From: Eggerthellales bacterium UBA1419
Lineage (GTDB): Bacteria; Actinomycetota; Coriobacteriia; Coriobacteriales; UBA8131
Length of the DNA: 48,681 nucleotides
Reading direction: 5' to 3'
NCBI GenBank assembly: GCA_002305585.1
Contig: DBPN01000046.1
Location: forward strand, 32,014-80,694
Positions 1 to 48,681 of the stretch are shown here, piece after piece. A model generated the notes under the pieces. The model ran no database searches. It saw only the letters and a program-made list of their open reading frames with translations, and was not told the DNA's origin. The position numbers and the translations under genes were made by a program. The stretch's first letter is position 1. The number at the start of each line of letters is the position of its first letter.

Positions 1-5
1 CTAGT

Positions 6-42
6 CGAGAAAAGAACAACCCGCGCCTAGCGCGGGTTGTTC
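6..42 (-). terminator. Rho-independent terminator downstream of rpmB
   Basis: There is a perfect 12-bp stem, GAACAACCCGCG (14-25) pairing with CGCGGGTTGTTC (31-42), around a 5-nt loop. On the minus strand the hairpin is followed by TTTTCTCG (13-6). It lies about 30 nt past the rpmB stop codon. Confidence 0.7.
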
Positions 43-70
43 ACGTCGCATCCTCGATAAACGCAATGGT

Positions 71-259
71 TTAGCCGCGTTGGACTTTACCGGCTTTCAT
101 ACACTTGGTGCAAACGTTCGCTTTGGCAACGTGACCGTCAACCTTGATAGTGACCTTTTGCACATTGGGCTTATAGACACGGTTGGTTACGCGATGTGAA
201 TGACTTACATTCCTGCCCGCTACGGGGTGCTTGCCGCATACAGAACATACCTTAGACAT
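71..259 (-). CDS. rpmB: 50S ribosomal protein L28 (zinc-ribbon C+ form)
   Basis: The sequence MSKVCSVCGKHPVAGRNVSHSHRVTNR...CTKCMK matches the L28 signature with CxxC...CxxC cysteines. I chose the ATG at 259 because GAGGAG (271-266) lies 6 nt upstream. The ORF-track start at 283 adds 8 residues that are unlikely to be real. Confidence 0.9.
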   Translation of the reverse strand: MSKVCSVCGKHPVAGRNVSHSHRVTNRVYKPNVQKVTIKVDGHVAKANVCTKCMKAGKVQRG

Positions 260-368
260 CATGGACTCCTCAATCAGCGACAATACCGCCGCGTATCAGA
301 CAAAAGCCTAGAAATTTTAACCCACTGTCATCATAGATGCAAGTTTTAATCAGAGAAAGGCAGCGATT

Positions 369-572
369 CTATTGATTGACCTTGCGCTCAATCTCCTCTT
401 GGACATCCTTGGCAGCTTCTTTGGCATCATCGGCGACGTCCTTGGCAAACTCCATCGCATTCTCAGCAGCATCCTGCAAGGCTTCTTTGGCATCTTCGGC
501 CTTGTCCTTCAAGAATTCCAACGCATCTCCCGCTGCATCCTCGATCTTGTCCTTCAAATCGTCCATCGTCAA
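369..572 (-). CDS. Small (67 aa) highly acidic helical tandem-repeat protein, YtxH/LEA-like in character, function unknown
   Basis: Two ~22-aa repeats are visible: EDAAGDALEFLKDKAEDAKEAL and QDAAENAMEFAKDVADDAKEAA. The gene sits directly upstream of rpmB on the same strand. The ORFs on the opposite strand (372-633) are mirror artefacts of this low-complexity sequence. Confidence 0.55.
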   Translation of the reverse strand: MTMDDLKDKIEDAAGDALEFLKDKAEDAKEALQDAAENAMEFAKDVADDAKEAAKDVQEEIERKVNQ

Positions 573-641
573 CTCCTTTCATACTGCAACAACGGTTTAT
601 TACCTTAATGATAATACGAATATCATCAATTAGGATGGAGA

Positions 642-2111
642 ATGACAGAAGACACCCGCAGTTGCGCACAAAAGGTCAAGCTCGAGCACCACAATTCTGC
701 TACCATTATCGATATGGATAGCCTATTTCATGAAATCGGAACATCTGCCTTAGGAGCCGTGGCTCCGTTGGCCGTACGCATGCGTCCAACGTCTTTAGAT
801 GAGCTGGTGGGTCAGAGTGAGGTGGTAGGTGCTGGCACTTGGCTCAGGAACGCCATCGACGAGGATACGCTCTCATCGATAATCATCTTTGGTCCGGCTG
901 GAACCGGCAAGACTACTTTGGCCCGTATAATCGCACAGACGACTAAGGCCCACTTCACCGAGGTCAGCGCGATAAGCGGAGGCGTTGCCGATCTGCGCCG
1001 CGTCATCGATGAGGCATCGAAGCGGCTGATGCTTGGCAACATGCGCACCATCCTCTTCGTCGATGAGATACATCGCTTCTCACGCTCGCAGCAAGACGCC
1101 CTTTTGCACGCGGTTGAGGATCGGGTGTTGATCCTAATCGGTGCTACAACCGAGAACCCCTTCTTTGAGGTTAATACCGCACTGCTCTCACGTAGCAGGG
1201 TCATCGAGTTCAAGGAGCTGACAGATGCGGATATCCGTCAGATCGTGATCCGTTCCCTGAGCAGTGAGAAGGGGTTATCGGGCGCATACACTCTCACGGG
1301 CAAGGCTCTAGACGCCATTACCATCATGGCCGGCGGGGATGCCCGAGCGGCATTAACGACACTGGAGTTGGCAGCCGAAGTCGCCTTGGATCACGGTTCC
1401 CTTAGCCCAGATGACCTTTTGGAGTTGCGCGATCCCGTTCAGACGCAGGCACCAGAAAAGCACTCTACTTCCCTATATATCACCACCGCGACCGTGCTTG
1501 AGGCCTCGCCGCGCCGCAGTCTACCATACGACAAGAAAGGCGATGTCCACTACGATGTGATCTCGGCTTTCATCAAATCGATGCGTGGTTCCGACCCGGA
1601 CGCGGCTGTCTACTGGTTGGCAAGGATGATAGAAGGCGGAGAGGATCCCAAGTTCATCGCCCGTCGCATCTTGATCTTCGCGAGCGAGGATGTTGGTAAT
1701 GCCGACCCGCAGGCTCTGCTCATAGCTCATGCAGCCTTTAAGGCCACCGAATCGATAGGTTATCCGGAGTGCCAACTCAACCTGAGCCAGGCTGCCATCT
1801 ATATGGCTCTGGCGCCAAAGTCAAACAGTGCCACAGACGCTATCTATGCGGCTCGCAGTGAGGTAAGGAGTGGGCCATTGCGTCAGGTGCCAAACCACCT
1901 GCGTGATAGACATCGACCCGGAGCGGAAAGCTACGATCGTTACCAGTACCCTCATCTCGATCCTAGGGGCTGGGTTTCCCAGCGTTATCTGCCTGAAGGT
2001 TTAGAGAAAGGCGCTTTCTACCACCCATCCGAACGAGGTTGGGAGGCTTATCGCAGTGAGGCGACTATCCGAGACAGGTTGGAAGACGAGCCCGACAAGC
2101 AGGGATTATAG
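642..2111 (+). CDS. rarA: Replication-associated recombination protein A (AAA+ ATPase RarA/MgsA)
   Basis: The protein has Walker A GPAGTGKTT, Walker B FVDEIHRF, and the MgsA C-terminal domain (YDVISAFIKSMRGSDPDAAVYWLARM). The start could instead be the internal ATG at 714. Confidence 0.9.
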   Translation: MTEDTRSCAQKVKLEHHNSATIIDMDSLFHEIGTSALGAVAPLAVRMRPTSLDELVGQSEVVGAGTWLRNAIDEDTLSSIIIFGPAGTGKTTLARIIAQTTKAHFTEVSAISGGVADLRRVIDEASKRLMLGNMRTILFVDEIHRFSRSQQDALLHAVEDRVLILIGATTENPFFEVNTALLSRSRVIEFKELTDADIRQIVIRSLSSEKGLSGAYTLTGKALDAITIMAGGDARAALTTLELAAEVALDHGSLSPDDLLELRDPVQTQAPEKHSTSLYITTATVLEASPRRSLPYDKKGDVHYDVISAFIKSMRGSDPDAAVYWLARMIEGGEDPKFIARRILIFASEDVGNADPQALLIAHAAFKATESIGYPECQLNLSQAAIYMALAPKSNSATDAIYAARSEVRSGPLRQVPNHLRDRHRPGAESYDRYQYPHLDPRGWVSQRYLPEGLEKGAFYHPSERGWEAYRSEATIRDRLEDEPDKQGL

Positions 2112-2210
2112 GATGATCAAAGACCGGTCTGCTTGATGTCTCACCTGTTGCTTGAGAATTCATCCATATGATGACGCTGGCAGGCTGTGGTCTAAAAAGC
2201 ACGTGCATTC

Positions 2211-2219
2211 TGCTATGAT
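2211..2219 (+). promoter_or_regulatory. Candidate extended -10 promoter element (TGcTATGAT) upstream of the DUF948 gene
   Basis: TG at 2211-2212 plus TATGAT at 2214-2219 lies 34 nt upstream of the ATG at 2253, inside a 141-bp intergenic gap. There is no convincing -35 element. Confidence 0.3.
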
Positions 2220-2252
2220 TGAGGCACTTCGGTTCGTCGAAAGAGGTGTGTC

Positions 2253-2954
2253 ATGGCAGACTGGTTTCCACTCATACTCTATATCCTGGGTGCCATACTG
2301 GTAGTGGTCCTCATCTGGGCTTTCATCGAGTTCGCGCTGACTATCCGGCGTACGCGGACTACGGTCAAGAACCTTGACCCCACAATAGAGAAAGTCAATT
2401 CGATCATCGCTTCGCTTGAGCCTTCCAGTAAACGCATCGATCCCTTGCTCGAGCGGGTATCACTGACAGTCGATGCCGTCAATCTGGAGATAATGCGTGC
2501 AGATCAGATTCTCTCTGATGTCTCCGATGTCACTGGGACGTTGAGTGGGACAATCACCAAGGTCACTGATATCACCGACGCGCCGCTTAACCTGCTCAGC
2601 AGTGCCGCAGACAAGGTTCGCGATATCTTCACTGGCAAGAAATCCACAGCAGAGCCTGCTGAGGGGCTCATGGCCAAGGCATCAGAGAACCGGGATGTCA
2701 GCACGTCGACAGGGCAGGTCGATGATGTCCATGAGCCGGAATCGGCGGAGCGTCCAAACGATGTCGATGGGTCGGCGCCAAAAGAGCAAGTTGCTACTCG
2801 CAAGATCAGCGGCAGCGGCTACTTCAATTATCCACAGACAACACCTGCGAAGATGTCGGATGACGCTATCTCGGCTATTGAAGACGAGCTCGATGTTGAT
2901 GCCAGCAGATCAGGCAAGGCCGACCCAGTAGATTTCAATCCGGATGTATCCTGA
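2253..2954 (+). CDS. DUF948-like membrane-anchored protein with a long acidic disordered C-terminal tail
   Basis: An N-terminal TM segment (WFPLILYILGAILVVVLIWAFIEF) is followed by a helical region (TVKNLDPTIEKVNSIIASLEP...VDAVNLEI) typical of DUF948. The C-terminal ~110 aa are rich in D/E/S/P. Confidence 0.6.
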   Translation: MADWFPLILYILGAILVVVLIWAFIEFALTIRRTRTTVKNLDPTIEKVNSIIASLEPSSKRIDPLLERVSLTVDAVNLEIMRADQILSDVSDVTGTLSGTITKVTDITDAPLNLLSSAADKVRDIFTGKKSTAEPAEGLMAKASENRDVSTSTGQVDDVHEPESAERPNDVDGSAPKEQVATRKISGSGYFNYPQTTPAKMSDDAISAIEDELDVDASRSGKADPVDFNPDVS

Positions 2955-4149
2955 AAGGCAAGATTTGAAAGCGTCTGCAGAGCGTATTCGTAGAAGTTTC
3001 TTCTTGGTCTGGTCCATAATCGGCGTATTGCTGCTATTGGTTGCCTGTGGCTATGTGCTGGGGCAAGTCTGGACTGCGATATCGATCATCCTCTTCTCGG
3101 CATTCCTGGTCTTCATCATGCGCGCACCGGTTGCACAATTGGAGAAACGAGGCGTGCCGCGTATCTTGGGCACGGCGATATCGTTTGTCGGCGCCTTCCT
3201 GATCGTGGCGGCGATAGTTCTGATATTCGCGCCCATTATCTGGGGACAGATCGTTGGGCTACTGTCGTTGATACCTCAGTATATTGAGCAATCGCAGGAT
3301 TTCTGGAATGACATCTACCAGAAGTATAGCTACCTGCTGGAGGATAACACCATTAAACAACTCGTAGCTCAAGCGGCGACTGAGGTGTCGCGTTGGGCTG
3401 CGAACACCGCGTCAGTCTCAGCCAGTAGCGTGTTCACTGTAGGCGCCAATCTAGTGGTGGCAGTTGTGGTGATGACCGTCTCACTGGTGGTCTGCTTCTG
3501 GATCCTAAAGGATCTGCCGCGTATCAGCCGGGAATTGTTGGTCCTGATCGGACCGCGTTTTGCTCCTGATGCCCGCTTCATCGCCACAACGTGCGCACGT
3601 TCGTTGGGTGGCTACATCAAGGGCATGGTTATCGCCTGTATCTGCACTGGGACCATCAGCGGCATCGGCTTTGCGATTGTTGGACTACCTTATCCTGCGG
3701 TACTTGGTCTGTTTGCGGGGTTGATGAACTTCATCCCCTTTGTCGGACCTTGGGTATCAGGTATCGTTGTCGGCGCAATCGGCTTGTTCAATGGTCCGAT
3801 TGTAGCCTTGCTCAGCGTGCTTTGCCTGATCATCGCTCAGCAGACGACGGATAATTTCATCTCACCAAGGGTGATGTCCTATGCAGTGGAGTTGCATCCC
3901 GCAGTTGTCCTGGTCGTTTTAATCGCCGGTGGCGCCCTTGGAGGCGCATTGGGGATCTTGGCCGCGATACCATTGACATCGGCAGTCAAGACGATTTTCG
4001 TACATTATTTCCAAAAACGCACTGGCCGGCAGTTGATGTCGGTTGATGGAGCGATCTTCAGGGGAACGCCTGCTGTCGCAGAAGAGACAGAGAAGCCTGC
4101 TGTCGCAGAGGCTGAGGATAAGTCGGAGAAAGTCAAGGAGACGAAGTGA
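2944..4149 (+). CDS. AI-2E family (PerM/UPF0118) transporter
   Basis: The protein is polytopic, with NFIPFVGPWVSGIVVG and ISPRVM motifs typical of the family. It overlaps the previous gene by 11 nt. The C-terminal tail carries a PAVAE x2 repeat. Confidence 0.8.
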   Translation: MYPERQDLKASAERIRRSFFLVWSIIGVLLLLVACGYVLGQVWTAISIILFSAFLVFIMRAPVAQLEKRGVPRILGTAISFVGAFLIVAAIVLIFAPIIWGQIVGLLSLIPQYIEQSQDFWNDIYQKYSYLLEDNTIKQLVAQAATEVSRWAANTASVSASSVFTVGANLVVAVVVMTVSLVVCFWILKDLPRISRELLVLIGPRFAPDARFIATTCARSLGGYIKGMVIACICTGTISGIGFAIVGLPYPAVLGLFAGLMNFIPFVGPWVSGIVVGAIGLFNGPIVALLSVLCLIIAQQTTDNFISPRVMSYAVELHPAVVLVVLIAGGALGGALGILAAIPLTSAVKTIFVHYFQKRTGRQLMSVDGAIFRGTPAVAEETEKPAVAEAEDKSEKVKETK

Positions 4150-6767
4150 AGAGTTCTGAGATCAGGGAGAGATATCTGGCATTCTTCGAGGAGAAGGGCT
4201 GCAAGCGGATGCCCTCAAGCTCGCTGATCCCAGATGATCCCTCAATGCTATTGACTTCTGCTGGGATGGTGCAGTTCAAGCCATACTTCCTACAGCAGAA
4301 ACAGCTGGAGAAACCTTACATCGGCACAACAACTGTGCAGAAGTGCCTGCGAACCACCGATATCGAGAACATCGGCGTAACTGGACGGCATCTGAGTTTC
4401 TTTGAGATGTTGGGCAATTTCTCCTTTGGCGATTATTTCAAACAGGAGATGTGTGCGTGGGCCTATGAGTTCTGTACTGAGGTGCTCAAGTTCGATCCAC
4501 AGCGATTGCGCTTCACCGTGTATCTGGATGATGATGAGACCGAGCAGATCTGGCAATCTTTGGGAGTGCCTCTAGATCGTATCACCCGTTTGGGCGCTGA
4601 GGATAACTTCTGGACAGCAGGACCCACTGGGCCCTGTGGACCCTGCTCGGAACTTTATTATGACCAGGGTCCCGAGGTTGGCTGTGGCCGTCCTGGATGT
4701 GCCCCCGGCTGCGATTGTGATCGTTTCCTGGAATTCTGGAATTGTGTGTTCACGCAATATGATCGCCAAGAGGATGGCACACTGGTGCCTTTGCCTAAGA
4801 AGAACATCGACACCGGTATGGGTTTGGAGCGTGTCGCAGCCCTGATGCAGGGTGTCAGTTCGAACTATGAGACAGATATCCTGCGCAGACTGATTGCCGT
4901 GGGCGAGCGTCTGAGCGGCAAAGACTACAAAGTTGATGCTGCCACCGATCTCTCATTGCGGATACTCGCCGATCATTCACGCGCGGTCACCTTCATGATC
5001 GCCGACGGCATCCTGCCCTCAAATGAGGGACGGGGTTATGTGTTACGCCGGCTGCTGCGTAGAGCGATGCGACATGGTCAGTTGATTGGTATCGAGCCAC
5101 CTTTCCTCAACAACTACCTGCTTGCTGTGATTGAGGAGATGGGCTCGATCTACCCTGAGCTGAAGGAGAACGAGAGTCTGATCGCCCGTGTGATGGTGGC
5201 CGAGGAAGAGCGTTTTGCCCAAACCTTGCGTCAGGGTCAGGCGTTTCTTGACCAGGCTTTGAGTCGGTTGAACAAGGGTGATGTGCTTGACGGCAAGTCC
5301 GCTTTCGAGTTGCATGATCGCTATGGATTCCCCATTGACCTTACGGTAGAGATCGCTGCCGAGCAGGGTTTCTCCGTTGACCGCGCAGGCTTTGACACAC
5401 ATATGGAAGAGCAGAGACAGCGCGCGCGTTCGCATGTCAAGGATGAAGCCTGGAATACCTATGGCGGTGTATTCAGCGACATCCTCAATGAATTCGGAGC
5501 CACCACGTTCATCGGTTATGAGCTGCATCAAGCCGAGGCGACCGTTGTTGCCTTGATCGTCGATGGTGAGAGGGTGAGTAGTATCGAAGAGGGTACTCAA
5601 GCTCAGGTTGTCCTGGATCGAACGCCCTTCTATGGTGAGATGGGCGGTCAGGTGGGGGATACAGGCGAGATGAACGGAAGCAGTGGCGCCTTATTCTCGG
5701 TTGCAGATACGCGGATCTATGAAGGCAGTGTCTTTGCGCATATCGGTTCGGTTGATGGTGTGTTGAGCGTTGGCGATAAGGTTGAGGTGAGGATCGACAG
5801 CCTCAGGCGTGAGCGGATCCAGAGGAATCATACCGCGACCCATCTACTGCATCATGTCCTGCAACAGGTTTTGGGTGAGCACGTCAGGCAGGCTGGCTCG
5901 TTGGTTGCCCCGGACAGGTTGCGATTCGATTTCACCCACTTCGAGCAGATCACCACGGAGCAGCTGCAGAGGATTGAGCAGATGGTCAACGATTTGATCA
6001 TGGAAGATGGCGATGTCAGCTCCTATGAGACATCGCTGGATGAAGCGCGACAGTCAGGTGTAACAGCTCTGTTCGGTGAGAAATACGGTGAGCACGTCCG
6101 TGTACTCAAAGCTGGCGAGAGTTCACGCGAGTTGTGCGGCGGTACTCATGTCAATCACACTGGTCAGATCGGTTTCGTCAAGATACTCAGTGAATCTTCG
6201 GTAGGCGCGAACCTGCGTCGCATTGAGGCTGTTACCAGTTTCGATGCATTGAGATATGTCAACCGTATCGAGAATGAGCTCCGTGAAGCCGCGACGGCCC
6301 TTAAAGCACCATTATTCACAGTATCTGAGCGAGTCGAGAGCATTCAGGCGCGCATCCATGAGCTGGAAGATGAACTCAAGCGGGAGAAGAAGGCCTCGAC
6401 GAGTGGAGAGGTTGCCTTGCTGGTGGAAGGCGCGATCGATGTGGGATATCCACTGGTGGTGGCGCGGATCGATGGTTTGGACGTCGAGGGTTTGCGTGAT
6501 GCTTGGGACGCCCTGCACATGCAGTTAGGTGATAGTTCGGCTGTGGTCTTGGGCAGTCAGTCACCTGAAGGTTCTCCGCTTTTACTGGCTGCAGGGTCGT
6601 CAGCAGCAGTCCAGGCAGGATTTGATGCCGGTGCGCTGATAAAGCGGATATCTCCGGCAATCAAAGGCGGTGGTGGAGGCAAACCGGCCATGGCTCAGGC
6701 AGGAGGCAAGGACATCAGCGGATTGGACAACGCGCTCGAACAGGCTAGGCTGGCATTCGATCGTTGA
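4146..6767 (+). CDS. alaS: Alanine--tRNA ligase
   Basis: The 873-aa product carries FFEEKGC, a class II catalytic core, HTATHLLH and CGGTHV editing motifs, and a C-terminal DHHA1 GGGG region. The GTG start overlaps the upstream stop (GTGA). Confidence 0.97.
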   Translation: MKSSEIRERYLAFFEEKGCKRMPSSSLIPDDPSMLLTSAGMVQFKPYFLQQKQLEKPYIGTTTVQKCLRTTDIENIGVTGRHLSFFEMLGNFSFGDYFKQEMCAWAYEFCTEVLKFDPQRLRFTVYLDDDETEQIWQSLGVPLDRITRLGAEDNFWTAGPTGPCGPCSELYYDQGPEVGCGRPGCAPGCDCDRFLEFWNCVFTQYDRQEDGTLVPLPKKNIDTGMGLERVAALMQGVSSNYETDILRRLIAVGERLSGKDYKVDAATDLSLRILADHSRAVTFMIADGILPSNEGRGYVLRRLLRRAMRHGQLIGIEPPFLNNYLLAVIEEMGSIYPELKENESLIARVMVAEEERFAQTLRQGQAFLDQALSRLNKGDVLDGKSAFELHDRYGFPIDLTVEIAAEQGFSVDRAGFDTHMEEQRQRARSHVKDEAWNTYGGVFSDILNEFGATTFIGYELHQAEATVVALIVDGERVSSIEEGTQAQVVLDRTPFYGEMGGQVGDTGEMNGSSGALFSVADTRIYEGSVFAHIGSVDGVLSVGDKVEVRIDSLRRERIQRNHTATHLLHHVLQQVLGEHVRQAGSLVAPDRLRFDFTHFEQITTEQLQRIEQMVNDLIMEDGDVSSYETSLDEARQSGVTALFGEKYGEHVRVLKAGESSRELCGGTHVNHTGQIGFVKILSESSVGANLRRIEAVTSFDALRYVNRIENELREAATALKAPLFTVSERVESIQARIHELEDELKREKKASTSGEVALLVEGAIDVGYPLVVARIDGLDVEGLRDAWDALHMQLGDSSAVVLGSQSPEGSPLLLAAGSSAAVQAGFDAGALIKRISPAIKGGGGGKPAMAQAGGKDISGLDNALEQARLAFDR

Positions 6768-7225
6768 GTATGAGGATCCTGGCACTGGATATCGGAGAGA
6801 AACGCACAGGGATTGCCGTCTCAGATGCAGACGGGAAGGTGGCGATGCCCGTGAAGGTGCTGTCGACCGCCGAGGTTATGGGCGCTTCAGCAAGCTTCAA
6901 ACGCGTGATCGAGGATTATCAGCCAGAACTGCTGCTCTTTGGCCTCCCTGTCACACTTGCCGGACAGGAGGGTCCCCAGGCTAAAAGGGTGCGGGAGCAG
7001 GCTGAGTCAATCAGCGCGCAAACGGGTTTGCCGTCGGTTTACTTCGACGAACGTCTTTCGAGCACGCAAGCGAAACGGATATTGCGTGAAAACGGGCACT
7101 CAGAGCGTTCGATGCGCGGTAAAACCGATATGATAGCCGCATCGCTTCTTCTCCAGGCTTATCTGGAGGCTCATGATGTCGATTCCACAGATGCCAACGG
7201 GCATCGAATGGGACCTATGGAATGA
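6764..7225 (+). CDS. ruvX: Holliday-junction resolvase-like / pre-16S rRNA nuclease YqgF
   Basis: The N-terminus RILALDIGEKRTGIAVSD fits the family, and alaS-ruvX-mltG is a conserved gene order. The start is either the TTG at 6764 (TTGA overlap with alaS) or the ATG at 6770. Confidence 0.9.
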   Translation: MSMRILALDIGEKRTGIAVSDADGKVAMPVKVLSTAEVMGASASFKRVIEDYQPELLLFGLPVTLAGQEGPQAKRVREQAESISAQTGLPSVYFDERLSSTQAKRILRENGHSERSMRGKTDMIAASLLLQAYLEAHDVDSTDANGHRMGPME

Positions 7226-7240
7226 ACGGATAGATAACCT

Positions 7241-8509
7241 ATGGCAGAATATCGTGGCAAACACCACAGCGGCTCCGAGTCCGATCAAGGCTCAGAGCCT
7301 ACCCGCAGGGACAGAACGCGCCAAAGCGTTAACAGCACTCCAGCGGGCAATCAACCGCGCCGCTCCTATAGCGGCAAGCGTTCGCGCAGCGCGCATCGTC
7401 AGGCGGCGCGACAGTTCTCCTCGTATGATACGTCGGCAATCCGAACGCGACGCATGAGTCCTGTCGCGACAGTTGCGAGTATCGTGGTAGCTTTGGTTAT
7501 CCTTGCTGGACTGGTCTTTGGTGGCATCAAGCTCTATGAGTATTTCTCGGCCGGTCAAGCTCAGGATGTTGAACCTGGACAAACGGTGACCGTGACAATC
7601 GAAGAGGGCTCCTCAACCTCTGTCATCGCGAGCGCGTTGAAGAAAGCAGGAGTCATCTCCGATGAGACAAGCTTCAAGAACGCTGTAGCTTCTCGTGAAG
7701 TTGACAATGCGCTTAAGCCAGGCGAATATCAGCTGGTCACCGGTATGGATATGGATGCTCTCATCGACAAGCTGGTTGCCGGTCCAGTGGAGATGGTTGA
7801 GGGCAATCGACTCACAATCCCTGAAGGCCTGACCATAGAACAGACCGCGCAGACTGTTGAGCAGGCAACGGGGATATCCGCCAGCGAATTCACCGACCTG
7901 GCACATTCCGCTGACCTGTTCATCGATGAGTATCCCTTCCTCGAGGGCGCATACGATAACTCCCTCGAAGGATTCCTGTACCCCAAGACTTATGTCATCC
8001 CTTATCAGGCGACTGCTGCCGATGTGATCACCACGCTCCTCGATCAATTCCAGATCGAGACGGCCAGTCTGGACTTCTCCTATGCGACGGAGCACAATCT
8101 GACTCTATTCGACGTTGTTACTATCGCCTCTCTGATCGAGAGGGAGACGCGTCTTGATGAGGAGCGTCCGCTGATCGCCTCAGTGGTATACAACCGTCTG
8201 CACGATGGCATGCGCCTGCAGATCGACGCGACCGTACTCTATGCCCTGGGAAACCCCGCCGATAAGCAATATCTCTACAACGACGATCTGCTTGTTGACA
8301 GTCCTTACAATACCTATGCTATCGATGGTCTGCCAGCTGGACCGATCTGTTCACCAAGACTGGCCTCAATCGATGCGGCTGCCCATCCCTCTGACACGAG
8401 CTTTCTCTACTATGTGATCACATCCGAGGAGGGTACTCATACCTTCTGCGAGACCGAGGATGAGTTCTATGCGGCAAAAGCGCAATACCAGAGCCTTTTG
8501 GAACAGTGA
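7241..8509 (+). CDS. mltG: Endolytic murein transglycosylase MltG (YceG family)
   Basis: A ~75-aa basic disordered N-terminus and a single TM precede a YceG domain with GFLYPKTY and ASLIERE motifs. Confidence 0.88.
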   Translation: MAEYRGKHHSGSESDQGSEPTRRDRTRQSVNSTPAGNQPRRSYSGKRSRSAHRQAARQFSSYDTSAIRTRRMSPVATVASIVVALVILAGLVFGGIKLYEYFSAGQAQDVEPGQTVTVTIEEGSSTSVIASALKKAGVISDETSFKNAVASREVDNALKPGEYQLVTGMDMDALIDKLVAGPVEMVEGNRLTIPEGLTIEQTAQTVEQATGISASEFTDLAHSADLFIDEYPFLEGAYDNSLEGFLYPKTYVIPYQATAADVITTLLDQFQIETASLDFSYATEHNLTLFDVVTIASLIERETRLDEERPLIASVVYNRLHDGMRLQIDATVLYALGNPADKQYLYNDDLLVDSPYNTYAIDGLPAGPICSPRLASIDAAAHPSDTSFLYYVITSEEGTHTFCETEDEFYAAKAQYQSLLEQ

Positions 8510-8524
8510 CCGTGACAACAAGAG

Positions 8525-9037
8525 ATGGCTACCGTGACTAAGACCGGTTTCTTCCAACCCGATGAGTTCCTGTCGTCAATTGAATCGGTTGATCCGCAGG
8601 ACCTGGTTGCCAAGGGTTACCGTGCGGTTCTGCTCGATGTTGACAATACGCTGGTGCCCAGGGATACCAAACAGATCCCGGAAACAGTTGAGCAGTGGAT
8701 CACTGCAGCCAAGGACAGCGGTCTGTCCATCTGCCTGCTATCCAACAACTGGCACAAGTCGGTGTTCTCCTATGCCGAGCAATTAGAATTACCCTGTATC
8801 TATAAGGCGATGAAACCGGTACCGATTGCCTTCTTCGCTGCCTTGAGGCGAATTGGAGCGAAGAAGAAGCAGACCATAGTCATCGGCGATCAGCTGCTAA
8901 CGGACGTATTGGGCGCGCATCTGGCCGGTATGCCGGCTATCATGGTTAGCCCACGAGCTCGTAAAGACCTCTGGCACACCTTGTTGCTTCGCCGCCTGGA
9001 GCGCGTGTTGATGGGGGACCGTCAGCCGGAGAGATGA
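8525..9037 (+). CDS. YqeG-family HAD-IIIA phosphatase
   Basis: The protein has LLDVDNTLV (DxDxT), LLSNN and GDQLLTDVLGA motifs. It sits upstream of aroE, as in the Bacillus yqeG operon. Confidence 0.85.
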   Translation: MATVTKTGFFQPDEFLSSIESVDPQDLVAKGYRAVLLDVDNTLVPRDTKQIPETVEQWITAAKDSGLSICLLSNNWHKSVFSYAEQLELPCIYKAMKPVPIAFFAALRRIGAKKKQTIVIGDQLLTDVLGAHLAGMPAIMVSPRARKDLWHTLLLRRLERVLMGDRQPER

Positions 9038-9077
9038 TCGGAAAAGTTGGGACAGCACACAGGAGAGGGAAAATAAA

Positions 9078-10073
9078 ATGGGGAAGCGCATCAGAGCAGG
9101 ACTAGCTGGATACCCCATTGACCATTCGCTTTCGCCCTGTATCCACTCCGCAGCCTATCAGGAACTCGGACTGGACTGGAGCTATGAGCTCTTCCCCTGC
9201 GTCAGCGAGATTGGATTCAGCCAGCTGCTTGCAGATATGCGCAGTGGCAAGGAGAATGTCGTCGCCCTGAACGTCACTACCCCCTATAAGCAAAAGGCAT
9301 TACAGCTTTGCGACAGTCCCGATCCGGAAAGCGAGGTCATCGGTGGTGCCAACGTACTGGCCTTGATCGGATCCGATCTGATGATCTGCCACAACACCGA
9401 TGGACAGGCAGCGGTACGCTCGTTATGCGAAATCGGGTTTGAGCCAGATGGCGCGGATGTCGTGATCTGTGGCACTGGACCTGTGGCTGCGGCGGCGCTG
9501 CTGGCGCTGGTGCAAGCTAATGCGGCTACAGTGGGCATCCTCAGCCGAGACAGGGATAAAGCCGAGCAGTTCATCATGAATTTCGAGCTGATGTATCAAC
9601 GTGTATTCTCCAGCCAACTGATGTGTGGGGATCCAATCGCAAAGGGAAGCTTGATTGTGCCGAGCAGCTTGGATCTGGCGGATAAGATGCAGGATTGCGC
9701 AAGCCATCGACCGCAAACGCAGATCTTCGCGATAGATCTGGGCAATCTGGCAGCCGTCTTGAGAGAATCGACTGCGCTGATCGATGCCACGCCACTGGGA
9801 ATGCAGGCTGGTGACCCTTCGGTTGTTCCTGTTGGATTCCTGCATCCAGATATGTTCGTCCTGGATACGGTTTATGCACACGGTGAGACCGCTCTGTTGG
9901 CCGGAGCACGCGCGGCGGGTTGCCGGACTATCGATGGTTTGGCCATGTTGGTTGAACAGGCCGCATCGAGCATCGAGCATTGGCTTGTGGATCTTGAGAA
10001 GGGGCATATGACTGCCCCACGCGATAAGATGCTTGCTGCGGCAGCTGCAGAGCTGAAGGCCAGAGCGGTCTGA
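9078..10073 (+). CDS. aroE: Shikimate dehydrogenase, atypically long (331 aa)
   Basis: The motifs GYPIDHSLSP, NVTTPYK (catalytic Lys) and HNTDG (catalytic Asp) are present. The dinucleotide loop reads GTGPVA, and there is an insertion of about 40 aa. Confidence 0.85.
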   Translation: MGKRIRAGLAGYPIDHSLSPCIHSAAYQELGLDWSYELFPCVSEIGFSQLLADMRSGKENVVALNVTTPYKQKALQLCDSPDPESEVIGGANVLALIGSDLMICHNTDGQAAVRSLCEIGFEPDGADVVICGTGPVAAAALLALVQANAATVGILSRDRDKAEQFIMNFELMYQRVFSSQLMCGDPIAKGSLIVPSSLDLADKMQDCASHRPQTQIFAIDLGNLAAVLRESTALIDATPLGMQAGDPSVVPVGFLHPDMFVLDTVYAHGETALLAGARAAGCRTIDGLAMLVEQAASSIEHWLVDLEKGHMTAPRDKMLAAAAAELKARAV

Positions 10074-10152
10074 ATCTGGCACCACCAAGCGAACAGGCAA
10101 ACCGACGAGCTAGTGGCTTCAGACGCTTGCCGTTTCGATATCTGCCCTGCAA

Positions 10153-10161
10153 TGGTAGAAT
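10153..10161 (+). promoter_or_regulatory. Candidate extended -10 promoter element (TGgTAGAAT) upstream of aroC
   Basis: TGG at 10153-10155 plus TAGAAT at 10156-10161 lies 37 nt upstream of the aroC ATG, in a 124-bp gap. The -35 element is weak. Confidence 0.3.
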
Positions 10162-10197
10162 TCCCTTGCGTATCCAGGTTAATCAGAGAGGTTTCAG

Positions 10198-11373
10198 ATG
10201 AGATATCAAAGTGCAGGCGAATCACATGGACCCGCGCAGGTGACCATTGTCAGCGAGGTGCCAGCGGGTGTGATACTCAATGCGACCAGTATCGATGCCG
10301 ACTTGGCTCGAAGGCAGAGCGGGCACGGACGCGGTGGCCGCATGGCGATTGAACGTGATAGTGCAGAGATCTTGAGTGGCGTGCGTTTTGGTAAGACAAT
10401 CGGATCGCCAGTGGCGATAATGATCGCCAACCGCGATTGGCCCAACTGGAGTGATCGCATGGCGCAGGAAGGCAAGCCTCCGCACGATCTGGTAAGAGAG
10501 CAGTCGCCACGTCCAGGTCATGCCGATCTGGTGGGAGCGATGAAGATAGGTACCCAGGATTGCCGTGACGTCTTGGAGCGGGCCAGTGCTCGCGAGACCG
10601 CTGCACGAGTGGCTGCCGGAGCCGTTGCCAGGGCGTTCCTGTCACATCTTGGTGTGGAGATAGGCTCGTATGTCACCCGAATCGGTGCTGTAGTGCTGCC
10701 CGATCAGGCCATCGCCCGCAAGAAAGCGGTATTCTCCGCAACCAAGATCGAGGTATCTCCTGTACGTTGCCCTGATGAGGAAGTAAGCCAGCAGATGGTT
10801 GAGGCTATCGATGAGGCTCGAGCAGCCGGTGAGAGCCTTGGCGGCTGGTTCAACGTCAGCGTAACCGGGCTTGTGCCAGGTATAGGTGGTTACGCTCAGG
10901 CAGAAGATCGTCTAACCGGTGCCTTAGCCGGAGCAGTCTGCTCTATCCCCGCTATCAAGGGAGTACAGTTCGGCTTGGGCTTTGAAGCTGGCAGCTTGCC
11001 GGGCAGCCAGGTTCATGATGCCATCATCAATCCGGGTGCCTTGGGCGGCAGGGGTATACCTCGGCGTGCCGGCAACAATGCCGGAGGACTTGAGGGCGGC
11101 ATGACCACAGGTGAGACACTGTTGATCAGTGCGGTGATGAAGCCCATCCCAACGCTCACGCAACCACTGCAGACCATCGACCTGATCTCGCGGCAGGTGA
11201 CAGAGGCCTCTAAGGAACGCTCGGACGTCTGTGCTGTCCCAGCTGCTGCTGTGGTCGCCGAGGCCGAAGTGGCGCTGGTATTGGCAGACGCCTATCAACG
11301 CAAGTTCGGCTATGACACCATTGCTGATATCCTCAAGGCTTTCGAAGCTTATATCGAACGCATTAGTCGGTAA
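10198..11373 (+). CDS. aroC: Chorismate synthase
   Basis: The N-terminus MRYQSAGESHGP and the motifs GRMAIERDSAEILSGVRFG and RSDVCAVPAAAVV match the family. Confidence 0.95.
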   Translation: MRYQSAGESHGPAQVTIVSEVPAGVILNATSIDADLARRQSGHGRGGRMAIERDSAEILSGVRFGKTIGSPVAIMIANRDWPNWSDRMAQEGKPPHDLVREQSPRPGHADLVGAMKIGTQDCRDVLERASARETAARVAAGAVARAFLSHLGVEIGSYVTRIGAVVLPDQAIARKKAVFSATKIEVSPVRCPDEEVSQQMVEAIDEARAAGESLGGWFNVSVTGLVPGIGGYAQAEDRLTGALAGAVCSIPAIKGVQFGLGFEAGSLPGSQVHDAIINPGALGGRGIPRRAGNNAGGLEGGMTTGETLLISAVMKPIPTLTQPLQTIDLISRQVTEASKERSDVCAVPAAAVVAEAEVALVLADAYQRKFGYDTIADILKAFEAYIERISR

Positions 11374-11379
11374 TCTCAG

Positions 11380-11904
11380 ATGGACAGCACTTCGCCAGCG
11401 CATATCATCCTGATCGGCTTCATGGGCTCGGGTAAATCGAGCGTCGCGCGGATGCTAGCCGCTAAGACGGGACTAAGGTTGCTGGAAACCGATGAACTCG
11501 TTGTACACGAGGCAGGCTGTTGTGTCGCAGATATCTTTGCCAAGGAAGGTGAGGATGGTTTTCGCAGTCGCGAACGTGCTGTGTTAAAGGCGCTGAGCAG
11601 TCAAGAGCAAAGTGTCGTATCCTGCGGCGGCGGAGTGGTTGTGCGTGCGCAGAACCGTAGCCTCCTCGCAGAGCTTGGTACGATAGTCTATCTTGAAGTG
11701 AGTGCCGAAGAGTCGTTGGCTCGTGTGGGACAAGATGACAACCGGCCACTACTACGGGGCTCAATCACGCCGCATCAGCTTCTTGAGCAGCGTCGAGGTT
11801 GGTACGAGGAGATTGCCGATATCAGGGTAGATACCTCGGCCAAGGGTGTTGCACAGGTTGCGGATGAGGTGTATCAGCGGTTAAGTGAACTGAAGGTTAT
11901 CTAG
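11380..11904 (+). CDS. aroK: Shikimate kinase
   Basis: The protein has a P-loop GFMGSGKSS and FRSRE and CGGGVV motifs, and is 174 aa long. Confidence 0.92.
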   Translation: MDSTSPAHIILIGFMGSGKSSVARMLAAKTGLRLLETDELVVHEAGCCVADIFAKEGEDGFRSRERAVLKALSSQEQSVVSCGGGVVVRAQNRSLLAELGTIVYLEVSAEESLARVGQDDNRPLLRGSITPHQLLEQRRGWYEEIADIRVDTSAKGVAQVADEVYQRLSELKVI

Positions 11905-11990
11905 GTGAAGAACTGACACAGGGTACAGATGATGTAACGCGCTGGCGCATCGCGCTGGCTCAGATTTAAGTGAAATCGGGAAGGTTAAAG

Positions 11991-13091
11991 ATGAGCACTC
12001 GCAGACTGAGGGTTGTGCTGGAAGGTGGCGACACCTACGACATACGGGTTGGACATCGCCTGCTGGTAAATCTTGGCGTGCACGTACGGGATGTCTGTCA
12101 AGCGACCAGGGCGGTGGTGATCACCGATAGCGAGGTGGGCCCGCGTTACCTGAGTGATGTGAAGACAGGACTGCGGAAAGCCGGCTTCGAGGTATTCGAG
12201 TTGAGCATTCCTGCCGGTGAAAAGAGTAAGAGTGTCGCGGTGGCAGCTGAGCTTTGGGACGCGCTTGCGTTACTGGGCATTGGTCGGGACGGTGTGATCG
12301 TTGCCCTAGGAGGCGGTGTTGTTGGCGATATCGCCGGCTTTGTCGCGGCCACCTATATGCGCGGTATAGGTTTCATCCAGGTGCCAACCACCTTGCTGGC
12401 GATGGTCGACTCGTCGATAGGTGGCAAGAATGGCATCAACCTCGCGGGAGGAAAGAACCTGGTGGGGACATTCAGGCAACCCACTTATGTTGCTGCTGAC
12501 TTAGCGGTATTGGCAACACTGCCAGCAGGAGAATGGGAGAACGGTTTCGCCGAGATCGCTAAGTCCGCGCTGATCGACGGCAGCGACTTCACACAGTGGC
12601 TCGTGGATAATGCCGGTATGCTGGTGGCACACGACGAAACCGTTGTGCAGCAGGCGATCGTCCAATCATTGGGCTTTAAGGCACGTGTAGTAGCTCATGA
12701 CGAGACGGAGAAGGGTCTGCGCGAATGCCTGAACTATGGGCACACCTTCGCCCACGCCTTGGAGGCAGTAGCCGGCTTCGGCAAGATATCTCACGGTAGG
12801 GCTGTGGCGGAAGGAATGCGTTTCGCGGCACGATTGGCTATAGAGGCAATCGGTGCCTCTGAGGGATTCGTCAAACTACAAGACGATTTGCTGGATAACC
12901 TTGGTTTGACGCCCATAGCCGAATCGTATCCTGCCGATGAGCTGTTTGAGCGGATGTTCTCAGACAAGAAGGTACGCAACAACGAACTGCGTTTTGTGCT
13001 GGCTACCGAACCGGGGGAGTGGCAAACCATTGCCGTGGATCCGGATTTGGTCAAGATCTACCTGATACTATGGGAACAAGCAAGGATGTGA
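11991..13091 (+). CDS. aroB: 3-dehydroquinate synthase
   Basis: The motifs GGGVVGDIAGFVAATYMRG, DSSIGGKNGIN and NYGHTFAHA are present. I prefer the ATG at 11991, which has GGGAAGG 6 nt upstream, over the GTG at 11970 in the ORF track. Confidence 0.93.
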   Translation: MSTRRLRVVLEGGDTYDIRVGHRLLVNLGVHVRDVCQATRAVVITDSEVGPRYLSDVKTGLRKAGFEVFELSIPAGEKSKSVAVAAELWDALALLGIGRDGVIVALGGGVVGDIAGFVAATYMRGIGFIQVPTTLLAMVDSSIGGKNGINLAGGKNLVGTFRQPTYVAADLAVLATLPAGEWENGFAEIAKSALIDGSDFTQWLVDNAGMLVAHDETVVQQAIVQSLGFKARVVAHDETEKGLRECLNYGHTFAHALEAVAGFGKISHGRAVAEGMRFAARLAIEAIGASEGFVKLQDDLLDNLGLTPIAESYPADELFERMFSDKKVRNNELRFVLATEPGEWQTIAVDPDLVKIYLILWEQARM

Positions 13092-13184
13092 ACAGTGATG
13101 ATGGCACGAAGATAGCTGCTCAGCCGCTATCTTCGATCATCTGTAGGCACAGCTGAATACTACAAAACCTCGAAAGGACATCAT

Positions 13185-13655
13185 ATGAAGATACTGGTAC
13201 TCAATGGGCCCAATCTCAATATGCTGGGCAGGCGTGAGCCCGAGATCTACGGTTCGCAGACGCTCGACGCGTTGAACCGCGAGATCGCCGGATACGCCGA
13301 TGAACTGAATTCAACTCGGGGGCAAGGCAAAGAGATCGACCTGCAGTTCTTCCAATCAAACTATGAGGGTATCCTCATTGATACGATCCAGAACTCTCCA
13401 AGAGGTTATCAGGGGATCATCTACAACCCGGCCGGTCATAGTCATTACTCTATCGCCTTGCGCGATGCCATAGCAGCGGTGGAGACGCCGGTAGTCGAGG
13501 TGCATCTCACAGATATCACCGCTCGTGAGGAGTTTCGCAAGCACAGTGTGATGACCGACGTATGCATTGGCCAATTCATGGGCAAGGGAGCTAGGAGCTA
13601 CTGCGAAGCCCTCGATTGTCTCATAGCGTACCTTGAACCTGAAGAAGATGCCTGA
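13185..13655 (+). CDS. aroQ: Type II 3-dehydroquinate dehydratase
   Basis: The sequence ILVLNGPNLNMLGRREPEIYG, the NPAGHSHYS region and EVHLTDI match the family. Confidence 0.93.
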   Translation: MKILVLNGPNLNMLGRREPEIYGSQTLDALNREIAGYADELNSTRGQGKEIDLQFFQSNYEGILIDTIQNSPRGYQGIIYNPAGHSHYSIALRDAIAAVETPVVEVHLTDITAREEFRKHSVMTDVCIGQFMGKGARSYCEALDCLIAYLEPEEDA

Positions 13656-14779
13656 TGGTGGGAGACAGAAGAATCGTCGCTCTGCGATCAAAGCTGGTCA
13701 AGGAGCAGGTGGATGCTTATCTGTGCACCCACACCTCGGATATACGTTGGCTAACTGGCTTTGACCGTGTGTTCGATAGCGAGCAGGCACATATCGCTTT
13801 GGTGGCGGAAGGTTTCGCCTTTCTGCACAGCGACGCTCGCTACAGTCAAACCCTGCGGGAGAGGAACAGCGACGGTCTCTGGCTGATATCGGATGAGGTC
13901 AAACGGCATTCAGAATACATCGCCGAACAGCTCGCTAATCACGTTGTTCAACCGCAGAAACCGATCCGAATCGGAATCGAATCAGACATCCGCCTCGATC
14001 TCTATCGTGCGCTCGAAAAGGCCTTCGATGAGAAACTGGGTTCGGATGCCTATGAACTGGTGGAGCTCAGCGACGCTACGACCAACTTGCGCGCCGTCAA
14101 GGATGAGCGGGAGATCAGCGCGATACGAATAGCCCAGGAGTTCACCGATGCTGCGTTTGAGCATATGGTGGATTGGTTGCAGGTTGGCAGAAGCGAGAAG
14201 GAGGCTGCGTTGGAACTTGAATACCAGCTACGCAGTCTTGGTGCCGACGGCCTGGCTTTCCCCTCGATAGTCGCCAGCGGACCCAACAGTGCCGTTCCAC
14301 ACGCAGTGCCAACAGATCGACGCTTCGAATCGGGGGATTTCGTCTTGATGGACTTTGGCGCCTGCTATCTGGATTACTGCGCAGATATGACCCGTACGGT
14401 GGTTTTGGGCAAGGCAAGTGCCAGACAACGAAAGATCTATTCTACGGTACTTGAAGCCCAAGAGGCGGTTAAAGCGCGATTGCAGGCAGGTAGAAGCGGG
14501 GAGGAACTGTACAGGCTAGCGGTGCAGGTCATCGACGAAGCGGGATTCCCCGGCGCATTCATCCATTCTCTCGGCCATGGCGTGGGTATCGATGTACATG
14601 AGGCACCGGCACTCGCGCTTAAGGCGACGCAACCACTGATCGCAGGCAATGTGGTCACTGTTGAGCCAGGCATCTATCTACCAGGTGAGGGGGGCGTGCG
14701 TATCGAGGATTTTGGTCTGGTAACAGATGAGGGATTTGTGAACTTCACAAAGTCTTCGCATGAATTACTTGAACTATAG
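13655..14779 (+). CDS. pepP: Xaa-Pro aminopeptidase, M24B family
   Basis: The motifs HSLGHGVGIDVHEAP, VEPGIY and VRIED are present. The gene sits upstream of efp, as Bacillus yqhT does. Its ATG overlaps the aroQ stop by 1 nt. Confidence 0.85.
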   Translation: MVGDRRIVALRSKLVKEQVDAYLCTHTSDIRWLTGFDRVFDSEQAHIALVAEGFAFLHSDARYSQTLRERNSDGLWLISDEVKRHSEYIAEQLANHVVQPQKPIRIGIESDIRLDLYRALEKAFDEKLGSDAYELVELSDATTNLRAVKDEREISAIRIAQEFTDAAFEHMVDWLQVGRSEKEAALELEYQLRSLGADGLAFPSIVASGPNSAVPHAVPTDRRFESGDFVLMDFGACYLDYCADMTRTVVLGKASARQRKIYSTVLEAQEAVKARLQAGRSGEELYRLAVQVIDEAGFPGAFIHSLGHGVGIDVHEAPALALKATQPLIAGNVVTVEPGIYLPGEGGVRIEDFGLVTDEGFVNFTKSSHELLEL

Positions 14780-14849
14780 GGCTATCAAGCTGTGAGGCAG
14801 GAAGCCAATCGTTTATAATTCCAGCTTACAGAAACCAGAAAGGAAGACC

Positions 14850-15410
14850 GTGGCGATCTCAACTGCAGATTTCAAGAATGGCAAGGCGATACTGATAGAC
14901 GGTAAGCCGTGCGTGATCATCGAGTTCCAACATGTCAAACCCGGTAAGGGCGGTGCGTTCGTGCGCACTAAGATCCGCGATATCCGTACCGGTCGCGTCA
15001 ACGACCTGACGTTCAGGTCGGGGGAGAAGTTCGATGAGATCCGCATGGATACCAAAGAGATGCAATTCCTTTACAGCGACGGTGATGGCTTCTATTTCAT
15101 GGATACCAACGACTACAATCAAGTCTCGTTACCGGCAGAAGCCGTTGGCGATGCCGCAAAGTGGTTAAAGGAGAACGATGTCGCCTCTCTGCAGTATGCA
15201 GGGGATGAGCTGGTAGGGGTTGAGCCACCGATGTTCGTGGAACTTGAGGTAGTGGAGACTGAACCAGGCTTCAAGGGTGATACTGTGCAAGGTGGTAACA
15301 AGCCGGCGACGCTGGAGACCGGAGCCGTTGTGCAGGTACCGATGTTCGTGAACAATGGTGATGTGCTGAAGATCGACACACGGGACGGTCGCTACATCAC
15401 TCGTGTCTGA
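14850..15410 (+). CDS. efp: Elongation factor P
   Basis: The sequence ISTADFKNGKAILIDGKPCVIIEFQHVKPGKGGAFVRTK fits EF-P. The start is a GTG with GAAAGGAAG upstream, and a TATAAT lies at 14814-14819. Confidence 0.96.
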   Translation: MAISTADFKNGKAILIDGKPCVIIEFQHVKPGKGGAFVRTKIRDIRTGRVNDLTFRSGEKFDEIRMDTKEMQFLYSDGDGFYFMDTNDYNQVSLPAEAVGDAAKWLKENDVASLQYAGDELVGVEPPMFVELEVVETEPGFKGDTVQGGNKPATLETGAVVQVPMFVNNGDVLKIDTRDGRYITRV

Positions 15411-15558
15411 TCAACGCGGCAGGCAACCATACGCACTGGCCATCTGCACCCTTTACCCCTGGCTGGAAGTGTCTGGATTGGCTTTCAGTTATAATCACAG
15501 TTTCATGCTGCGACGTTACGCATGGTGATTGGGTTTGAACAACCGTCAGGGAGGTGCT

Positions 15559-17421
15559 ATGAGAACCTTGCACATAATGGACACAACCATTCGCGACGCT
15601 CACCAGTCATTGTGGGCAACGCGTATGCAGATCGGTGACATGTTGCCGATATTGCCCAAGATGGATCAGGTGGGTTACTGGGCTATCGAGGCATGGGGCG
15701 GCGCCACATTCGATACCTGTCTGCGTTTCTTGGACGAAAACCCTTGGGAGCGCCTGAGGGCAATCAAGAAACACTGTCCCAAGACTCCGCTCTCAATGCT
15801 GGTGCGCGGACAGAATCTGGTGGGCTATCGACATTATTCCCGCGAGATCGTCAACCGTTTCATCAAGGCGGCACACCGCAACGGCATCGATGTCTTCAGG
15901 GTGTTCGACGCCCTCAATGATATCCGCAACGTCATCGACAGTGCAGAAGCCGTGAACGAAGCCGGCGCGCATCTTGAAGGCGCCATCTGCTATACGATGA
16001 GTCCCGTGCACACCCTGGACAGTTACATAGAATACGGTTTGAAGCTCAAGGGTCTGGGCGCACATTCCATCTGCATCAAGGACATGGCGGGGATGCTTAC
16101 ACCCTACCGTACAGAGCGGATGGTCAAAGCGTTCAGGGAGCAGATAGGCCTTCCCATCCATGTCCATTGCCACTATGTAGGTGGCATGGCTCCCGCGAAT
16201 TACCTCAAGGCCGCCGAGGCCGGCGCAGCCATCGTTGATACCGCTTCCGCTCCTTTGGCTTTTGGTAATTCTCAGCCCGCCGTGGAGATGGTCGTTGCCG
16301 CTCTCAAGGAATCCGGTTTTGACACCGGCCTGGATCTTGATCTGCTCTTTGAGATCTCGGAGTACTGGGAGGGCGTACGTCAACGCGGTAAATATAAACG
16401 GGGCGTAAGCTCCCTTATCCATATGCAGGTCTACAGTCATCAGGTTCCCGGCGGCATGATGAGCAACCTCGTCAGCCAGCTGGAGATCCAAAAGGCCTCT
16501 GACCGCCTCCCCGATGTAATGGAGGAGATCCCCCGGGTTCGCGCCGAGGTGGGCTTCCCGCCGTTGGTCACTCCCATGAGCCAGATTGTCGGAACCCAGG
16601 CTGTGTTCAATGTACTCACCGGCAAGCGCTGGAGTGTCATCTCCACGGAGATGAGGGACTACATCGCCGGTTATTATGGCAAGGCGCCCGGACCTCTGGA
16701 TCGCGAGGTCGTCAAGAAGGTGCTTGGAGATGTCAAGCCACTTGACCCCGAAACCCCTCCTTCCTCTTTGGTTACCACAACCTATGCGGAGGTTGCGGAG
16801 GAGGCCGGAGCTTTGGCCCATAGCGAGGAAGACGTCTTGATGTGGGCGTTGTTCCCCAATGAGGCTCGCACCTATCTTTCCAAGCATCGTACATCGGAGA
16901 AGACCACATTCCTGCTTTCTGAGGAAGCAGCGGCTACCAAGGAGGAACAAACCGTGGATATGAACCAGATCCGTGAGCTGATCCGTATCGTTGAGGAATC
17001 TGGCATCGGCGAGATCACGGTTGAGGAAGCCGGTTCGAAGATCACCGTCCGCGCCCCAGGGCAAACAGGTGTCGCGACTGGTGAGATAAAGCCGTCGGTT
17101 TCCACTGAGGCCGTGCCGGAGAAGAAGGCTGCCCCAGTAGCGGATGCCGGCGACAGACCTACACACTGGATTCCTGTGAAAGCCCCGATGGTGGGTACAT
17201 TCTATGCCGCTCCGGCTCCGGACGCGCCACCGTATGTTCAGGTTGACGATGAGGTATTGGCCGGTCAGGCGCTATGCATCGTTGAAGCGATGAAATTGAT
17301 GAATGAGATCGCTGCTGAGCAGATGGGCATCATCCGTGAGGTGTGTGTTGAGAACGCTACGCCAGTGGAATATGGCACTGTGATGTTCTACCTTGAGCCG
17401 ATTGGAAGTCAAAAAGAGTGA
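15559..17421 (+). CDS. Carboxyltransferase (OadA / PycB / transcarboxylase-5S type) fused to a full-length AccB-type biotin carboxyl carrier protein
   Basis: The N-terminus [12 protein letters not shown] marks a pyruvate carboxyltransferase TIM barrel. The C-terminal ~155 aa are [23 protein letters not shown]...[18 protein letters not shown]...[12 protein letters not shown], with the biotinyl-Lys codon at 17293-17295. I prefer the ATG at 15559, which has GGGAGG 6 nt upstream, over the start at 15529. Confidence 0.85.
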
Positions 17422-18779
17422 TGTTTCAAAGGATACTCATCGCCAATCGAGGCGAGATTGCAGTTCGGATAATCCGTGCCGCCCGCGAGTTGGGCGTTGA
17501 GACGGTAGTCGTCTACTCAGAGGCGGATGCTGATACTTTGGCAGTACGACTAGCTGATCAGGCGGTCTGCATCGGTCCAGCCCCCTCTGCTCAGTCGTAC
17601 CTGTCGATACCGGCGATCATCAGTGCTGCTACCTCCTATGGCGCTCAGGCGATACACCCTGGTTATGGTTTCATGGCCGAGAATGCCACCTTCGCGCGAG
17701 CTTGTGCCGATAACGACCTGGTGTTCATCGGCCCAAAGCCTGAAGCTATCGAGATGATGGGTGATAAGAGTGTTGCCCGCGCCACCATGATGGATATCGG
17801 TGTACCTACGGTACCCGGCAGTGATGGTTTGGTTCAGACAGCAGCTGATGCTGCTACCTTTGCCCAGGCGGTTGGCTATCCGGTGCTGATCAAGGCCAGC
17901 GCTGGCGGTGGTGGCAAGGGGATGCGAGTGGTCGATGATGCCTCGCAGATCGAATCGCAATTCGTAGCGGCGCGCACTGAGGCCGGTGCGGCTTTTGGTA
18001 ACGATGAGGTCTACCTGGAGAAATACCTCAGACGTCCTCGTCACATCGAGCTGCAGATATTGGCAGATAGTCAGGGCAACGCCGTCCATCTCTGTGAGCG
18101 CGACTGCTCTATCCAGCGCCGCCATCAAAAGCTGCTCGAGGAAGCTCCGTCACCGGCACTGAGCAGTGAGCTCAGGAACAGGATGGGTGAGGCTGCCCTG
18201 GCAGCTGTGCGCGCAACCGGTTACCTGGGAGCTGGCACGGTGGAGTTCCTACTCGATGAACAGGGCGATTTCTACTTCATGGAGATGAACACGCGTATCC
18301 AGGTTGAACATCCAGTGACCGAACAGATCACCGGTACCGATCTGATCAAGGAACAGATCCGCATAGCCGCAGGAGAACCGATAAGCTTCCTGGATCGTGT
18401 CCCGCTGCAACCGTGGGGTCATTCAATCGAATTCAGGATCAATGCCGAGGATCCCGACAATAACTTCTGGCCCAGCCCGGGAACCATCACCGATTTGGTT
18501 TTGCCGGGCGGTCCCGGGGTGCGCGTCGACACTCACGTCTACACCGGCTATACGGTTCCGCCGAACTACGATTCACTGATAGCGAAACTGATTGTTTGGG
18601 GGTATTCGCGTGAAGAGGCGATTGCTCGTGGTAAGCGAGCGTTGCGCGAACTCAGAGTCGAGGGGATAAAGACCACAATCCCGCTTCATCTGCGGGTGCT
18701 GGAAACAGCGGCTTATCTGGCCGGCGAGGTGTATACAGACTTCGTGACAACGCATCTGGAAGATGCGGATAAGGAGTAA
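17421..18779 (+). CDS. accC: Biotin carboxylase (AccC / PycA type)
   Basis: The N-terminus [20 protein letters not shown] and the motifs [10 protein letters not shown] and [14 protein letters not shown] match the family. The ATG overlaps the upstream TGA (TGATG). The ORF-track start at 17418 is a GTG one codon earlier. Confidence 0.93.
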
Positions 18780-18784
18780 GCCTG

Positions 18785-19135
18785 ATGGAAGAGAAGTTGA
18801 ATGTTGATGGCTTAACCATCGCTCCAGGCGTAGTTGAGACTATCCTGTCCTTGGCTATCAGCCAAATTGAGGGAGTTGCCGTCATCGGTGCGCCACGGAT
18901 GTCTGAAGGAGTTATGTCCGCTCTCAATAAACGACATGCCAATCAGGGTATCATCGTGACTGCTGAGGACGAGATGATAACTGTAGAGGTGCATGTCCAA
19001 GTCTATCATGGCTTCAGACTGCCAGAGGTTGCTGAGCAGATCCGCTCAACGACAGCTGATGCCCTCAAGAGCCAGGTTGGCGTTGATGTGGCGGCGGTTA
19101 ACGTCTTCATCGACGGCATCCAGTTCATGGAGTAG
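18785..19135 (+). CDS. Asp23/Gls24 family envelope stress protein
   Basis: The sequence LTIAPGVVETILSLAISQIEGV...VNVFIDGI fits the family. Its position between accC and nusB matches Bacillus yqhY. Confidence 0.85.
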   Translation: MEEKLNVDGLTIAPGVVETILSLAISQIEGVAVIGAPRMSEGVMSALNKRHANQGIIVTAEDEMITVEVHVQVYHGFRLPEVAEQIRSTTADALKSQVGVDVAAVNVFIDGIQFME

Positions 19136-19141
19136 GGGCCA

Positions 19142-19609
19142 GTGACAACTCGTCAAGGCGTGCATCAGGCTCGGACCCTTGCACGGCGTAAAGCGCTTCA
19201 GGTTCTTTATCAAAGTGAGATAACCGGTTTACCAGTCGACGAGATCATGGAGCGGTCCCTTTGCGTCGAGGAAGTTGGTTTGATCTGTGATTTCACGCGA
19301 ATGCTGCTCTTGGGAACCAGCTCTCATATCGAAGAGGTCGATAACCTCATTGGGCAGACCTCTGAAAACTGGTCTTTGGAACGCATGCCGCTGGTAGACA
19401 AGAGTATACTCAGACTTGCCACCTTCGAGATTCTCCATGTTGATGATGTACCCTATAGCGTATCGATCAACGAGGCCGTTGAGCTGGCAAAGGATTTTGG
19501 CGGTGAAGATGACAGCTCTCGCTTTGTGAACGGTGTTTTGGGGCGAATAGCTGATTATCTCGAGGAGATTAAGAGCGAAACCGGAACAGAAGAGACAGCA
19601 GATGAATGA
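19142..19609 (+). CDS. nusB: Transcription antitermination factor NusB
   Basis: The motifs ARRKALQVLYQSE, LERMPLVDKSILRLATFE and INEAVELAKDFG are present. Confidence 0.93.
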   Translation: MTTRQGVHQARTLARRKALQVLYQSEITGLPVDEIMERSLCVEEVGLICDFTRMLLLGTSSHIEEVDNLIGQTSENWSLERMPLVDKSILRLATFEILHVDDVPYSVSINEAVELAKDFGGEDDSSRFVNGVLGRIADYLEEIKSETGTEETADE

Positions 19610-19925
19610 TCCAAGCACATATTCCCGCTTACGGGAGCGTCTTGAGGAGATCGTCGTCCAGGTACGCTCCAGAGATATCCCTCTGGAGAAAAGCCTTGAT
19701 CTGTACGAGGAGGCTCTGCGGCTGGGCAGTCGCTGTGCCGAATTGATCGATCGTACGGATTTCTCAACTGAGGAGCTGGAATCCATTTCTGAAGAGGCGG
19801 TGATTCATTCGCACAATGAATCCGTCTCAGTTGAGGCAGTGGTTCAATCTGATGAGGGATCTGGCGATGATGACAGTGAACCTGACGATGCCAATACTGC
19901 TGAGGGCACCGCAGAGAGTCGATGA
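19602..19925 (+). CDS. xseB: Exodeoxyribonuclease VII small subunit with an extended acidic tail
   Basis: The sequence LRERLEEIVVQVRSRDIPLEKSLDLYEEALRLGSRCAELI fits XseB. The gene overlaps nusB by 8 nt. The C-terminal ~45 aa are rich in D/E/S. Confidence 0.8.
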   Translation: MNDPSTYSRLRERLEEIVVQVRSRDIPLEKSLDLYEEALRLGSRCAELIDRTDFSTEELESISEEAVIHSHNESVSVEAVVQSDEGSGDDDSEPDDANTAEGTAESR

Positions 19926-19931
19926 ATCGCT

Positions 19932-21836
19932 ATGAACAGTATCCTTTCTGGTATAAATGGACCCGAAGATGTTCGCTCTTTATCCAAAGAGCAACTTGAT
20001 ATCTTGGCCCAGGAGATTCGCGAGGAGCTGGTCAATACAACTGCGAAGACTGGTGGACATCTGGCATCAAGTCTAGGCGCAGTGGAACTGATCTTGGCTC
20101 TGCACTCCATCTATGATTTCAGTCATGATCATCTGGTATTCGATGTTGGTCATCAGGCGTATGCGCACAAACTGATCACCGGTCGACGCAGTGATTTTGA
20201 TACCCTGCGTTGCTACGGTGGTATCTGTGGATTTACCAAGCGGGCAGAAAGCCCTTATGACAGCCATGATGCCGGTCATGCTTCCGACTCGCTTTCGATT
20301 GCATTGGGATTGGCCATGGCCAGGGATCTTGATGGTCGCACCGAGAATGTGGTTACGCTTATCGGTGATGCCTCTATCTCAGGTGGTATGGCGTTTGAGG
20401 CTTTGAACCACATCGGTCACCTGAATACCAATCTGACTATCATCCTCAACGATAATGAGATGAGTATCTCCCGCAATGTTGGCGCCTTGTCGCTGTATCT
20501 AGCCAAAGCCAGGCTCAGCAAGCCCTATATCAGCGCTCGTGATGGCGTTGAGGGCAAGCTGGGTGAGCTTGGCCGCGTAGGTCGCTTCCTGGTCGACGCA
20601 GGGGAAGCATTCAAGGGCTCATTCAAGAAGCTTGTGGTTCCCGGGATGTTCTTTGAGGATATGGGCATCAAGTATATCGGCCCTATCGATGGCCATAACA
20701 TCACGGCATTGCAGGAGGCATTGATTGCCGCAAAGAAGACCAGGGGTCCGGTGCTGATCCATGCGGTTACCACAAAAGGCCGTGGCTTCTCCTATGCCGA
20801 GGAACGACCGGATATCTTCCATGGTGTTGGCGCCTATGATCCCGAGACCGGAGAGCCGGTGAGCGCGGCTACTGGCCAGCCCAAGTACACTGAGGTCTTC
20901 TCACAGGCGATGGTTACAGAAGGCGGCAACAACCCGGACATCATCGCCATCACGGCGGCCATGCAGGATGGTACCGGTCTCAGCGCCTTTAAGAAACACT
21001 ATCCCAACCGTTTCTTCGATGTGGGGATCGCCGAGGAACACGCAGTGACGTTCGCCGCCGGCTTGGCTTTGGGCGGGAAGCTGCCCGTTGTGGCAATCTA
21101 TTCTACGTTCTTGCAGCGGGCCTATGATCAGATGATCGTCAATGTGGCGCTGCAGAAACAACATGTGGTGTTCTGTATCGACAGGGCGGGCTTGGTGGGA
21201 GAGGACGGTCCCACTCATCATGGCGTCTTTGACCTGGTGTATCTGCGCTCCATTCCCCAAATGAGGATCCTGGCTCCAGCTGATGGCAATCAGCTCATCG
21301 ATGCGCTGCATACTGCCTTAGCACTGGATAACGGACCAATCGCGCTGCGTTACCCCAGAGGATCGATAGTCAGGGAACTGGAGCAAAGGCCGCCTCGGCT
21401 CCTACAGGAGGGGAAGGCCGCTAAGATCCGCGAGGGCAAGGATGTGGCTTTGCTGGCGGTGGGCAGGATGGTGCGTATCGCCAACGAAGTGGCCAACATC
21501 CTAGCAGAAGAAGGTATCGAAGCTGCTGTGTATAACATGCTCTGGGTTAAGCCTCTGGATGAAGACGCGATACTTGAAGCCAGTACCACTAAGCTGGTTA
21601 TCACCTTGGAGGAAGGTACTGTTAACGGTGGCTTTGGCTCCGGAGTGCTGGAGGTATTGGCCAAGCGCTTGCTAGACGGGCAGTGCCACGCAACACGGAC
21701 ATTGGTCTTGGGACTGCCGGATGAGTTCATCACACATGGCGATGTGGCTCATCTGGTTAAGGACTTGGGACTCTCCGCACCTCAAGTTGCTCAGACAATC
21801 AAGAATAAACTCTATGGCCAAGACGCGGCTCGATGA
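19932..21836 (+). CDS. dxs: 1-deoxy-D-xylulose-5-phosphate synthase
   Basis: The motifs GGHLASSLGAVELILALH and GDASISGGMAFEALN (TPP binding) and DRAGLVGEDGPTHHG are present. Confidence 0.96.
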   Translation: MNSILSGINGPEDVRSLSKEQLDILAQEIREELVNTTAKTGGHLASSLGAVELILALHSIYDFSHDHLVFDVGHQAYAHKLITGRRSDFDTLRCYGGICGFTKRAESPYDSHDAGHASDSLSIALGLAMARDLDGRTENVVTLIGDASISGGMAFEALNHIGHLNTNLTIILNDNEMSISRNVGALSLYLAKARLSKPYISARDGVEGKLGELGRVGRFLVDAGEAFKGSFKKLVVPGMFFEDMGIKYIGPIDGHNITALQEALIAAKKTRGPVLIHAVTTKGRGFSYAEERPDIFHGVGAYDPETGEPVSAATGQPKYTEVFSQAMVTEGGNNPDIIAITAAMQDGTGLSAFKKHYPNRFFDVGIAEEHAVTFAAGLALGGKLPVVAIYSTFLQRAYDQMIVNVALQKQHVVFCIDRAGLVGEDGPTHHGVFDLVYLRSIPQMRILAPADGNQLIDALHTALALDNGPIALRYPRGSIVRELEQRPPRLLQEGKAAKIREGKDVALLAVGRMVRIANEVANILAEEGIEAAVYNMLWVKPLDEDAILEASTTKLVITLEEGTVNGGFGSGVLEVLAKRLLDGQCHATRTLVLGLPDEFITHGDVAHLVKDLGLSAPQVAQTIKNKLYGQDAAR

Positions 21837-22608
21837 ACTGCTGGTAGCTCGTGGCCATTTCGCTACTCGCGAGCAGGCCGCCCGAGCCTGCATCGCCGGT
21901 ATCGTCCGCAGCCGCGACACAGTATTATCTAAGCCCGGGACCCTGGTGGACGGGGGGCTTCCCATCAACCTGATAGAATCGCGCCCCTTCGTCTCGCGCG
22001 GTGGCGAGAAGCTGGCCGGGGCGCTTGATGAATTTGGACTCTCTGTCAAGGGATCGCGCTGTATCGATATTGGTGCCTCCACGGGCGGCTTCAGCGATTG
22101 CCTGCTCAAGCGAGGGGCCGCTTCTGTAGTCGCTGTCGATGTTGGCTATGGACAACTCGCCTGGCAGATCAGAAGTGATGAGAGGGTCACAGTTTTCGAG
22201 CGGACCAATATCCGTACCGCTGATCCGGCAGCGTTGGGTGCGCCATTTGATGTTGCGGTAGTTGATGTCAGTTTCATGACAGTCAGGAATATCCTCAGGC
22301 AGATTGAGAGATTATTACTATCTGGTGGAAACCTTATCGCTTTGGTCAAACCGCAATTCGAGTTGCCACCTGCCGATGTTGACCGTGGTGGAGTGATTAG
22401 TGAACCGGAGTTGCACATCAAGGCTTTAGAGTTGGTTCTCGATAGTATGAAGAGCACCTCTCTGACCGCTCGCGGTTTGACATCATCGCCAATAAAGGGT
22501 GCCGAAGGAAATATCGAGTTTCTGTTATGGGCACAAAAAGACGGGATATGCGCTACTATTGCCACTGAGATAGTTGTCGAGCAGGCACATGGACGGCTTG
22601 ATGGATAA
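21814..22608 (+). CDS. tlyA: TlyA-family rRNA 2'-O-methyltransferase (S4 plus FtsJ domains)
   Basis: The sequences MAKTRLDELLVARG (S4 domain), GGEKL and DIGASTGGFSDCLL fit the family. I prefer the ATG at 21814, which overlaps dxs by 23 nt. The ORF-track start at 21721 would lie inside dxs. Confidence 0.88.
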   Translation: MAKTRLDELLVARGHFATREQAARACIAGIVRSRDTVLSKPGTLVDGGLPINLIESRPFVSRGGEKLAGALDEFGLSVKGSRCIDIGASTGGFSDCLLKRGAASVVAVDVGYGQLAWQIRSDERVTVFERTNIRTADPAALGAPFDVAVVDVSFMTVRNILRQIERLLLSGGNLIALVKPQFELPPADVDRGGVISEPELHIKALELVLDSMKSTSLTARGLTSSPIKGAEGNIEFLLWAQKDGICATIATEIVVEQAHGRLDG

Positions 22609-22637
22609 GCGGTATCGTCCCGCAACGTAAGGGATTG

Positions 22638-23513
22638 ATGATGAGACTACTTCTGGTCGCGAATACAGCTAATGCACTGGCGACAAATGCCCGTGATGAA
22701 GTGGACCGCTGGTTGCGTGCTCAGGGGATATCGACCACTATAGCCTCAAGCGGTGACTTTTGTCGCAAGAGTGCGGCGGTTTCGCAGTTAACCACCCAGA
22801 TAGGCAGCTATGACCTTGTCTGTGTCTTTGGCGGCGATGGCGCCATCTTGCGTACAGCCCGGATTGTCGGAGCGTCACGGGTTCCGTTGTTGGGCTTCAA
22901 TTTTGGCCACCTGGGTTTTTTGGCTGGCGCATCCGGTGATGACCCGATCTCTGCACTGCAGGCAGTCTTCGCAGGCGAGGTCGTGCATGAGCTGAGGACG
23001 GTTTTGCTCGCATGCATCGAATTTGCCGATGGCCATACGGAACAGATAACCGCCCTCAACGAGATCGTGTTAGCCAGGGGGAGCTCGGGTAGGGTCATCG
23101 ACGTCAACCTGCTCATCAACGGCGTGCACATCGCGGACATCCGTGGCGACGGAATAATGGTGGCTACGGCAACCGGGTCGACCGCGTATGCGTTATCGGC
23201 TGGTGGCCCATTGATGGCGCCCACCCATAAGGGTCTCTGTGTCGTGCCAATCGCTCCGCATACATTGGCTGCTCGTGCGATGGTGACCGCTCCAAGCGAC
23301 GTGATTGAATTACTGCCAACGGCTAAACGCGAGCAACAGATCACCGTCTTCGCTGACGGAGAGGCACTCGAGCACCCCAAGGACAATGACGCCGAGATCG
23401 TGGCAGTGAGCGTAAATCGCAACCCGGATGAGTTGCTGCTTGTTCGTTATGACGCACCAGATTTCTACACAGCAGTCTCGCAGGTCTTCTTTGGGGGCGG
23501 ATATGCTCGATGA
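22638..23513 (+). CDS. nadK: NAD+ kinase
   Basis: The motifs GGDGAILR, NEIVL and ATATGSTAYALSAGGP are present. The start is ambiguous between TTG 22635, ATG 22638 and ATG 22641, with AAGGGA at 22628-22633. Confidence 0.92.
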   Translation: MMRLLLVANTANALATNARDEVDRWLRAQGISTTIASSGDFCRKSAAVSQLTTQIGSYDLVCVFGGDGAILRTARIVGASRVPLLGFNFGHLGFLAGASGDDPISALQAVFAGEVVHELRTVLLACIEFADGHTEQITALNEIVLARGSSGRVIDVNLLINGVHIADIRGDGIMVATATGSTAYALSAGGPLMAPTHKGLCVVPIAPHTLAARAMVTAPSDVIELLPTAKREQQITVFADGEALEHPKDNDAEIVAVSVNRNPDELLLVRYDAPDFYTAVSQVFFGGGYAR

Positions 23514-25122
23514 GCTTCGGGTAAGGGATATCGCGCTCATCGAGGATGCCAGCATGGAGTTCTCACCTGGTCTCACTGTGCTTACTGGTGAGACGGGAGC
23601 CGGGAAGACAGCCCTGCTTGGCGCGCTGAAGCTGTTGATCGGTGAGCGTGGCGACAGCACCTTGGTGCGCGACACTGCTTCTGAGGCGCGGGTTGAGGCA
23701 CGGATGACCCTAGACGATAGCGAGCACATCATCTGTCGGCGAATAAGCCAGGATGGGCGATCGCGTTGTACTCTTGATGATGAAATGGTCACCGTAGGCG
23801 CACTGGCAGCACGCATCGGGCCATTCTTCGACCTGCATGGACAACACGAGCATCAATCGCTGCTCTCCCCGTCCACGCAACTGACGTATCTGGATCGTTT
23901 CATCGGCTCTGTTGCCAGTCAGGCGTTAGCGGCATACCAGCAGGCATGGCATCATCAGCATGAAGCCGAGGAACTGGTTGAGCGCATAGAGGAGCTTGCT
24001 CTGACCTCCTCGGTGAAGTTGCAGCAGGCACAAGCCGCGTTCAATGAGATCAATGCCCTCGATCCTCAACCGGGCGAGCTGGAGCAAATCGAACAGCAGC
24101 TTCCACGTCTACGCAACGGGGAGCAGTTGGCACAGGTCTCGGGTGAGGCTTTTGAGGCGTTGCGAAGTGACGACGGCGCTTTGGATAAGCTGGGAACAGC
24201 CCTGAAGGGCTTGACCCGTAGCTCAACTGTCGATGTCGAATTGGATGCACTTACCAATCGTATGGAGTCCCTGCTCATCGACTTAGAGGATCTGGCTTCT
24301 GAGTTGCGAGCTTATCGCGATGATGTCGAGTTCGACCCCGAGGCGCTTCAGCGAGCATTGGATCGATTGGGACAGCTTGAAGGGTTATGCAGACGGTATG
24401 GCCCGCGCATGGATGATGTGCTCAACACTTGGCATGAAGCCTCGGATACCATCAACCTCACCAGTGATATCGATGAGCGTCGGCAAGAGGCAAAGATAGC
24501 CTTACAGGAGGCTGAATCAACATTGAGGCAGGCTGCCGAGCACTTGGAGCAGATACGAGAGAACGGGAGCAGGGATTTCGCTGATGCAGTCAGCGCGTCT
24601 GTGCAGGACCTGGCCATGGCAGGTGCCTCTTTCGAGTTGGCTATCACCCCACTCAAGCGCGAGGACTGGACTATCAACGGGTCATGCCGCTATGAATTGC
24701 TGTATCAACCAAGTGCGAACTCTGTTCCGCGTCCGTTGGCCAGGATTGCAAGTGGGGGAGAGCTTTCGCGTGTGATGCTGGCGTTGAAGACGCTGATCGG
24801 GCAGGAGGCAGCTGCAGTAACGCTGGTCTTCGATGAGATCGATGCAGGGATAGGTGGCATAACGGCTGTCGCGGTCGCCCAACGTCTTCGCCAGCTTGCG
24901 CAGACGCATCAAGTGATCGCCGTCACACATCTTGCCCAAATCGCCGCTGTTGCCGATACCCACCTTGTGATCAGTAAGCATGTGAGTGAAGGTATGGCGC
25001 ATACTGCGTTGACTGCGGTGTTTGGCGAAGACCGTACCAGCGAGATTGCTCGGATGCTATCAGGTAGCGATGATGTCGTGGCGCTAGAGCATGCCCGACA
25101 GTTGTTATGTGAGCTGGTGTAG
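23503..25122 (+). CDS. recN: DNA repair protein RecN
   Basis: The N-terminus MLDELRVRDIALIEDA, Walker A GETGAGKT, the SMC signature SGGELSRVMLAL and Walker B LVFDEIDAG are present. The ATG at 23503 overlaps nadK by 11 nt. Confidence 0.95.
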   Translation: MLDELRVRDIALIEDASMEFSPGLTVLTGETGAGKTALLGALKLLIGERGDSTLVRDTASEARVEARMTLDDSEHIICRRISQDGRSRCTLDDEMVTVGALAARIGPFFDLHGQHEHQSLLSPSTQLTYLDRFIGSVASQALAAYQQAWHHQHEAEELVERIEELALTSSVKLQQAQAAFNEINALDPQPGELEQIEQQLPRLRNGEQLAQVSGEAFEALRSDDGALDKLGTALKGLTRSSTVDVELDALTNRMESLLIDLEDLASELRAYRDDVEFDPEALQRALDRLGQLEGLCRRYGPRMDDVLNTWHEASDTINLTSDIDERRQEAKIALQEAESTLRQAAEHLEQIRENGSRDFADAVSASVQDLAMAGASFELAITPLKREDWTINGSCRYELLYQPSANSVPRPLARIASGGELSRVMLALKTLIGQEAAAVTLVFDEIDAGIGGITAVAVAQRLRQLAQTHQVIAVTHLAQIAAVADTHLVISKHVSEGMAHTALTAVFGEDRTSEIARMLSGSDDVVALEHARQLLCELV

Positions 25123-25125
25123 ACT

Positions 25126-26247
25126 ATGACGATCAGTGGAAAAGCGCAATTAGGCAAGAAGACAAAGTTCTTGGTCCAAACCCTTACAACGTCTGACATC
25201 GCCATTATCGATCATGTGGATATCGACAGGGTGTCCGCAGAAGGTCTGGTTAGGAGCGGTGTGAAGGGTGTGGTAAATGCCGCTCAGTCGATCTCTGGGC
25301 GTTATCCGAATGTGGGACCGAAAATCCTTGTGGATGCTGGTATCGAATTGTTGGATAACGTGGGACCTGAGGTCTTCGAGGTTGTCAGCGATGGTGATAT
25401 TGTCAGTATCGTGGATAACGAGCTGGTTTGCAATAATCTGGTGATAGCCAGTGGCACGCTTCTGGATCGGACGCAGATCGAACTGAGGATGCAAGCCGCA
25501 GAGCGCATGCTCGATCAGCAGATGGAGAAATTCGTCCAGAATACCATCGAGTACCTGGAGCGGGAGAAAGTCAGCCTGATCTATGATCCCTGGGTTCCGC
25601 CCGTACGGACGCCGATTAGAGGACGGCAGGTATTGGTTGTGGTGCGTGGTTACGAATACCTTCAGGATTTAAGAACCCTGACGCCGTATATCCGTGAGAT
25701 CAAGCCGGTGTTGATAGGCGTCGATGGAGGGGCCGATGCCCTGCTCGAGGCGGGTTTCAAACCAGATATCATCATCGGCGATATGGACTCTGTGACAGAT
25801 GCAGCGCTGAAGTCGGGCGCCGAGGTCATCCCACACGCCTATGAGGACGGGACCTGTCCCTCGCAGACACGTTTGGAAAAGCTGGGCGTGATGGCTTCGC
25901 CATGGCGGCTTGCGGCAACCAGCGAGGATCTCGCGTTGCTTCTCGCTTGGGAGAAGAAGGCAGATCTGATAGTGGCCTTGGGTACTCATTCCAATCTTGT
26001 GGAATACCTGGACAAGGGAAGGGCAGGAATGGCATCATCCTTCCTGGTGCGGCTTAAAGTTGGTACCAAGCTCGTGGATGCCAAGGGTGTGAGCAAATTG
26101 TATCGAGCCTCAGCTCCGCCTCGACATATACTGCTGGTAGTTTTGGCTGCGTTCTTGGTGGTTGTCTCAGTGATTGCTATCTCAGAGCCGCTTCGCAATA
26201 TCTTCACCGTGATGTGGTTGAATATCCGAACACACCTCGGTTTGTGA
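25126..26247 (+). CDS. steA: SteA-like putative cytokinetic/cell-separation protein (thiamine-pyrophosphokinase-like domain plus C-terminal TM)
   Basis: The sequences DIAIIDHVDIDRVSAEGLV and GVDGGADALLEAGFKPDIIIGDMDS and a C-terminal TM helix fit the family. The position after recN matches other actinobacteria. Confidence 0.8.
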   Translation: MTISGKAQLGKKTKFLVQTLTTSDIAIIDHVDIDRVSAEGLVRSGVKGVVNAAQSISGRYPNVGPKILVDAGIELLDNVGPEVFEVVSDGDIVSIVDNELVCNNLVIASGTLLDRTQIELRMQAAERMLDQQMEKFVQNTIEYLEREKVSLIYDPWVPPVRTPIRGRQVLVVVRGYEYLQDLRTLTPYIREIKPVLIGVDGGADALLEAGFKPDIIIGDMDSVTDAALKSGAEVIPHAYEDGTCPSQTRLEKLGVMASPWRLAATSEDLALLLAWEKKADLIVALGTHSNLVEYLDKGRAGMASSFLVRLKVGTKLVDAKGVSKLYRASAPPRHILLVVLAAFLVVVSVIAISEPLRNIFTVMWLNIRTHLGL

Positions 26248-26329
26248 TCTAGATGCTTGTAGCAGCTAGACGAGCTTGAATGATTTGAAGGTAAGGTACC
26301 TGTAGTCTCTATGAAGATGGGATTAAGTA

Positions 26330-27625
26330 ATGTACAACCTCAGATACCATCTGGTGACGATCTGTTCGATTTTCCTGGCACTGGCCATAGGGTTGTTGCT
26401 TGGCGCTGCGATTGCCGGAAGCGATCTGGTGCGAGATACATCACAGGGTTTGGTTGATTCTCTCCTTGAGGAGTTCAACGATATAACCCAGGAGAATAAC
26501 GAGCTTACAAAACAGATAGAAGTCGAACGACCTTTGACGCAACAGCTGCTTGGTTATTGGCAGGATGGACAATTGGTTGATCGAACGGTTGTGGTTTTAA
26601 GCGGTGACTCGGCTTCTGATACCGAGCTCTCGCAGCAGACGAGCCAGATGATCTCAGACAGTGGCGGCGTGCCGGTGACCATAACGGTCAAGGTTCCGGA
26701 GTTCGGTCTTACAGATGCGACGATAACGGAATCGTTGCAGCAGGTTATACCTGTGGTTGATGGCGAACCTTATACCACGACGATTGGCAAGGCTCTGGTT
26801 GATGAATGGACCTACGATGGCCTGCTGGCCGCGGTAGCAACAGAGCAGAATGGTTCCTCTGCTGAAGGATCGACAGCCGACGAATCCAACGCGTCTGGAT
26901 CCACAACAAGCAGCTCCACGACAAACGGATCATCGACGAACGCATCATCTGTCCCAGACGTGGATACAGAGGAGCTGCCAACCATAACCAAGCGCCTAAT
27001 CCTCGGTTTCCCTCTCACGTCAAAACTGGTTGACTTGGATTGCATCACTATCACTGTGGATTATAAGAGCTTCATCGCAGCTAACAGCGATAAGATGACA
27101 ACAAGACAGAAGCAGACATGGACCGAAGCCGATGAAGACGGTCTGCCATACGCGGTAAACGGTCTGGTCAACCTGTTGACTGTTTCCAATGATGAGAACA
27201 GCGCCAGCATCGCCGACCCGGTTGGACTGCAGATTACGCGTTATATCGACAACCTTGGCACTGCTGGGGATCTGCCTGTCTATCAATGGAAGACAACGAC
27301 TGATGCCAACGCAATGGAAGGCGGCGATGATCAGTCATCTGCGGGGGAGGCAGCGACAGGGATACTCGATCAGATCGGCGATGGTGAAGTCACTGCTAGT
27401 GATGACGTTGACCCAACGACGTTAGGCCGCTATGCAGTGTTGGCGCAGGTGAAGGGGCGAGCGAACAGTTTCATCGATGCTGCGACTCAGATGGGTTTGT
27501 CCTGCGTCACCACTCTGGATGATGCTTCTGGTGAATACAGTCTAGTCGCATTGCTGTCCGGTGCACGCAAGGGTATCTACGGATCAGATAGACCAGCCGA
27601 CGCACATTTCCCGACTTTGCCCTAA
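26330..27625 (+). CDS. SteB / MctB-like 'copper transporter' family (DUF3186) membrane-anchored protein
   Basis: The N-terminus MYNLRYHLVTICSIFLALAIGLLLGAAI is the family's hallmark, and the gene sits directly after steA. It contains a Ser/Thr-rich low-complexity insert at 26849-26950. Confidence 0.7.
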   Translation: MYNLRYHLVTICSIFLALAIGLLLGAAIAGSDLVRDTSQGLVDSLLEEFNDITQENNELTKQIEVERPLTQQLLGYWQDGQLVDRTVVVLSGDSASDTELSQQTSQMISDSGGVPVTITVKVPEFGLTDATITESLQQVIPVVDGEPYTTTIGKALVDEWTYDGLLAAVATEQNGSSAEGSTADESNASGSTTSSSTTNGSSTNASSVPDVDTEELPTITKRLILGFPLTSKLVDLDCITITVDYKSFIAANSDKMTTRQKQTWTEADEDGLPYAVNGLVNLLTVSNDENSASIADPVGLQITRYIDNLGTAGDLPVYQWKTTTDANAMEGGDDQSSAGEAATGILDQIGDGEVTASDDVDPTTLGRYAVLAQVKGRANSFIDAATQMGLSCVTTLDDASGEYSLVALLSGARKGIYGSDRPADAHFPTLP

Positions 27626-27630
27626 TCGGG

Positions 27631-28353
27631 TCATCGTCCCGATCTGCCCAGATCCCTGATGGCTTTCTTGACATCCAGGAATTGTTTTCCTCTGTGGATG
27701 AAGCCGGCGAGATCCCTGCCGGTAGCTCGATGATGCATCTCAACGGGTACTTCAAGTACGGTGAAGCCACAGCGTAGTGCCCTGATGGTCATCGCCACTT
27801 CCACGCCGTAGCGATCAGCGAAGGGTCGAAGTTGCCTGAAGCACGACCAGGTTATCGCTCTCTGCCCGCTCAACGGAGCTTGGGCGTTATAACCGCCACC
27901 CAATCGCCTGATAGCCTCACGAGCGGTGTTCACAACCAGTCCGAAACCGGCTTTTTGCTGCGAAGCAGGGAATACCGCGACACTCATATCGGCCTGACCC
28001 AGCAGGACTGGCTCGAGCAGATCCGCTGCCGCTTTAGCGCTGCTGCCCACATCGGCATCTAAGAGCAACAGGATATCGCTTTCGCAAAGAGCCGGTCTTG
28101 AGGGTAGAGGCTGCTCCAGTGTCCGCGCAAGTAGCTCAAAGGCTGCTCCCTTCCCCCTGTTGCCTTTCCCGCTTATCACCATGGCATCAGCTTTGTCGGC
28201 TAATGCCGCTGTGTCGTCAGTCGAGCCGTCATCGATGACCAGCACCTCTGTCACATGGGGCAATGCCCTCGCCGTCAGCACCGTCTCGGTGATGGTCTCA
28301 GCTTCATTGTAGGCCGGTATGCAGACGAGCACCGCCACGTTATCGACCCCCAT
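27631..28353 (-). CDS. Soluble GT-A fold glycosyltransferase (family 2-like)
   Basis: The motifs VLVCIPAYNE, VIDDGSTDDT and LLLDAD (DxD) are present, and I see no TM segment. The start is ambiguous between GTG 28338 (GGGGG 8-10 nt upstream, immediately after the murJ stop), ATG 28353 (14-nt overlap) and ATG 28395 (56-nt overlap). Confidence 0.8.
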   Translation of the reverse strand: MGVDNVAVLVCIPAYNEAETITETVLTARALPHVTEVLVIDDGSTDDTAALADKADAMVISGKGNRGKGAAFELLARTLEQPLPSRPALCESDILLLLDADVGSSAKAAADLLEPVLLGQADMSVAVFPASQQKAGFGLVVNTAREAIRRLGGGYNAQAPLSGQRAITWSCFRQLRPFADRYGVEVAMTIRALRCGFTVLEVPVEMHHRATGRDLAGFIHRGKQFLDVKKAIRDLGRSGR

Positions 28354-31300
28354 TGGATCTATGCAGACGCCTACCGATCCGTGATAACAGGTCATTGAGT
28401 ACTCTGACTTCGGGAATCTTGAGCATCCGGCAGATCAGATAATAGATTCCAAGCCCGGCAGACCCGCAGACGATGATCACGATCAAAGAGACAGCTATGT
28501 TGTCGTTAAAACCGCTGCGCGCGAAAACCGTTGGGAATATGGCTGCAACAGCAGATGCCGCGAATATCTTGGCGCCATCCTTGAATATCGCCTCGAGTCC
28601 AAAGGAGCCGATCTGACCTTGCAACACGCGATTCATCACCAAAAACAGCAGACAGTAAGTGATGATGTCAGCGACTGGTATACCTATTAGTCCGATACCA
28701 TCCCAGAGCCCGAAGCCGGTAGTGAAGAAACCATAGAGCAACGCTTGGAAGACGCGTCCTACCGCATCGATCTTGATGAAGAGCTTCAGATCCCTCAGTG
28801 AGCTGAAGGCGCGATAGAGATACATGTAACCAGAATAGAAGGGCAGTGCGAAGCACCAGACACTGAGCACCTGCGCAACATTCATGACATCTTGATAGTT
28901 GAATTGACCGGCATGGTAGAGTCCTGCTAGCTGATGGGAGAGCGCGAAGAGCAGCAGGGCCATAGGTGTGATAAGGAAGATAGTCGTGCGCAAACCCCGG
29001 CTGACATTCGTCTTAAAACCCTGCCAGTCCTCCGCCGCCGAGGCCGCGCTCATCTCGGTGAACAGTGTAGTAGATAAGGCAACTCCTATCACTCCGTATG
29101 GCAGTTGGTACCAAAGCCAGGCGAAGCTGAGGGTGGAAGGGCCATTGTCAGCTACGGCAAGCGAGAATGAATTCATAAAAGCTACTACCAGTAGATTCAT
29201 GATGATGAAGATGGTTGCCGGCAGTGCTATCCGCACCGTCTCCCGTAAGGCAGGATCCTTGAGGTTAACCTTGAAACGCAGGGGGATATTAAGCTTGAGG
29301 AAGGCCGGAATCTGGATTACGAGCATGGCGACTACACCGAGCGTGGTGCCTACAGCCAGCCAGATCATCCCTGCAAGCAGGTTGACGCTGGAGATGAAGG
29401 GGAAGCCGAGAAAGGTGATGATCACCACGATATTATTGAATACCGGCGCAAGCGCCGACCAGAAGAAGATGCGATGGGCATTGAGTAGGCCGCTGAGAAT
29501 CGCGCCTACTCCATAGAACACCGCCTGTATGGCGAAGAAACGGAAGAAGAACACGGCGATCTCGATCTGCTCGGTCTGATCTTGGGTCATGAATGTCTGG
29601 GTCCAGATGACCTGAGGAGCGAATATCGTAGCCAGCAGGGAGACCGCGCCTAGTGTGATCAATGCGATACCCAACAGATTCGAAGCGTAATCGGCTGCCC
29701 CTTGTTTACCCCGTTTCTCACGCTGTGCTAGATACAGCGGCAGGAAAGCGGTGGTTAGCACGCCACCGGCAACGAGCTCGTAGAGCATATTGGGCAGGTT
29801 ATTGGAGATATAGTAGGCAGAGGAGAACAGCGTATTACCTAAAGCGAAGGCAAAGGCCATCGTGCGCAGGAAACCAGTGGCACGCGACAACAACGTCACC
29901 GTGGCAAATGTCGCGGTGGAGCGCCCTACAGAAGGCTGGGGATCGCCATCTGAGTTGTCCTCGACGGGAAAGTTTGTCTCTTCGATGAGCGGGACTACAT
30001 CCGTCAAATCGGTTGGCATCGTTATCGGCTTCACATCCTCTAATAGTACAGTATCCAGCGATTCCATCGGATCAACGCTGTTGGCGATCGAAGGATGGCC
30101 ATTTCTCCGGTCGTTTCTCTGCAGATCGCTGAGTGATAGATCGACGCTACCACGAAGCTCTTCGCGCAATCTCCAACTATGCAGATCGCAGATCAACCAG
30201 ACGAAACAGGACATCATGTAGATAAGGTAGACCGACGGGGTTAGTATGCCCGAATCCTCTATGAACAGTGTGATTGCAACGATGATCAGACCCGTGGTGA
30301 ACGCAGCTCTGAAGCCGACATTGCGCTGCCAGAACTGTTCATATGGCCCCGGTGCGGCCAATCTGAGGAAAGCCATCAGTGCCACCACGACCGCGATGAA
30401 GACCAATGCAGGCCATGGCGCATATGAGAGCGTAGTGTTCAACGAAACCTGCCAAGCTTCGAATACCATGTCATGCAACAGTACGGCTAGACCCTGTTTG
30501 GCAGAAGGTATTATCCAGCGCATGTGCGAGAGCGGGTTGTAGAGCAAATCAAGGTACAGAACACCAAGGGCCAGCAGTATGGGGATACCGATAGCCAGCA
30601 GTACCACGCGCAAGGTGACCGGTCGCTCGTTGATCAGCCACCAGATGTAGAAGGTTCCGGTTAATGCCCAGACAATCGGGCCAAAACTGGAACCGAACAT
30701 CGGCAGGCAACTGATGAGGAGCAGTGAAAATGAGACGAGTAGGAAGATCCAGCGTTTGAATGGAGCGATCAGGCGATGCGTGGGGAAACGATTGACAAGC
30801 AATCCGGATAACGTGAACCAGGCGCCATAGAGCATAGCCGCGGGTTCATTGCCCAGACCATCGAACCGCGAGCCCTCCAAGATATCGTAGGTGATGTAGC
30901 CTACATGTGTCCAGAGACCGCCGAGTAGTTGATCGATCACTACAACCAGGACAGTGAGTGCGAAGAGGAAGGTCAGCGAGTGTATCCAGCGGGTCTGCCT
31001 ACCTATCAACAAGGCGATGAGTACGATTGCTCCTGCCCATACGGCACAATCCAGCATTAGCAGAAGAGGATCGGATATGCTTGGCAGTGTGAGGTGCATA
31101 AGGAAGGTTGCAGGCGGATACGACAGGATGATGAGCCAGAGGATCCTGACCAGCGGAATGAGGAAGTCCAAGGTCTTTCGGTTGAGTTTGAAGTGCAGGA
31201 AGATCAGGAAGATCGAGATGACGAATGTGAAGAAAGTCAGGACGAGGAAGGCGATGTTGATGGCCGGCTTGGTAGATCGGAAGTCATCGCAGAGCGCTCT

Positions 31301-31969
31301 GTCCCTGATCAGAGTGGCAAGCCTGTCATCTGCAGCGTCATCTGTCGCATGGCTTGTGATCGTGGCTACACTGTAATCTGGTGAATCAGGTAGATAATTA
31401 ATGTGGCGGACGAGGGCAGATACATCCCGAGTGGTTACCAGACGCGGATGATCGGTGGTGTCGGAGCTGAGGTATCCCTCATAACCTTGGCCGTGGATGA
31501 TAATCGGCGAATAGGTCTGCGGTGCCCATTCGTTGCGGAAGTTCTTCGAGCCAGCCACGATAAGCAGACTCCTGGGATCCATGGTGTCCAAGAGATAGCC
31601 AACAGTTGCATCGTATTGCGCGAGCTTCAGGCTATAGGGCTGCAGATATGTGGTGACATAGGGATCCTTCTCCAGATCATCGATCACCCAGGCATTATTG
31701 GAGATCAGATTCCCTGACGCTGAATCCGCCACCAACTGGTAGAGGTATGGCGTAGACTCAACATTAATCTGGTCCCAGTATAAATAGGGGACATACAGCA
31801 AGATGATCGGTACTGGGTCATCAACCGGGAATAATTCCATGGCAGGTTGCTCAGCTGCCGGGGCATCATCCGATTCAAGAGCAAGCGCGGCTGGGCTTGC
31901 GGCAACTTGCGCCATGATCAGGCACAGGATAACCACGCGGAGCACGAAATGCTTGAGTCGCTTCATCAC
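28340..31969 (-). CDS. murJ: Lipid II flippase MurJ (MOP superfamily) fused to a ~680-aa N-terminal ectodomain plus 11-TM module of unknown function
   Basis: Residues ~682-1209 (nt 29926-28343) look like MurJ: LLSRATGFLRTMAFAFALG, LPNMLYELVAGGVLTTAFLPLY and 14 predicted TM segments. Residues 1-681 comprise a signal anchor, a ~205-aa ectodomain, ~11 TM helices and an acidic linker. Confidence 0.85.
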   Translation of the reverse strand: MMKRLKHFVLRVVILCLIMAQVAASPAALALESDDAPAAEQPAMELFPVDDPVPIILLYVPYLYWDQINVESTPYLYQLVADSASGNLISNNAWVIDDLEKDPYVTTYLQPYSLKLAQYDATVGYLLDTMDPRSLLIVAGSKNFRNEWAPQTYSPIIIHGQGYEGYLSSDTTDHPRLVTTRDVSALVRHINYLPDSPDYSVATITSHATDDAADDRLATLIRDRALCDDFRSTKPAINIAFLVLTFFTFVISIFLIFLHFKLNRKTLDFLIPLVRILWLIILSYPPATFLMHLTLPSISDPLLLMLDCAVWAGAIVLIALLIGRQTRWIHSLTFLFALTVLVVVIDQLLGGLWTHVGYITYDILEGSRFDGLGNEPAAMLYGAWFTLSGLLVNRFPTHRLIAPFKRWIFLLVSFSLLLISCLPMFGSSFGPIVWALTGTFYIWWLINERPVTLRVVLLAIGIPILLALGVLYLDLLYNPLSHMRWIIPSAKQGLAVLLHDMVFEAWQVSLNTTLSYAPWPALVFIAVVVALMAFLRLAAPGPYEQFWQRNVGFRAAFTTGLIIVAITLFIEDSGILTPSVYLIYMMSCFVWLICDLHSWRLREELRGSVDLSLSDLQRNDRRNGHPSIANSVDPMESLDTVLLEDVKPITMPTDLTDVVPLIEETNFPVEDNSDGDPQPSVGRSTATFATVTLLSRATGFLRTMAFAFALGNTLFSSAYYISNNLPNMLYELVAGGVLTTAFLPLYLAQREKRGKQGAADYASNLLGIALITLGAVSLLATIFAPQVIWTQTFMTQDQTEQIEIAVFFFRFFAIQAVFYGVGAILSGLLNAHRIFFWSALAPVFNNIVVIITFLGFPFISSVNLLAGMIWLAVGTTLGVVAMLVIQIPAFLKLNIPLRFKVNLKDPALRETVRIALPATIFIIMNLLVVAFMNSFSLAVADNGPSTLSFAWLWYQLPYGVIGVALSTTLFTEMSAASAAEDWQGFKTNVSRGLRTTIFLITPMALLLFALSHQLAGLYHAGQFNYQDVMNVAQVLSVWCFALPFYSGYMYLYRAFSSLRDLKLFIKIDAVGRVFQALLYGFFTTGFGLWDGIGLIGIPVADIITYCLLFLVMNRVLQGQIGSFGLEAIFKDGAKIFAASAVAAIFPTVFARSGFNDNIAVSLIVIIVCGSAGLGIYYLICRMLKIPEVRVLNDLLSRIGRRLHRSNGGR

Positions 31970-32202
31970 ACCTGTTCTCTATTACACTGGCAGACATCTT
32001 CTTGTGATGATAACCATGTCTGTAAGGGGAAATCGGTTCTTTTTGACAATGGTACTGCACTTCACTGGTATTGAGAACCGCTCTTGAGCACAATACAGAC
32101 GATTAACTTCCCTGTCATTCACAACACGAACAGTGAAGTATTCAGGTAAACTGGGACAAGACGGTTTTTCCTAGGCCGTTTGCTGAAAGGAAGCTTAAAT
32201 CT

Positions 32203-33219
32203 GTGATCAGCATCGTGTCGGCACTTGTGTTCTGTGTGGTTGTCCCCGTTGCGGTGATGACCATGTTAGCCCCCTCACTTCAAAGAACCTCACCCAGAGT
32301 CGCGAACTTCCGCGATGCTAAGGTCTATAGTGGTCTTGGCATCGTATGGTTTGTCTGGCTGGTCTTCTTTTGGGTGGGCGCGCATCTGCTGGGCGCCCTA
32401 CGCATCGCCCAACCGGCCTGGGTTAGCTATCTTGTGCCGCTGTTCCCCCTGATTGCCGGGTCGTGTGCCTTTGGGCTGTTCGATGATTGGGTAGGTAATC
32501 ATCAGGCGAAAGGTTTCAGTGGCCATCTTAAGGCCCTGTTCAAAGGCGAGTTGACCACTGGTGGATTGAAATTCATCGGTATCGGTTTCCTGAGCCTATT
32601 CACCGCGGTCTCCCTATACTGGAATGGTATCGGTTCGACTCTGCAGGTTGTTCTGGTTACCTGTGTAATAGCGCTTTCGGCCAATCTGATGAATCTCTTC
32701 GATCTCAGACCCGGAAGAGCCGGTAAGATGTATTTACTGGGATTGACAGTGGCGTTGGTGACGGTGGGGATCTCCTCATCGGTGAATCTGGGCGGATTCG
32801 ACCTCGCGGCTTTGGGGTTGGCTGCATTGGGACCGCTACTGGCAACTTGGCGCTTTGATATCGGCGAGCAGGGTATGCTCGGTGATGCCGGAGCGAACTC
32901 GATGGGTGCCTTCCTGGGTTACCTGTTCGCAACAGCGCTACCCCTATGGGCACTGGTCATCTTCACGATAGTGCTGTTCGCGGTGAATATGCTCAGCGAT
33001 AAGGTCTCCTTCTCGGCGCTTGTTGACCGCAGCAGTCTGCTCACGGCCTTCGACCAATGGGGACGGAGTGAGGCTGTGCCACAACAGATTGTCCCAAGTG
33101 CTGCCGAGCGGGAAAACAGAGATGAAATAGCTGATGGACAGATATCTGAAAACCATTCTATTGAACTTGGGGTAGAATCCCCTGATGGTATTGATGAAGA
33201 CAGGAACAATCGAGAGTAG
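32203..33219 (+). CDS. MraY/WecA-family (GT4, PF00953-like) polyprenyl-phosphate sugar-phosphate transferase, divergent
   Basis: The protein is polytopic, with FDDW, NLMNLFDLRPGRAG and MLGDAGANSMGAFLG motifs. The start is a GTG with AAAGGAAG upstream. The gene is divergent from murJ and ends 18 nt upstream of pyrG. Confidence 0.75.
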   Translation: MISIVSALVFCVVVPVAVMTMLAPSLQRTSPRVANFRDAKVYSGLGIVWFVWLVFFWVGAHLLGALRIAQPAWVSYLVPLFPLIAGSCAFGLFDDWVGNHQAKGFSGHLKALFKGELTTGGLKFIGIGFLSLFTAVSLYWNGIGSTLQVVLVTCVIALSANLMNLFDLRPGRAGKMYLLGLTVALVTVGISSSVNLGGFDLAALGLAALGPLLATWRFDIGEQGMLGDAGANSMGAFLGYLFATALPLWALVIFTIVLFAVNMLSDKVSFSALVDRSSLLTAFDQWGRSEAVPQQIVPSAAERENRDEIADGQISENHSIELGVESPDGIDEDRNNRE

Positions 33220-34857
<1,638 letters not shown>

Positions 34858-34969
34858 GACAGCAACGCCAGATAAACACCTCAACGGCGCACAGACTTAT
34901 CGAATTGGTTGCCCGACCACTACAGCAACAGGCTGGCAGCCGACTTGGATAGTAGAGAGGGAACACGTG

Positions 34970-36079
34970 ATGATCAATCCGCAAAGACTTCTGACGACCT
35001 TCCTGGATCTGGTGCGAATCGATAGTCCCAGCGGTCATGAGGCTGCTGTCGCGCACTATTGTTGTGAAGCGCTTGAGGCTGCAGGCTGTGCGGTTGCGAT
35101 TGATGATACCACTGCGACAACTGGTTCAGACACCGGCAATCTGATTGCTGAACTTACTGGTGAAGCAGCGGGAAAGCTGTATTTCTCGGCACATATGGAC
35201 ACAGTGAGCCCCGGCGAGGGTATCAAGCCGCTTGTTGAAGCTGGGATTATACGGGCATCCGGCGACACGATACTCGGCGCTGACGACAAGGTTGGCATCG
35301 CCGCGATCATCGAGATGGTACGCGTGTTGCGGGAGAACGAGCTGTCGCACCCAACAATAGGTATACTGTTCAGTGTTGGTGAGGAGAAGAACCTCCGCGG
35401 TGCCAACGCGATGGATGCCACCATGTTCCACGGAGAGCCCTGTTTCGTCCTTGATTCGGAGAATCAGCCGGGTGAAGTGGTGGTAGGAGCTCCGTATCAC
35501 AACTCTTTCATAGCGACGTTCAGGGGTAAGGCGGCACACGCTGGTGTCTGCCCGGAGAAAGGCATCTCTGCCATCGCACTTGCGGCCGCGGCGATCAACG
35601 CGATGCAACTTGGACGTCTGGACGAGGTGACAACCGCCAACATCGGCACGATAGCCGGCGGTAGCGCAGATAACATCGTAGCTGACAGCTGTGTGGTCAC
35701 CGGTGAGTTCCGTTCATTGCACGAACAGCGTCTCAACGAGGTTGGTGAGATGATCTCTGCTGCTATTGAGAGCGCTGTAACGGGAACAGCGGGTGGTGTC
35801 GATGTTATCTGGGAGAAAGGCTATCCGGGATTCCTATTAGATGAGAGTCATCCCGTGGTGCAATTAGCGTTGAAGGCGGCCGAGAGGATCGGTCTGCCCG
35901 CGCGAGTCGCGGTAACTGGAGGTGGGTCGGATACCAATGTCTTCTCGGATAAAGGCCTGCAAGCGGTGACTTTGGGTACCGGTATGAAGGAGATCCACGG
36001 TTTGGGTGAGTGCCTGGCGGTTGACGATCTTGAGTCGTTGACCCAGCTGATAATCCAGATCGTCTTAGATTATCGTTGA
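34970..36079 (+). CDS. M20/M25/M40 metallopeptidase, PepT-like
   Basis: The motifs LDLVRIDSPSGHE, AHMDTV, GADDKVGIAA and SVGEE are present. I prefer the start at ATG 34970 or GTG 34967, with GAGAGGGA upstream. The ORF-track start at 34754 lies inside pyrG. Confidence 0.8.
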   Translation: MINPQRLLTTFLDLVRIDSPSGHEAAVAHYCCEALEAAGCAVAIDDTTATTGSDTGNLIAELTGEAAGKLYFSAHMDTVSPGEGIKPLVEAGIIRASGDTILGADDKVGIAAIIEMVRVLRENELSHPTIGILFSVGEEKNLRGANAMDATMFHGEPCFVLDSENQPGEVVVGAPYHNSFIATFRGKAAHAGVCPEKGISAIALAAAAINAMQLGRLDEVTTANIGTIAGGSADNIVADSCVVTGEFRSLHEQRLNEVGEMISAAIESAVTGTAGGVDVIWEKGYPGFLLDESHPVVQLALKAAERIGLPARVAVTGGGSDTNVFSDKGLQAVTLGTGMKEIHGLGECLAVDDLESLTQLIIQIVLDYR

Positions 36080-36094
36080 TAGGGACTGGGGAAG

Positions 36095-37291
36095 ATGCGT
36101 CTGGTTAAGGCTAGAGTCCTGCAGGTAACTGATCAGACCGCCGATCTGCAGAGGTTGGTGGTCCGTTACGAGGATGCGCGCGGGCATAAGGTCGAAGGTA
36201 GGGCGTTGAGCTACCTTCAGATTACCGAGGCCTGTCATGTCGATGACATGGTGCTGCTGAATGCCACCGCTGTTGACCTTAGTCTGGGCACCGGCGGAGT
36301 GCTGTTCGTGGTCGCCTTGATCCCAACAGATGTCGCGACAGCGCCAGAAGTTGCAGAGCCTGCACTGCGGAATCGATCGTCGCACCCGCAGGAAGCAGAT
36401 GCCAAGCAGCAGTTGGCCTCTTGTACCGTGTTCGACGATCCCGCCCCTGAAGGCGGTCATATCATCAAATTGCGTTATACCCCGATGCAGCGCGATGTGC
36501 TGTCAGTGGAGGAACCGGCATCACCCTACCATCAACAGCTGCGCGAGCTTCGCTCCTTGGCAGGGAAGCCGGTTGTCTGTTGCGAACTGCACAGCCAGGT
36601 ACCTCTGGTGGCAGCTGCAGTGAGAAGCGTTGCTCCTCATGCAAGGATAACATACTGTCAAACCGATCAGGCAGCCCTGATGTTGGCTTTCTCAAACAGC
36701 ATCCGCGCAGCCAAGGAAAGTGGTCTTATCGACGCTACCATAAGTTGCGGCCAGGCACTTGGAGGCGACTTTGAAGCTGTGACCCTGCATTCAGGTTTGT
36801 TGGCAGCAGCCGAGATCACTAAGGCGGATGTCATCATCGTTGGTATTGGTCCGGGTATCGTTGGCACCGATACAGCCTTTGGTCATGGTGGTGTTGCCCA
36901 GGGTGAGGCCCTTAACGCCGTAGGTAGCCTTGCGGGAACGGCCATCGCTGCATTGCGATTATCCTTCGCCGATCAACGAGCAAGACATCGTGGTGTGAGT
37001 CATCACAGTATCTGTGCCCTCAGTGATATCTGCCTCATTGAAGCCTACATCCCCGTGCCTTCGAATCTTCCCATCGACCAAAGGGCGATTATCGACCGGG
37101 CGTTGGCGCAAAAGGGGATTGCCAAAAGACATAGGCTCACGGAGGTTGCCGTAGATGAGCAAAGCATCGATCTGTGCGGTCTTGAAGTGACTACCATGGG
37201 ACGCGATCAAAGTGAGGATCCGGCGTTCTTCTCGGCCGCTTACGCTGCTGGTGTCTTGGCCGGCGGTCTGTGCAACAAGAATGCAAGATGA
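36095..37291 (+). CDS. Conserved hypothetical protein, possibly DUF3866 family
   Basis: The 398-aa product has no TM segment. It contains an N-terminal beta-rich segment ending in GTGG, then HIIKLRYTPMQ and IIVGIGPGIVGTDTAFGHGG. The family name is recalled from memory and unverified. Its stop overlaps the xerD start (ATGA). Confidence 0.45.
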   Translation: MRLVKARVLQVTDQTADLQRLVVRYEDARGHKVEGRALSYLQITEACHVDDMVLLNATAVDLSLGTGGVLFVVALIPTDVATAPEVAEPALRNRSSHPQEADAKQQLASCTVFDDPAPEGGHIIKLRYTPMQRDVLSVEEPASPYHQQLRELRSLAGKPVVCCELHSQVPLVAAAVRSVAPHARITYCQTDQAALMLAFSNSIRAAKESGLIDATISCGQALGGDFEAVTLHSGLLAAAEITKADVIIVGIGPGIVGTDTAFGHGGVAQGEALNAVGSLAGTAIAALRLSFADQRARHRGVSHHSICALSDICLIEAYIPVPSNLPIDQRAIIDRALAQKGIAKRHRLTEVAVDEQSIDLCGLEVTTMGRDQSEDPAFFSAAYAAGVLAGGLCNKNAR

Positions 37292-38223
37292 GTGTGACAT
37301 CCTCCGATAAGCGATTCAAATCCATTGCACAGGATTTCCTGGACTATATGTCGGTGGAAAGGGGCGCCTCGCCGTTGACCATCGAAGCGTATCGTCGTGA
37401 TATCTGCCGCTACCTCGATTTCTTGGTGGAGAGCGGTATCAGCGAGATCGATCAGGTACAGCGTGGGAATGTGACGGATTATCTTGGCGCGCTTAATGAG
37501 CTTGGCTACGCTCCGGCTTCTGTTGAGCGTGCGGTATCAGCAGTAAAGAGCTTCCATCGCTTTGCCGTGAGGGAGAATCTGGCCGAGCATGACCCAACCG
37601 CGACAGTGCGTTTACCTCAGGTGCCCGACACTCTGCCAGATGTCCTCAGCCTAACCCAGGTAACATCACTTTTAGAACAGGTGTTCCCCTCTAATGCCAT
37701 TGGGCAGCGCGATAAAGCCATACTCGAGACACTCTACGGTTGTGGATTGAGGGTCAGCGAACTGGTTGGACTGGATCTCTCGGCGTTAATGCTCAGCGAT
37801 GGTTACCTAAGGGTAACCGGTAAGGGTGCCAGAGAGCGTATTGTGCCACTGGCCGGCAAGGCAGAGGAGGCGCTGCGGGCGTATCTTGGTCAGGCTCGAG
37901 GCCAGTTACACCCTAAACGAGTGAGTGCAGTTGCCGATGGTAGTGCCGTTTTCCTCAATAGCAGGGGACGAAGATTGAGTCGTCAGGCGGTCCATAAATT
38001 GGTGGCCCGCTATGGCGCTCTGGTGGGAGTGGATAATCTCCATCCCCATACTCTCAGGCATTCCTACGCGACACATATGCTTGAAGGTGGTGCCGACCTG
38101 CGCGCCATCCAGGAACTGCTCGGGCATTCAGACATCATCACAACCCAAATATATACCCATGTCAGTCGTAGCCATCTACGCGAGGAGTATCTCTCAACCC
38201 ATCCAAGGGCCTGCCTGCGCTAA
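37288..38223 (+). CDS. xerD: Tyrosine recombinase XerD (chromosome dimer resolution)
   Basis: The N-terminal SAM-like domain (FLDYMSVERGASPLTIEAYRRD) and catalytic R...HTLRHSYATHMLEGGADLRAIQELLGH...IYTH are present. The position after pyrG matches actinobacterial synteny. Confidence 0.88.
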   Translation: MSVTSSDKRFKSIAQDFLDYMSVERGASPLTIEAYRRDICRYLDFLVESGISEIDQVQRGNVTDYLGALNELGYAPASVERAVSAVKSFHRFAVRENLAEHDPTATVRLPQVPDTLPDVLSLTQVTSLLEQVFPSNAIGQRDKAILETLYGCGLRVSELVGLDLSALMLSDGYLRVTGKGARERIVPLAGKAEEALRAYLGQARGQLHPKRVSAVADGSAVFLNSRGRRLSRQAVHKLVARYGALVGVDNLHPHTLRHSYATHMLEGGADLRAIQELLGHSDIITTQIYTHVSRSHLREEYLSTHPRACLR

Positions 38224-38442
38224 AGCGTCTAAATCAAAAGCCACTGTCTCAAAGTCGCAGTCATCATCTCTGATCCCTGACGTACTGTTTGCGCTCATCG
38301 CCAGACGGTTACTGCTGTCGCTGTCCATGCCTACTGTCAGACAGCTGTCACTGTCGCTATTCCCCCATAAATGCAGCAAACACTCGGTGCCAACGGTTGT
38401 CGGTGAGGCTTTCATCACGAATATGGCAATAATAAGATAAAA

Positions 38443-38480
38443 GTGGGATAAGGTAATTGCATTGTGGGATGTTGTGGGAT
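38443..38480 (+). promoter_or_regulatory. Putative MraZ operator: three GTGGGAT direct repeats
   Basis: GTGGGAT occurs at 38443-38449, 38464-38470 and 38474-38480, with spacings of 21 and 10 bp. The repeats end 51 bp upstream of the mraZ ATG. In E. coli, MraZ binds helically phased direct TGGGN-type repeats in its own promoter. Confidence 0.6.
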
Positions 38481-38530
38481 AAACTAGGGCAACAGGAATC
38501 AGGAGGCATCAAACACACCAAGGAGGGCAG

Positions 38531-38965
38531 ATGAGAGTTTTCCGCGGCTTCGCCCAACATACGTTGGATGCCAAGGGACGAGTCTCATTGCCCGCCAAAT
38601 ACCGCAAGGTGCTTCCTGAGAATCTTGTGATAGTCCGCTCGCTCGATGATGACTATCGGTCGTTGAGTGTCTTTACTGAGGAAGCTTTCGAGAATTGGCT
38701 CGATTCCCTGTTCGCCCGGGAAGGCGGCTACGACAGTAATGATCTGCATCACGTTGACAAGATGTCCAAATTCCTTGATAAGGCGCAGGATGTCGAGGTC
38801 GATAAAGCGGGCAGGATCAATATCCCCGTTAACCTCCGCGACTATGCCTCTATGGATAAAGACGTGGTCATCGTTGGTGCTAACGACCACATCAAGATCT
38901 GGGATGCCGATACCTATCGAGCATACGATGAGTATCGGGATGCCAACAGCGTCAGTCGACGCTGA
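38531..38965 (+). CDS. mraZ: Transcriptional regulator MraZ
   Basis: The sequence FRGFAQHTLDAKGRVSLPAKYR, a second DKAGRINIP repeat (two SpoVT/AbrB-like halves) and AGGAGGG at 38521-38527 support the call. Confidence 0.95.
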   Translation: MRVFRGFAQHTLDAKGRVSLPAKYRKVLPENLVIVRSLDDDYRSLSVFTEEAFENWLDSLFAREGGYDSNDLHHVDKMSKFLDKAQDVEVDKAGRINIPVNLRDYASMDKDVVIVGANDHIKIWDADTYRAYDEYRDANSVSRR

Positions 38966-38971
38966 CAGAGC

Positions 38972-39949
38972 ATGGGAAGCCGCGACTTGAAAACGGAATA
39001 TCGGCACATACCCGTCCTACTCCATGAGTGCAGGGAGAACCTGGCTCTGAAGGCAGGGGAGACCTATTGTGATTGCACATTGGGTGGAGCAGGACACGCG
39101 ATTGAACTGGCCCATGATATCGAACCCGGTGGGATGCTGATAGGCATCGATCAGGACGAGATGGCCCACAGGGCGGCAGCTGAACGCATGGAGGCAGAGA
39201 TGCCCGATGTGAGGTTCCTACCATTAAGGGGCAACTTCGCACAGCTCGATGAGCTGTTGCTTGCTGCGAAGATACCTGGAGTGGACGCCTTTCTTTTCGA
39301 CTTGGGAGTCAGTTCGCCGCAATTAGACATATCCTCAAGGGGTTTCTCCTACGCACAGGACGCCCCATTGGATATGCGGATGGATCCAGGCAAACAAAAC
39401 CTTACTGCAGCAGAGATCATCAATACCTCAACCGAAGCAGATCTCACCTGGATACTCCGCACATACGGCGAGGAGAAATGGGCTCCACGCATCGCCCAGT
39501 TCATCATCCGTCAGCGCCAGATCGCGCCGGTGACCACCACTACACAGCTTGTTGAGCTGATCAGGGCTGCGATTCCGCAGGGAGCCAGAAAGACTCGGGG
39601 GAACCCTGCGAAACGCACATTCCAGGCACTGAGGATCAAGGTCAACGCTGAGTTGGACGCTCTGGAATCGGGATTAGATGCGGCTATCCGCTGGTTGAAT
39701 CCTGGCGGGAGAATCGCGGTGATCAGCTATCACTCCTTAGAGGATCGGATAGTAAAGGAGAAGTTCGCACAGCTGGCAAAGGGGTGTGTATGTCCACCAG
39801 AGGCACCTTTCTGTGTCTGTGGGCATGAGCCGATACTCACTATTAAGACCAAGCGGCCTTTGGTTGCGGATGAAGAGGAGATCGAGAGAAATCCTCGCAG
39901 CAAGAGCGCAAAACTGAGAGTTGCCCAAAAGACAGATATCGCACGATGA
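38972..39949 (+). CDS. rsmH: 16S rRNA (cytosine1402-N4)-methyltransferase
   Basis: The motifs HIPVLLHE, DCTLGGAGH, DLGVSSPQLD and SYHSLEDR are present. Confidence 0.96.
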   Translation: MGSRDLKTEYRHIPVLLHECRENLALKAGETYCDCTLGGAGHAIELAHDIEPGGMLIGIDQDEMAHRAAAERMEAEMPDVRFLPLRGNFAQLDELLLAAKIPGVDAFLFDLGVSSPQLDISSRGFSYAQDAPLDMRMDPGKQNLTAAEIINTSTEADLTWILRTYGEEKWAPRIAQFIIRQRQIAPVTTTTQLVELIRAAIPQGARKTRGNPAKRTFQALRIKVNAELDALESGLDAAIRWLNPGGRIAVISYHSLEDRIVKEKFAQLAKGCVCPPEAPFCVCGHEPILTIKTKRPLVADEEEIERNPRSKSAKLRVAQKTDIAR

Positions 39950-39979
39950 AACAAAGCTTAAACGGAGCAGGAAACATAG

Positions 39980-40390
39980 ATGGCACAGGCAGCAAGGGCA
40001 TATAGGGGTCAATATCAAACCCAGTGGCAGGAGGCCCCTGACCGGTCTCCACGCTTTACCGTGGTGCCAGGGAAAGCTCGTGACGCCGCCAGTCAACAGG
40101 CACTTTCGCCTCAGGCGCTCTTCCTGTTCAAGATGGTTATAGCGATGGTTGTGTTCGTGTCGCTCGTGGCAGGACTGCGCGTCTGGATAACCACAGCAAC
40201 CATACAGCAACTCATCGATTCACAGAACATCACTCAGTCCATAACTGAAGCCCGTGCCGCAGGCATGGAGCTGGAGGTAAGGTACTCGGTACTGGCAAAT
40301 CCCAATCGTATACAGGAAGTCGCCTCAGAACAACTGGGGATGTCGCCTGCATCGCAGGTAGCCTACCTTGATGCCACTGTAGAAGAGTAA
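39980..40390 (+). CDS. ftsL: FtsL-like bitopic cell division protein
   Basis: The call rests on position between rsmH and ftsI, a single TM (LFLFKMVIAMVVFVSLVAGL) and a following helical region. It is based on context and architecture, not sequence motifs. Confidence 0.55.
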   Translation: MAQAARAYRGQYQTQWQEAPDRSPRFTVVPGKARDAASQQALSPQALFLFKMVIAMVVFVSLVAGLRVWITTATIQQLIDSQNITQSITEARAAGMELEVRYSVLANPNRIQEVASEQLGMSPASQVAYLDATVEE

Positions 40391-40396
40391 TCTGCC

Positions 40397-42214
40397 ATGA
40401 CCCGGCAGGAACCCCATAATCAAGCTGGCACAGCCAGGAAAAGGTCCAACCAGTCCTCATCAAGAACTGACGCTACTCAGGTTTCGAACAGGGACTGGTA
40501 TCTGCTGCTGATCTTCATCGGCTTGGCGCTGATCATCATCATTCGGCTCATCTATCTGCAGGTGATAGTGGCGCCAGAGTATCGCGAACAATCCGCAGCG
40601 CAGCGTACAAGCGAGATAACGGTATCAGCTCGACGTGGGACGATATACGATCGCAACGGTAATCCGCTTGCGACCAGCGTTGACGCGACTACCATCTATG
40701 CGAATCCCAATGAGGTTGAAGATCCAGAAGCCACGGCAACGCTCTTGGCAGAGATAGTTGGTGGCGAATACGAGACCTATTACTCACTTCTGACCCAGAA
40801 TAATACCTTCGTCTATATCCTGCGCAAAGGTGACATCGCGATTGCCGATGCGCTCAAGGCCAAAGAAGCCGAGCTCCAAGGTGAACTCGATGCAAAAGCA
40901 CAGGAGATCAGTCCCACCACCCAGCCCGAATCCAGTGATCTCTTCGGCATCCATTACCTGGATGATTCTCGTCGTGTATATCCCTATGGGCAGATCGGCG
41001 GACAGGTGATCGGCTATGTTGGACTCGATGACAAGGGCCTTTCCGGCTTGGAGCTGATGTATGACAGCATCCTGTCCGGCACCAGTGGTGAATTGATTGT
41101 CGAGCGGGGAAAGGACAATACTCCCTTGCCCGGGGGAGTGCAGAAATTGGTGTCAGCGATTGACGGCCAGGACATCATCGTCTCCATAGATATCGATCTG
41201 CAGCAATATGTCGAGTCCGAACTGGCGCGTGTGGGCAGTGAACGTGAAGCGGATAGTGGCAATGTGGTGGTATTGGACGGGAGTACCGGAGAGATCTATG
41301 CGACAGCATCTCTGCCACTGTATGACCTGAATAACATCGCCGCTGCCGAAGATGATGCCAGCGTGCTTAAGAGTATCTCTACAGCTTATGAGCCCGGCTC
41401 AACATTCAAGGCGGCTATTGCCGCAATCGCCCTGGAGCAGGGTCTGATGGATACCGAGGATGTGATATTCGTCCCGGAGAAACTCGAGATATACGATAAG
41501 ACCATCAAAGATGCCGTTGAACGATCCGATGAGGAGATGAGCCTGCGCACGATAATCGCCAGGTCATCGAATGTCGGTGTATCACTGATAGAACAGAAGC
41601 TCGGTGACGAGACATTCGCTACCTATCTGGAGAGCTTTGGTTTTGGCAAGCCCACGCATGTCGATTTTCCGGGCGAGTCGAGAGGTCGCCTTGCAGATTG
41701 GCAGGGCTGGGATCCTGTCACTGCGGCGAATATCGCCTTTGGCCAGGGTGTCGAGGTCAGCTCACTGCAAATGGCATCGTTCTACGGCGCGATCGAGAAT
41801 GGCGGCATCCTCAACCAACCGCACTTCCTCATCTCGCAGCCCCATTCTGATAGTCTGCCTACATTTGAGAGCGAGCGACTGTTCTCCACTCAGACTGCTG
41901 ATAAACTCACCAGTATGCTAACTTCGGTTGTAACGGACGGGACCGGTACATCTGCCGCCGTCGATGGCTACGGAGTAGCAGGAAAGACAGGTACTGCTCA
42001 AAAGACCACATCGGATGGCGGATATTCTGATTATGAGCACATAGTGTCCTTTGTCGGTTTCTTCACTAGCTCCAAGAGCTCGCTGGTATGTCTGACTTCG
42101 ATGGATAACCCTTTGGGGGCTTTGGGTAACGCTCCCACCGGGCCGTTGTTCTCATCGATCATGGATTTCGCTGCAAATCGTTACATGATCGCTCCCGATG
42201 AACCTATGGAATAA
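40397..42214 (+). CDS. ftsI: Class B penicillin-binding protein (FtsI-type transpeptidase)
   Basis: An N-terminal TM is followed by the transpeptidase triad STFK, SSN and KTGTAQ. The gene is in the dcw position. Confidence 0.9.
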   Translation: MTRQEPHNQAGTARKRSNQSSSRTDATQVSNRDWYLLLIFIGLALIIIIRLIYLQVIVAPEYREQSAAQRTSEITVSARRGTIYDRNGNPLATSVDATTIYANPNEVEDPEATATLLAEIVGGEYETYYSLLTQNNTFVYILRKGDIAIADALKAKEAELQGELDAKAQEISPTTQPESSDLFGIHYLDDSRRVYPYGQIGGQVIGYVGLDDKGLSGLELMYDSILSGTSGELIVERGKDNTPLPGGVQKLVSAIDGQDIIVSIDIDLQQYVESELARVGSEREADSGNVVVLDGSTGEIYATASLPLYDLNNIAAAEDDASVLKSISTAYEPGSTFKAAIAAIALEQGLMDTEDVIFVPEKLEIYDKTIKDAVERSDEEMSLRTIIARSSNVGVSLIEQKLGDETFATYLESFGFGKPTHVDFPGESRGRLADWQGWDPVTAANIAFGQGVEVSSLQMASFYGAIENGGILNQPHFLISQPHSDSLPTFESERLFSTQTADKLTSMLTSVVTDGTGTSAAVDGYGVAGKTGTAQKTTSDGGYSDYEHIVSFVGFFTSSKSSLVCLTSMDNPLGALGNAPTGPLFSSIMDFAANRYMIAPDEPME

Positions 42215-42302
42215 CTTGGTAATTAATCTGGTTGGCTATTTGCTTAAGGATCAATGATGCTATTCTCTGCTAGTTTGAGTAAAAGTGAGGATTTTGGAAT
42301 AT

Positions 42303-43916
42303 ATGGTCTCTAAATCACTGGGCGAGTTGCTCGCTACCATACCCTACAAACTGGTGGGTCCAGCGTCAGATAGACAAGACGTTGCAGCCGAGCAGGTAAG
42401 GGGAATCGCTTATCGCTCCAATTGCGTAGAGCCAGGAGATGCCTTCTTCTGTATCCCAGGGCTTGTGCACGATGGTCATGCTTTCGCTGCCGATGCGCTG
42501 AAACGCGGCGCCTCGTTGTTGGTCACTCAACGACCGCTTGACATCGATGCCACTCAGGTTCAAGTTGACGATACCCGCAAAGCATTGGCATTGGCATCGA
42601 GCGTGTTTTTCGAGCAGCCTTCATCGCAGTTGCAGCTATTGGCCGTCACGGGGACCAACGGCAAGACCACCACCACCTTTCTCGTTGATTGGATCATCCG
42701 TTTCGCCCTTTCTGTCTCAGGTGATGAGAATGCAGAGGATAGAACCGGATTGATTGGTACAGTCGAGACCCGTATTGGCCGAACCAGATTGGACTCACAC
42801 CACACCACGCCGGAAAGCTATGACCTGCAGCAATTGCTGCGCCGAATGCTGGATAGCGGCATTGGATTCGTCACCATGGAGGCTTCGAGCCATGCCATCG
42901 CGCTGGATCGGGTAGCGGGCGTCCACTTCGCTGTCGCCGCATTCACGAACCTTACACAGGATCATCTCGATTTCCATGCCGATATGCAGGAATACTTTGA
43001 GGTCAAGGCGCGGCTGTTCACTTCCGAACTTACGCGCGAACGGGTAATCAACATCGATTCTGAATATGGTCGTGAACTTGTTCGCCGATGTAGTGCCAGT
43101 GGTTATCAGGTGTTGACAACTGGCTTTGCCGAAGAGGCGGATATCAGGGTTTTGCGCTCATACTGCACAGTGCACGGAACCCAGCTGATGATAGCGACTC
43201 CAGAGGGTGAACTGGAACTCAGCTATCCGTTAATCGGAGCATTCAACGTCGAGAATGTCCTGCTCGCGACGGGGATTGCACACATATCAGGTATCGACTA
43301 TGCGACGATTGCCGCCGCCTTGGCACAGGCGCCACAGGTTCCGGGTAGATTGGAGTCGGTGCAATGTCAAAGTGAGATCGCTGACAGCGATACAGTGAAA
43401 AGCAACTCACTTCTTCCACGGGTCTTCGTCGACTATGCCCATACTCCCGACTCTATTGAGAAAGCCCTAGCCGCCATTAACGCCATCAAGACCGCGCGCG
43501 TGGGGATAGTGTTCGGTTGCGGCGGTGACCGCGATCGCGGAAAGCGGCCATTGATGGCGCAGGCCGCCCGCGCAGCTGACTTCGTCATCGTGACCAGTGA
43601 TAATCCACGTTCTGAGCAGCCTCAGGCGATCATCGCTGATATACTTCCCGGTTTGGCGGGCTACACTGCGTATTGCGTTGAGCCAGATAGACGAAAGGCT
43701 ATCGCCTGTGCTTTGCAGAGTGCAGGGCGAGACGACATCATCCTCATCGCTGGCAAGGGTCATGAGGATTATCAGTTGGTTGGTGATAAAGTGTTGGATT
43801 TCGATGACCGTTTGGTCGCAGCAGAGGAACTTGAAGCCCTGTTCTCGCGGCAGCACAATAGCGGATATGAAAATAATGACAACGAGGTTGATAGGATAAA
43901 GGAGTGTGAGTCCTGA
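42303..43916 (+). CDS. murE: UDP-MurNAc-L-Ala-D-Glu--2,6-diaminopimelate ligase
   Basis: The P-loop GTNGKTTT is present, and the DNPR motif (codons 43599-43610) is associated with meso-DAP specificity. I prefer the ATG at 42303, with GAGGA 11 nt upstream. The ORF-track GTG at 42285 is the alternative. Confidence 0.9.
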   Translation: MVSKSLGELLATIPYKLVGPASDRQDVAAEQVRGIAYRSNCVEPGDAFFCIPGLVHDGHAFAADALKRGASLLVTQRPLDIDATQVQVDDTRKALALASSVFFEQPSSQLQLLAVTGTNGKTTTTFLVDWIIRFALSVSGDENAEDRTGLIGTVETRIGRTRLDSHHTTPESYDLQQLLRRMLDSGIGFVTMEASSHAIALDRVAGVHFAVAAFTNLTQDHLDFHADMQEYFEVKARLFTSELTRERVINIDSEYGRELVRRCSASGYQVLTTGFAEEADIRVLRSYCTVHGTQLMIATPEGELELSYPLIGAFNVENVLLATGIAHISGIDYATIAAALAQAPQVPGRLESVQCQSEIADSDTVKSNSLLPRVFVDYAHTPDSIEKALAAINAIKTARVGIVFGCGGDRDRGKRPLMAQAARAADFVIVTSDNPRSEQPQAIIADILPGLAGYTAYCVEPDRRKAIACALQSAGRDDIILIAGKGHEDYQLVGDKVLDFDDRLVAAEELEALFSRQHNSGYENNDNEVDRIKECES

Positions 43917-45343
43917 TGCGTCTTGAACTGCAGCAGATCATCGATTTCACTGCCGCAGCAGTAGAGGTAGAGGCTGTTGACCCCCAGGTGATCATAAACG
44001 ATTTCTCTTGGGACTCACGTGAGGTCACACCGGGTTCGTTGTTCATCGCCTTACCAGGAGAGCGTGTGGATGGCAATGACTTCATCCAGTCGGCTATCGC
44101 AGCCCAAGCCGCGGTTGTCATCGCCACACGTCCGGTGACAGCAGACGAGCATGAGTTAGCGCAAGAGTACGGGACGGCATTGCTTGTAGTTCCCGATGGG
44201 ATAGAGGCACTTTCTGCTTTGGCGGCAGGCTATCGCGGCTTGCTGTTTGCTCAGGTGGTGGGTGTAACCGGCTCCAGTGGAAAGACCACCACGAAAGATC
44301 TGATAGCCACTGTCTTGTCACAGGGTCTCGCTGTGGTATCGACATCCGGCAACCACAACAACGAATATGGCGTGCCCCACACCGTGCTTTGCGCCAATCC
44401 ATCCACACAGGCACTGATCGTCGAGATGGCGATGCGCGGAGCTGGACAGATAGAGGCGCTTTGCGCCATAACCCGTCCGCGTATCGGTGTGATAAGTAAC
44501 ATCGGTGTCGCGCATCTGGAGTTGCTGGGCAGCAAGGAGAATATCGCCCGTGCTAAAGCCGAGCTCATCACGGCATTGCCCAACGATGAGGGTGTCGCTG
44601 TATTGAATGGTGATGATCCGCTCACACCACTGATCCGCGATTCGGCTGAGACTACGCGTAGGGGAGTGAGGGTGTTGCTCTTTGGTCTGGGTGAGCAAAA
44701 CGATATCAGGGCAACGGATATACGCTACAATGATCAGGGTCAGCCCAGCTTCATGCTGTTGATGGAAGGCAGAGAGCCGATTTCCGTCCAGCTCTCACTC
44801 CAGGGTGAGCATAACATCTACAATGCCCTGGCCGCCGCAGCAGTAGGGATGGCAATGGGTATCACAAGCGATGCGATCGCGCATGCTCTGGCTCTGGCCA
44901 AGGGAGCAGCCATGCGTCAGGAAACGGTAATCGCCAACAATGGCACGAGGATAATCAACGATGCCTATAATGCCAATCCAGATTCGATGCGAGCTGCTTT
45001 ACGGTTGCTGGGCAGATTGCCCGGCAACAGGAAGCGCATCGCGGTCTTGGGCGATATGGCGGAGCTTGGTGAGGGCGAATTAGAGTGCCATCGTCAAGTG
45101 GGTGATCAGGTTCCCGCCAATGGTGTCGATATATTGATCACTGTTGGGCACAGGGCAGTGGCGATAGCCGACGGAGCTGTGCAGGCTGGGATGGACAGGG
45201 AAGCGACCATCATCTGCAGGGATGTGGATGAGGCGATAACCGCATTGGAGCCGTACTTGGAGAATCAGCCGATCATCCTGGTGAAGGGATCGCGCTGCAT
45301 GGGCTTGGAGCACGTAGTGGAAGGGGTCGTTGAGCTTTGTTAG
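43916..45343 (+). CDS. murF: UDP-MurNAc-tripeptide--D-alanyl-D-alanine ligase
   Basis: The motifs GSSGKTTTKD and DAYNANPDSM are present, and the ATG overlaps the murE TGA. Confidence 0.93.
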   Translation: MRLELQQIIDFTAAAVEVEAVDPQVIINDFSWDSREVTPGSLFIALPGERVDGNDFIQSAIAAQAAVVIATRPVTADEHELAQEYGTALLVVPDGIEALSALAAGYRGLLFAQVVGVTGSSGKTTTKDLIATVLSQGLAVVSTSGNHNNEYGVPHTVLCANPSTQALIVEMAMRGAGQIEALCAITRPRIGVISNIGVAHLELLGSKENIARAKAELITALPNDEGVAVLNGDDPLTPLIRDSAETTRRGVRVLLFGLGEQNDIRATDIRYNDQGQPSFMLLMEGREPISVQLSLQGEHNIYNALAAAAVGMAMGITSDAIAHALALAKGAAMRQETVIANNGTRIINDAYNANPDSMRAALRLLGRLPGNRKRIAVLGDMAELGEGELECHRQVGDQVPANGVDILITVGHRAVAIADGAVQAGMDREATIICRDVDEAITALEPYLENQPIILVKGSRCMGLEHVVEGVVELC

Positions 45344-46386
45344 GATTGCAGGCATATCCGACCTTCCAGGTCTTCCTTTCCATCTTCATCTCCATGGCCT
45401 TGACTATGATCCTGTTACCGATGTGGATTCGCCTGCTCAAGGTGCGGCAGATCGGTCAACAGATTCGTGCCGATGGTCCCCAGCGTCACAAGGTCAAGCA
45501 GGGTACGCCGACGATGGGTGGCGTCATCATCCTGATAGCGGTACTGGTGACCGTGGCGCTACTTGGACGCACTGCCCCAATCTCGGACATACTGCCTTTA
45601 CTGTTGGTATCCATCGTTACCTTCCTCACAGGGCTGATGGGTTTAGTCGACGACCTCTCAAAGGTTGTCAAGGAACGTTCACTCGGCTTGAGGCCAAACG
45701 CCAAGATGGCCTGTCTGACGCTGATCTCGGTGTTCTTCTGCCTGGCTGCAGTCAACCTGGTCCATATCGAACCGGTGATCGATATCCCTTTCCTTGCGAC
45801 TATCGACTTGGGTGTATTCACTTCGGTTATCGACTTCGGAGACCTTCAACTTGAGATACCGTGGCTCTATCTGCTCTTTGTCTTCCTGTTGATGGCGGGA
45901 TTGTCTAATGCCGTCAACCTTACGGATGGATTGGACGGACTTGCCGGCGGCACTGTGATGATCGCTATGGTGGTGATGGCTGCGATCGCCTACCGCGATG
46001 ACCAGCTCAACCTCGCTTTGTTCGCAGCGGCAGTAACGGGGGCCTGCGTCGGTTTCCTTTGGTTCAACGCCCATCCGGCGGGGATCTTCATGGGAGACAC
46101 CGGCTCTTTGGCCTTGGGCGCGGCGTTTGCGGCACTGGCAGTGCTGACCAAGACCGAGGTGGTGTCACTGGTTGTTGGCGGCATCTTTGTGATGGAGGCG
46201 CTTAGCGTTATCATCCAGGTGGCATATTTCAAACTCACCGGCAAACGGGTATTCCTCATGGCACCGTTCCATCATCACTTCGAGCAGAAAGGCTGGTCAG
46301 AGACCAAAGTGGTCATCCGCTTCTGGATTATCACCGCCTTACTGGCCTGCATCGGTTTCGCCTTGTTCTTCAGTCAGAGCGTTTAG
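45337..46386 (+). CDS. mraY: Phospho-N-acetylmuramoyl-pentapeptide transferase
   Basis: The motifs KQGTPTMGG, NAVNLTDGLDGLAGG (45907-45951), GDTGSLALG and PFHHHFE are present. The TTG start overlaps murF by 7 nt. The alternative ATG at 45394 would truncate TM1. Confidence 0.95.
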   Translation: MLGLQAYPTFQVFLSIFISMALTMILLPMWIRLLKVRQIGQQIRADGPQRHKVKQGTPTMGGVIILIAVLVTVALLGRTAPISDILPLLLVSIVTFLTGLMGLVDDLSKVVKERSLGLRPNAKMACLTLISVFFCLAAVNLVHIEPVIDIPFLATIDLGVFTSVIDFGDLQLEIPWLYLLFVFLLMAGLSNAVNLTDGLDGLAGGTVMIAMVVMAAIAYRDDQLNLALFAAAVTGACVGFLWFNAHPAGIFMGDTGSLALGAAFAALAVLTKTEVVSLVVGGIFVMEALSVIIQVAYFKLTGKRVFLMAPFHHHFEQKGWSETKVVIRFWIITALLACIGFALFFSQSV

Positions 46387-46388
46387 GA

Positions 46389-47840
46389 ATGATGGTGGAC
46401 GATTTGCCGCATCTGGGTTCTATCTGCATCGTGGGCGTTGGTAGCACGGGAACAGCCGTGCTGTCTTACTGCATTGAGCTCTTGCAGGACAGCGAACCTC
46501 GAGTCGATTCGATTTCCGTCTACCCGGGTGATGCGATGGCTCCTGAGGTGGATCTGGATCCGCGGATCAGCATCTATCCTGCTGGTCAGCCGATTGACGG
46601 CACATACGACCTGACGATCATCAGCCCCGGCATCCCACTACATAGCGAACTGTATCGCAGCGCGCAGCGGTGTTCACAAGAGGTTATCAGCGAGCCGGAA
46701 TTCGCGTTCCGTGAATCGCCCCGGCGCTGGGCCGCCGTCACTGGTACCAATGGGAAGACAACTACCACAGCGCTGCTCACACACCTGCTCAATCAAGGCA
46801 ATATCAAAGCCAGGTCCTGCGGAAACATCGGCACACCCTGCATCGAGGCCATAAGACAACGTGAGGATGACGAATGGCTCGTTGTCGAACTCTCATCATA
46901 TCAACTGGCTTCAACGTCTCAGCTGGCTCCTGAGGTAGCGATTCTACTGAACATCACACCGGATCACATAGCGTGGCACGGATCATATACAGAATACGTT
47001 AAAGCCAAGCAGGCGTTGTTTTCCTGTATGGCACCCGATGCACCGCTCATAGTCGACGCGACCAATGCCGAGACAGCGCGGATCCTCCAAGAAATCGAGC
47101 AATCAGGGATGCGTGTCATCGCGCTTGGTGGCAGCAGCGGTCTGGATGAGGATACGACCAAGTCATGCACACCGCGTGAAGCAGCCTTCCTTCAGGGCGA
47201 GGACTCTCTGCTCATCGTTGTGCTCGATGATGTTTGCCATGTTCTCGTCCCGGCAACGGAGCTGCAGATCAAGGGAGAGCATAATCAGCTCAATGCCTTA
47301 GCGGCTGCGACAGCGGCGTTGTCCATCGGTGTCGATTCGCAGGCTTTGCGTGTGGGATTGAGATCTTTTATGCCACTTGAACATCGTATCGAACCCTGTG
47401 GAGTGATCGCTGGCAGGGCATTCTACAACGACTCAAAGGCGACGAATCCCGAGGCGACCATCAAGGCGCTCAGCGCTTTCATGGATCAACCTGTGATCTT
47501 GATGCTGGGCGGTCGCGACAAGGGTACCGACCTTAGCGATCTGGTGTCGTCGTGCAAGAGGAGCTGTCGAGCTGTCATCTGTTATGGTGAGTCTCGTGAG
47601 CGCTTCTTCTCTGAATTCCAGGCTGCGCAATGTGACGGGCAGCCGGGATTCCGCTTGCTGAAAGTAGAATCCTTCCGTCAGGCTTTCAAGGTCGCCTGTG
47701 AGTCGGCACAACCTGGTGATGCCGTATTGCTGTCACCAGCTTGCGCTTCATTTGATGAATTCAACTGCTTCGAGCAACGCGGAGAGGTCTTCAAATCCCT
47801 CGTCGAAGAATGGGGATCTTCGGATGGCCAGGGAGAATAA
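46389..47840 (+). CDS. murD: UDP-MurNAc-L-alanine--D-glutamate ligase
   Basis: The motifs GTNGKTTT, NITPDHIAWHG and DSKATNPEA are present. Confidence 0.93.
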   Translation: MMVDDLPHLGSICIVGVGSTGTAVLSYCIELLQDSEPRVDSISVYPGDAMAPEVDLDPRISIYPAGQPIDGTYDLTIISPGIPLHSELYRSAQRCSQEVISEPEFAFRESPRRWAAVTGTNGKTTTTALLTHLLNQGNIKARSCGNIGTPCIEAIRQREDDEWLVVELSSYQLASTSQLAPEVAILLNITPDHIAWHGSYTEYVKAKQALFSCMAPDAPLIVDATNAETARILQEIEQSGMRVIALGGSSGLDEDTTKSCTPREAAFLQGEDSLLIVVLDDVCHVLVPATELQIKGEHNQLNALAAATAALSIGVDSQALRVGLRSFMPLEHRIEPCGVIAGRAFYNDSKATNPEATIKALSAFMDQPVILMLGGRDKGTDLSDLVSSCKRSCRAVICYGESRERFFSEFQAAQCDGQPGFRLLKVESFRQAFKVACESAQPGDAVLLSPACASFDEFNCFEQRGEVFKSLVEEWGSSDGQGE

Positions 47841-47844
47841 GCGC

Positions 47845-48681
47845 ATGACACCGGCCAGGATCCATGGTCCGCGGCTGTTGTTGATAGCCACGACGGTTAT
47901 CCTACTCGCCTTTGGGCTGGTGATGATCTACAGCGCTTCGTCTATCGTCGGATTGAATGAACACGGCGACAGCTCATACTACTTCACAAGACAGCTTAGT
48001 CTGATACTGGTTGGCTTGGTGGTGCTTGGTGTCGCAGCCTGGATTCCCTACGCTGTGTGGGAGAACGTATTCTCCTGGCTCGTATGGGGGTTATTGCTAC
48101 TGTTGCTTATCCTCACATTGGCACTTGGTACAGAGGAGTTGGGGGCTAAGAGATGGGTCACGCTGTTTGGTCAGAGTTTCCAGCCTTCCGAATTCGCCAA
48201 GATCGCTCTGATTTTAGTAACCGCGGGTCTGGTTGTCAGGTTGCGCGAACAGAGGATCGATCTTCGCACCTTCATAGTGTTGATTGCCATAACTGTAGCG
48301 GCACCTATCATCTTGATCGCCTTTCAAAAAGACCTGGGTACGGTGATCATAGCAGTCTTCGGCATCCTCGCCGTCCTGTGGTTTGGCGAATTCCCGCGTA
48401 TACCGATATTCATCGGGATTGGATTGCTGGCAGTCATCGGCATCTCCTCCATCGCAATCGAGGGTTATCGACAAGCACGCATCGCTGCCTTTATCGATCC
48501 CTGGTCCGACCCGCTGGGTTCGGGGTATCAGATCATCAATGCCTTCTATGCATTCAGTGATGGTGGCCTGTTTGGGGTTGGCTTAGGTATGTCGCGGCAG
48601 AAGTTTCTCTATCTCCCCGAAGCGCATAACGACTTCATCTTCGCTATCATCGGTGAAGAGCTCGGATTGTTTGGAGCCTTG
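47845..48681 (+). CDS. ftsW: SEDS-family peptidoglycan glycosyltransferase FtsW (5' partial, runs off the window end)
   Basis: I translated this ORF manually, because an open-ended ORF does not appear in the track. It reads MTPARIHGPRLLLIATTVILLAFGLVMIYSAS...FQPSEFAKIALI...QKDLGT...EAHNDFIFAIIGEELG and stays in frame to 48681. Confidence 0.9.
   Translation, partial: MTPARIHGPRLLLIATTVILLAFGLVMIYSASSIVGLNEHGDSSYYFTRQLSLILVGLVVLGVAAWIPYAVWENVFSWLVWGLLLLLLILTLALGTEELGAKRWVTLFGQSFQPSEFAKIALILVTAGLVVRLREQRIDLRTFIVLIAITVAAPIILIAFQKDLGTVIIAVFGILAVLWFGEFPRIPIFIGIGLLAVIGISSIAIEGYRQARIAAFIDPWSDPLGSGYQIINAFYAFSDGGLFGVGLGMSRQKFLYLPEAHNDFIFAIIGEELGLFGAL

Follow-up and report, generated by a model that had tools for sequence, protein, structure and literature searches.

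The stretch of DNA analysed here, a 48.7-kb window from Eggerthellales bacterium UBA1419, carries a group of envelope genes between steB and pyrG. This raises the question of whether these genes constitute a pathway of their own, what such a pathway could make, and how they came to lie beside steAB. On balance, we find it probable that the interval is the Coriobacteriia form of an ancient four-family module beside steAB, which would build and export a lipid-linked glycan and be coupled to SteAB.

The locus and its gene map

The open reading frames were reproduced with the positions and strands (Table 1) that a first-pass annotation had described, as were the 5-bp gap between steB and the end of GT2 (27626-27630) and the 18-bp gap between X and pyrG (33220-33237). 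According to profile searches, the 5' flank has the order dxs-tlyA-nadK-recN-steA-steB, and on the 3' side pyrG is followed by a PepT-like M20 peptidase, DUF3866, xerD, and then mraZ and the dcw cluster. The SteB of the window has a Ser/Thr/Asn-rich insert that makes it longer than its homologues (431 aa vs about 280-335 aa).

Table 1. Positions of the features of the steA-pyrG region and of the canonical mraY gene in the window
Feature	Position	Strand	Evidence or remark
steA	25126-26247	+	NF040608 468 bits vs cutoff 150; PF12555 and PF04263 matches; cytokinetic-ring protein with TPK-like nucleotide pocket; conserved partner 5' of module
steB / MctB-like	26330-27625	+	PF11382 73.5 bits
GT2 (soluble GT-A glycosyltransferase, DAD motif)	27631-28395	-	PF00535 E 2e-16
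Ndom-MurJ fusion ORF, 1209 aa	28340-31969	-	
MurJ-type MOP flippase domain, fusion aa 681-1209	28340-29929	-	TIGR01695 match
Acidic linker (low confidence) at Ndom/MurJ boundary, aa ~626-680	29930-30094	-	pLDDT <50 at residues 625-683; translation
Ndom, N-terminal part of MurJ fusion	30095-31969	-	Separate gene in relatives
Divergent intergenic region, 233 bp	31970-32202		Parts Ndom-MurJ and GT2 (-) from X and pyrG (+)
X (divergent PNPT-fold membrane protein)	32203-33219	+	Structure model and motif alignment
pyrG (CTP synthase)	33238-34857	+	NF003792 838 bits; conserved neighbour 3' of module
Canonical MraY, distinct from X	45337-46386		

The GC content of the module (0.52-0.545 vs about 0.54) does not deviate, a tRNA scan of the locus found none, an Rfam search of the locus gave no match, and no repeats flank the module beyond short chance ones. 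The earlier statement that no tRNA or repeats lie at the flanks was thus borne out, and its view of an old arrangement rather than a recent island agrees with these observations and with linkage to steAB across Actinomycetota and Bacillota. Within the intergenic region, a ribosome-binding site, GAAAGGAAG, precedes the start of X, and a promoter search returned one weak minus-strand promoter-like site, no better than expected from shuffled sequence. Contigs from digester metatranscriptomes, which are unstranded and may include DNA, reach all genes of the module at a depth similar to that of steA and pyrG; one from run X24 (32643-33938), with the same reservations, bridges the X-pyrG junction.

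Conservation of the module beside steAB

The synteny sample comprised the 80 steA-anchored loci listed, those most similar to Coriobacteriia SteA; the genera Mycobacterium, Corynebacterium, Streptomyces and Bifidobacterium lie outside it. Counts were taken over the 51 loci whose downstream sequence reaches 9 kb or more. Among these listed matches, steAB is followed by X in 47/51, by a murJ homologue in 42/51 and by pyrG in 33/51, and a GT4 enzyme, Ndom and GT2 occur in 35, 23 and 12 of the 51, respectively. The carriers span many families of Actinomycetes, MAGs of basal Actinomycetota, and Bacillota, among them Micromonospora, Actinomadura, Kribbella, Glycomyces, Acidimicrobiia-like MAGs and spore-forming Bacillota. 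By sequence comparison, the module appears to be ancestral at the steAB position, and it is found in much of Actinomycetota and in some spore-forming Bacillota.

Gene order differs between lineages. It is steA-steB-X-murJ-GT4-Ndom-pyrG in Micromonospora, spoIVB-spo0A-steA-steB-GT2-X in Bacillota, and in Coriobacteriia either steB-GT2(-)-murJ(-)-Ndom(+)-X(+)-pyrG or GT2(-)-X(+) alone. GT2 and X lie on the strand of steAB in basal Actinomycetota and Bacillota. The GT2 orthologues adjoining X in these two groups match with E values of 1e-40 to 1e-53, and a Bacillota GT2 next to X is as close to that of the window (E 5e-53) as are the GT2s of other Coriobacteriia. The locus murJ is absent from some Coriobacteriia (L002/L009, L005) and from every sampled Bacillota locus with GT2 and X; since GT2 and X occur there without murJ and Ndom, the four parts need not go together.

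Ndom is a stand-alone gene of about 770-850 aa in L001, L010-L016, Micromonospora and others, and is fused to MurJ in the window, in the relatives P0121 and P0131-P0135, and in L003. Natural fusions also join GT2 to X (P0264) and GT2 to Ndom (P0128 in L086, with the order steA-steB-murJ-(GT2-Ndom)-X-pyrG). Taken as Rosetta-stone evidence, the three kinds of fusion suggest that the four parts are functionally tied. Synteny in a housekeeping region (dxs to xerD) could nevertheless be retained even if the module had no functional tie to SteAB.

A putative pathway and its components

The folds and families assigned here, together with the gene fusions and the conserved gene order, lead us to infer a series of enzymatic steps, a product and a functional tie to SteAB. 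On the cytoplasmic side of the membrane, X would load polyprenyl phosphate with a phospho-sugar or a similar phospho-group, drawn from a donor that is probably other than a standard UDP-HexNAc. The soluble glycosyltransferase, which is GT2 in the window but a GT-B enzyme of family 4 in Actinomycetes, would add the next sugar, and the MurJ-type MOP flippase would export the lipid-linked product. Finally, Ndom, joined in this lineage to the flippase in one protein, may polymerise, modify or ligate the exported unit outside the membrane. The view of the first-pass annotation that the genes by themselves suffice to make a polyprenyl-linked glycan and export it is supported: the set holds a predicted PNPT-fold initiator, a further glycosyltransferase and a MOP flippase. 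The change of fold of the soluble glycosyltransferase between lineages, GT2 vs GT4, counts against the proposal. SteA itself has a conserved UDP/GDP-binding pocket, whose ligand has not been identified (PMC12977500).

The module shares its logic with the lipid II pathway (MraY-MurG-MurJ-SEDS/PBP): each pairs a PNPT-fold initiator and a cytoplasmic glycosyltransferase with a MurJ-type flippase and a polytopic protein for the extracytoplasmic step, and both are encoded near division genes. However, its glycosyltransferase is a GT2 or GT4 rather than the GT28 MurG, Ndom falls outside the SEDS proteins (RodA was matched only at E 0.2), and no Mur ligases are associated with it. The linkage unit of wall glycopolymers, a short lipid-linked unit of Gram-positive bacteria that the first-pass annotation had raised as an alternative, also begins with a PNPT enzyme and continues with a soluble glycosyltransferase (WecA/TagO, then WbbL (GT2) or TagA, completed by flippase and ligase). 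In contrast, X is not a WecA/TagO orthologue, given that TIGR02380 matches the MraY of the window and not X; the module locus carries no LCP ligase, TagGH-type ABC exporter or polymer synthase, and its fixed partner is steAB.

The MurJ domain extends over aa 682-1190 of the fusion (TIGR01695, 243.3 bits vs a cutoff of 235.55), and about 400 aa align with E. coli MurJ (E 1e-24). The start of the fusion is probably the ATG at 31966. What had been described as a giant MurJ fusion contains a real MurJ domain, but its N-terminal ~680 aa are a distinct fourth conserved family, Ndom, that had been missed. The mycobacterial MviN, Rv3910, has a C-terminal pseudokinase and an extracellular domain. It resembles the fusion as an actinobacterial MurJ with a large extra module in one polypeptide, the extensions being likened by layout alone; the extra part in the window is instead N-terminal, a membrane protein, and a separate gene in relatives.

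It is conceivable, but in our view unlikely, that this MurJ is the housekeeping lipid II flippase, and that X, GT2 and Ndom act on peptidoglycan precursors or are mere neighbours in synteny; example substrates would be a modified lipid I or II, or a wall-linked polymer produced during septum formation. Such a role would fit the scores above the TIGR01695 equivalog cutoff in the window and in L001 (280 bits), the conserved R18 and R24, the dcw cluster about 5 kb away, and the finding of no other MOP flippase within the 48.7-kb window. The cationic triad of monoderm MurJs lies at different sequence positions (bioRxiv 10.64898/2026.06.21.733627), so that the missing R270 is not disqualifying. Against it, the positions of R52 and R270, which are not Arg in the window, are non-basic in 29/29 locus MurJs, two locus MurJs of Actinomycetes score well under the cutoff (165 and 140 bits), and the locus murJ is missing from the Coriobacteriia and Bacillota loci named above. 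The Ndom-MurJ and GT2-Ndom fusions, moreover, argue for one pathway.

Ndom consists of a signal anchor, an alpha/beta ectodomain of ~170 aa and then a bundle of ~11 membrane helices (AF2 pLDDT 78), with a loop that bears a conserved motif, R368-x2-G-x-G-N-E, plus D474 and H482. Searches of Pfam and NCBIfam with Ndom gave no match, and Foldseek returned RodA and YejM (prob 0.8) weakly, none significant. A profile search gave marginal matches, none significant, of which 15/19, including the best, were to enzymes of the alkaline-phosphatase superfamily; in the Ndom consensus the metal-binding and nucleophile positions appear substituted. These marginal hits point to a possible degenerate alkaline-phosphatase-like ectodomain. 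LtaS, EptA and YejM (PbgA) likewise combine a polytopic membrane part with an extracytoplasmic domain of that superfamily, but Ndom, besides its substituted positions, has the reverse order, with the ectodomain first, and ~11 membrane helices instead of 5.

GT2 probably starts at M15 (28353), overlapping the murJ stop, and the two genes therefore probably form one operon. It weakly resembles GpgS, AglJ, PpgS and ArnC, with every score under cutoff. An improbable alternative is that GT2 is a polyprenyl-phosphate sugar synthase (DPM1/GtrB/AglJ/PpgS-like) and Ndom a GT-C-like extracytoplasmic glycosyltransferase, X having a separate role; in such a three-component glycosylation system, a lipid-monophosphate sugar would be made, flipped and used by Ndom. 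The best NCBIfam matches of GT2 (AglJ, PpgS, dolichyl-phosphate hexose transferase and ArnC) lean this way, as do the presence of ArnC among its PDB matches, the large polytopic Ndom, whose predicted outer loops hold conserved acidic, basic and His residues, and the GT2-Ndom fusion. However, those NCBIfam matches are far under their cutoffs, the best PDB match is the soluble GpgS, no membrane helices were found in GT2, and Foldseek gave no GT-C fold match for Ndom. In addition, a GT-B family-4 enzyme stands in for GT2 in Actinomycetes, a class that to our knowledge is not used for polyprenyl-phosphate-sugar synthesis, and the GT2-X fusion suggests that the two enzymes act in succession on one carrier.

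The assignment of X to the MraY/WecA type found no backing in sequence databases, as X had no match in Pfam, NCBIfam or PDB sequences even at E<=10, but it is supported by predicted structure and motif alignment. The AF2 model (pLDDT 88.9) retrieved MraY or DPAGT1 as all of its top 35 Foldseek matches in the PDB (top 34 with prob 1.0), and the motifs are in register with the MraY of the window. X forms a family of its own (2,734 clusters at 50% identity), and distant members reach the PF00953 threshold (34.6 bits). A conserved core (aa 1-290) is followed by a low-complexity C-terminal tail, and residues shared by at least 90% of 79 sequences are, among others, D94, D95, N161, N164, D167, R169, P170, R172, K175 and D228. 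Among these, D94, D95 and D228 correspond to the essential catalytic Asp triad of MraY (D117, D118 and D265; the DDD motif), and N164 and D167 to N190 and D193, all kept in 78-79/79 sequences; the uracil pocket G194-L195-D196 is replaced by L168-R169-P170 (R169 and P170 in 79/79, L168 in 74/79) (MraY residue roles, PMC6606608). X also differs from MraY, WecA and GPT (PF00953) in the extra invariant R172 and K175, the absence of the second DGxDG Asp and of the His-rich loop E, a shorter core of ~290 aa, and linkage to steAB rather than to dcw, O-antigen or teichoic acid loci. Modelling thus indicates an MraY/WecA/GPT (PNPT) fold with a rebuilt nucleotide pocket, and the expected role is the same, initiation on polyprenyl phosphate at the cytoplasmic face. 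X is thereby a candidate initiating phospho-sugar transferase, and, lacking loop E and the uracil-pocket residues, it may conceivably be something other than a nucleotide-sugar transferase.

These losses, together with the tight linkage to steAB and its unidentified cytoplasmic ligand, could also mean that X is catalytically dead or regulatory, for example a sensor of carrier lipid or precursor that informs SteAB. We hold this to be more improbable still, given that the Asp triad and the N190/D193 equivalents persist across two phyla and that X steadily co-occurs, and is fused, with a glycosyltransferase. Eukaryotic GPT, moreover, lacks the DGxDG aspartates and is active.

The steB-pyrG junction

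The first-pass annotation had held that three glycan genes were inserted long ago into an ancestral steB/pyrG junction in this lineage, and that finding the same three genes there in most actinobacteria would refute this. We reject the insertion as very improbable: X and murJ widely follow steAB in the loci listed, in Actinomycetota and Bacillota, with GT4 in place of GT2 in Actinomycetes; GT2 and X share the orientation of steAB in basal Actinomycetota and Bacillota, and the locus shows no GC anomaly, tRNA or repeat. The opposite strand of GT2 and MurJ in the window would suit an insertion, but a local inversion within Coriobacteriia accounts for it. In M. tuberculosis, Rv1698 (mctB/steB) directly precedes pyrG, which we take to be Rv1699, an arrangement that would also favour it. 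Rv1697 and Rv1698 are adjacent there (PMC12977500), and the contact between mctB and pyrG is most readily explained if mycobacteria secondarily lost the module.

The steAB-pyrG interval in two phyla

The first-pass annotation had placed three ORFs between steB and pyrG, a glycosyltransferase (GT2), a MurJ ORF and the divergent, MraY-like ORF X, and these are found in the window on the strands then assigned, with gaps of exactly 5 bp to steB and 18 bp to pyrG. Upstream lie the housekeeping genes dxs, tlyA, nadK, recN, steA and steB, the last two being the adjacent cell-separation pair steAB. Downstream are pyrG, a PepT-like M20 peptidase, DUF3866 and xerD, and then mraZ-rsmH-ftsL-PBP-murE-murF-mraY-murD. 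The canonical mraY of this cluster indicates that the organism has a normal MraY besides X. The window also holds a YceG/MltG-like gene, a further cell-wall gene, listed in the table with the start of the dcw cluster.

Positions and assignments of features in the window
Feature	Position (nt)	Strand	Assignment
YceG/MltG-like gene	7241-8509		cell-wall gene
recN	23428-25122		longest ORF
steA			NF040608, 468 bits (cutoff 150)
steB	26330-27625		PF11382, 73.5 bits (cutoff 25.6)
GT2	27631-28395	-	PF00535, 60.8 bits (cutoff 23.3); 254 aa
Ndom-MurJ fusion ORF	between steB and pyrG	-	TIGR01695, 243.3 bits (cutoff 235.55); 1209 aa, C-terminal 530 aa MurJ domain
ORF X	32203-33219, between steB and pyrG	+	MraY/GPT fold model; 338 aa
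PepT-like peptidase	34754-36079		longest ORF
DUF3866	36095-37291
dcw cluster, start	38531-47840		cell-wall genes
canonical mraY	45337-46386		TIGR00445, 300 bits

A mobile element or genomic island is rejected, given that no tRNA was found in the window, the repeats around the module are only chance matches of 26 nt or less, no integrase flanks it (the sole recombinase is the housekeeping xerD, 4 kb away), and its GC content of 0.52-0.545 matches the surroundings; the first three of these absences had already been noted at first pass. An Rfam scan of the window for regulatory RNA gave no matches.

The module had also been taken for an insertion into the steB-pyrG synteny, and this is refuted by the relatives. 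A SteA alignment scanned against a single genome of each species gave at least 80 loci; the 80 listed are those most similar to Coriobacteriia SteA and include none from Mycobacterium, Corynebacterium, Streptomyces or Bifidobacterium. Loci were mapped with phmmer, hmmsearch and jackhmmer, and counts use the 51 listed loci in which sequence continues downstream of steA for 9 kb or more. X follows steA in 47 of these 51 loci and a murJ homologue in 42, together with pyrG (33/51), a GT-B family-4 glycosyltransferase (GT4, PF00534; 35/51), which is the soluble counterpart of GT2 in Actinomycetes, GT2 itself (12/51), and Ndom, the N-terminal part of the window's MurJ fusion (23/51). In Micromonospora, the order on a single strand is steA-steB-X-murJ-GT4-Ndom-pyrG, and in basal Actinomycetota MAGs it is steA-steB-GT2-X-pyrG. 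Coriobacteriia have steB-GT2(-)-murJ(-)-Ndom(+)-X(+)-pyrG, or GT2(-)-X(+) alone. The order spoIVB-spo0A-steA-steB-GT2-X was found in Bacillota (Thermoanaerobacterium, Thermoanaerobacterales and other MAGs), in agreement with the published placement of steAB downstream of spo0A in Clostridia (PMC12977500). The GT2 beside X in Bacillota matches that of the window at E 5e-53, and is as similar to it as are the GT2s of other Coriobacteriia. Synteny across the loci and the similarity of GT2 indicate that the module is ancestral at the steAB-pyrG site, and more general than a lineage-specific island. The window arrangement is a local inversion plus a fusion, and the adjacency of mctB (steB) and pyrG in mycobacteria is best explained by loss of the module.

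The link with steAB is secondarily broken in two termite-gut MAGs (L007 and L008), whose SteA is the closest among those listed and in which unrelated genes (AAA ATPase, MFS transporter) follow steAB. L003 comes from the metagenome that yielded L007, and here GT2-[Ndom-MurJ]-X-pyrG stands apart from steAB, indicating that the module stays with pyrG when synteny breaks. Two other relatives have different contents: L017 (12147-14620) reads steB-GT2(-)-murJ(-)-pyrG, and neither X nor Ndom was detected there; in L004 (7536-11005), a locus without steAB or pyrG, GT2(-) and X(+) are accompanied by a 410-aa protein (+) that has no annotation.

Fold and motifs of ORF X

The window's X gave no match to Pfam, NCBIfam or PDB sequences even at E ≤ 10, and searches of these collections with X alone or as a profile yielded nothing useful. 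Among 33 close relatives, only 2 matched PF00953 (Glycos_transf_4), and weakly, and two distant orthologues scored 34.6 bits (L036) and 26.4 bits (L066) against its cutoff of 27. The family is nevertheless large: a word-indexed search gave about 960 homologues, and an exhaustive profile search gave 2,734 cluster representatives (50% identity) at E ≤ 1e-3, and 954 at E ≤ 1e-30. An AlphaFold model (AF2) built from 33 homologues (pLDDT 88.9, pTM 0.84) was compared with the PDB using Foldseek, and the top 35 matches were all MraY or human GPT/DPAGT1, the first 34 at probability 1.0, with TM about 0.5 and E down to 1e-4; beyond them, probability was below 0.2.

Alignment of the X family with the window's MraY by hhalign was weak (E 0.055), yet the motifs were in register, and an HMM of 79 family members gave the same alignment, with three core motifs in register. 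In these, the X consensus GLyDDl aligns to GLVDDL, ANlvNLlDlRPgRA to SNAVNLTDGLDGLA, and mLGDaGANalGa to FMGDTGSLALGA. The catalytic Asp triad of MraY (D117, D118 and D265; residue roles from PMC6606608) corresponds to D94, D95 and D228 of X, in the DD and GDxG motifs, which are kept in 78, 79 and 79 of 79 sequences, respectively. The uridine-adjacent N190 and D193 of MraY, which precede the uracil-pocket residues G194-L195-D196 (PMC6606608), have their equivalents in N164 and D167, kept in 78-79 of the 79 sequences across two phyla. Within the NxxNxxDGxDGL motif, X retains N161, N164 and D167, and G-L-D-G-L is changed to L168-R169-P170-G171-R172. The changed residues R169, P170 and R172 are invariant (79/79), as is K175, and L168 is present in 74/79. 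The His-rich loop E that follows TM9 (HHH in MraY, HIHH in WecA) is absent from X, the alignment stopping at about MraY residue 289, and the C-terminus carries a different conserved motif, SE.VSFS...L..D.LGR, without a conserved His.

The description of X as an MraY/WecA-type transferase thus holds for the fold and the catalytic triad, but not for family HMM matches, the uracil pocket or loop E. X is distinct from both MraY and WecA and is an orthologue of neither, and the published phylogeny of the MraY-like family does not describe its clade. Judged by its PNPT fold, the conserved DDD motif, N164/D167 and the replaced uracil pocket, X is probably catalytic, with an altered donor-binding site.

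Ndom, MurJ and GT2

What had been called a giant MurJ is a MurJ over its C-terminal 530 aa only; the N-terminal ~680 aa belong to the separate family Ndom, which matched nothing in Pfam or NCBIfam. Elsewhere in Coriobacteriia (L001, L010-L016), murJ(-) and X(+) flank a stand-alone (+)-strand Ndom gene of about 770 aa. Word-indexed search gave 9 and later 17 homologues, and the wider family was found only by jackhmmer on fetched loci, in about 30 more loci, with carriers that include Micromonospora, Actinoplanes, Glycomyces, Cryptosporangium, Geodermatophilaceae and Blastococcus. Ndom lies inside the steAB-pyrG interval wherever the locus includes steA, and adjoins pyrG in L003. Fusion to MurJ occurs in a Coriobacteriales clade, in proteins P0121 and P0131-P0135 (1174-1284 aa) and in L003 (1461 aa as called; a 1485-codon ORF). 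Since metatranscriptome contigs cross the Ndom-MurJ junction of the window without indels, the fusion is real.

The model of Ndom (pLDDT 78) combines a signal anchor with a small alpha/beta ectodomain and a membrane part of about 11 helices. Foldseek gave no significant match for it, the best being RodA (E 0.2) and the YejM periplasmic domain (probability 0.8, E 0.4-0.7), and the RodA match was not taken as evidence that Ndom is a polymerase. A profile search of PDB sequences gave 19 marginal matches, of which 15, including the best, are in the alkaline-phosphatase superfamily (iPGM, E 0.01; NPP, 0.09; sulfatases, 0.45-3.5), and the Ndom consensus APGL.W.DVD...TP.LW is without the usual metal-binding Asp. 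The ectodomain is probably a degenerate alkaline-phosphatase-like domain. Conserved loop residues (R368-x2-G-x-G-N-E, D474 and H482) suggest an active or binding site.

Two readings of the locus MurJ have to be weighed, that it is the housekeeping lipid II flippase or that it is dedicated to the module. The Coriobacteriia proteins exceed the TIGR01695 equivalog cutoff (243 bits in the window, 280 in L001), which favours the housekeeping role, whereas those of Actinomycetes, at 165 and 140 bits, fall well under it and favour the dedicated one. The housekeeping reading also draws on the nearby dcw cluster and on the fact that no second MOP protein was found within the 48.7-kb window. On the other side, MurJ is fused to, and co-varies with, Ndom, and the locus murJ is missing from some Coriobacteriia and from all sampled Bacillota loci that retain GT2 and X. 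The cationic triad R18-R24-R270 (+R52) speaks both ways: R18 and R24 are kept in the window, in favour of the housekeeping role, and by alignment alone Y and L occupy positions 52 and 270, which are non-basic in 29/29 locus MurJs. The loss of R52 and R270 was first considered a sign of a non-canonical MurJ, and was downgraded since monoderm MurJ relocates its triad, that of Staphylococcus aureus being built from other sequence positions (bioRxiv 10.64898/2026.06.21.733627). If this MurJ is a paralogue, annotation pipelines may be labelling such proteins at steAB loci 'lipid II flippase' without evidence.

GT2, a family-2 enzyme of the GT-A fold, has a DxD motif in LLLLDADVG and reached no NCBIfam equivalog, the best being AglJ (82.7 bits against a cutoff of 325). 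It is joined to other components in two natural fusions. In P0264 it is fused to X (GT2 part E 2e-55 and X part E 1e-37 against the window proteins), and in P0128 it is fused to Ndom, with a GT2 part 45% identical to that of the window, in a locus ordered steA-steB-murJ-[GT2-Ndom]-X-pyrG. Taken with Ndom-MurJ, three kinds of natural fusion show that the parts are linked beyond co-location. The idea of a self-contained set for a lipid-linked glycan is supported, and Ndom raises its components from three to four.

A candidate glycan pathway beside SteAB

The enzymatic steps that follow are inferred from what is shown above, namely the assignment of folds and families, the conserved gene order and the fusions. 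X would move a phospho-sugar, or a related phospho-group, onto polyprenyl phosphate at the inner membrane face, with a donor other than a standard UDP-HexNAc suggested by the way its uracil pocket is rebuilt to include two invariant arginines. GT2, or GT4 in Actinomycetes, would attach a second residue, the MurJ-type protein would flip the lipid-linked product, and the extracytoplasmic step, whether polymerisation, ligation or phosphotransfer, might fall to Ndom. The logic parallels that of the lipid II pathway (MraY-MurG-MurJ-SEDS) and of wall-polymer linkage-unit synthesis (WecA/TagO plus a soluble glycosyltransferase). The module differs from both in that X is not orthologous to their transferases, Ndom falls outside the described families, the glycosyltransferase fold varies by lineage, and the constant genomic partner is steAB. 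We infer the product and the physiological role of what appears to be a polyprenyl-linked glycan assembly module.

SteAB is being actively studied in the context of actinobacterial cell division and antibiotic tolerance. A member of this Pfam-invisible MraY-like family, which comprises about 2,700 sequence clusters, follows steAB in spore-forming Bacillota and in most of the Actinomycetota sampled. It is usually accompanied by a glycosyltransferase, an unannotated membrane protein of ~800 aa and a flippase of the MurJ type, and these parts are repeatedly fused together. A term search of PMC6705760 and PMC12977500, both on SteAB, found no mention of a neighbouring transferase or MurJ, and a literature search for SCO1777-1779 gave no match. 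The fixed partnership with steAB, together with the conserved UDP/GDP-binding pocket of SteA (PMC12977500), suggests that the module may be coupled to septal cell-wall remodelling. It offers a specific candidate, open to test, for an envelope glycan pathway not yet characterised and may also supply the SteAB input signal, and the rebuilt nucleotide pocket of the X subfamily of PNPTs may bear on the specificity of MraY inhibitors.

A broader proposal, which we put forward tentatively and consider less likely than not, concerns the origin of SteAB, whose study has so far been confined to Mycobacteriales, where it activates the septal hydrolase RipA/RipC. Ancestrally, SteAB would form one part of a larger system, whose second part would be a dedicated lipid II-like pathway of X, glycosyltransferase, MurJ paralogue and Ndom, making an unrecognised septal or wall glycan or a lipid-linked signal. 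The donor used by X would be other than UDP-linked, and a nucleotide by-product or lipid intermediate would be the ligand of the SteA UDP/GDP pocket, coupling envelope synthesis to daughter-cell separation; this second part would have been lost in mycobacteria and corynebacteria.

Several minor observations concern the neighbouring genes. SteB has 431 aa in the window and about 280-335 aa in relatives, the excess being a Ser/Thr/Asn/Gly-rich low-complexity insert at aa ~165-215 of the extracytoplasmic part (…SSAEGSTADESNASGSTTSSSTTNGSSTNASS…), perhaps a glycosylated linker. For both the PepT-like peptidase and recN, the longest ORF overlaps the gene before it by ~100 bp and the family alignment starts inside the ORF, at residues 78 and 26, respectively, so that the true starts probably lie downstream. 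DUF3866 shares the module neighbourhood in both phyla (also L040 14251-15318, L058 and L066 16369-17451) and may be a further associated gene; it comes after pyrG and pepT in Coriobacteriia and basal Actinomycetota, and the order in Thermoanaerobacterales is steA-steB-GT2-X-(L,D-transpeptidase)-DUF3866. The transpeptidase directly after X in the Thermoanaerobacterales genome L040 (13529-14227), a YkuD protein with a PG_binding_1 domain, hints at a peptidoglycan connection.

All module genes are covered by anaerobic-digester metatranscriptome contigs, with a depth resembling that over steA and pyrG, and a single contig runs from X into pyrG, these data being unstranded and possibly containing DNA. 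One contig (run X24) omits 166 nt of pyrG (window 33485-33652), and the loose ends around it are more suggestive of strain variation or of a join made in assembly than of a true deletion. Near-identical module sequence (27600-33300; 80-86% of sampled words) occurs in many anaerobic-digester, bioreactor, activated-sludge and wastewater metagenomes, which indicates the habitat of the organism, and 98% of the sampled module words were present in a run from 2013 whose label names a single organism.

Follow-up and report, generated by a model that had tools for sequence, protein, structure and literature searches.

The open reading frame at 28340..31969 on the minus strand of the window (the whole analyzed stretch of 48,681 nucleotides from Eggerthellales bacterium UBA1419) is one real gene that joins a MurJ-type flippase to its operon partner, an N-terminal membrane module hereafter referred to as X. 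The frame, delimited from the ORF list and fused orthologues, encodes 1209 aa plus a stop, is uninterrupted, and begins with GTG followed directly by ATG. The ORF list together with PF03023 and TIGR01695 confirmed the view of the initial annotation that MurJ is limited to aa 682–1209, and hydropathy and AF2 helices showed the segment boundaries given there to be correct to within a few residues.

The MurJ (MVF/MOP) flippase domain (28343..29926, minus strand) was matched by Pfam MurJ (PF03023) over aa 707–1149 with 232 bits, and by NCBIfam TIGR01695 over aa 682–1190 (profile positions 3–503 of 506) with 243.3 bits, above the cutoff of 235.55. In a PDB search, E. coli MurJ structures were matched at E 1e-24, and all matches of the domain were MurJ entries; it is of the MurJ type, not the Wzx/TacF type. 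The equivalents of R18 and R24 were retained, with R52 replaced by Y and R270 by L. No further Pfam or NCBIfam match was found in the rest of the 1209-aa protein.

Near-identical fused proteins were found in three other assemblies (99.5–99.7% identity, none identical), in all of which the linker between X and MurJ was open and carried amino acid substitutions. The linker of an 83%-identical orthologue differed by two deletions, one of 16 codons and one of 11, both in frame. In addition, X and MurJ were fused at 10 further Coriobacteriia loci, and the linker differed in length among fused orthologues with the reading frame always kept. The argument for a genuine fusion made from the sequence was thereby substantiated. 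In the same survey of fused and split orthologues, one related locus (L014) contained X and MurJ split in different frames with a stop/start overlap, which suggests translational coupling of two genes. Since this overlap fits two coupled genes, the locus represents a real alternative state and gives no sign of error here; the split state is an intermediate stage and evidence that the fusion is real. An assembly or annotation artefact, in which a frameshift or the loss of a stop codon would have merged X and murJ, could draw on the different frames at L014, but it is hardly credible and effectively refuted by the linker held open in four near-identical but non-identical assemblies and by the 10 other species-level loci, which were fused in frame with differing linker lengths.

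The protein begins with a hydrophobic segment at aa 8–30 (31880..31948, minus strand) identified by hydropathy (peak at aa 12–30, H = 2.23), which is a signal peptide or signal anchor; it was preceded by a 7-residue K/R-rich tail with three K+R, and an A-L-A motif was located just before LESDD. The ectodomain (aa 31–232; 31274..31879, minus strand) was followed by an 11-helix membrane domain (aa 233–598; 30176..31273, minus strand) and an acidic disordered linker (aa 599–681; 29927..30175, minus strand) with 18 D+E versus 7 K+R, in which pLDDT was <50 from aa 613 in the AF2 model. The inside loops after TM1, TM3, TM5, TM7, and TM9 contained 3, 2, 1, 1, and 1 K+R, respectively, and the short outside loops of X contained 0–2. 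The self-consistent topology proposed earlier was borne out by these counts: it fits the positive-inside rule, so the linker is cytoplasmic.

Within the membrane domain, delimited by AF2 helices, invariant columns, and the positive-inside rule, R368, G371, G373, N374, P423, G426, H482, and D572 were invariant across the X family, and D474 and S573 were nearly invariant; all ten were assigned to the outer face. The invariant or near-invariant R, N, D, H, and D were in loops or helix ends assigned outside by the same rule, and in the modeled topology R368, N374, D474, H482, and D572 are predicted to be on the outer face. Searches of the domain with Pfam, NCBIfam, PDB sequences, and Foldseek gave no match, and it resembled none of the solved folds. 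Likeness to GT-C, WaaL/Wzy, and SEDS transferases, ligases, and polymerases was not detected by Pfam or Foldseek, and this lack of resemblance to known transferases, ligases, and polymerases counts against a processing role of X.

The ectodomain is a reduced, degenerate member of the alkaline phosphatase (AP) superfamily. Stand-alone relatives have an ectodomain of ~370 aa, and aa 31–232 aligned with its first strand and last strands, with ~200 core residues absent; the two stretches on which the initial annotation had based a weak AP-superfamily impression aligned with those first and last strands. That impression proved correct, and the model of one full-size relative matched structures of arylsulfatase, YejM/PbgA, NPP, and alkaline phosphatase (E to 1.3e-5, probability 1.00). 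The sole hint from the window protein's own model was YejM/PbgA (E 0.48, probability 0.75), to which the ectodomain was also closest in size and shape (TM-score to target ~0.5). Pfam Sulfatase matches were weak and found in 4 of 50 relatives. In agreement with the substituted metal-ligand positions noted earlier, canonical metal-ligand and nucleophile positions were unconserved (β1 Asp in 12 of 50 relatives; S/T at the nucleophile position in 32 of 50). The conserved polar site of full-size relatives (N175, D177, R189, D252, D255, R258, and D283, P0005 numbering) was deleted in the window protein, where it may be dispensable or its function may have shifted. The fusion lineage has dropped ~200 residues of the domain core, leaving a remnant. 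With these residues of the catalytic core missing, the window ectodomain cannot be a working AP-type enzyme.

In keeping with the initial annotation, which could not assign it by eye, the N-terminal module lay outside curated families, without a Pfam, NCBIfam, or PDB sequence match. The HMM and structure checks gave no well-characterised family that is routinely fused to MurJ, the X family being uncharacterised. This family comprised 6251 clusters at 50% identity, mostly stand-alone proteins of ~750 aa. Among 164 members, the architectures were X (128), GT2-X (11), X-X (9), X-MurJ (8), X-GT2-X (6), MurJ-X-GT2-X (1), and GT2-X-PNPT-like (1), so that all three cassette partners occur fused to X in at least one protein. 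GT2 was the commonest fusion partner (19 of 164 proteins), MurJ being fused less often. The MurJ fusion is genuine but not a one-off capture, X being a regular operon neighbor of MurJ in several actinobacterial lineages. At three Coriobacteriia loci, GT2 directly followed X without MurJ, which indicates that X can work without an adjacent MurJ. Further, a GT1 gene overlapped X in Bacillota MAGs, and at another locus (L025) X was followed by a 998-aa GT2-containing protein; X is coupled to glycosyltransferases outside Actinobacteria too.

Downstream of the fusion gene, overlapping its 3′ end by 14–56 nt depending on the start, was a gene for a small soluble GT-A glycosyltransferase (GT2; 27631..28395, minus strand; PF00535, E 2.1e-16). 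The GT2 has a size of ~230–254 aa, and its gene was conserved beside X or MurJ in all cassettes. The best NCBIfam matches were AglJ (2.9e-23), GpgS, and PpgS (3.1e-10), all well under cutoffs; dolichyl-P hexose transferase was also matched. The nearest solved structures were GpgS (3.8e-7) and ArnC (2e-4). GpgS uses a soluble acceptor, and its place among the nearest structures counts against a pathway reading. The divergently transcribed gene at 32203..33219 (plus strand) encoded a 338-aa membrane protein without a Pfam match of its own. Its homologues (E 1e-98) had precomputed PF00953, several being called GlcNAc-1-P transferase by JGI, and the L002 orthologue matched PF00953 at E 0.005 (profile positions 3–158 of 160). 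In hhalign, the NxxNxxD and GDxG motifs lined up with those of the MraY encoded in the window, and the DD, NxxNxxD, and GDxG residues were invariant. The product is a divergent MraY/WecA-like polyprenyl-phosphate sugar-phosphate transferase (hereafter PNPT-like), and in P0061 a PNPT-like protein was fused to GT2-X.

The cassette was preceded by steA (25126–26247, plus strand; NF040608 SteA, 468 bits) and a MctB/SteB-like gene (26330–27625, plus strand; PF11382 MctB), and followed by pyrG (CTP synthase; 33238..34857, plus strand), which was 67–96% identical to the CTP_synth_N/GATase-bearing ORFs of L001, L003, and L023 and the counterparts at other loci. At four non-Coriobacteriia actinobacterial loci (L001, L023, L002, and the P0006 locus), MurJ and X were separate genes and the upstream steA-mctB order was kept. 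All four genes (X, MurJ, GT2, and PNPT-like) were between steA-mctB and pyrG in L001, L023, and L002, and at the P0006 locus, where the last product was cut, at least GT2, MurJ, and X were present. In the window, the cassette belongs to a region of core housekeeping genes, with the dcw cluster ~7 kb away; this location suits a dedicated flippase and the housekeeping flippase of Lipid II alike. One GT only was found at the cassette locus, and chain-length regulator and LCP genes were absent.

We tentatively favor, with somewhat less than even confidence, a reading in which X is an outer-face module that processes the lipid-linked glycan once the attached flippase has flipped it. The PNPT-like enzyme would put a sugar-phosphate onto polyprenyl phosphate, GT2 would lengthen the lipid-linked sugar, and the MurJ domain would flip the polyprenyl-diphosphate-glycan. 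The membrane domain of X would then take the glycan at the outer leaflet for transfer, polymerisation, or other processing, the fusion holding both modules in 1:1 contact. The fusion itself, the domain identities, the topology, the conserved cassette, and the range of X fusions are established, whereas we infer the step order, the type of glycan, and the reaction performed by X. The deleted polar site of the ectodomain, the three loci with X and GT2 but no MurJ, and the housekeeping location weigh against this reading. Wzx/Wzy and TacF pathways comprise a PNPT initiator, GTs, a MOP flippase, and an outer-face polymerase or ligase. The cassette follows the same logic, its parts being the PNPT-like protein as initiator, one GT, MurJ from the MOP superfamily as flippase, and X as the polytopic protein of the outer face. 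Unlike in Wzx/Wzy systems, the flippase is MurJ-type, and X has no Wzy, WaaL, or O-antigen-ligase signal in Pfam or Foldseek. In LtaS, EptA, OpgB, and BcsG, the transmembrane part comes first and a membrane-tethered AP-superfamily ectodomain, with its Thr/Ser nucleophile and metal ligands kept, works at the outer face, where its targets are lipid-linked head groups. X also pairs such an ectodomain with a membrane domain, but its canonical residues are unconserved and the core is deleted in the window protein. The eukaryotic GPI ethanolamine-phosphate transferases PIG-N/Mcd4, PIG-O, and PIG-G have an N-terminal anchor, then a luminal or external domain of the AP superfamily, and ~10–14 TM helices at the C-terminal end. 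X shares this domain order as an architectural resemblance only, its catalytic residues being lost, and Pfam PigN (PF04987) gave no match up to E 10 in 50 X relatives. VanZ (lipocone) domains, which occur next to or within the same protein as flippases of the MviN/MATE clan and transferases of the MraY/WecA type, offer a comparative-genomic precedent (Burroughs et al., 2025; PMC12419801): small membrane domains acting on lipid head groups there share a polypeptide or an operon with a flippase or a PNPT enzyme. X is far larger, bears an AP-like ectodomain, and has no VanZ Pfam match.

Alternatively, X may be a non-catalytic, PbgA/YejM-like pseudoenzyme that regulates or scaffolds the cell's only, housekeeping Lipid II flippase, either by sensing a lipid of the outer leaflet or a wall intermediate there, or by localising or gating MurJ. 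We consider this unlikely, although the MurJ domain exceeds the TIGR01695 equivalog cutoff and the core-genome locus adjoins steAB. Mycobacterial MviN/MurJ (Rv3910) reportedly has a C-terminal pseudokinase and an extracellular domain. It may offer an analogous logic, being likewise an actinobacterial MurJ with a large accessory extension that combines a degenerate enzyme-fold relative with an extracytoplasmic part. In contrast, the extension here is N-terminal, sequence-unrelated, and mostly membrane-embedded, and stems from a distinct gene family whose members are also found alone or fused to GT2. PbgA/YejM (PDB 6vat, 6v8q, 6xlp), the best-shaped structural match of the X-family ectodomain, similarly combines a polytopic membrane domain with a degenerate AP-superfamily extracytoplasmic domain, and the unconserved catalytic positions and further decay of the ectodomain in the fusion lineage would suit such a role. 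However, PbgA has the reverse order (5 TM helices, then the ectodomain) and an unrelated membrane domain, and acts in LPS homeostasis of diderms. Moreover, X is fused to GT2 more often than to MurJ, many X genes have no nearby MurJ, the invariant outer-face cluster resembles a catalytic or substrate site more than a sensor, and the PNPT-like and GT2 partners are left unexplained.

Rather less probable is a three-component glycosylation, in which GT2 would make a polyprenyl-monophosphate sugar and X, as an extracytoplasmic GT-C-like transferase, would use this sugar to modify Lipid II, peptidoglycan, or a different polymer of the wall as it emerges from MurJ. The size of GT2 and its best family matches (AglJ, PpgS, dolichyl-P hexose transferase, ArnC) point to polyprenyl-phosphate glycosyl synthases, GT2-X is the most frequent X fusion, and the conserved X residues face outward. 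Nevertheless, these matches are far under family cutoffs with GpgS scoring equally, X has no GT-C fold signal (best match AglB, E 2.1, probability 0.09), and the PNPT-like enzyme would have no role. Recycling of the carrier lipid seems more doubtful still: X would dephosphorylate polyprenyl diphosphate outside, or return polyprenyl phosphate to the inner leaflet, feeding the PNPT-like enzyme and GT2 and closing the cycle opened by MurJ. All X fusion partners handle polyprenyl-phosphate-linked species, the ectodomain descends from phosphatase/pyrophosphatase-type enzymes, and the Arg/His/Asp cluster is suited to phosphate binding, but the AP-like catalytic machinery is lost as described above, no similarity to BacA/UppP, PAP2, DedA, or DUF368 was detected by Pfam or Foldseek, and a search for a transporter-typical internal repeat found none. 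Returning to the processing of a flipped glycan, the X-MurJ fusion and its neighbors point to a four-gene pathway for an envelope sugar that has yet to be described.

A single open reading frame running from 31969 to 28340 on the minus strand encoded a protein of 1209 aa, with a GTG start codon directly followed by ATG in the ORF listing. Hydropathy analysis and an AlphaFold2 model of aa 1-681 (pLDDT 78, pTM 0.77) reproduced the layout described in the initial annotation: a hydrophobic N-terminal segment (aa 8-30), an alpha/beta ectodomain extending to about aa 232, eleven membrane helices extending to about aa 598, and a linker, which was disordered in the AlphaFold2 model (pLDDT below 50 from aa 613) and contained 18 acidic and 7 basic residues. 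The module preceding the linker (aa 1-598) is hereinafter referred to as X. K/R residues were found on the short loops of X assigned inside and were almost absent from those assigned outside; the linker is therefore placed in the cytoplasm, in agreement with the earlier placement and with the requirement of the MurJ N-terminus. Searches with aa 1-681, a region that had been left without a family, gave no match to Pfam or NCBIfam, and a sequence search against PDB chains gave none at E≤1. In a promoter and terminator scan of the locus, the number of sites did not exceed that in shuffled sequence.

The only Pfam match in the protein was MurJ (PF03023; aa 707-1149, 232.4 bits, cutoff 27.4), and the only NCBIfam match was the equivalog TIGR01695 (aa 682-1190, profile positions 3-503 of 506), with a narrow margin of 243.3 bits against a cutoff of 235.55. 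Structures of E. coli MurJ were matched at E 1e-24, and neither Wzx nor TacF was matched. These profiles place the C-terminal domain in the MurJ/MVF flippase family (MOP superfamily). The cationic triad of the central cavity of E. coli MurJ, which we take to be R18, R24, and R270, was compared together with R52. Equivalents of R18 and R24 were kept in the window protein, while the R52 and R270 columns held Y and L, respectively; these columns were Y/F and L/T in the window protein and in all 15 MurJ proteins compared from the related gene cassettes described below. In Staphylococcus aureus MurJ, the triad residues come from non-aligned positions (preprint 10.64898/2026.06.21.733627), so that missing arginines at the aligned columns do not decide the substrate, and the triad was dropped as a discriminator between Lipid II flippases and other flippases.

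X, a conserved partner of the MurJ-type flippase, was repeatedly found fused to it. Three other data sets contained a 1208-aa version (99.5-99.7% identical) with an unbroken frame and substitutions within the linker; in an 83%-identical orthologue, two in-frame deletions (16 and 11 codons) were the sole differences in the linker. These near-identical assemblies and in-frame orthologues bear out the initial view of a genuine fusion. A scan of one genome per species identified 17 related loci, all from uncultured Coriobacteriia. Among these 17 and one further locus, L003, X and MurJ were fused at ten (L003, L004, L005, L007 to L011, L016, and L017) and encoded by separate genes at one (L014). 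At three loci (L012, L013, and L015), X was followed directly by a GT2 glycosyltransferase gene without MurJ; at L019, X was the C-terminal portion of an open frame spanning 1238 aa, the upstream part of which matched none of the cassette queries; and three loci (L006, L018, and L020) were cut by contig ends.

At L014, in a Coriobacteriia MAG (UBA8131), a candidate MurJ start codon overlapped the X stop codon (2955-3021), which suggests a genuine split with translational coupling; this arrangement is likely a pre-fusion or post-fission state. The L014 MurJ would begin with roughly 90 additional residues of basic character. Since X-GT2 loci without MurJ exist, an adjoining MurJ is not obligatory for X. 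The stand-alone X proteins of L012, L013, and L015 had long, low-complexity charged C-terminal tails despite having no adjoining MurJ, including repeats of KADRVSKTDKASKAERASN in that of L012. At the fused locus L003, the GT2 gene was followed by a gene of the DUF218 (SanA/ElyC-like) family (11805-12881), which is linked to envelope and carrier-lipid physiology.

Domain mapping of 164 X-family members revealed X alone in 128, GT2-X in 11, X-X in nine, X-MurJ in eight, and X-GT2-X in six. In addition, one member each had the arrangements MurJ-X-GT2-X (P0024, 2394 aa) and GT2-X-PNPT-like (P0061, 1243 aa), PNPT-like denoting a divergent MraY/WecA-type polyprenyl-phosphate sugar-phosphate transferase. 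All eight X-MurJ proteins, including the window protein, fell in the Coriobacteriia-type group of the window. Each of the cassette partners MurJ, GT2, and PNPT-like was fused to X in some lineage, and all of the X fusions are topologically possible, with GT2 and the linkers in the cytoplasm. The X-GT2-X proteins P0019, P0021, P0023, P0026, and P0028 (about 1760-1790 aa) were, like P0024 and P0061, giant natural fusions from metagenomes; many genomes therefore bear two X paralogues with GT2 between them. Tandem X-X proteins of about 1530-1545 aa, annotated as "hypothetical protein", occurred in cultured Micrococcales, including Sediminivirga luteola (P0047, WP_188549965.1) and Actinotalea sp. 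M2MS4P-6 (P0090, WP_263578459.1). In the NCBI annotation, the fused proteins were named simply MurJ and stand-alone X "hypothetical protein".

X also occurred outside the cassette; in Bacillota MAGs, its partner was a GT1 gene. In two such MAGs from anaerobic digesters (L021 and L022, 2819-6093), the gene for a 721-aa distant X homologue was overlapped by a GT-B gene (Glycos_transf_1) in place of a GT2 gene; no MurJ was nearby, and a LysM/Hydrolase_2 wall hydrolase gene was. At another locus, L025, X was coupled to a 998-aa GT2-containing protein, and some X genes stood alone.

A word-indexed search recovered only a handful of X relatives. When 1.84 billion cluster representatives were searched with a full profile, 6251 were recovered (E≤1e-3), of which 3031 had E≤1e-30. 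Most were stand-alone proteins of about 750 aa, with an ectodomain about 200 residues longer than that of the window protein. A full-size stand-alone relative (P0005; model pLDDT 86, pTM 0.84) gave 40 Foldseek matches against PDB at E≤1e-3, and all matches listed belonged to the alkaline phosphatase (AP) superfamily. The top match was arylsulfatase A (E 1.3e-5, probability 1.00), and further matches included YejM/PbgA (TM-score to target about 0.5), NPPs, and alkaline phosphatase. The best matches of a profile of 50 X members against PDB sequences were weak and all from the AP superfamily; 19 of the 50 members weakly matched SGSH_C, and others matched Sulfatase, Phosphodiest, or Metalloenzyme (Pfam). 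According to the modelled structure, the X-family ectodomain has the AP alpha/beta fold. The shortened ectodomain of the window protein itself gave a weak Foldseek signal (YejM at E 0.48, nothing at E≤0.001), and its AP fold follows from its homology to the full-size domain. The faint AP-superfamily resemblance noticed in the initial annotation was thus right, its two quoted stretches aligning with the opening strand and the final strands of the full-size domain.

The canonical AP combination of a strand-1 Asp with a Ser, Thr, or formylglycine nucleophile was not kept across 50 stand-alone relatives of X, in line with the substituted metal-ligand positions pointed out earlier. The strand-1 metal-ligand position was Asp in 12 of the 50 and Pro in 32, and the nucleophile position was S/T in 32 and not invariant. 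In the window protein, strand 1 ended in V-P-Y and the nucleophile region was deleted. The middle of the ectodomain, deleted in the window lineage, contained the family-invariant polar residues N175, D177, R189, D252, D255, R258, and D283 (P0005 numbering). The X ectodomain belongs to the AP superfamily in a degenerate form.

For the membrane domain of X, no recurrent Pfam family was found across 50 relatives at E up to 10, the NCBIfam scan of X relatives gave no match, and the profile of 50 relatives matched no PDB sequence. Foldseek returned only noise for this domain in the window model (ABC transporters, GPCRs, and designed repeat proteins, probability 0.2 or below), and in P0005 the ectodomain alone was matched. 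No internal repeat or pseudo-symmetry was detected by hhalign. A GT-C fold was rejected: the best GT-C match against PDB was AglB (7e9s) at E 2.1 and probability 0.09, no GT-C structure was among the 50 best P0005 matches listed, and no GT-C Pfam family recurred among the 50 members (DUF6056 appeared once, E 1.3). Wzy polymerase and WaaL ligase were discarded for want of such a Pfam match in X and 50 relatives at E up to 10; neither WaaL nor SEDS structures were among the Foldseek matches listed for the window model and P0005. GPI-EtNP transferase (PigN) was likewise set aside, with no PF04987 match at E up to 10 and its catalytic residues not kept. By all membership tests tried, the membrane domain fell outside GT-C, Wzy/WaaL, and PigN. 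This new membrane domain holds an outward-facing cluster of conserved polar residues. R368, G371, G373, N374, P423, G426, H482, and D572 were invariant and D474 and S573 nearly so, every one of them lying in an outside loop or at the outer end of a helix.

The window is part of the core chromosome; alaS, mltG, aro genes, dxs, tlyA, ppnK, recN, steA, and a MctB/SteB-like gene precede the cassette, and pyrG, an M20 peptidase gene, DUF3866, xerD, and the start of the dcw cluster follow it. The dcw start (38972-47840, plus strand), about 7 kb from the cassette, encoded Pfam-matched MraW and a transpeptidase PBP, likely FtsI; the subsequent ORFs had the sizes of murE, murF, mraY (45337-46386), and murD. 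The cassette in the window consisted of three genes, namely the fusion, a GT2 gene (27631-28395, minus strand) overlapping its 3' end, and a divergently oriented gene for a 338-aa membrane protein (32203-33219, plus strand). In other actinobacterial loci, the four cassette genes were flanked by steA-mctB and pyrG, MurJ and X being separate genes; all four were present in L001 (a complete 2.5-Mb genome), L002, and L023, and at least GT2, MurJ, and X at the locus of P0006.

The 338-aa protein had no Pfam match, and its profile found nothing in PDB. Its homologues (E 1e-98) carried PF00953, several being named GlcNAc-1-phosphate transferase by JGI, and one orthologue matched the whole PF00953 profile at E 0.005. 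In an hhalign comparison with the 45337-46386 product, taken as the MraY of the window, NxxNxxD and GDxG were in register (E 0.002, probability 13%), and the DD, N..N..D, and GD.G residues D94, D95, N161, N164, D167, G227, D228, and G230 were invariant in 10 orthologues. On sequence grounds, the protein is best described as a putative divergent MraY/WecA-type enzyme; if the 45337-46386 product is MraY, the 338-aa protein is a second member of that superfamily in the window. GT2 was a small soluble GT-A protein with AglJ, GpgS, and PpgS as best family matches, all far below the cutoff, and GpgS and ArnC as closest structures.

Three further ORFs showed individual features. The MctB/SteB-like protein (26330-27625, plus strand) had 431 aa compared with 280-309 aa in orthologous loci, the additional residues forming a low-complexity stretch rich in Ser/Thr/Asn (…SSAEGSTADESNASGSTTSSSTTNGSSTNASS…) beyond the Pfam MctB match (aa 1-180); speculatively, this exported S/T-rich linker, adjoining a glycan cassette, could be a glycosylation target. 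The M20 peptidase ORF (34754-36079, plus strand; TTG start, 441 aa) shared about 100 nt with the 3' end of pyrG, and its start is more likely the ATG at about 34970 (MINPQRLL…), which would give a protein as long as the L001 orthologue (369 aa). An ORF of 233 aa (2253-2954, plus strand) between the MgsA-like ATPase and AI-2E transporter genes had no Pfam match at E≤1e-5.

Because X-MurJ, GT2-X, MurJ-X-GT2-X, and GT2-X-PNPT-like fusions all exist, guilt by association strongly indicates that the four cassette proteins act as one unit on polyprenyl-phosphate-linked sugars. The PNPT-like enzyme and GT2 would build a polyprenyl-diphosphate-linked glycan, which the MurJ domain, by its predicted activity, would flip and X would process at the outer leaflet, the fusion enforcing a 1:1 proximity of MurJ and X. 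We give this flip-then-process reading as a whole slightly less than an even chance. A more tentative proposal, and rather unlikely, is that the X membrane domain represents a hitherto unrecognised enzyme class acting at the outer face on polyprenyl-diphosphate-linked glycans.

Among the alternatives, X may be a PbgA-like non-catalytic regulator or scaffold of a housekeeping flippase. We consider this role improbable. PbgA/YejM is among the closest precedents of X, as are AP-plus-TM phospho-alcohol transferases. A three-component decoration system, with GT2 making a polyprenyl-phosphate-sugar and X standing in for a GT-C enzyme, is less probable still. Carrier-lipid recycling appears a shade weaker again. 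An assembly artefact, of practically negligible probability, was rejected on the intact frame in other assemblies and the other fused Coriobacteriia loci.

Mycobacterial MviN, which we take to be a pseudokinase-extended MurJ, is a near precedent of the fusion, and GPI-EtNP transferases have the domain order alone in common with X. Predicted VanZ-flippase fusions provide a further precedent (PMC12419801). In literature searches, no description of the X-MurJ fusion or the four-gene cassette was found.

MurJ performs an essential step of wall synthesis and is a drug target, and to our knowledge the recipient of its cargo is poorly understood. In the window gene, MurJ is covalently linked to a large membrane protein family lacking a description in any database, comprising more than 6000 clusters at 50% identity and labeled "hypothetical protein" even in cultured Micrococcales. 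Cultured carriers make genetics feasible, and the fusion offers a testable entry point into either a new envelope glycan pathway or a new coupling or control of Lipid II export. Should the less likely proposal of a new enzyme class hold, X would act as a transferase, a ligase, or a polymerase with no relation to GT-C, Wzy/WaaL, or SEDS; its hard-wiring to the flippase in Coriobacteriia would place flipping and transfer in a single polypeptide, and the product of the cassette would be a hitherto undescribed envelope glycoconjugate, widely conserved among Actinobacteria and some Bacillota.
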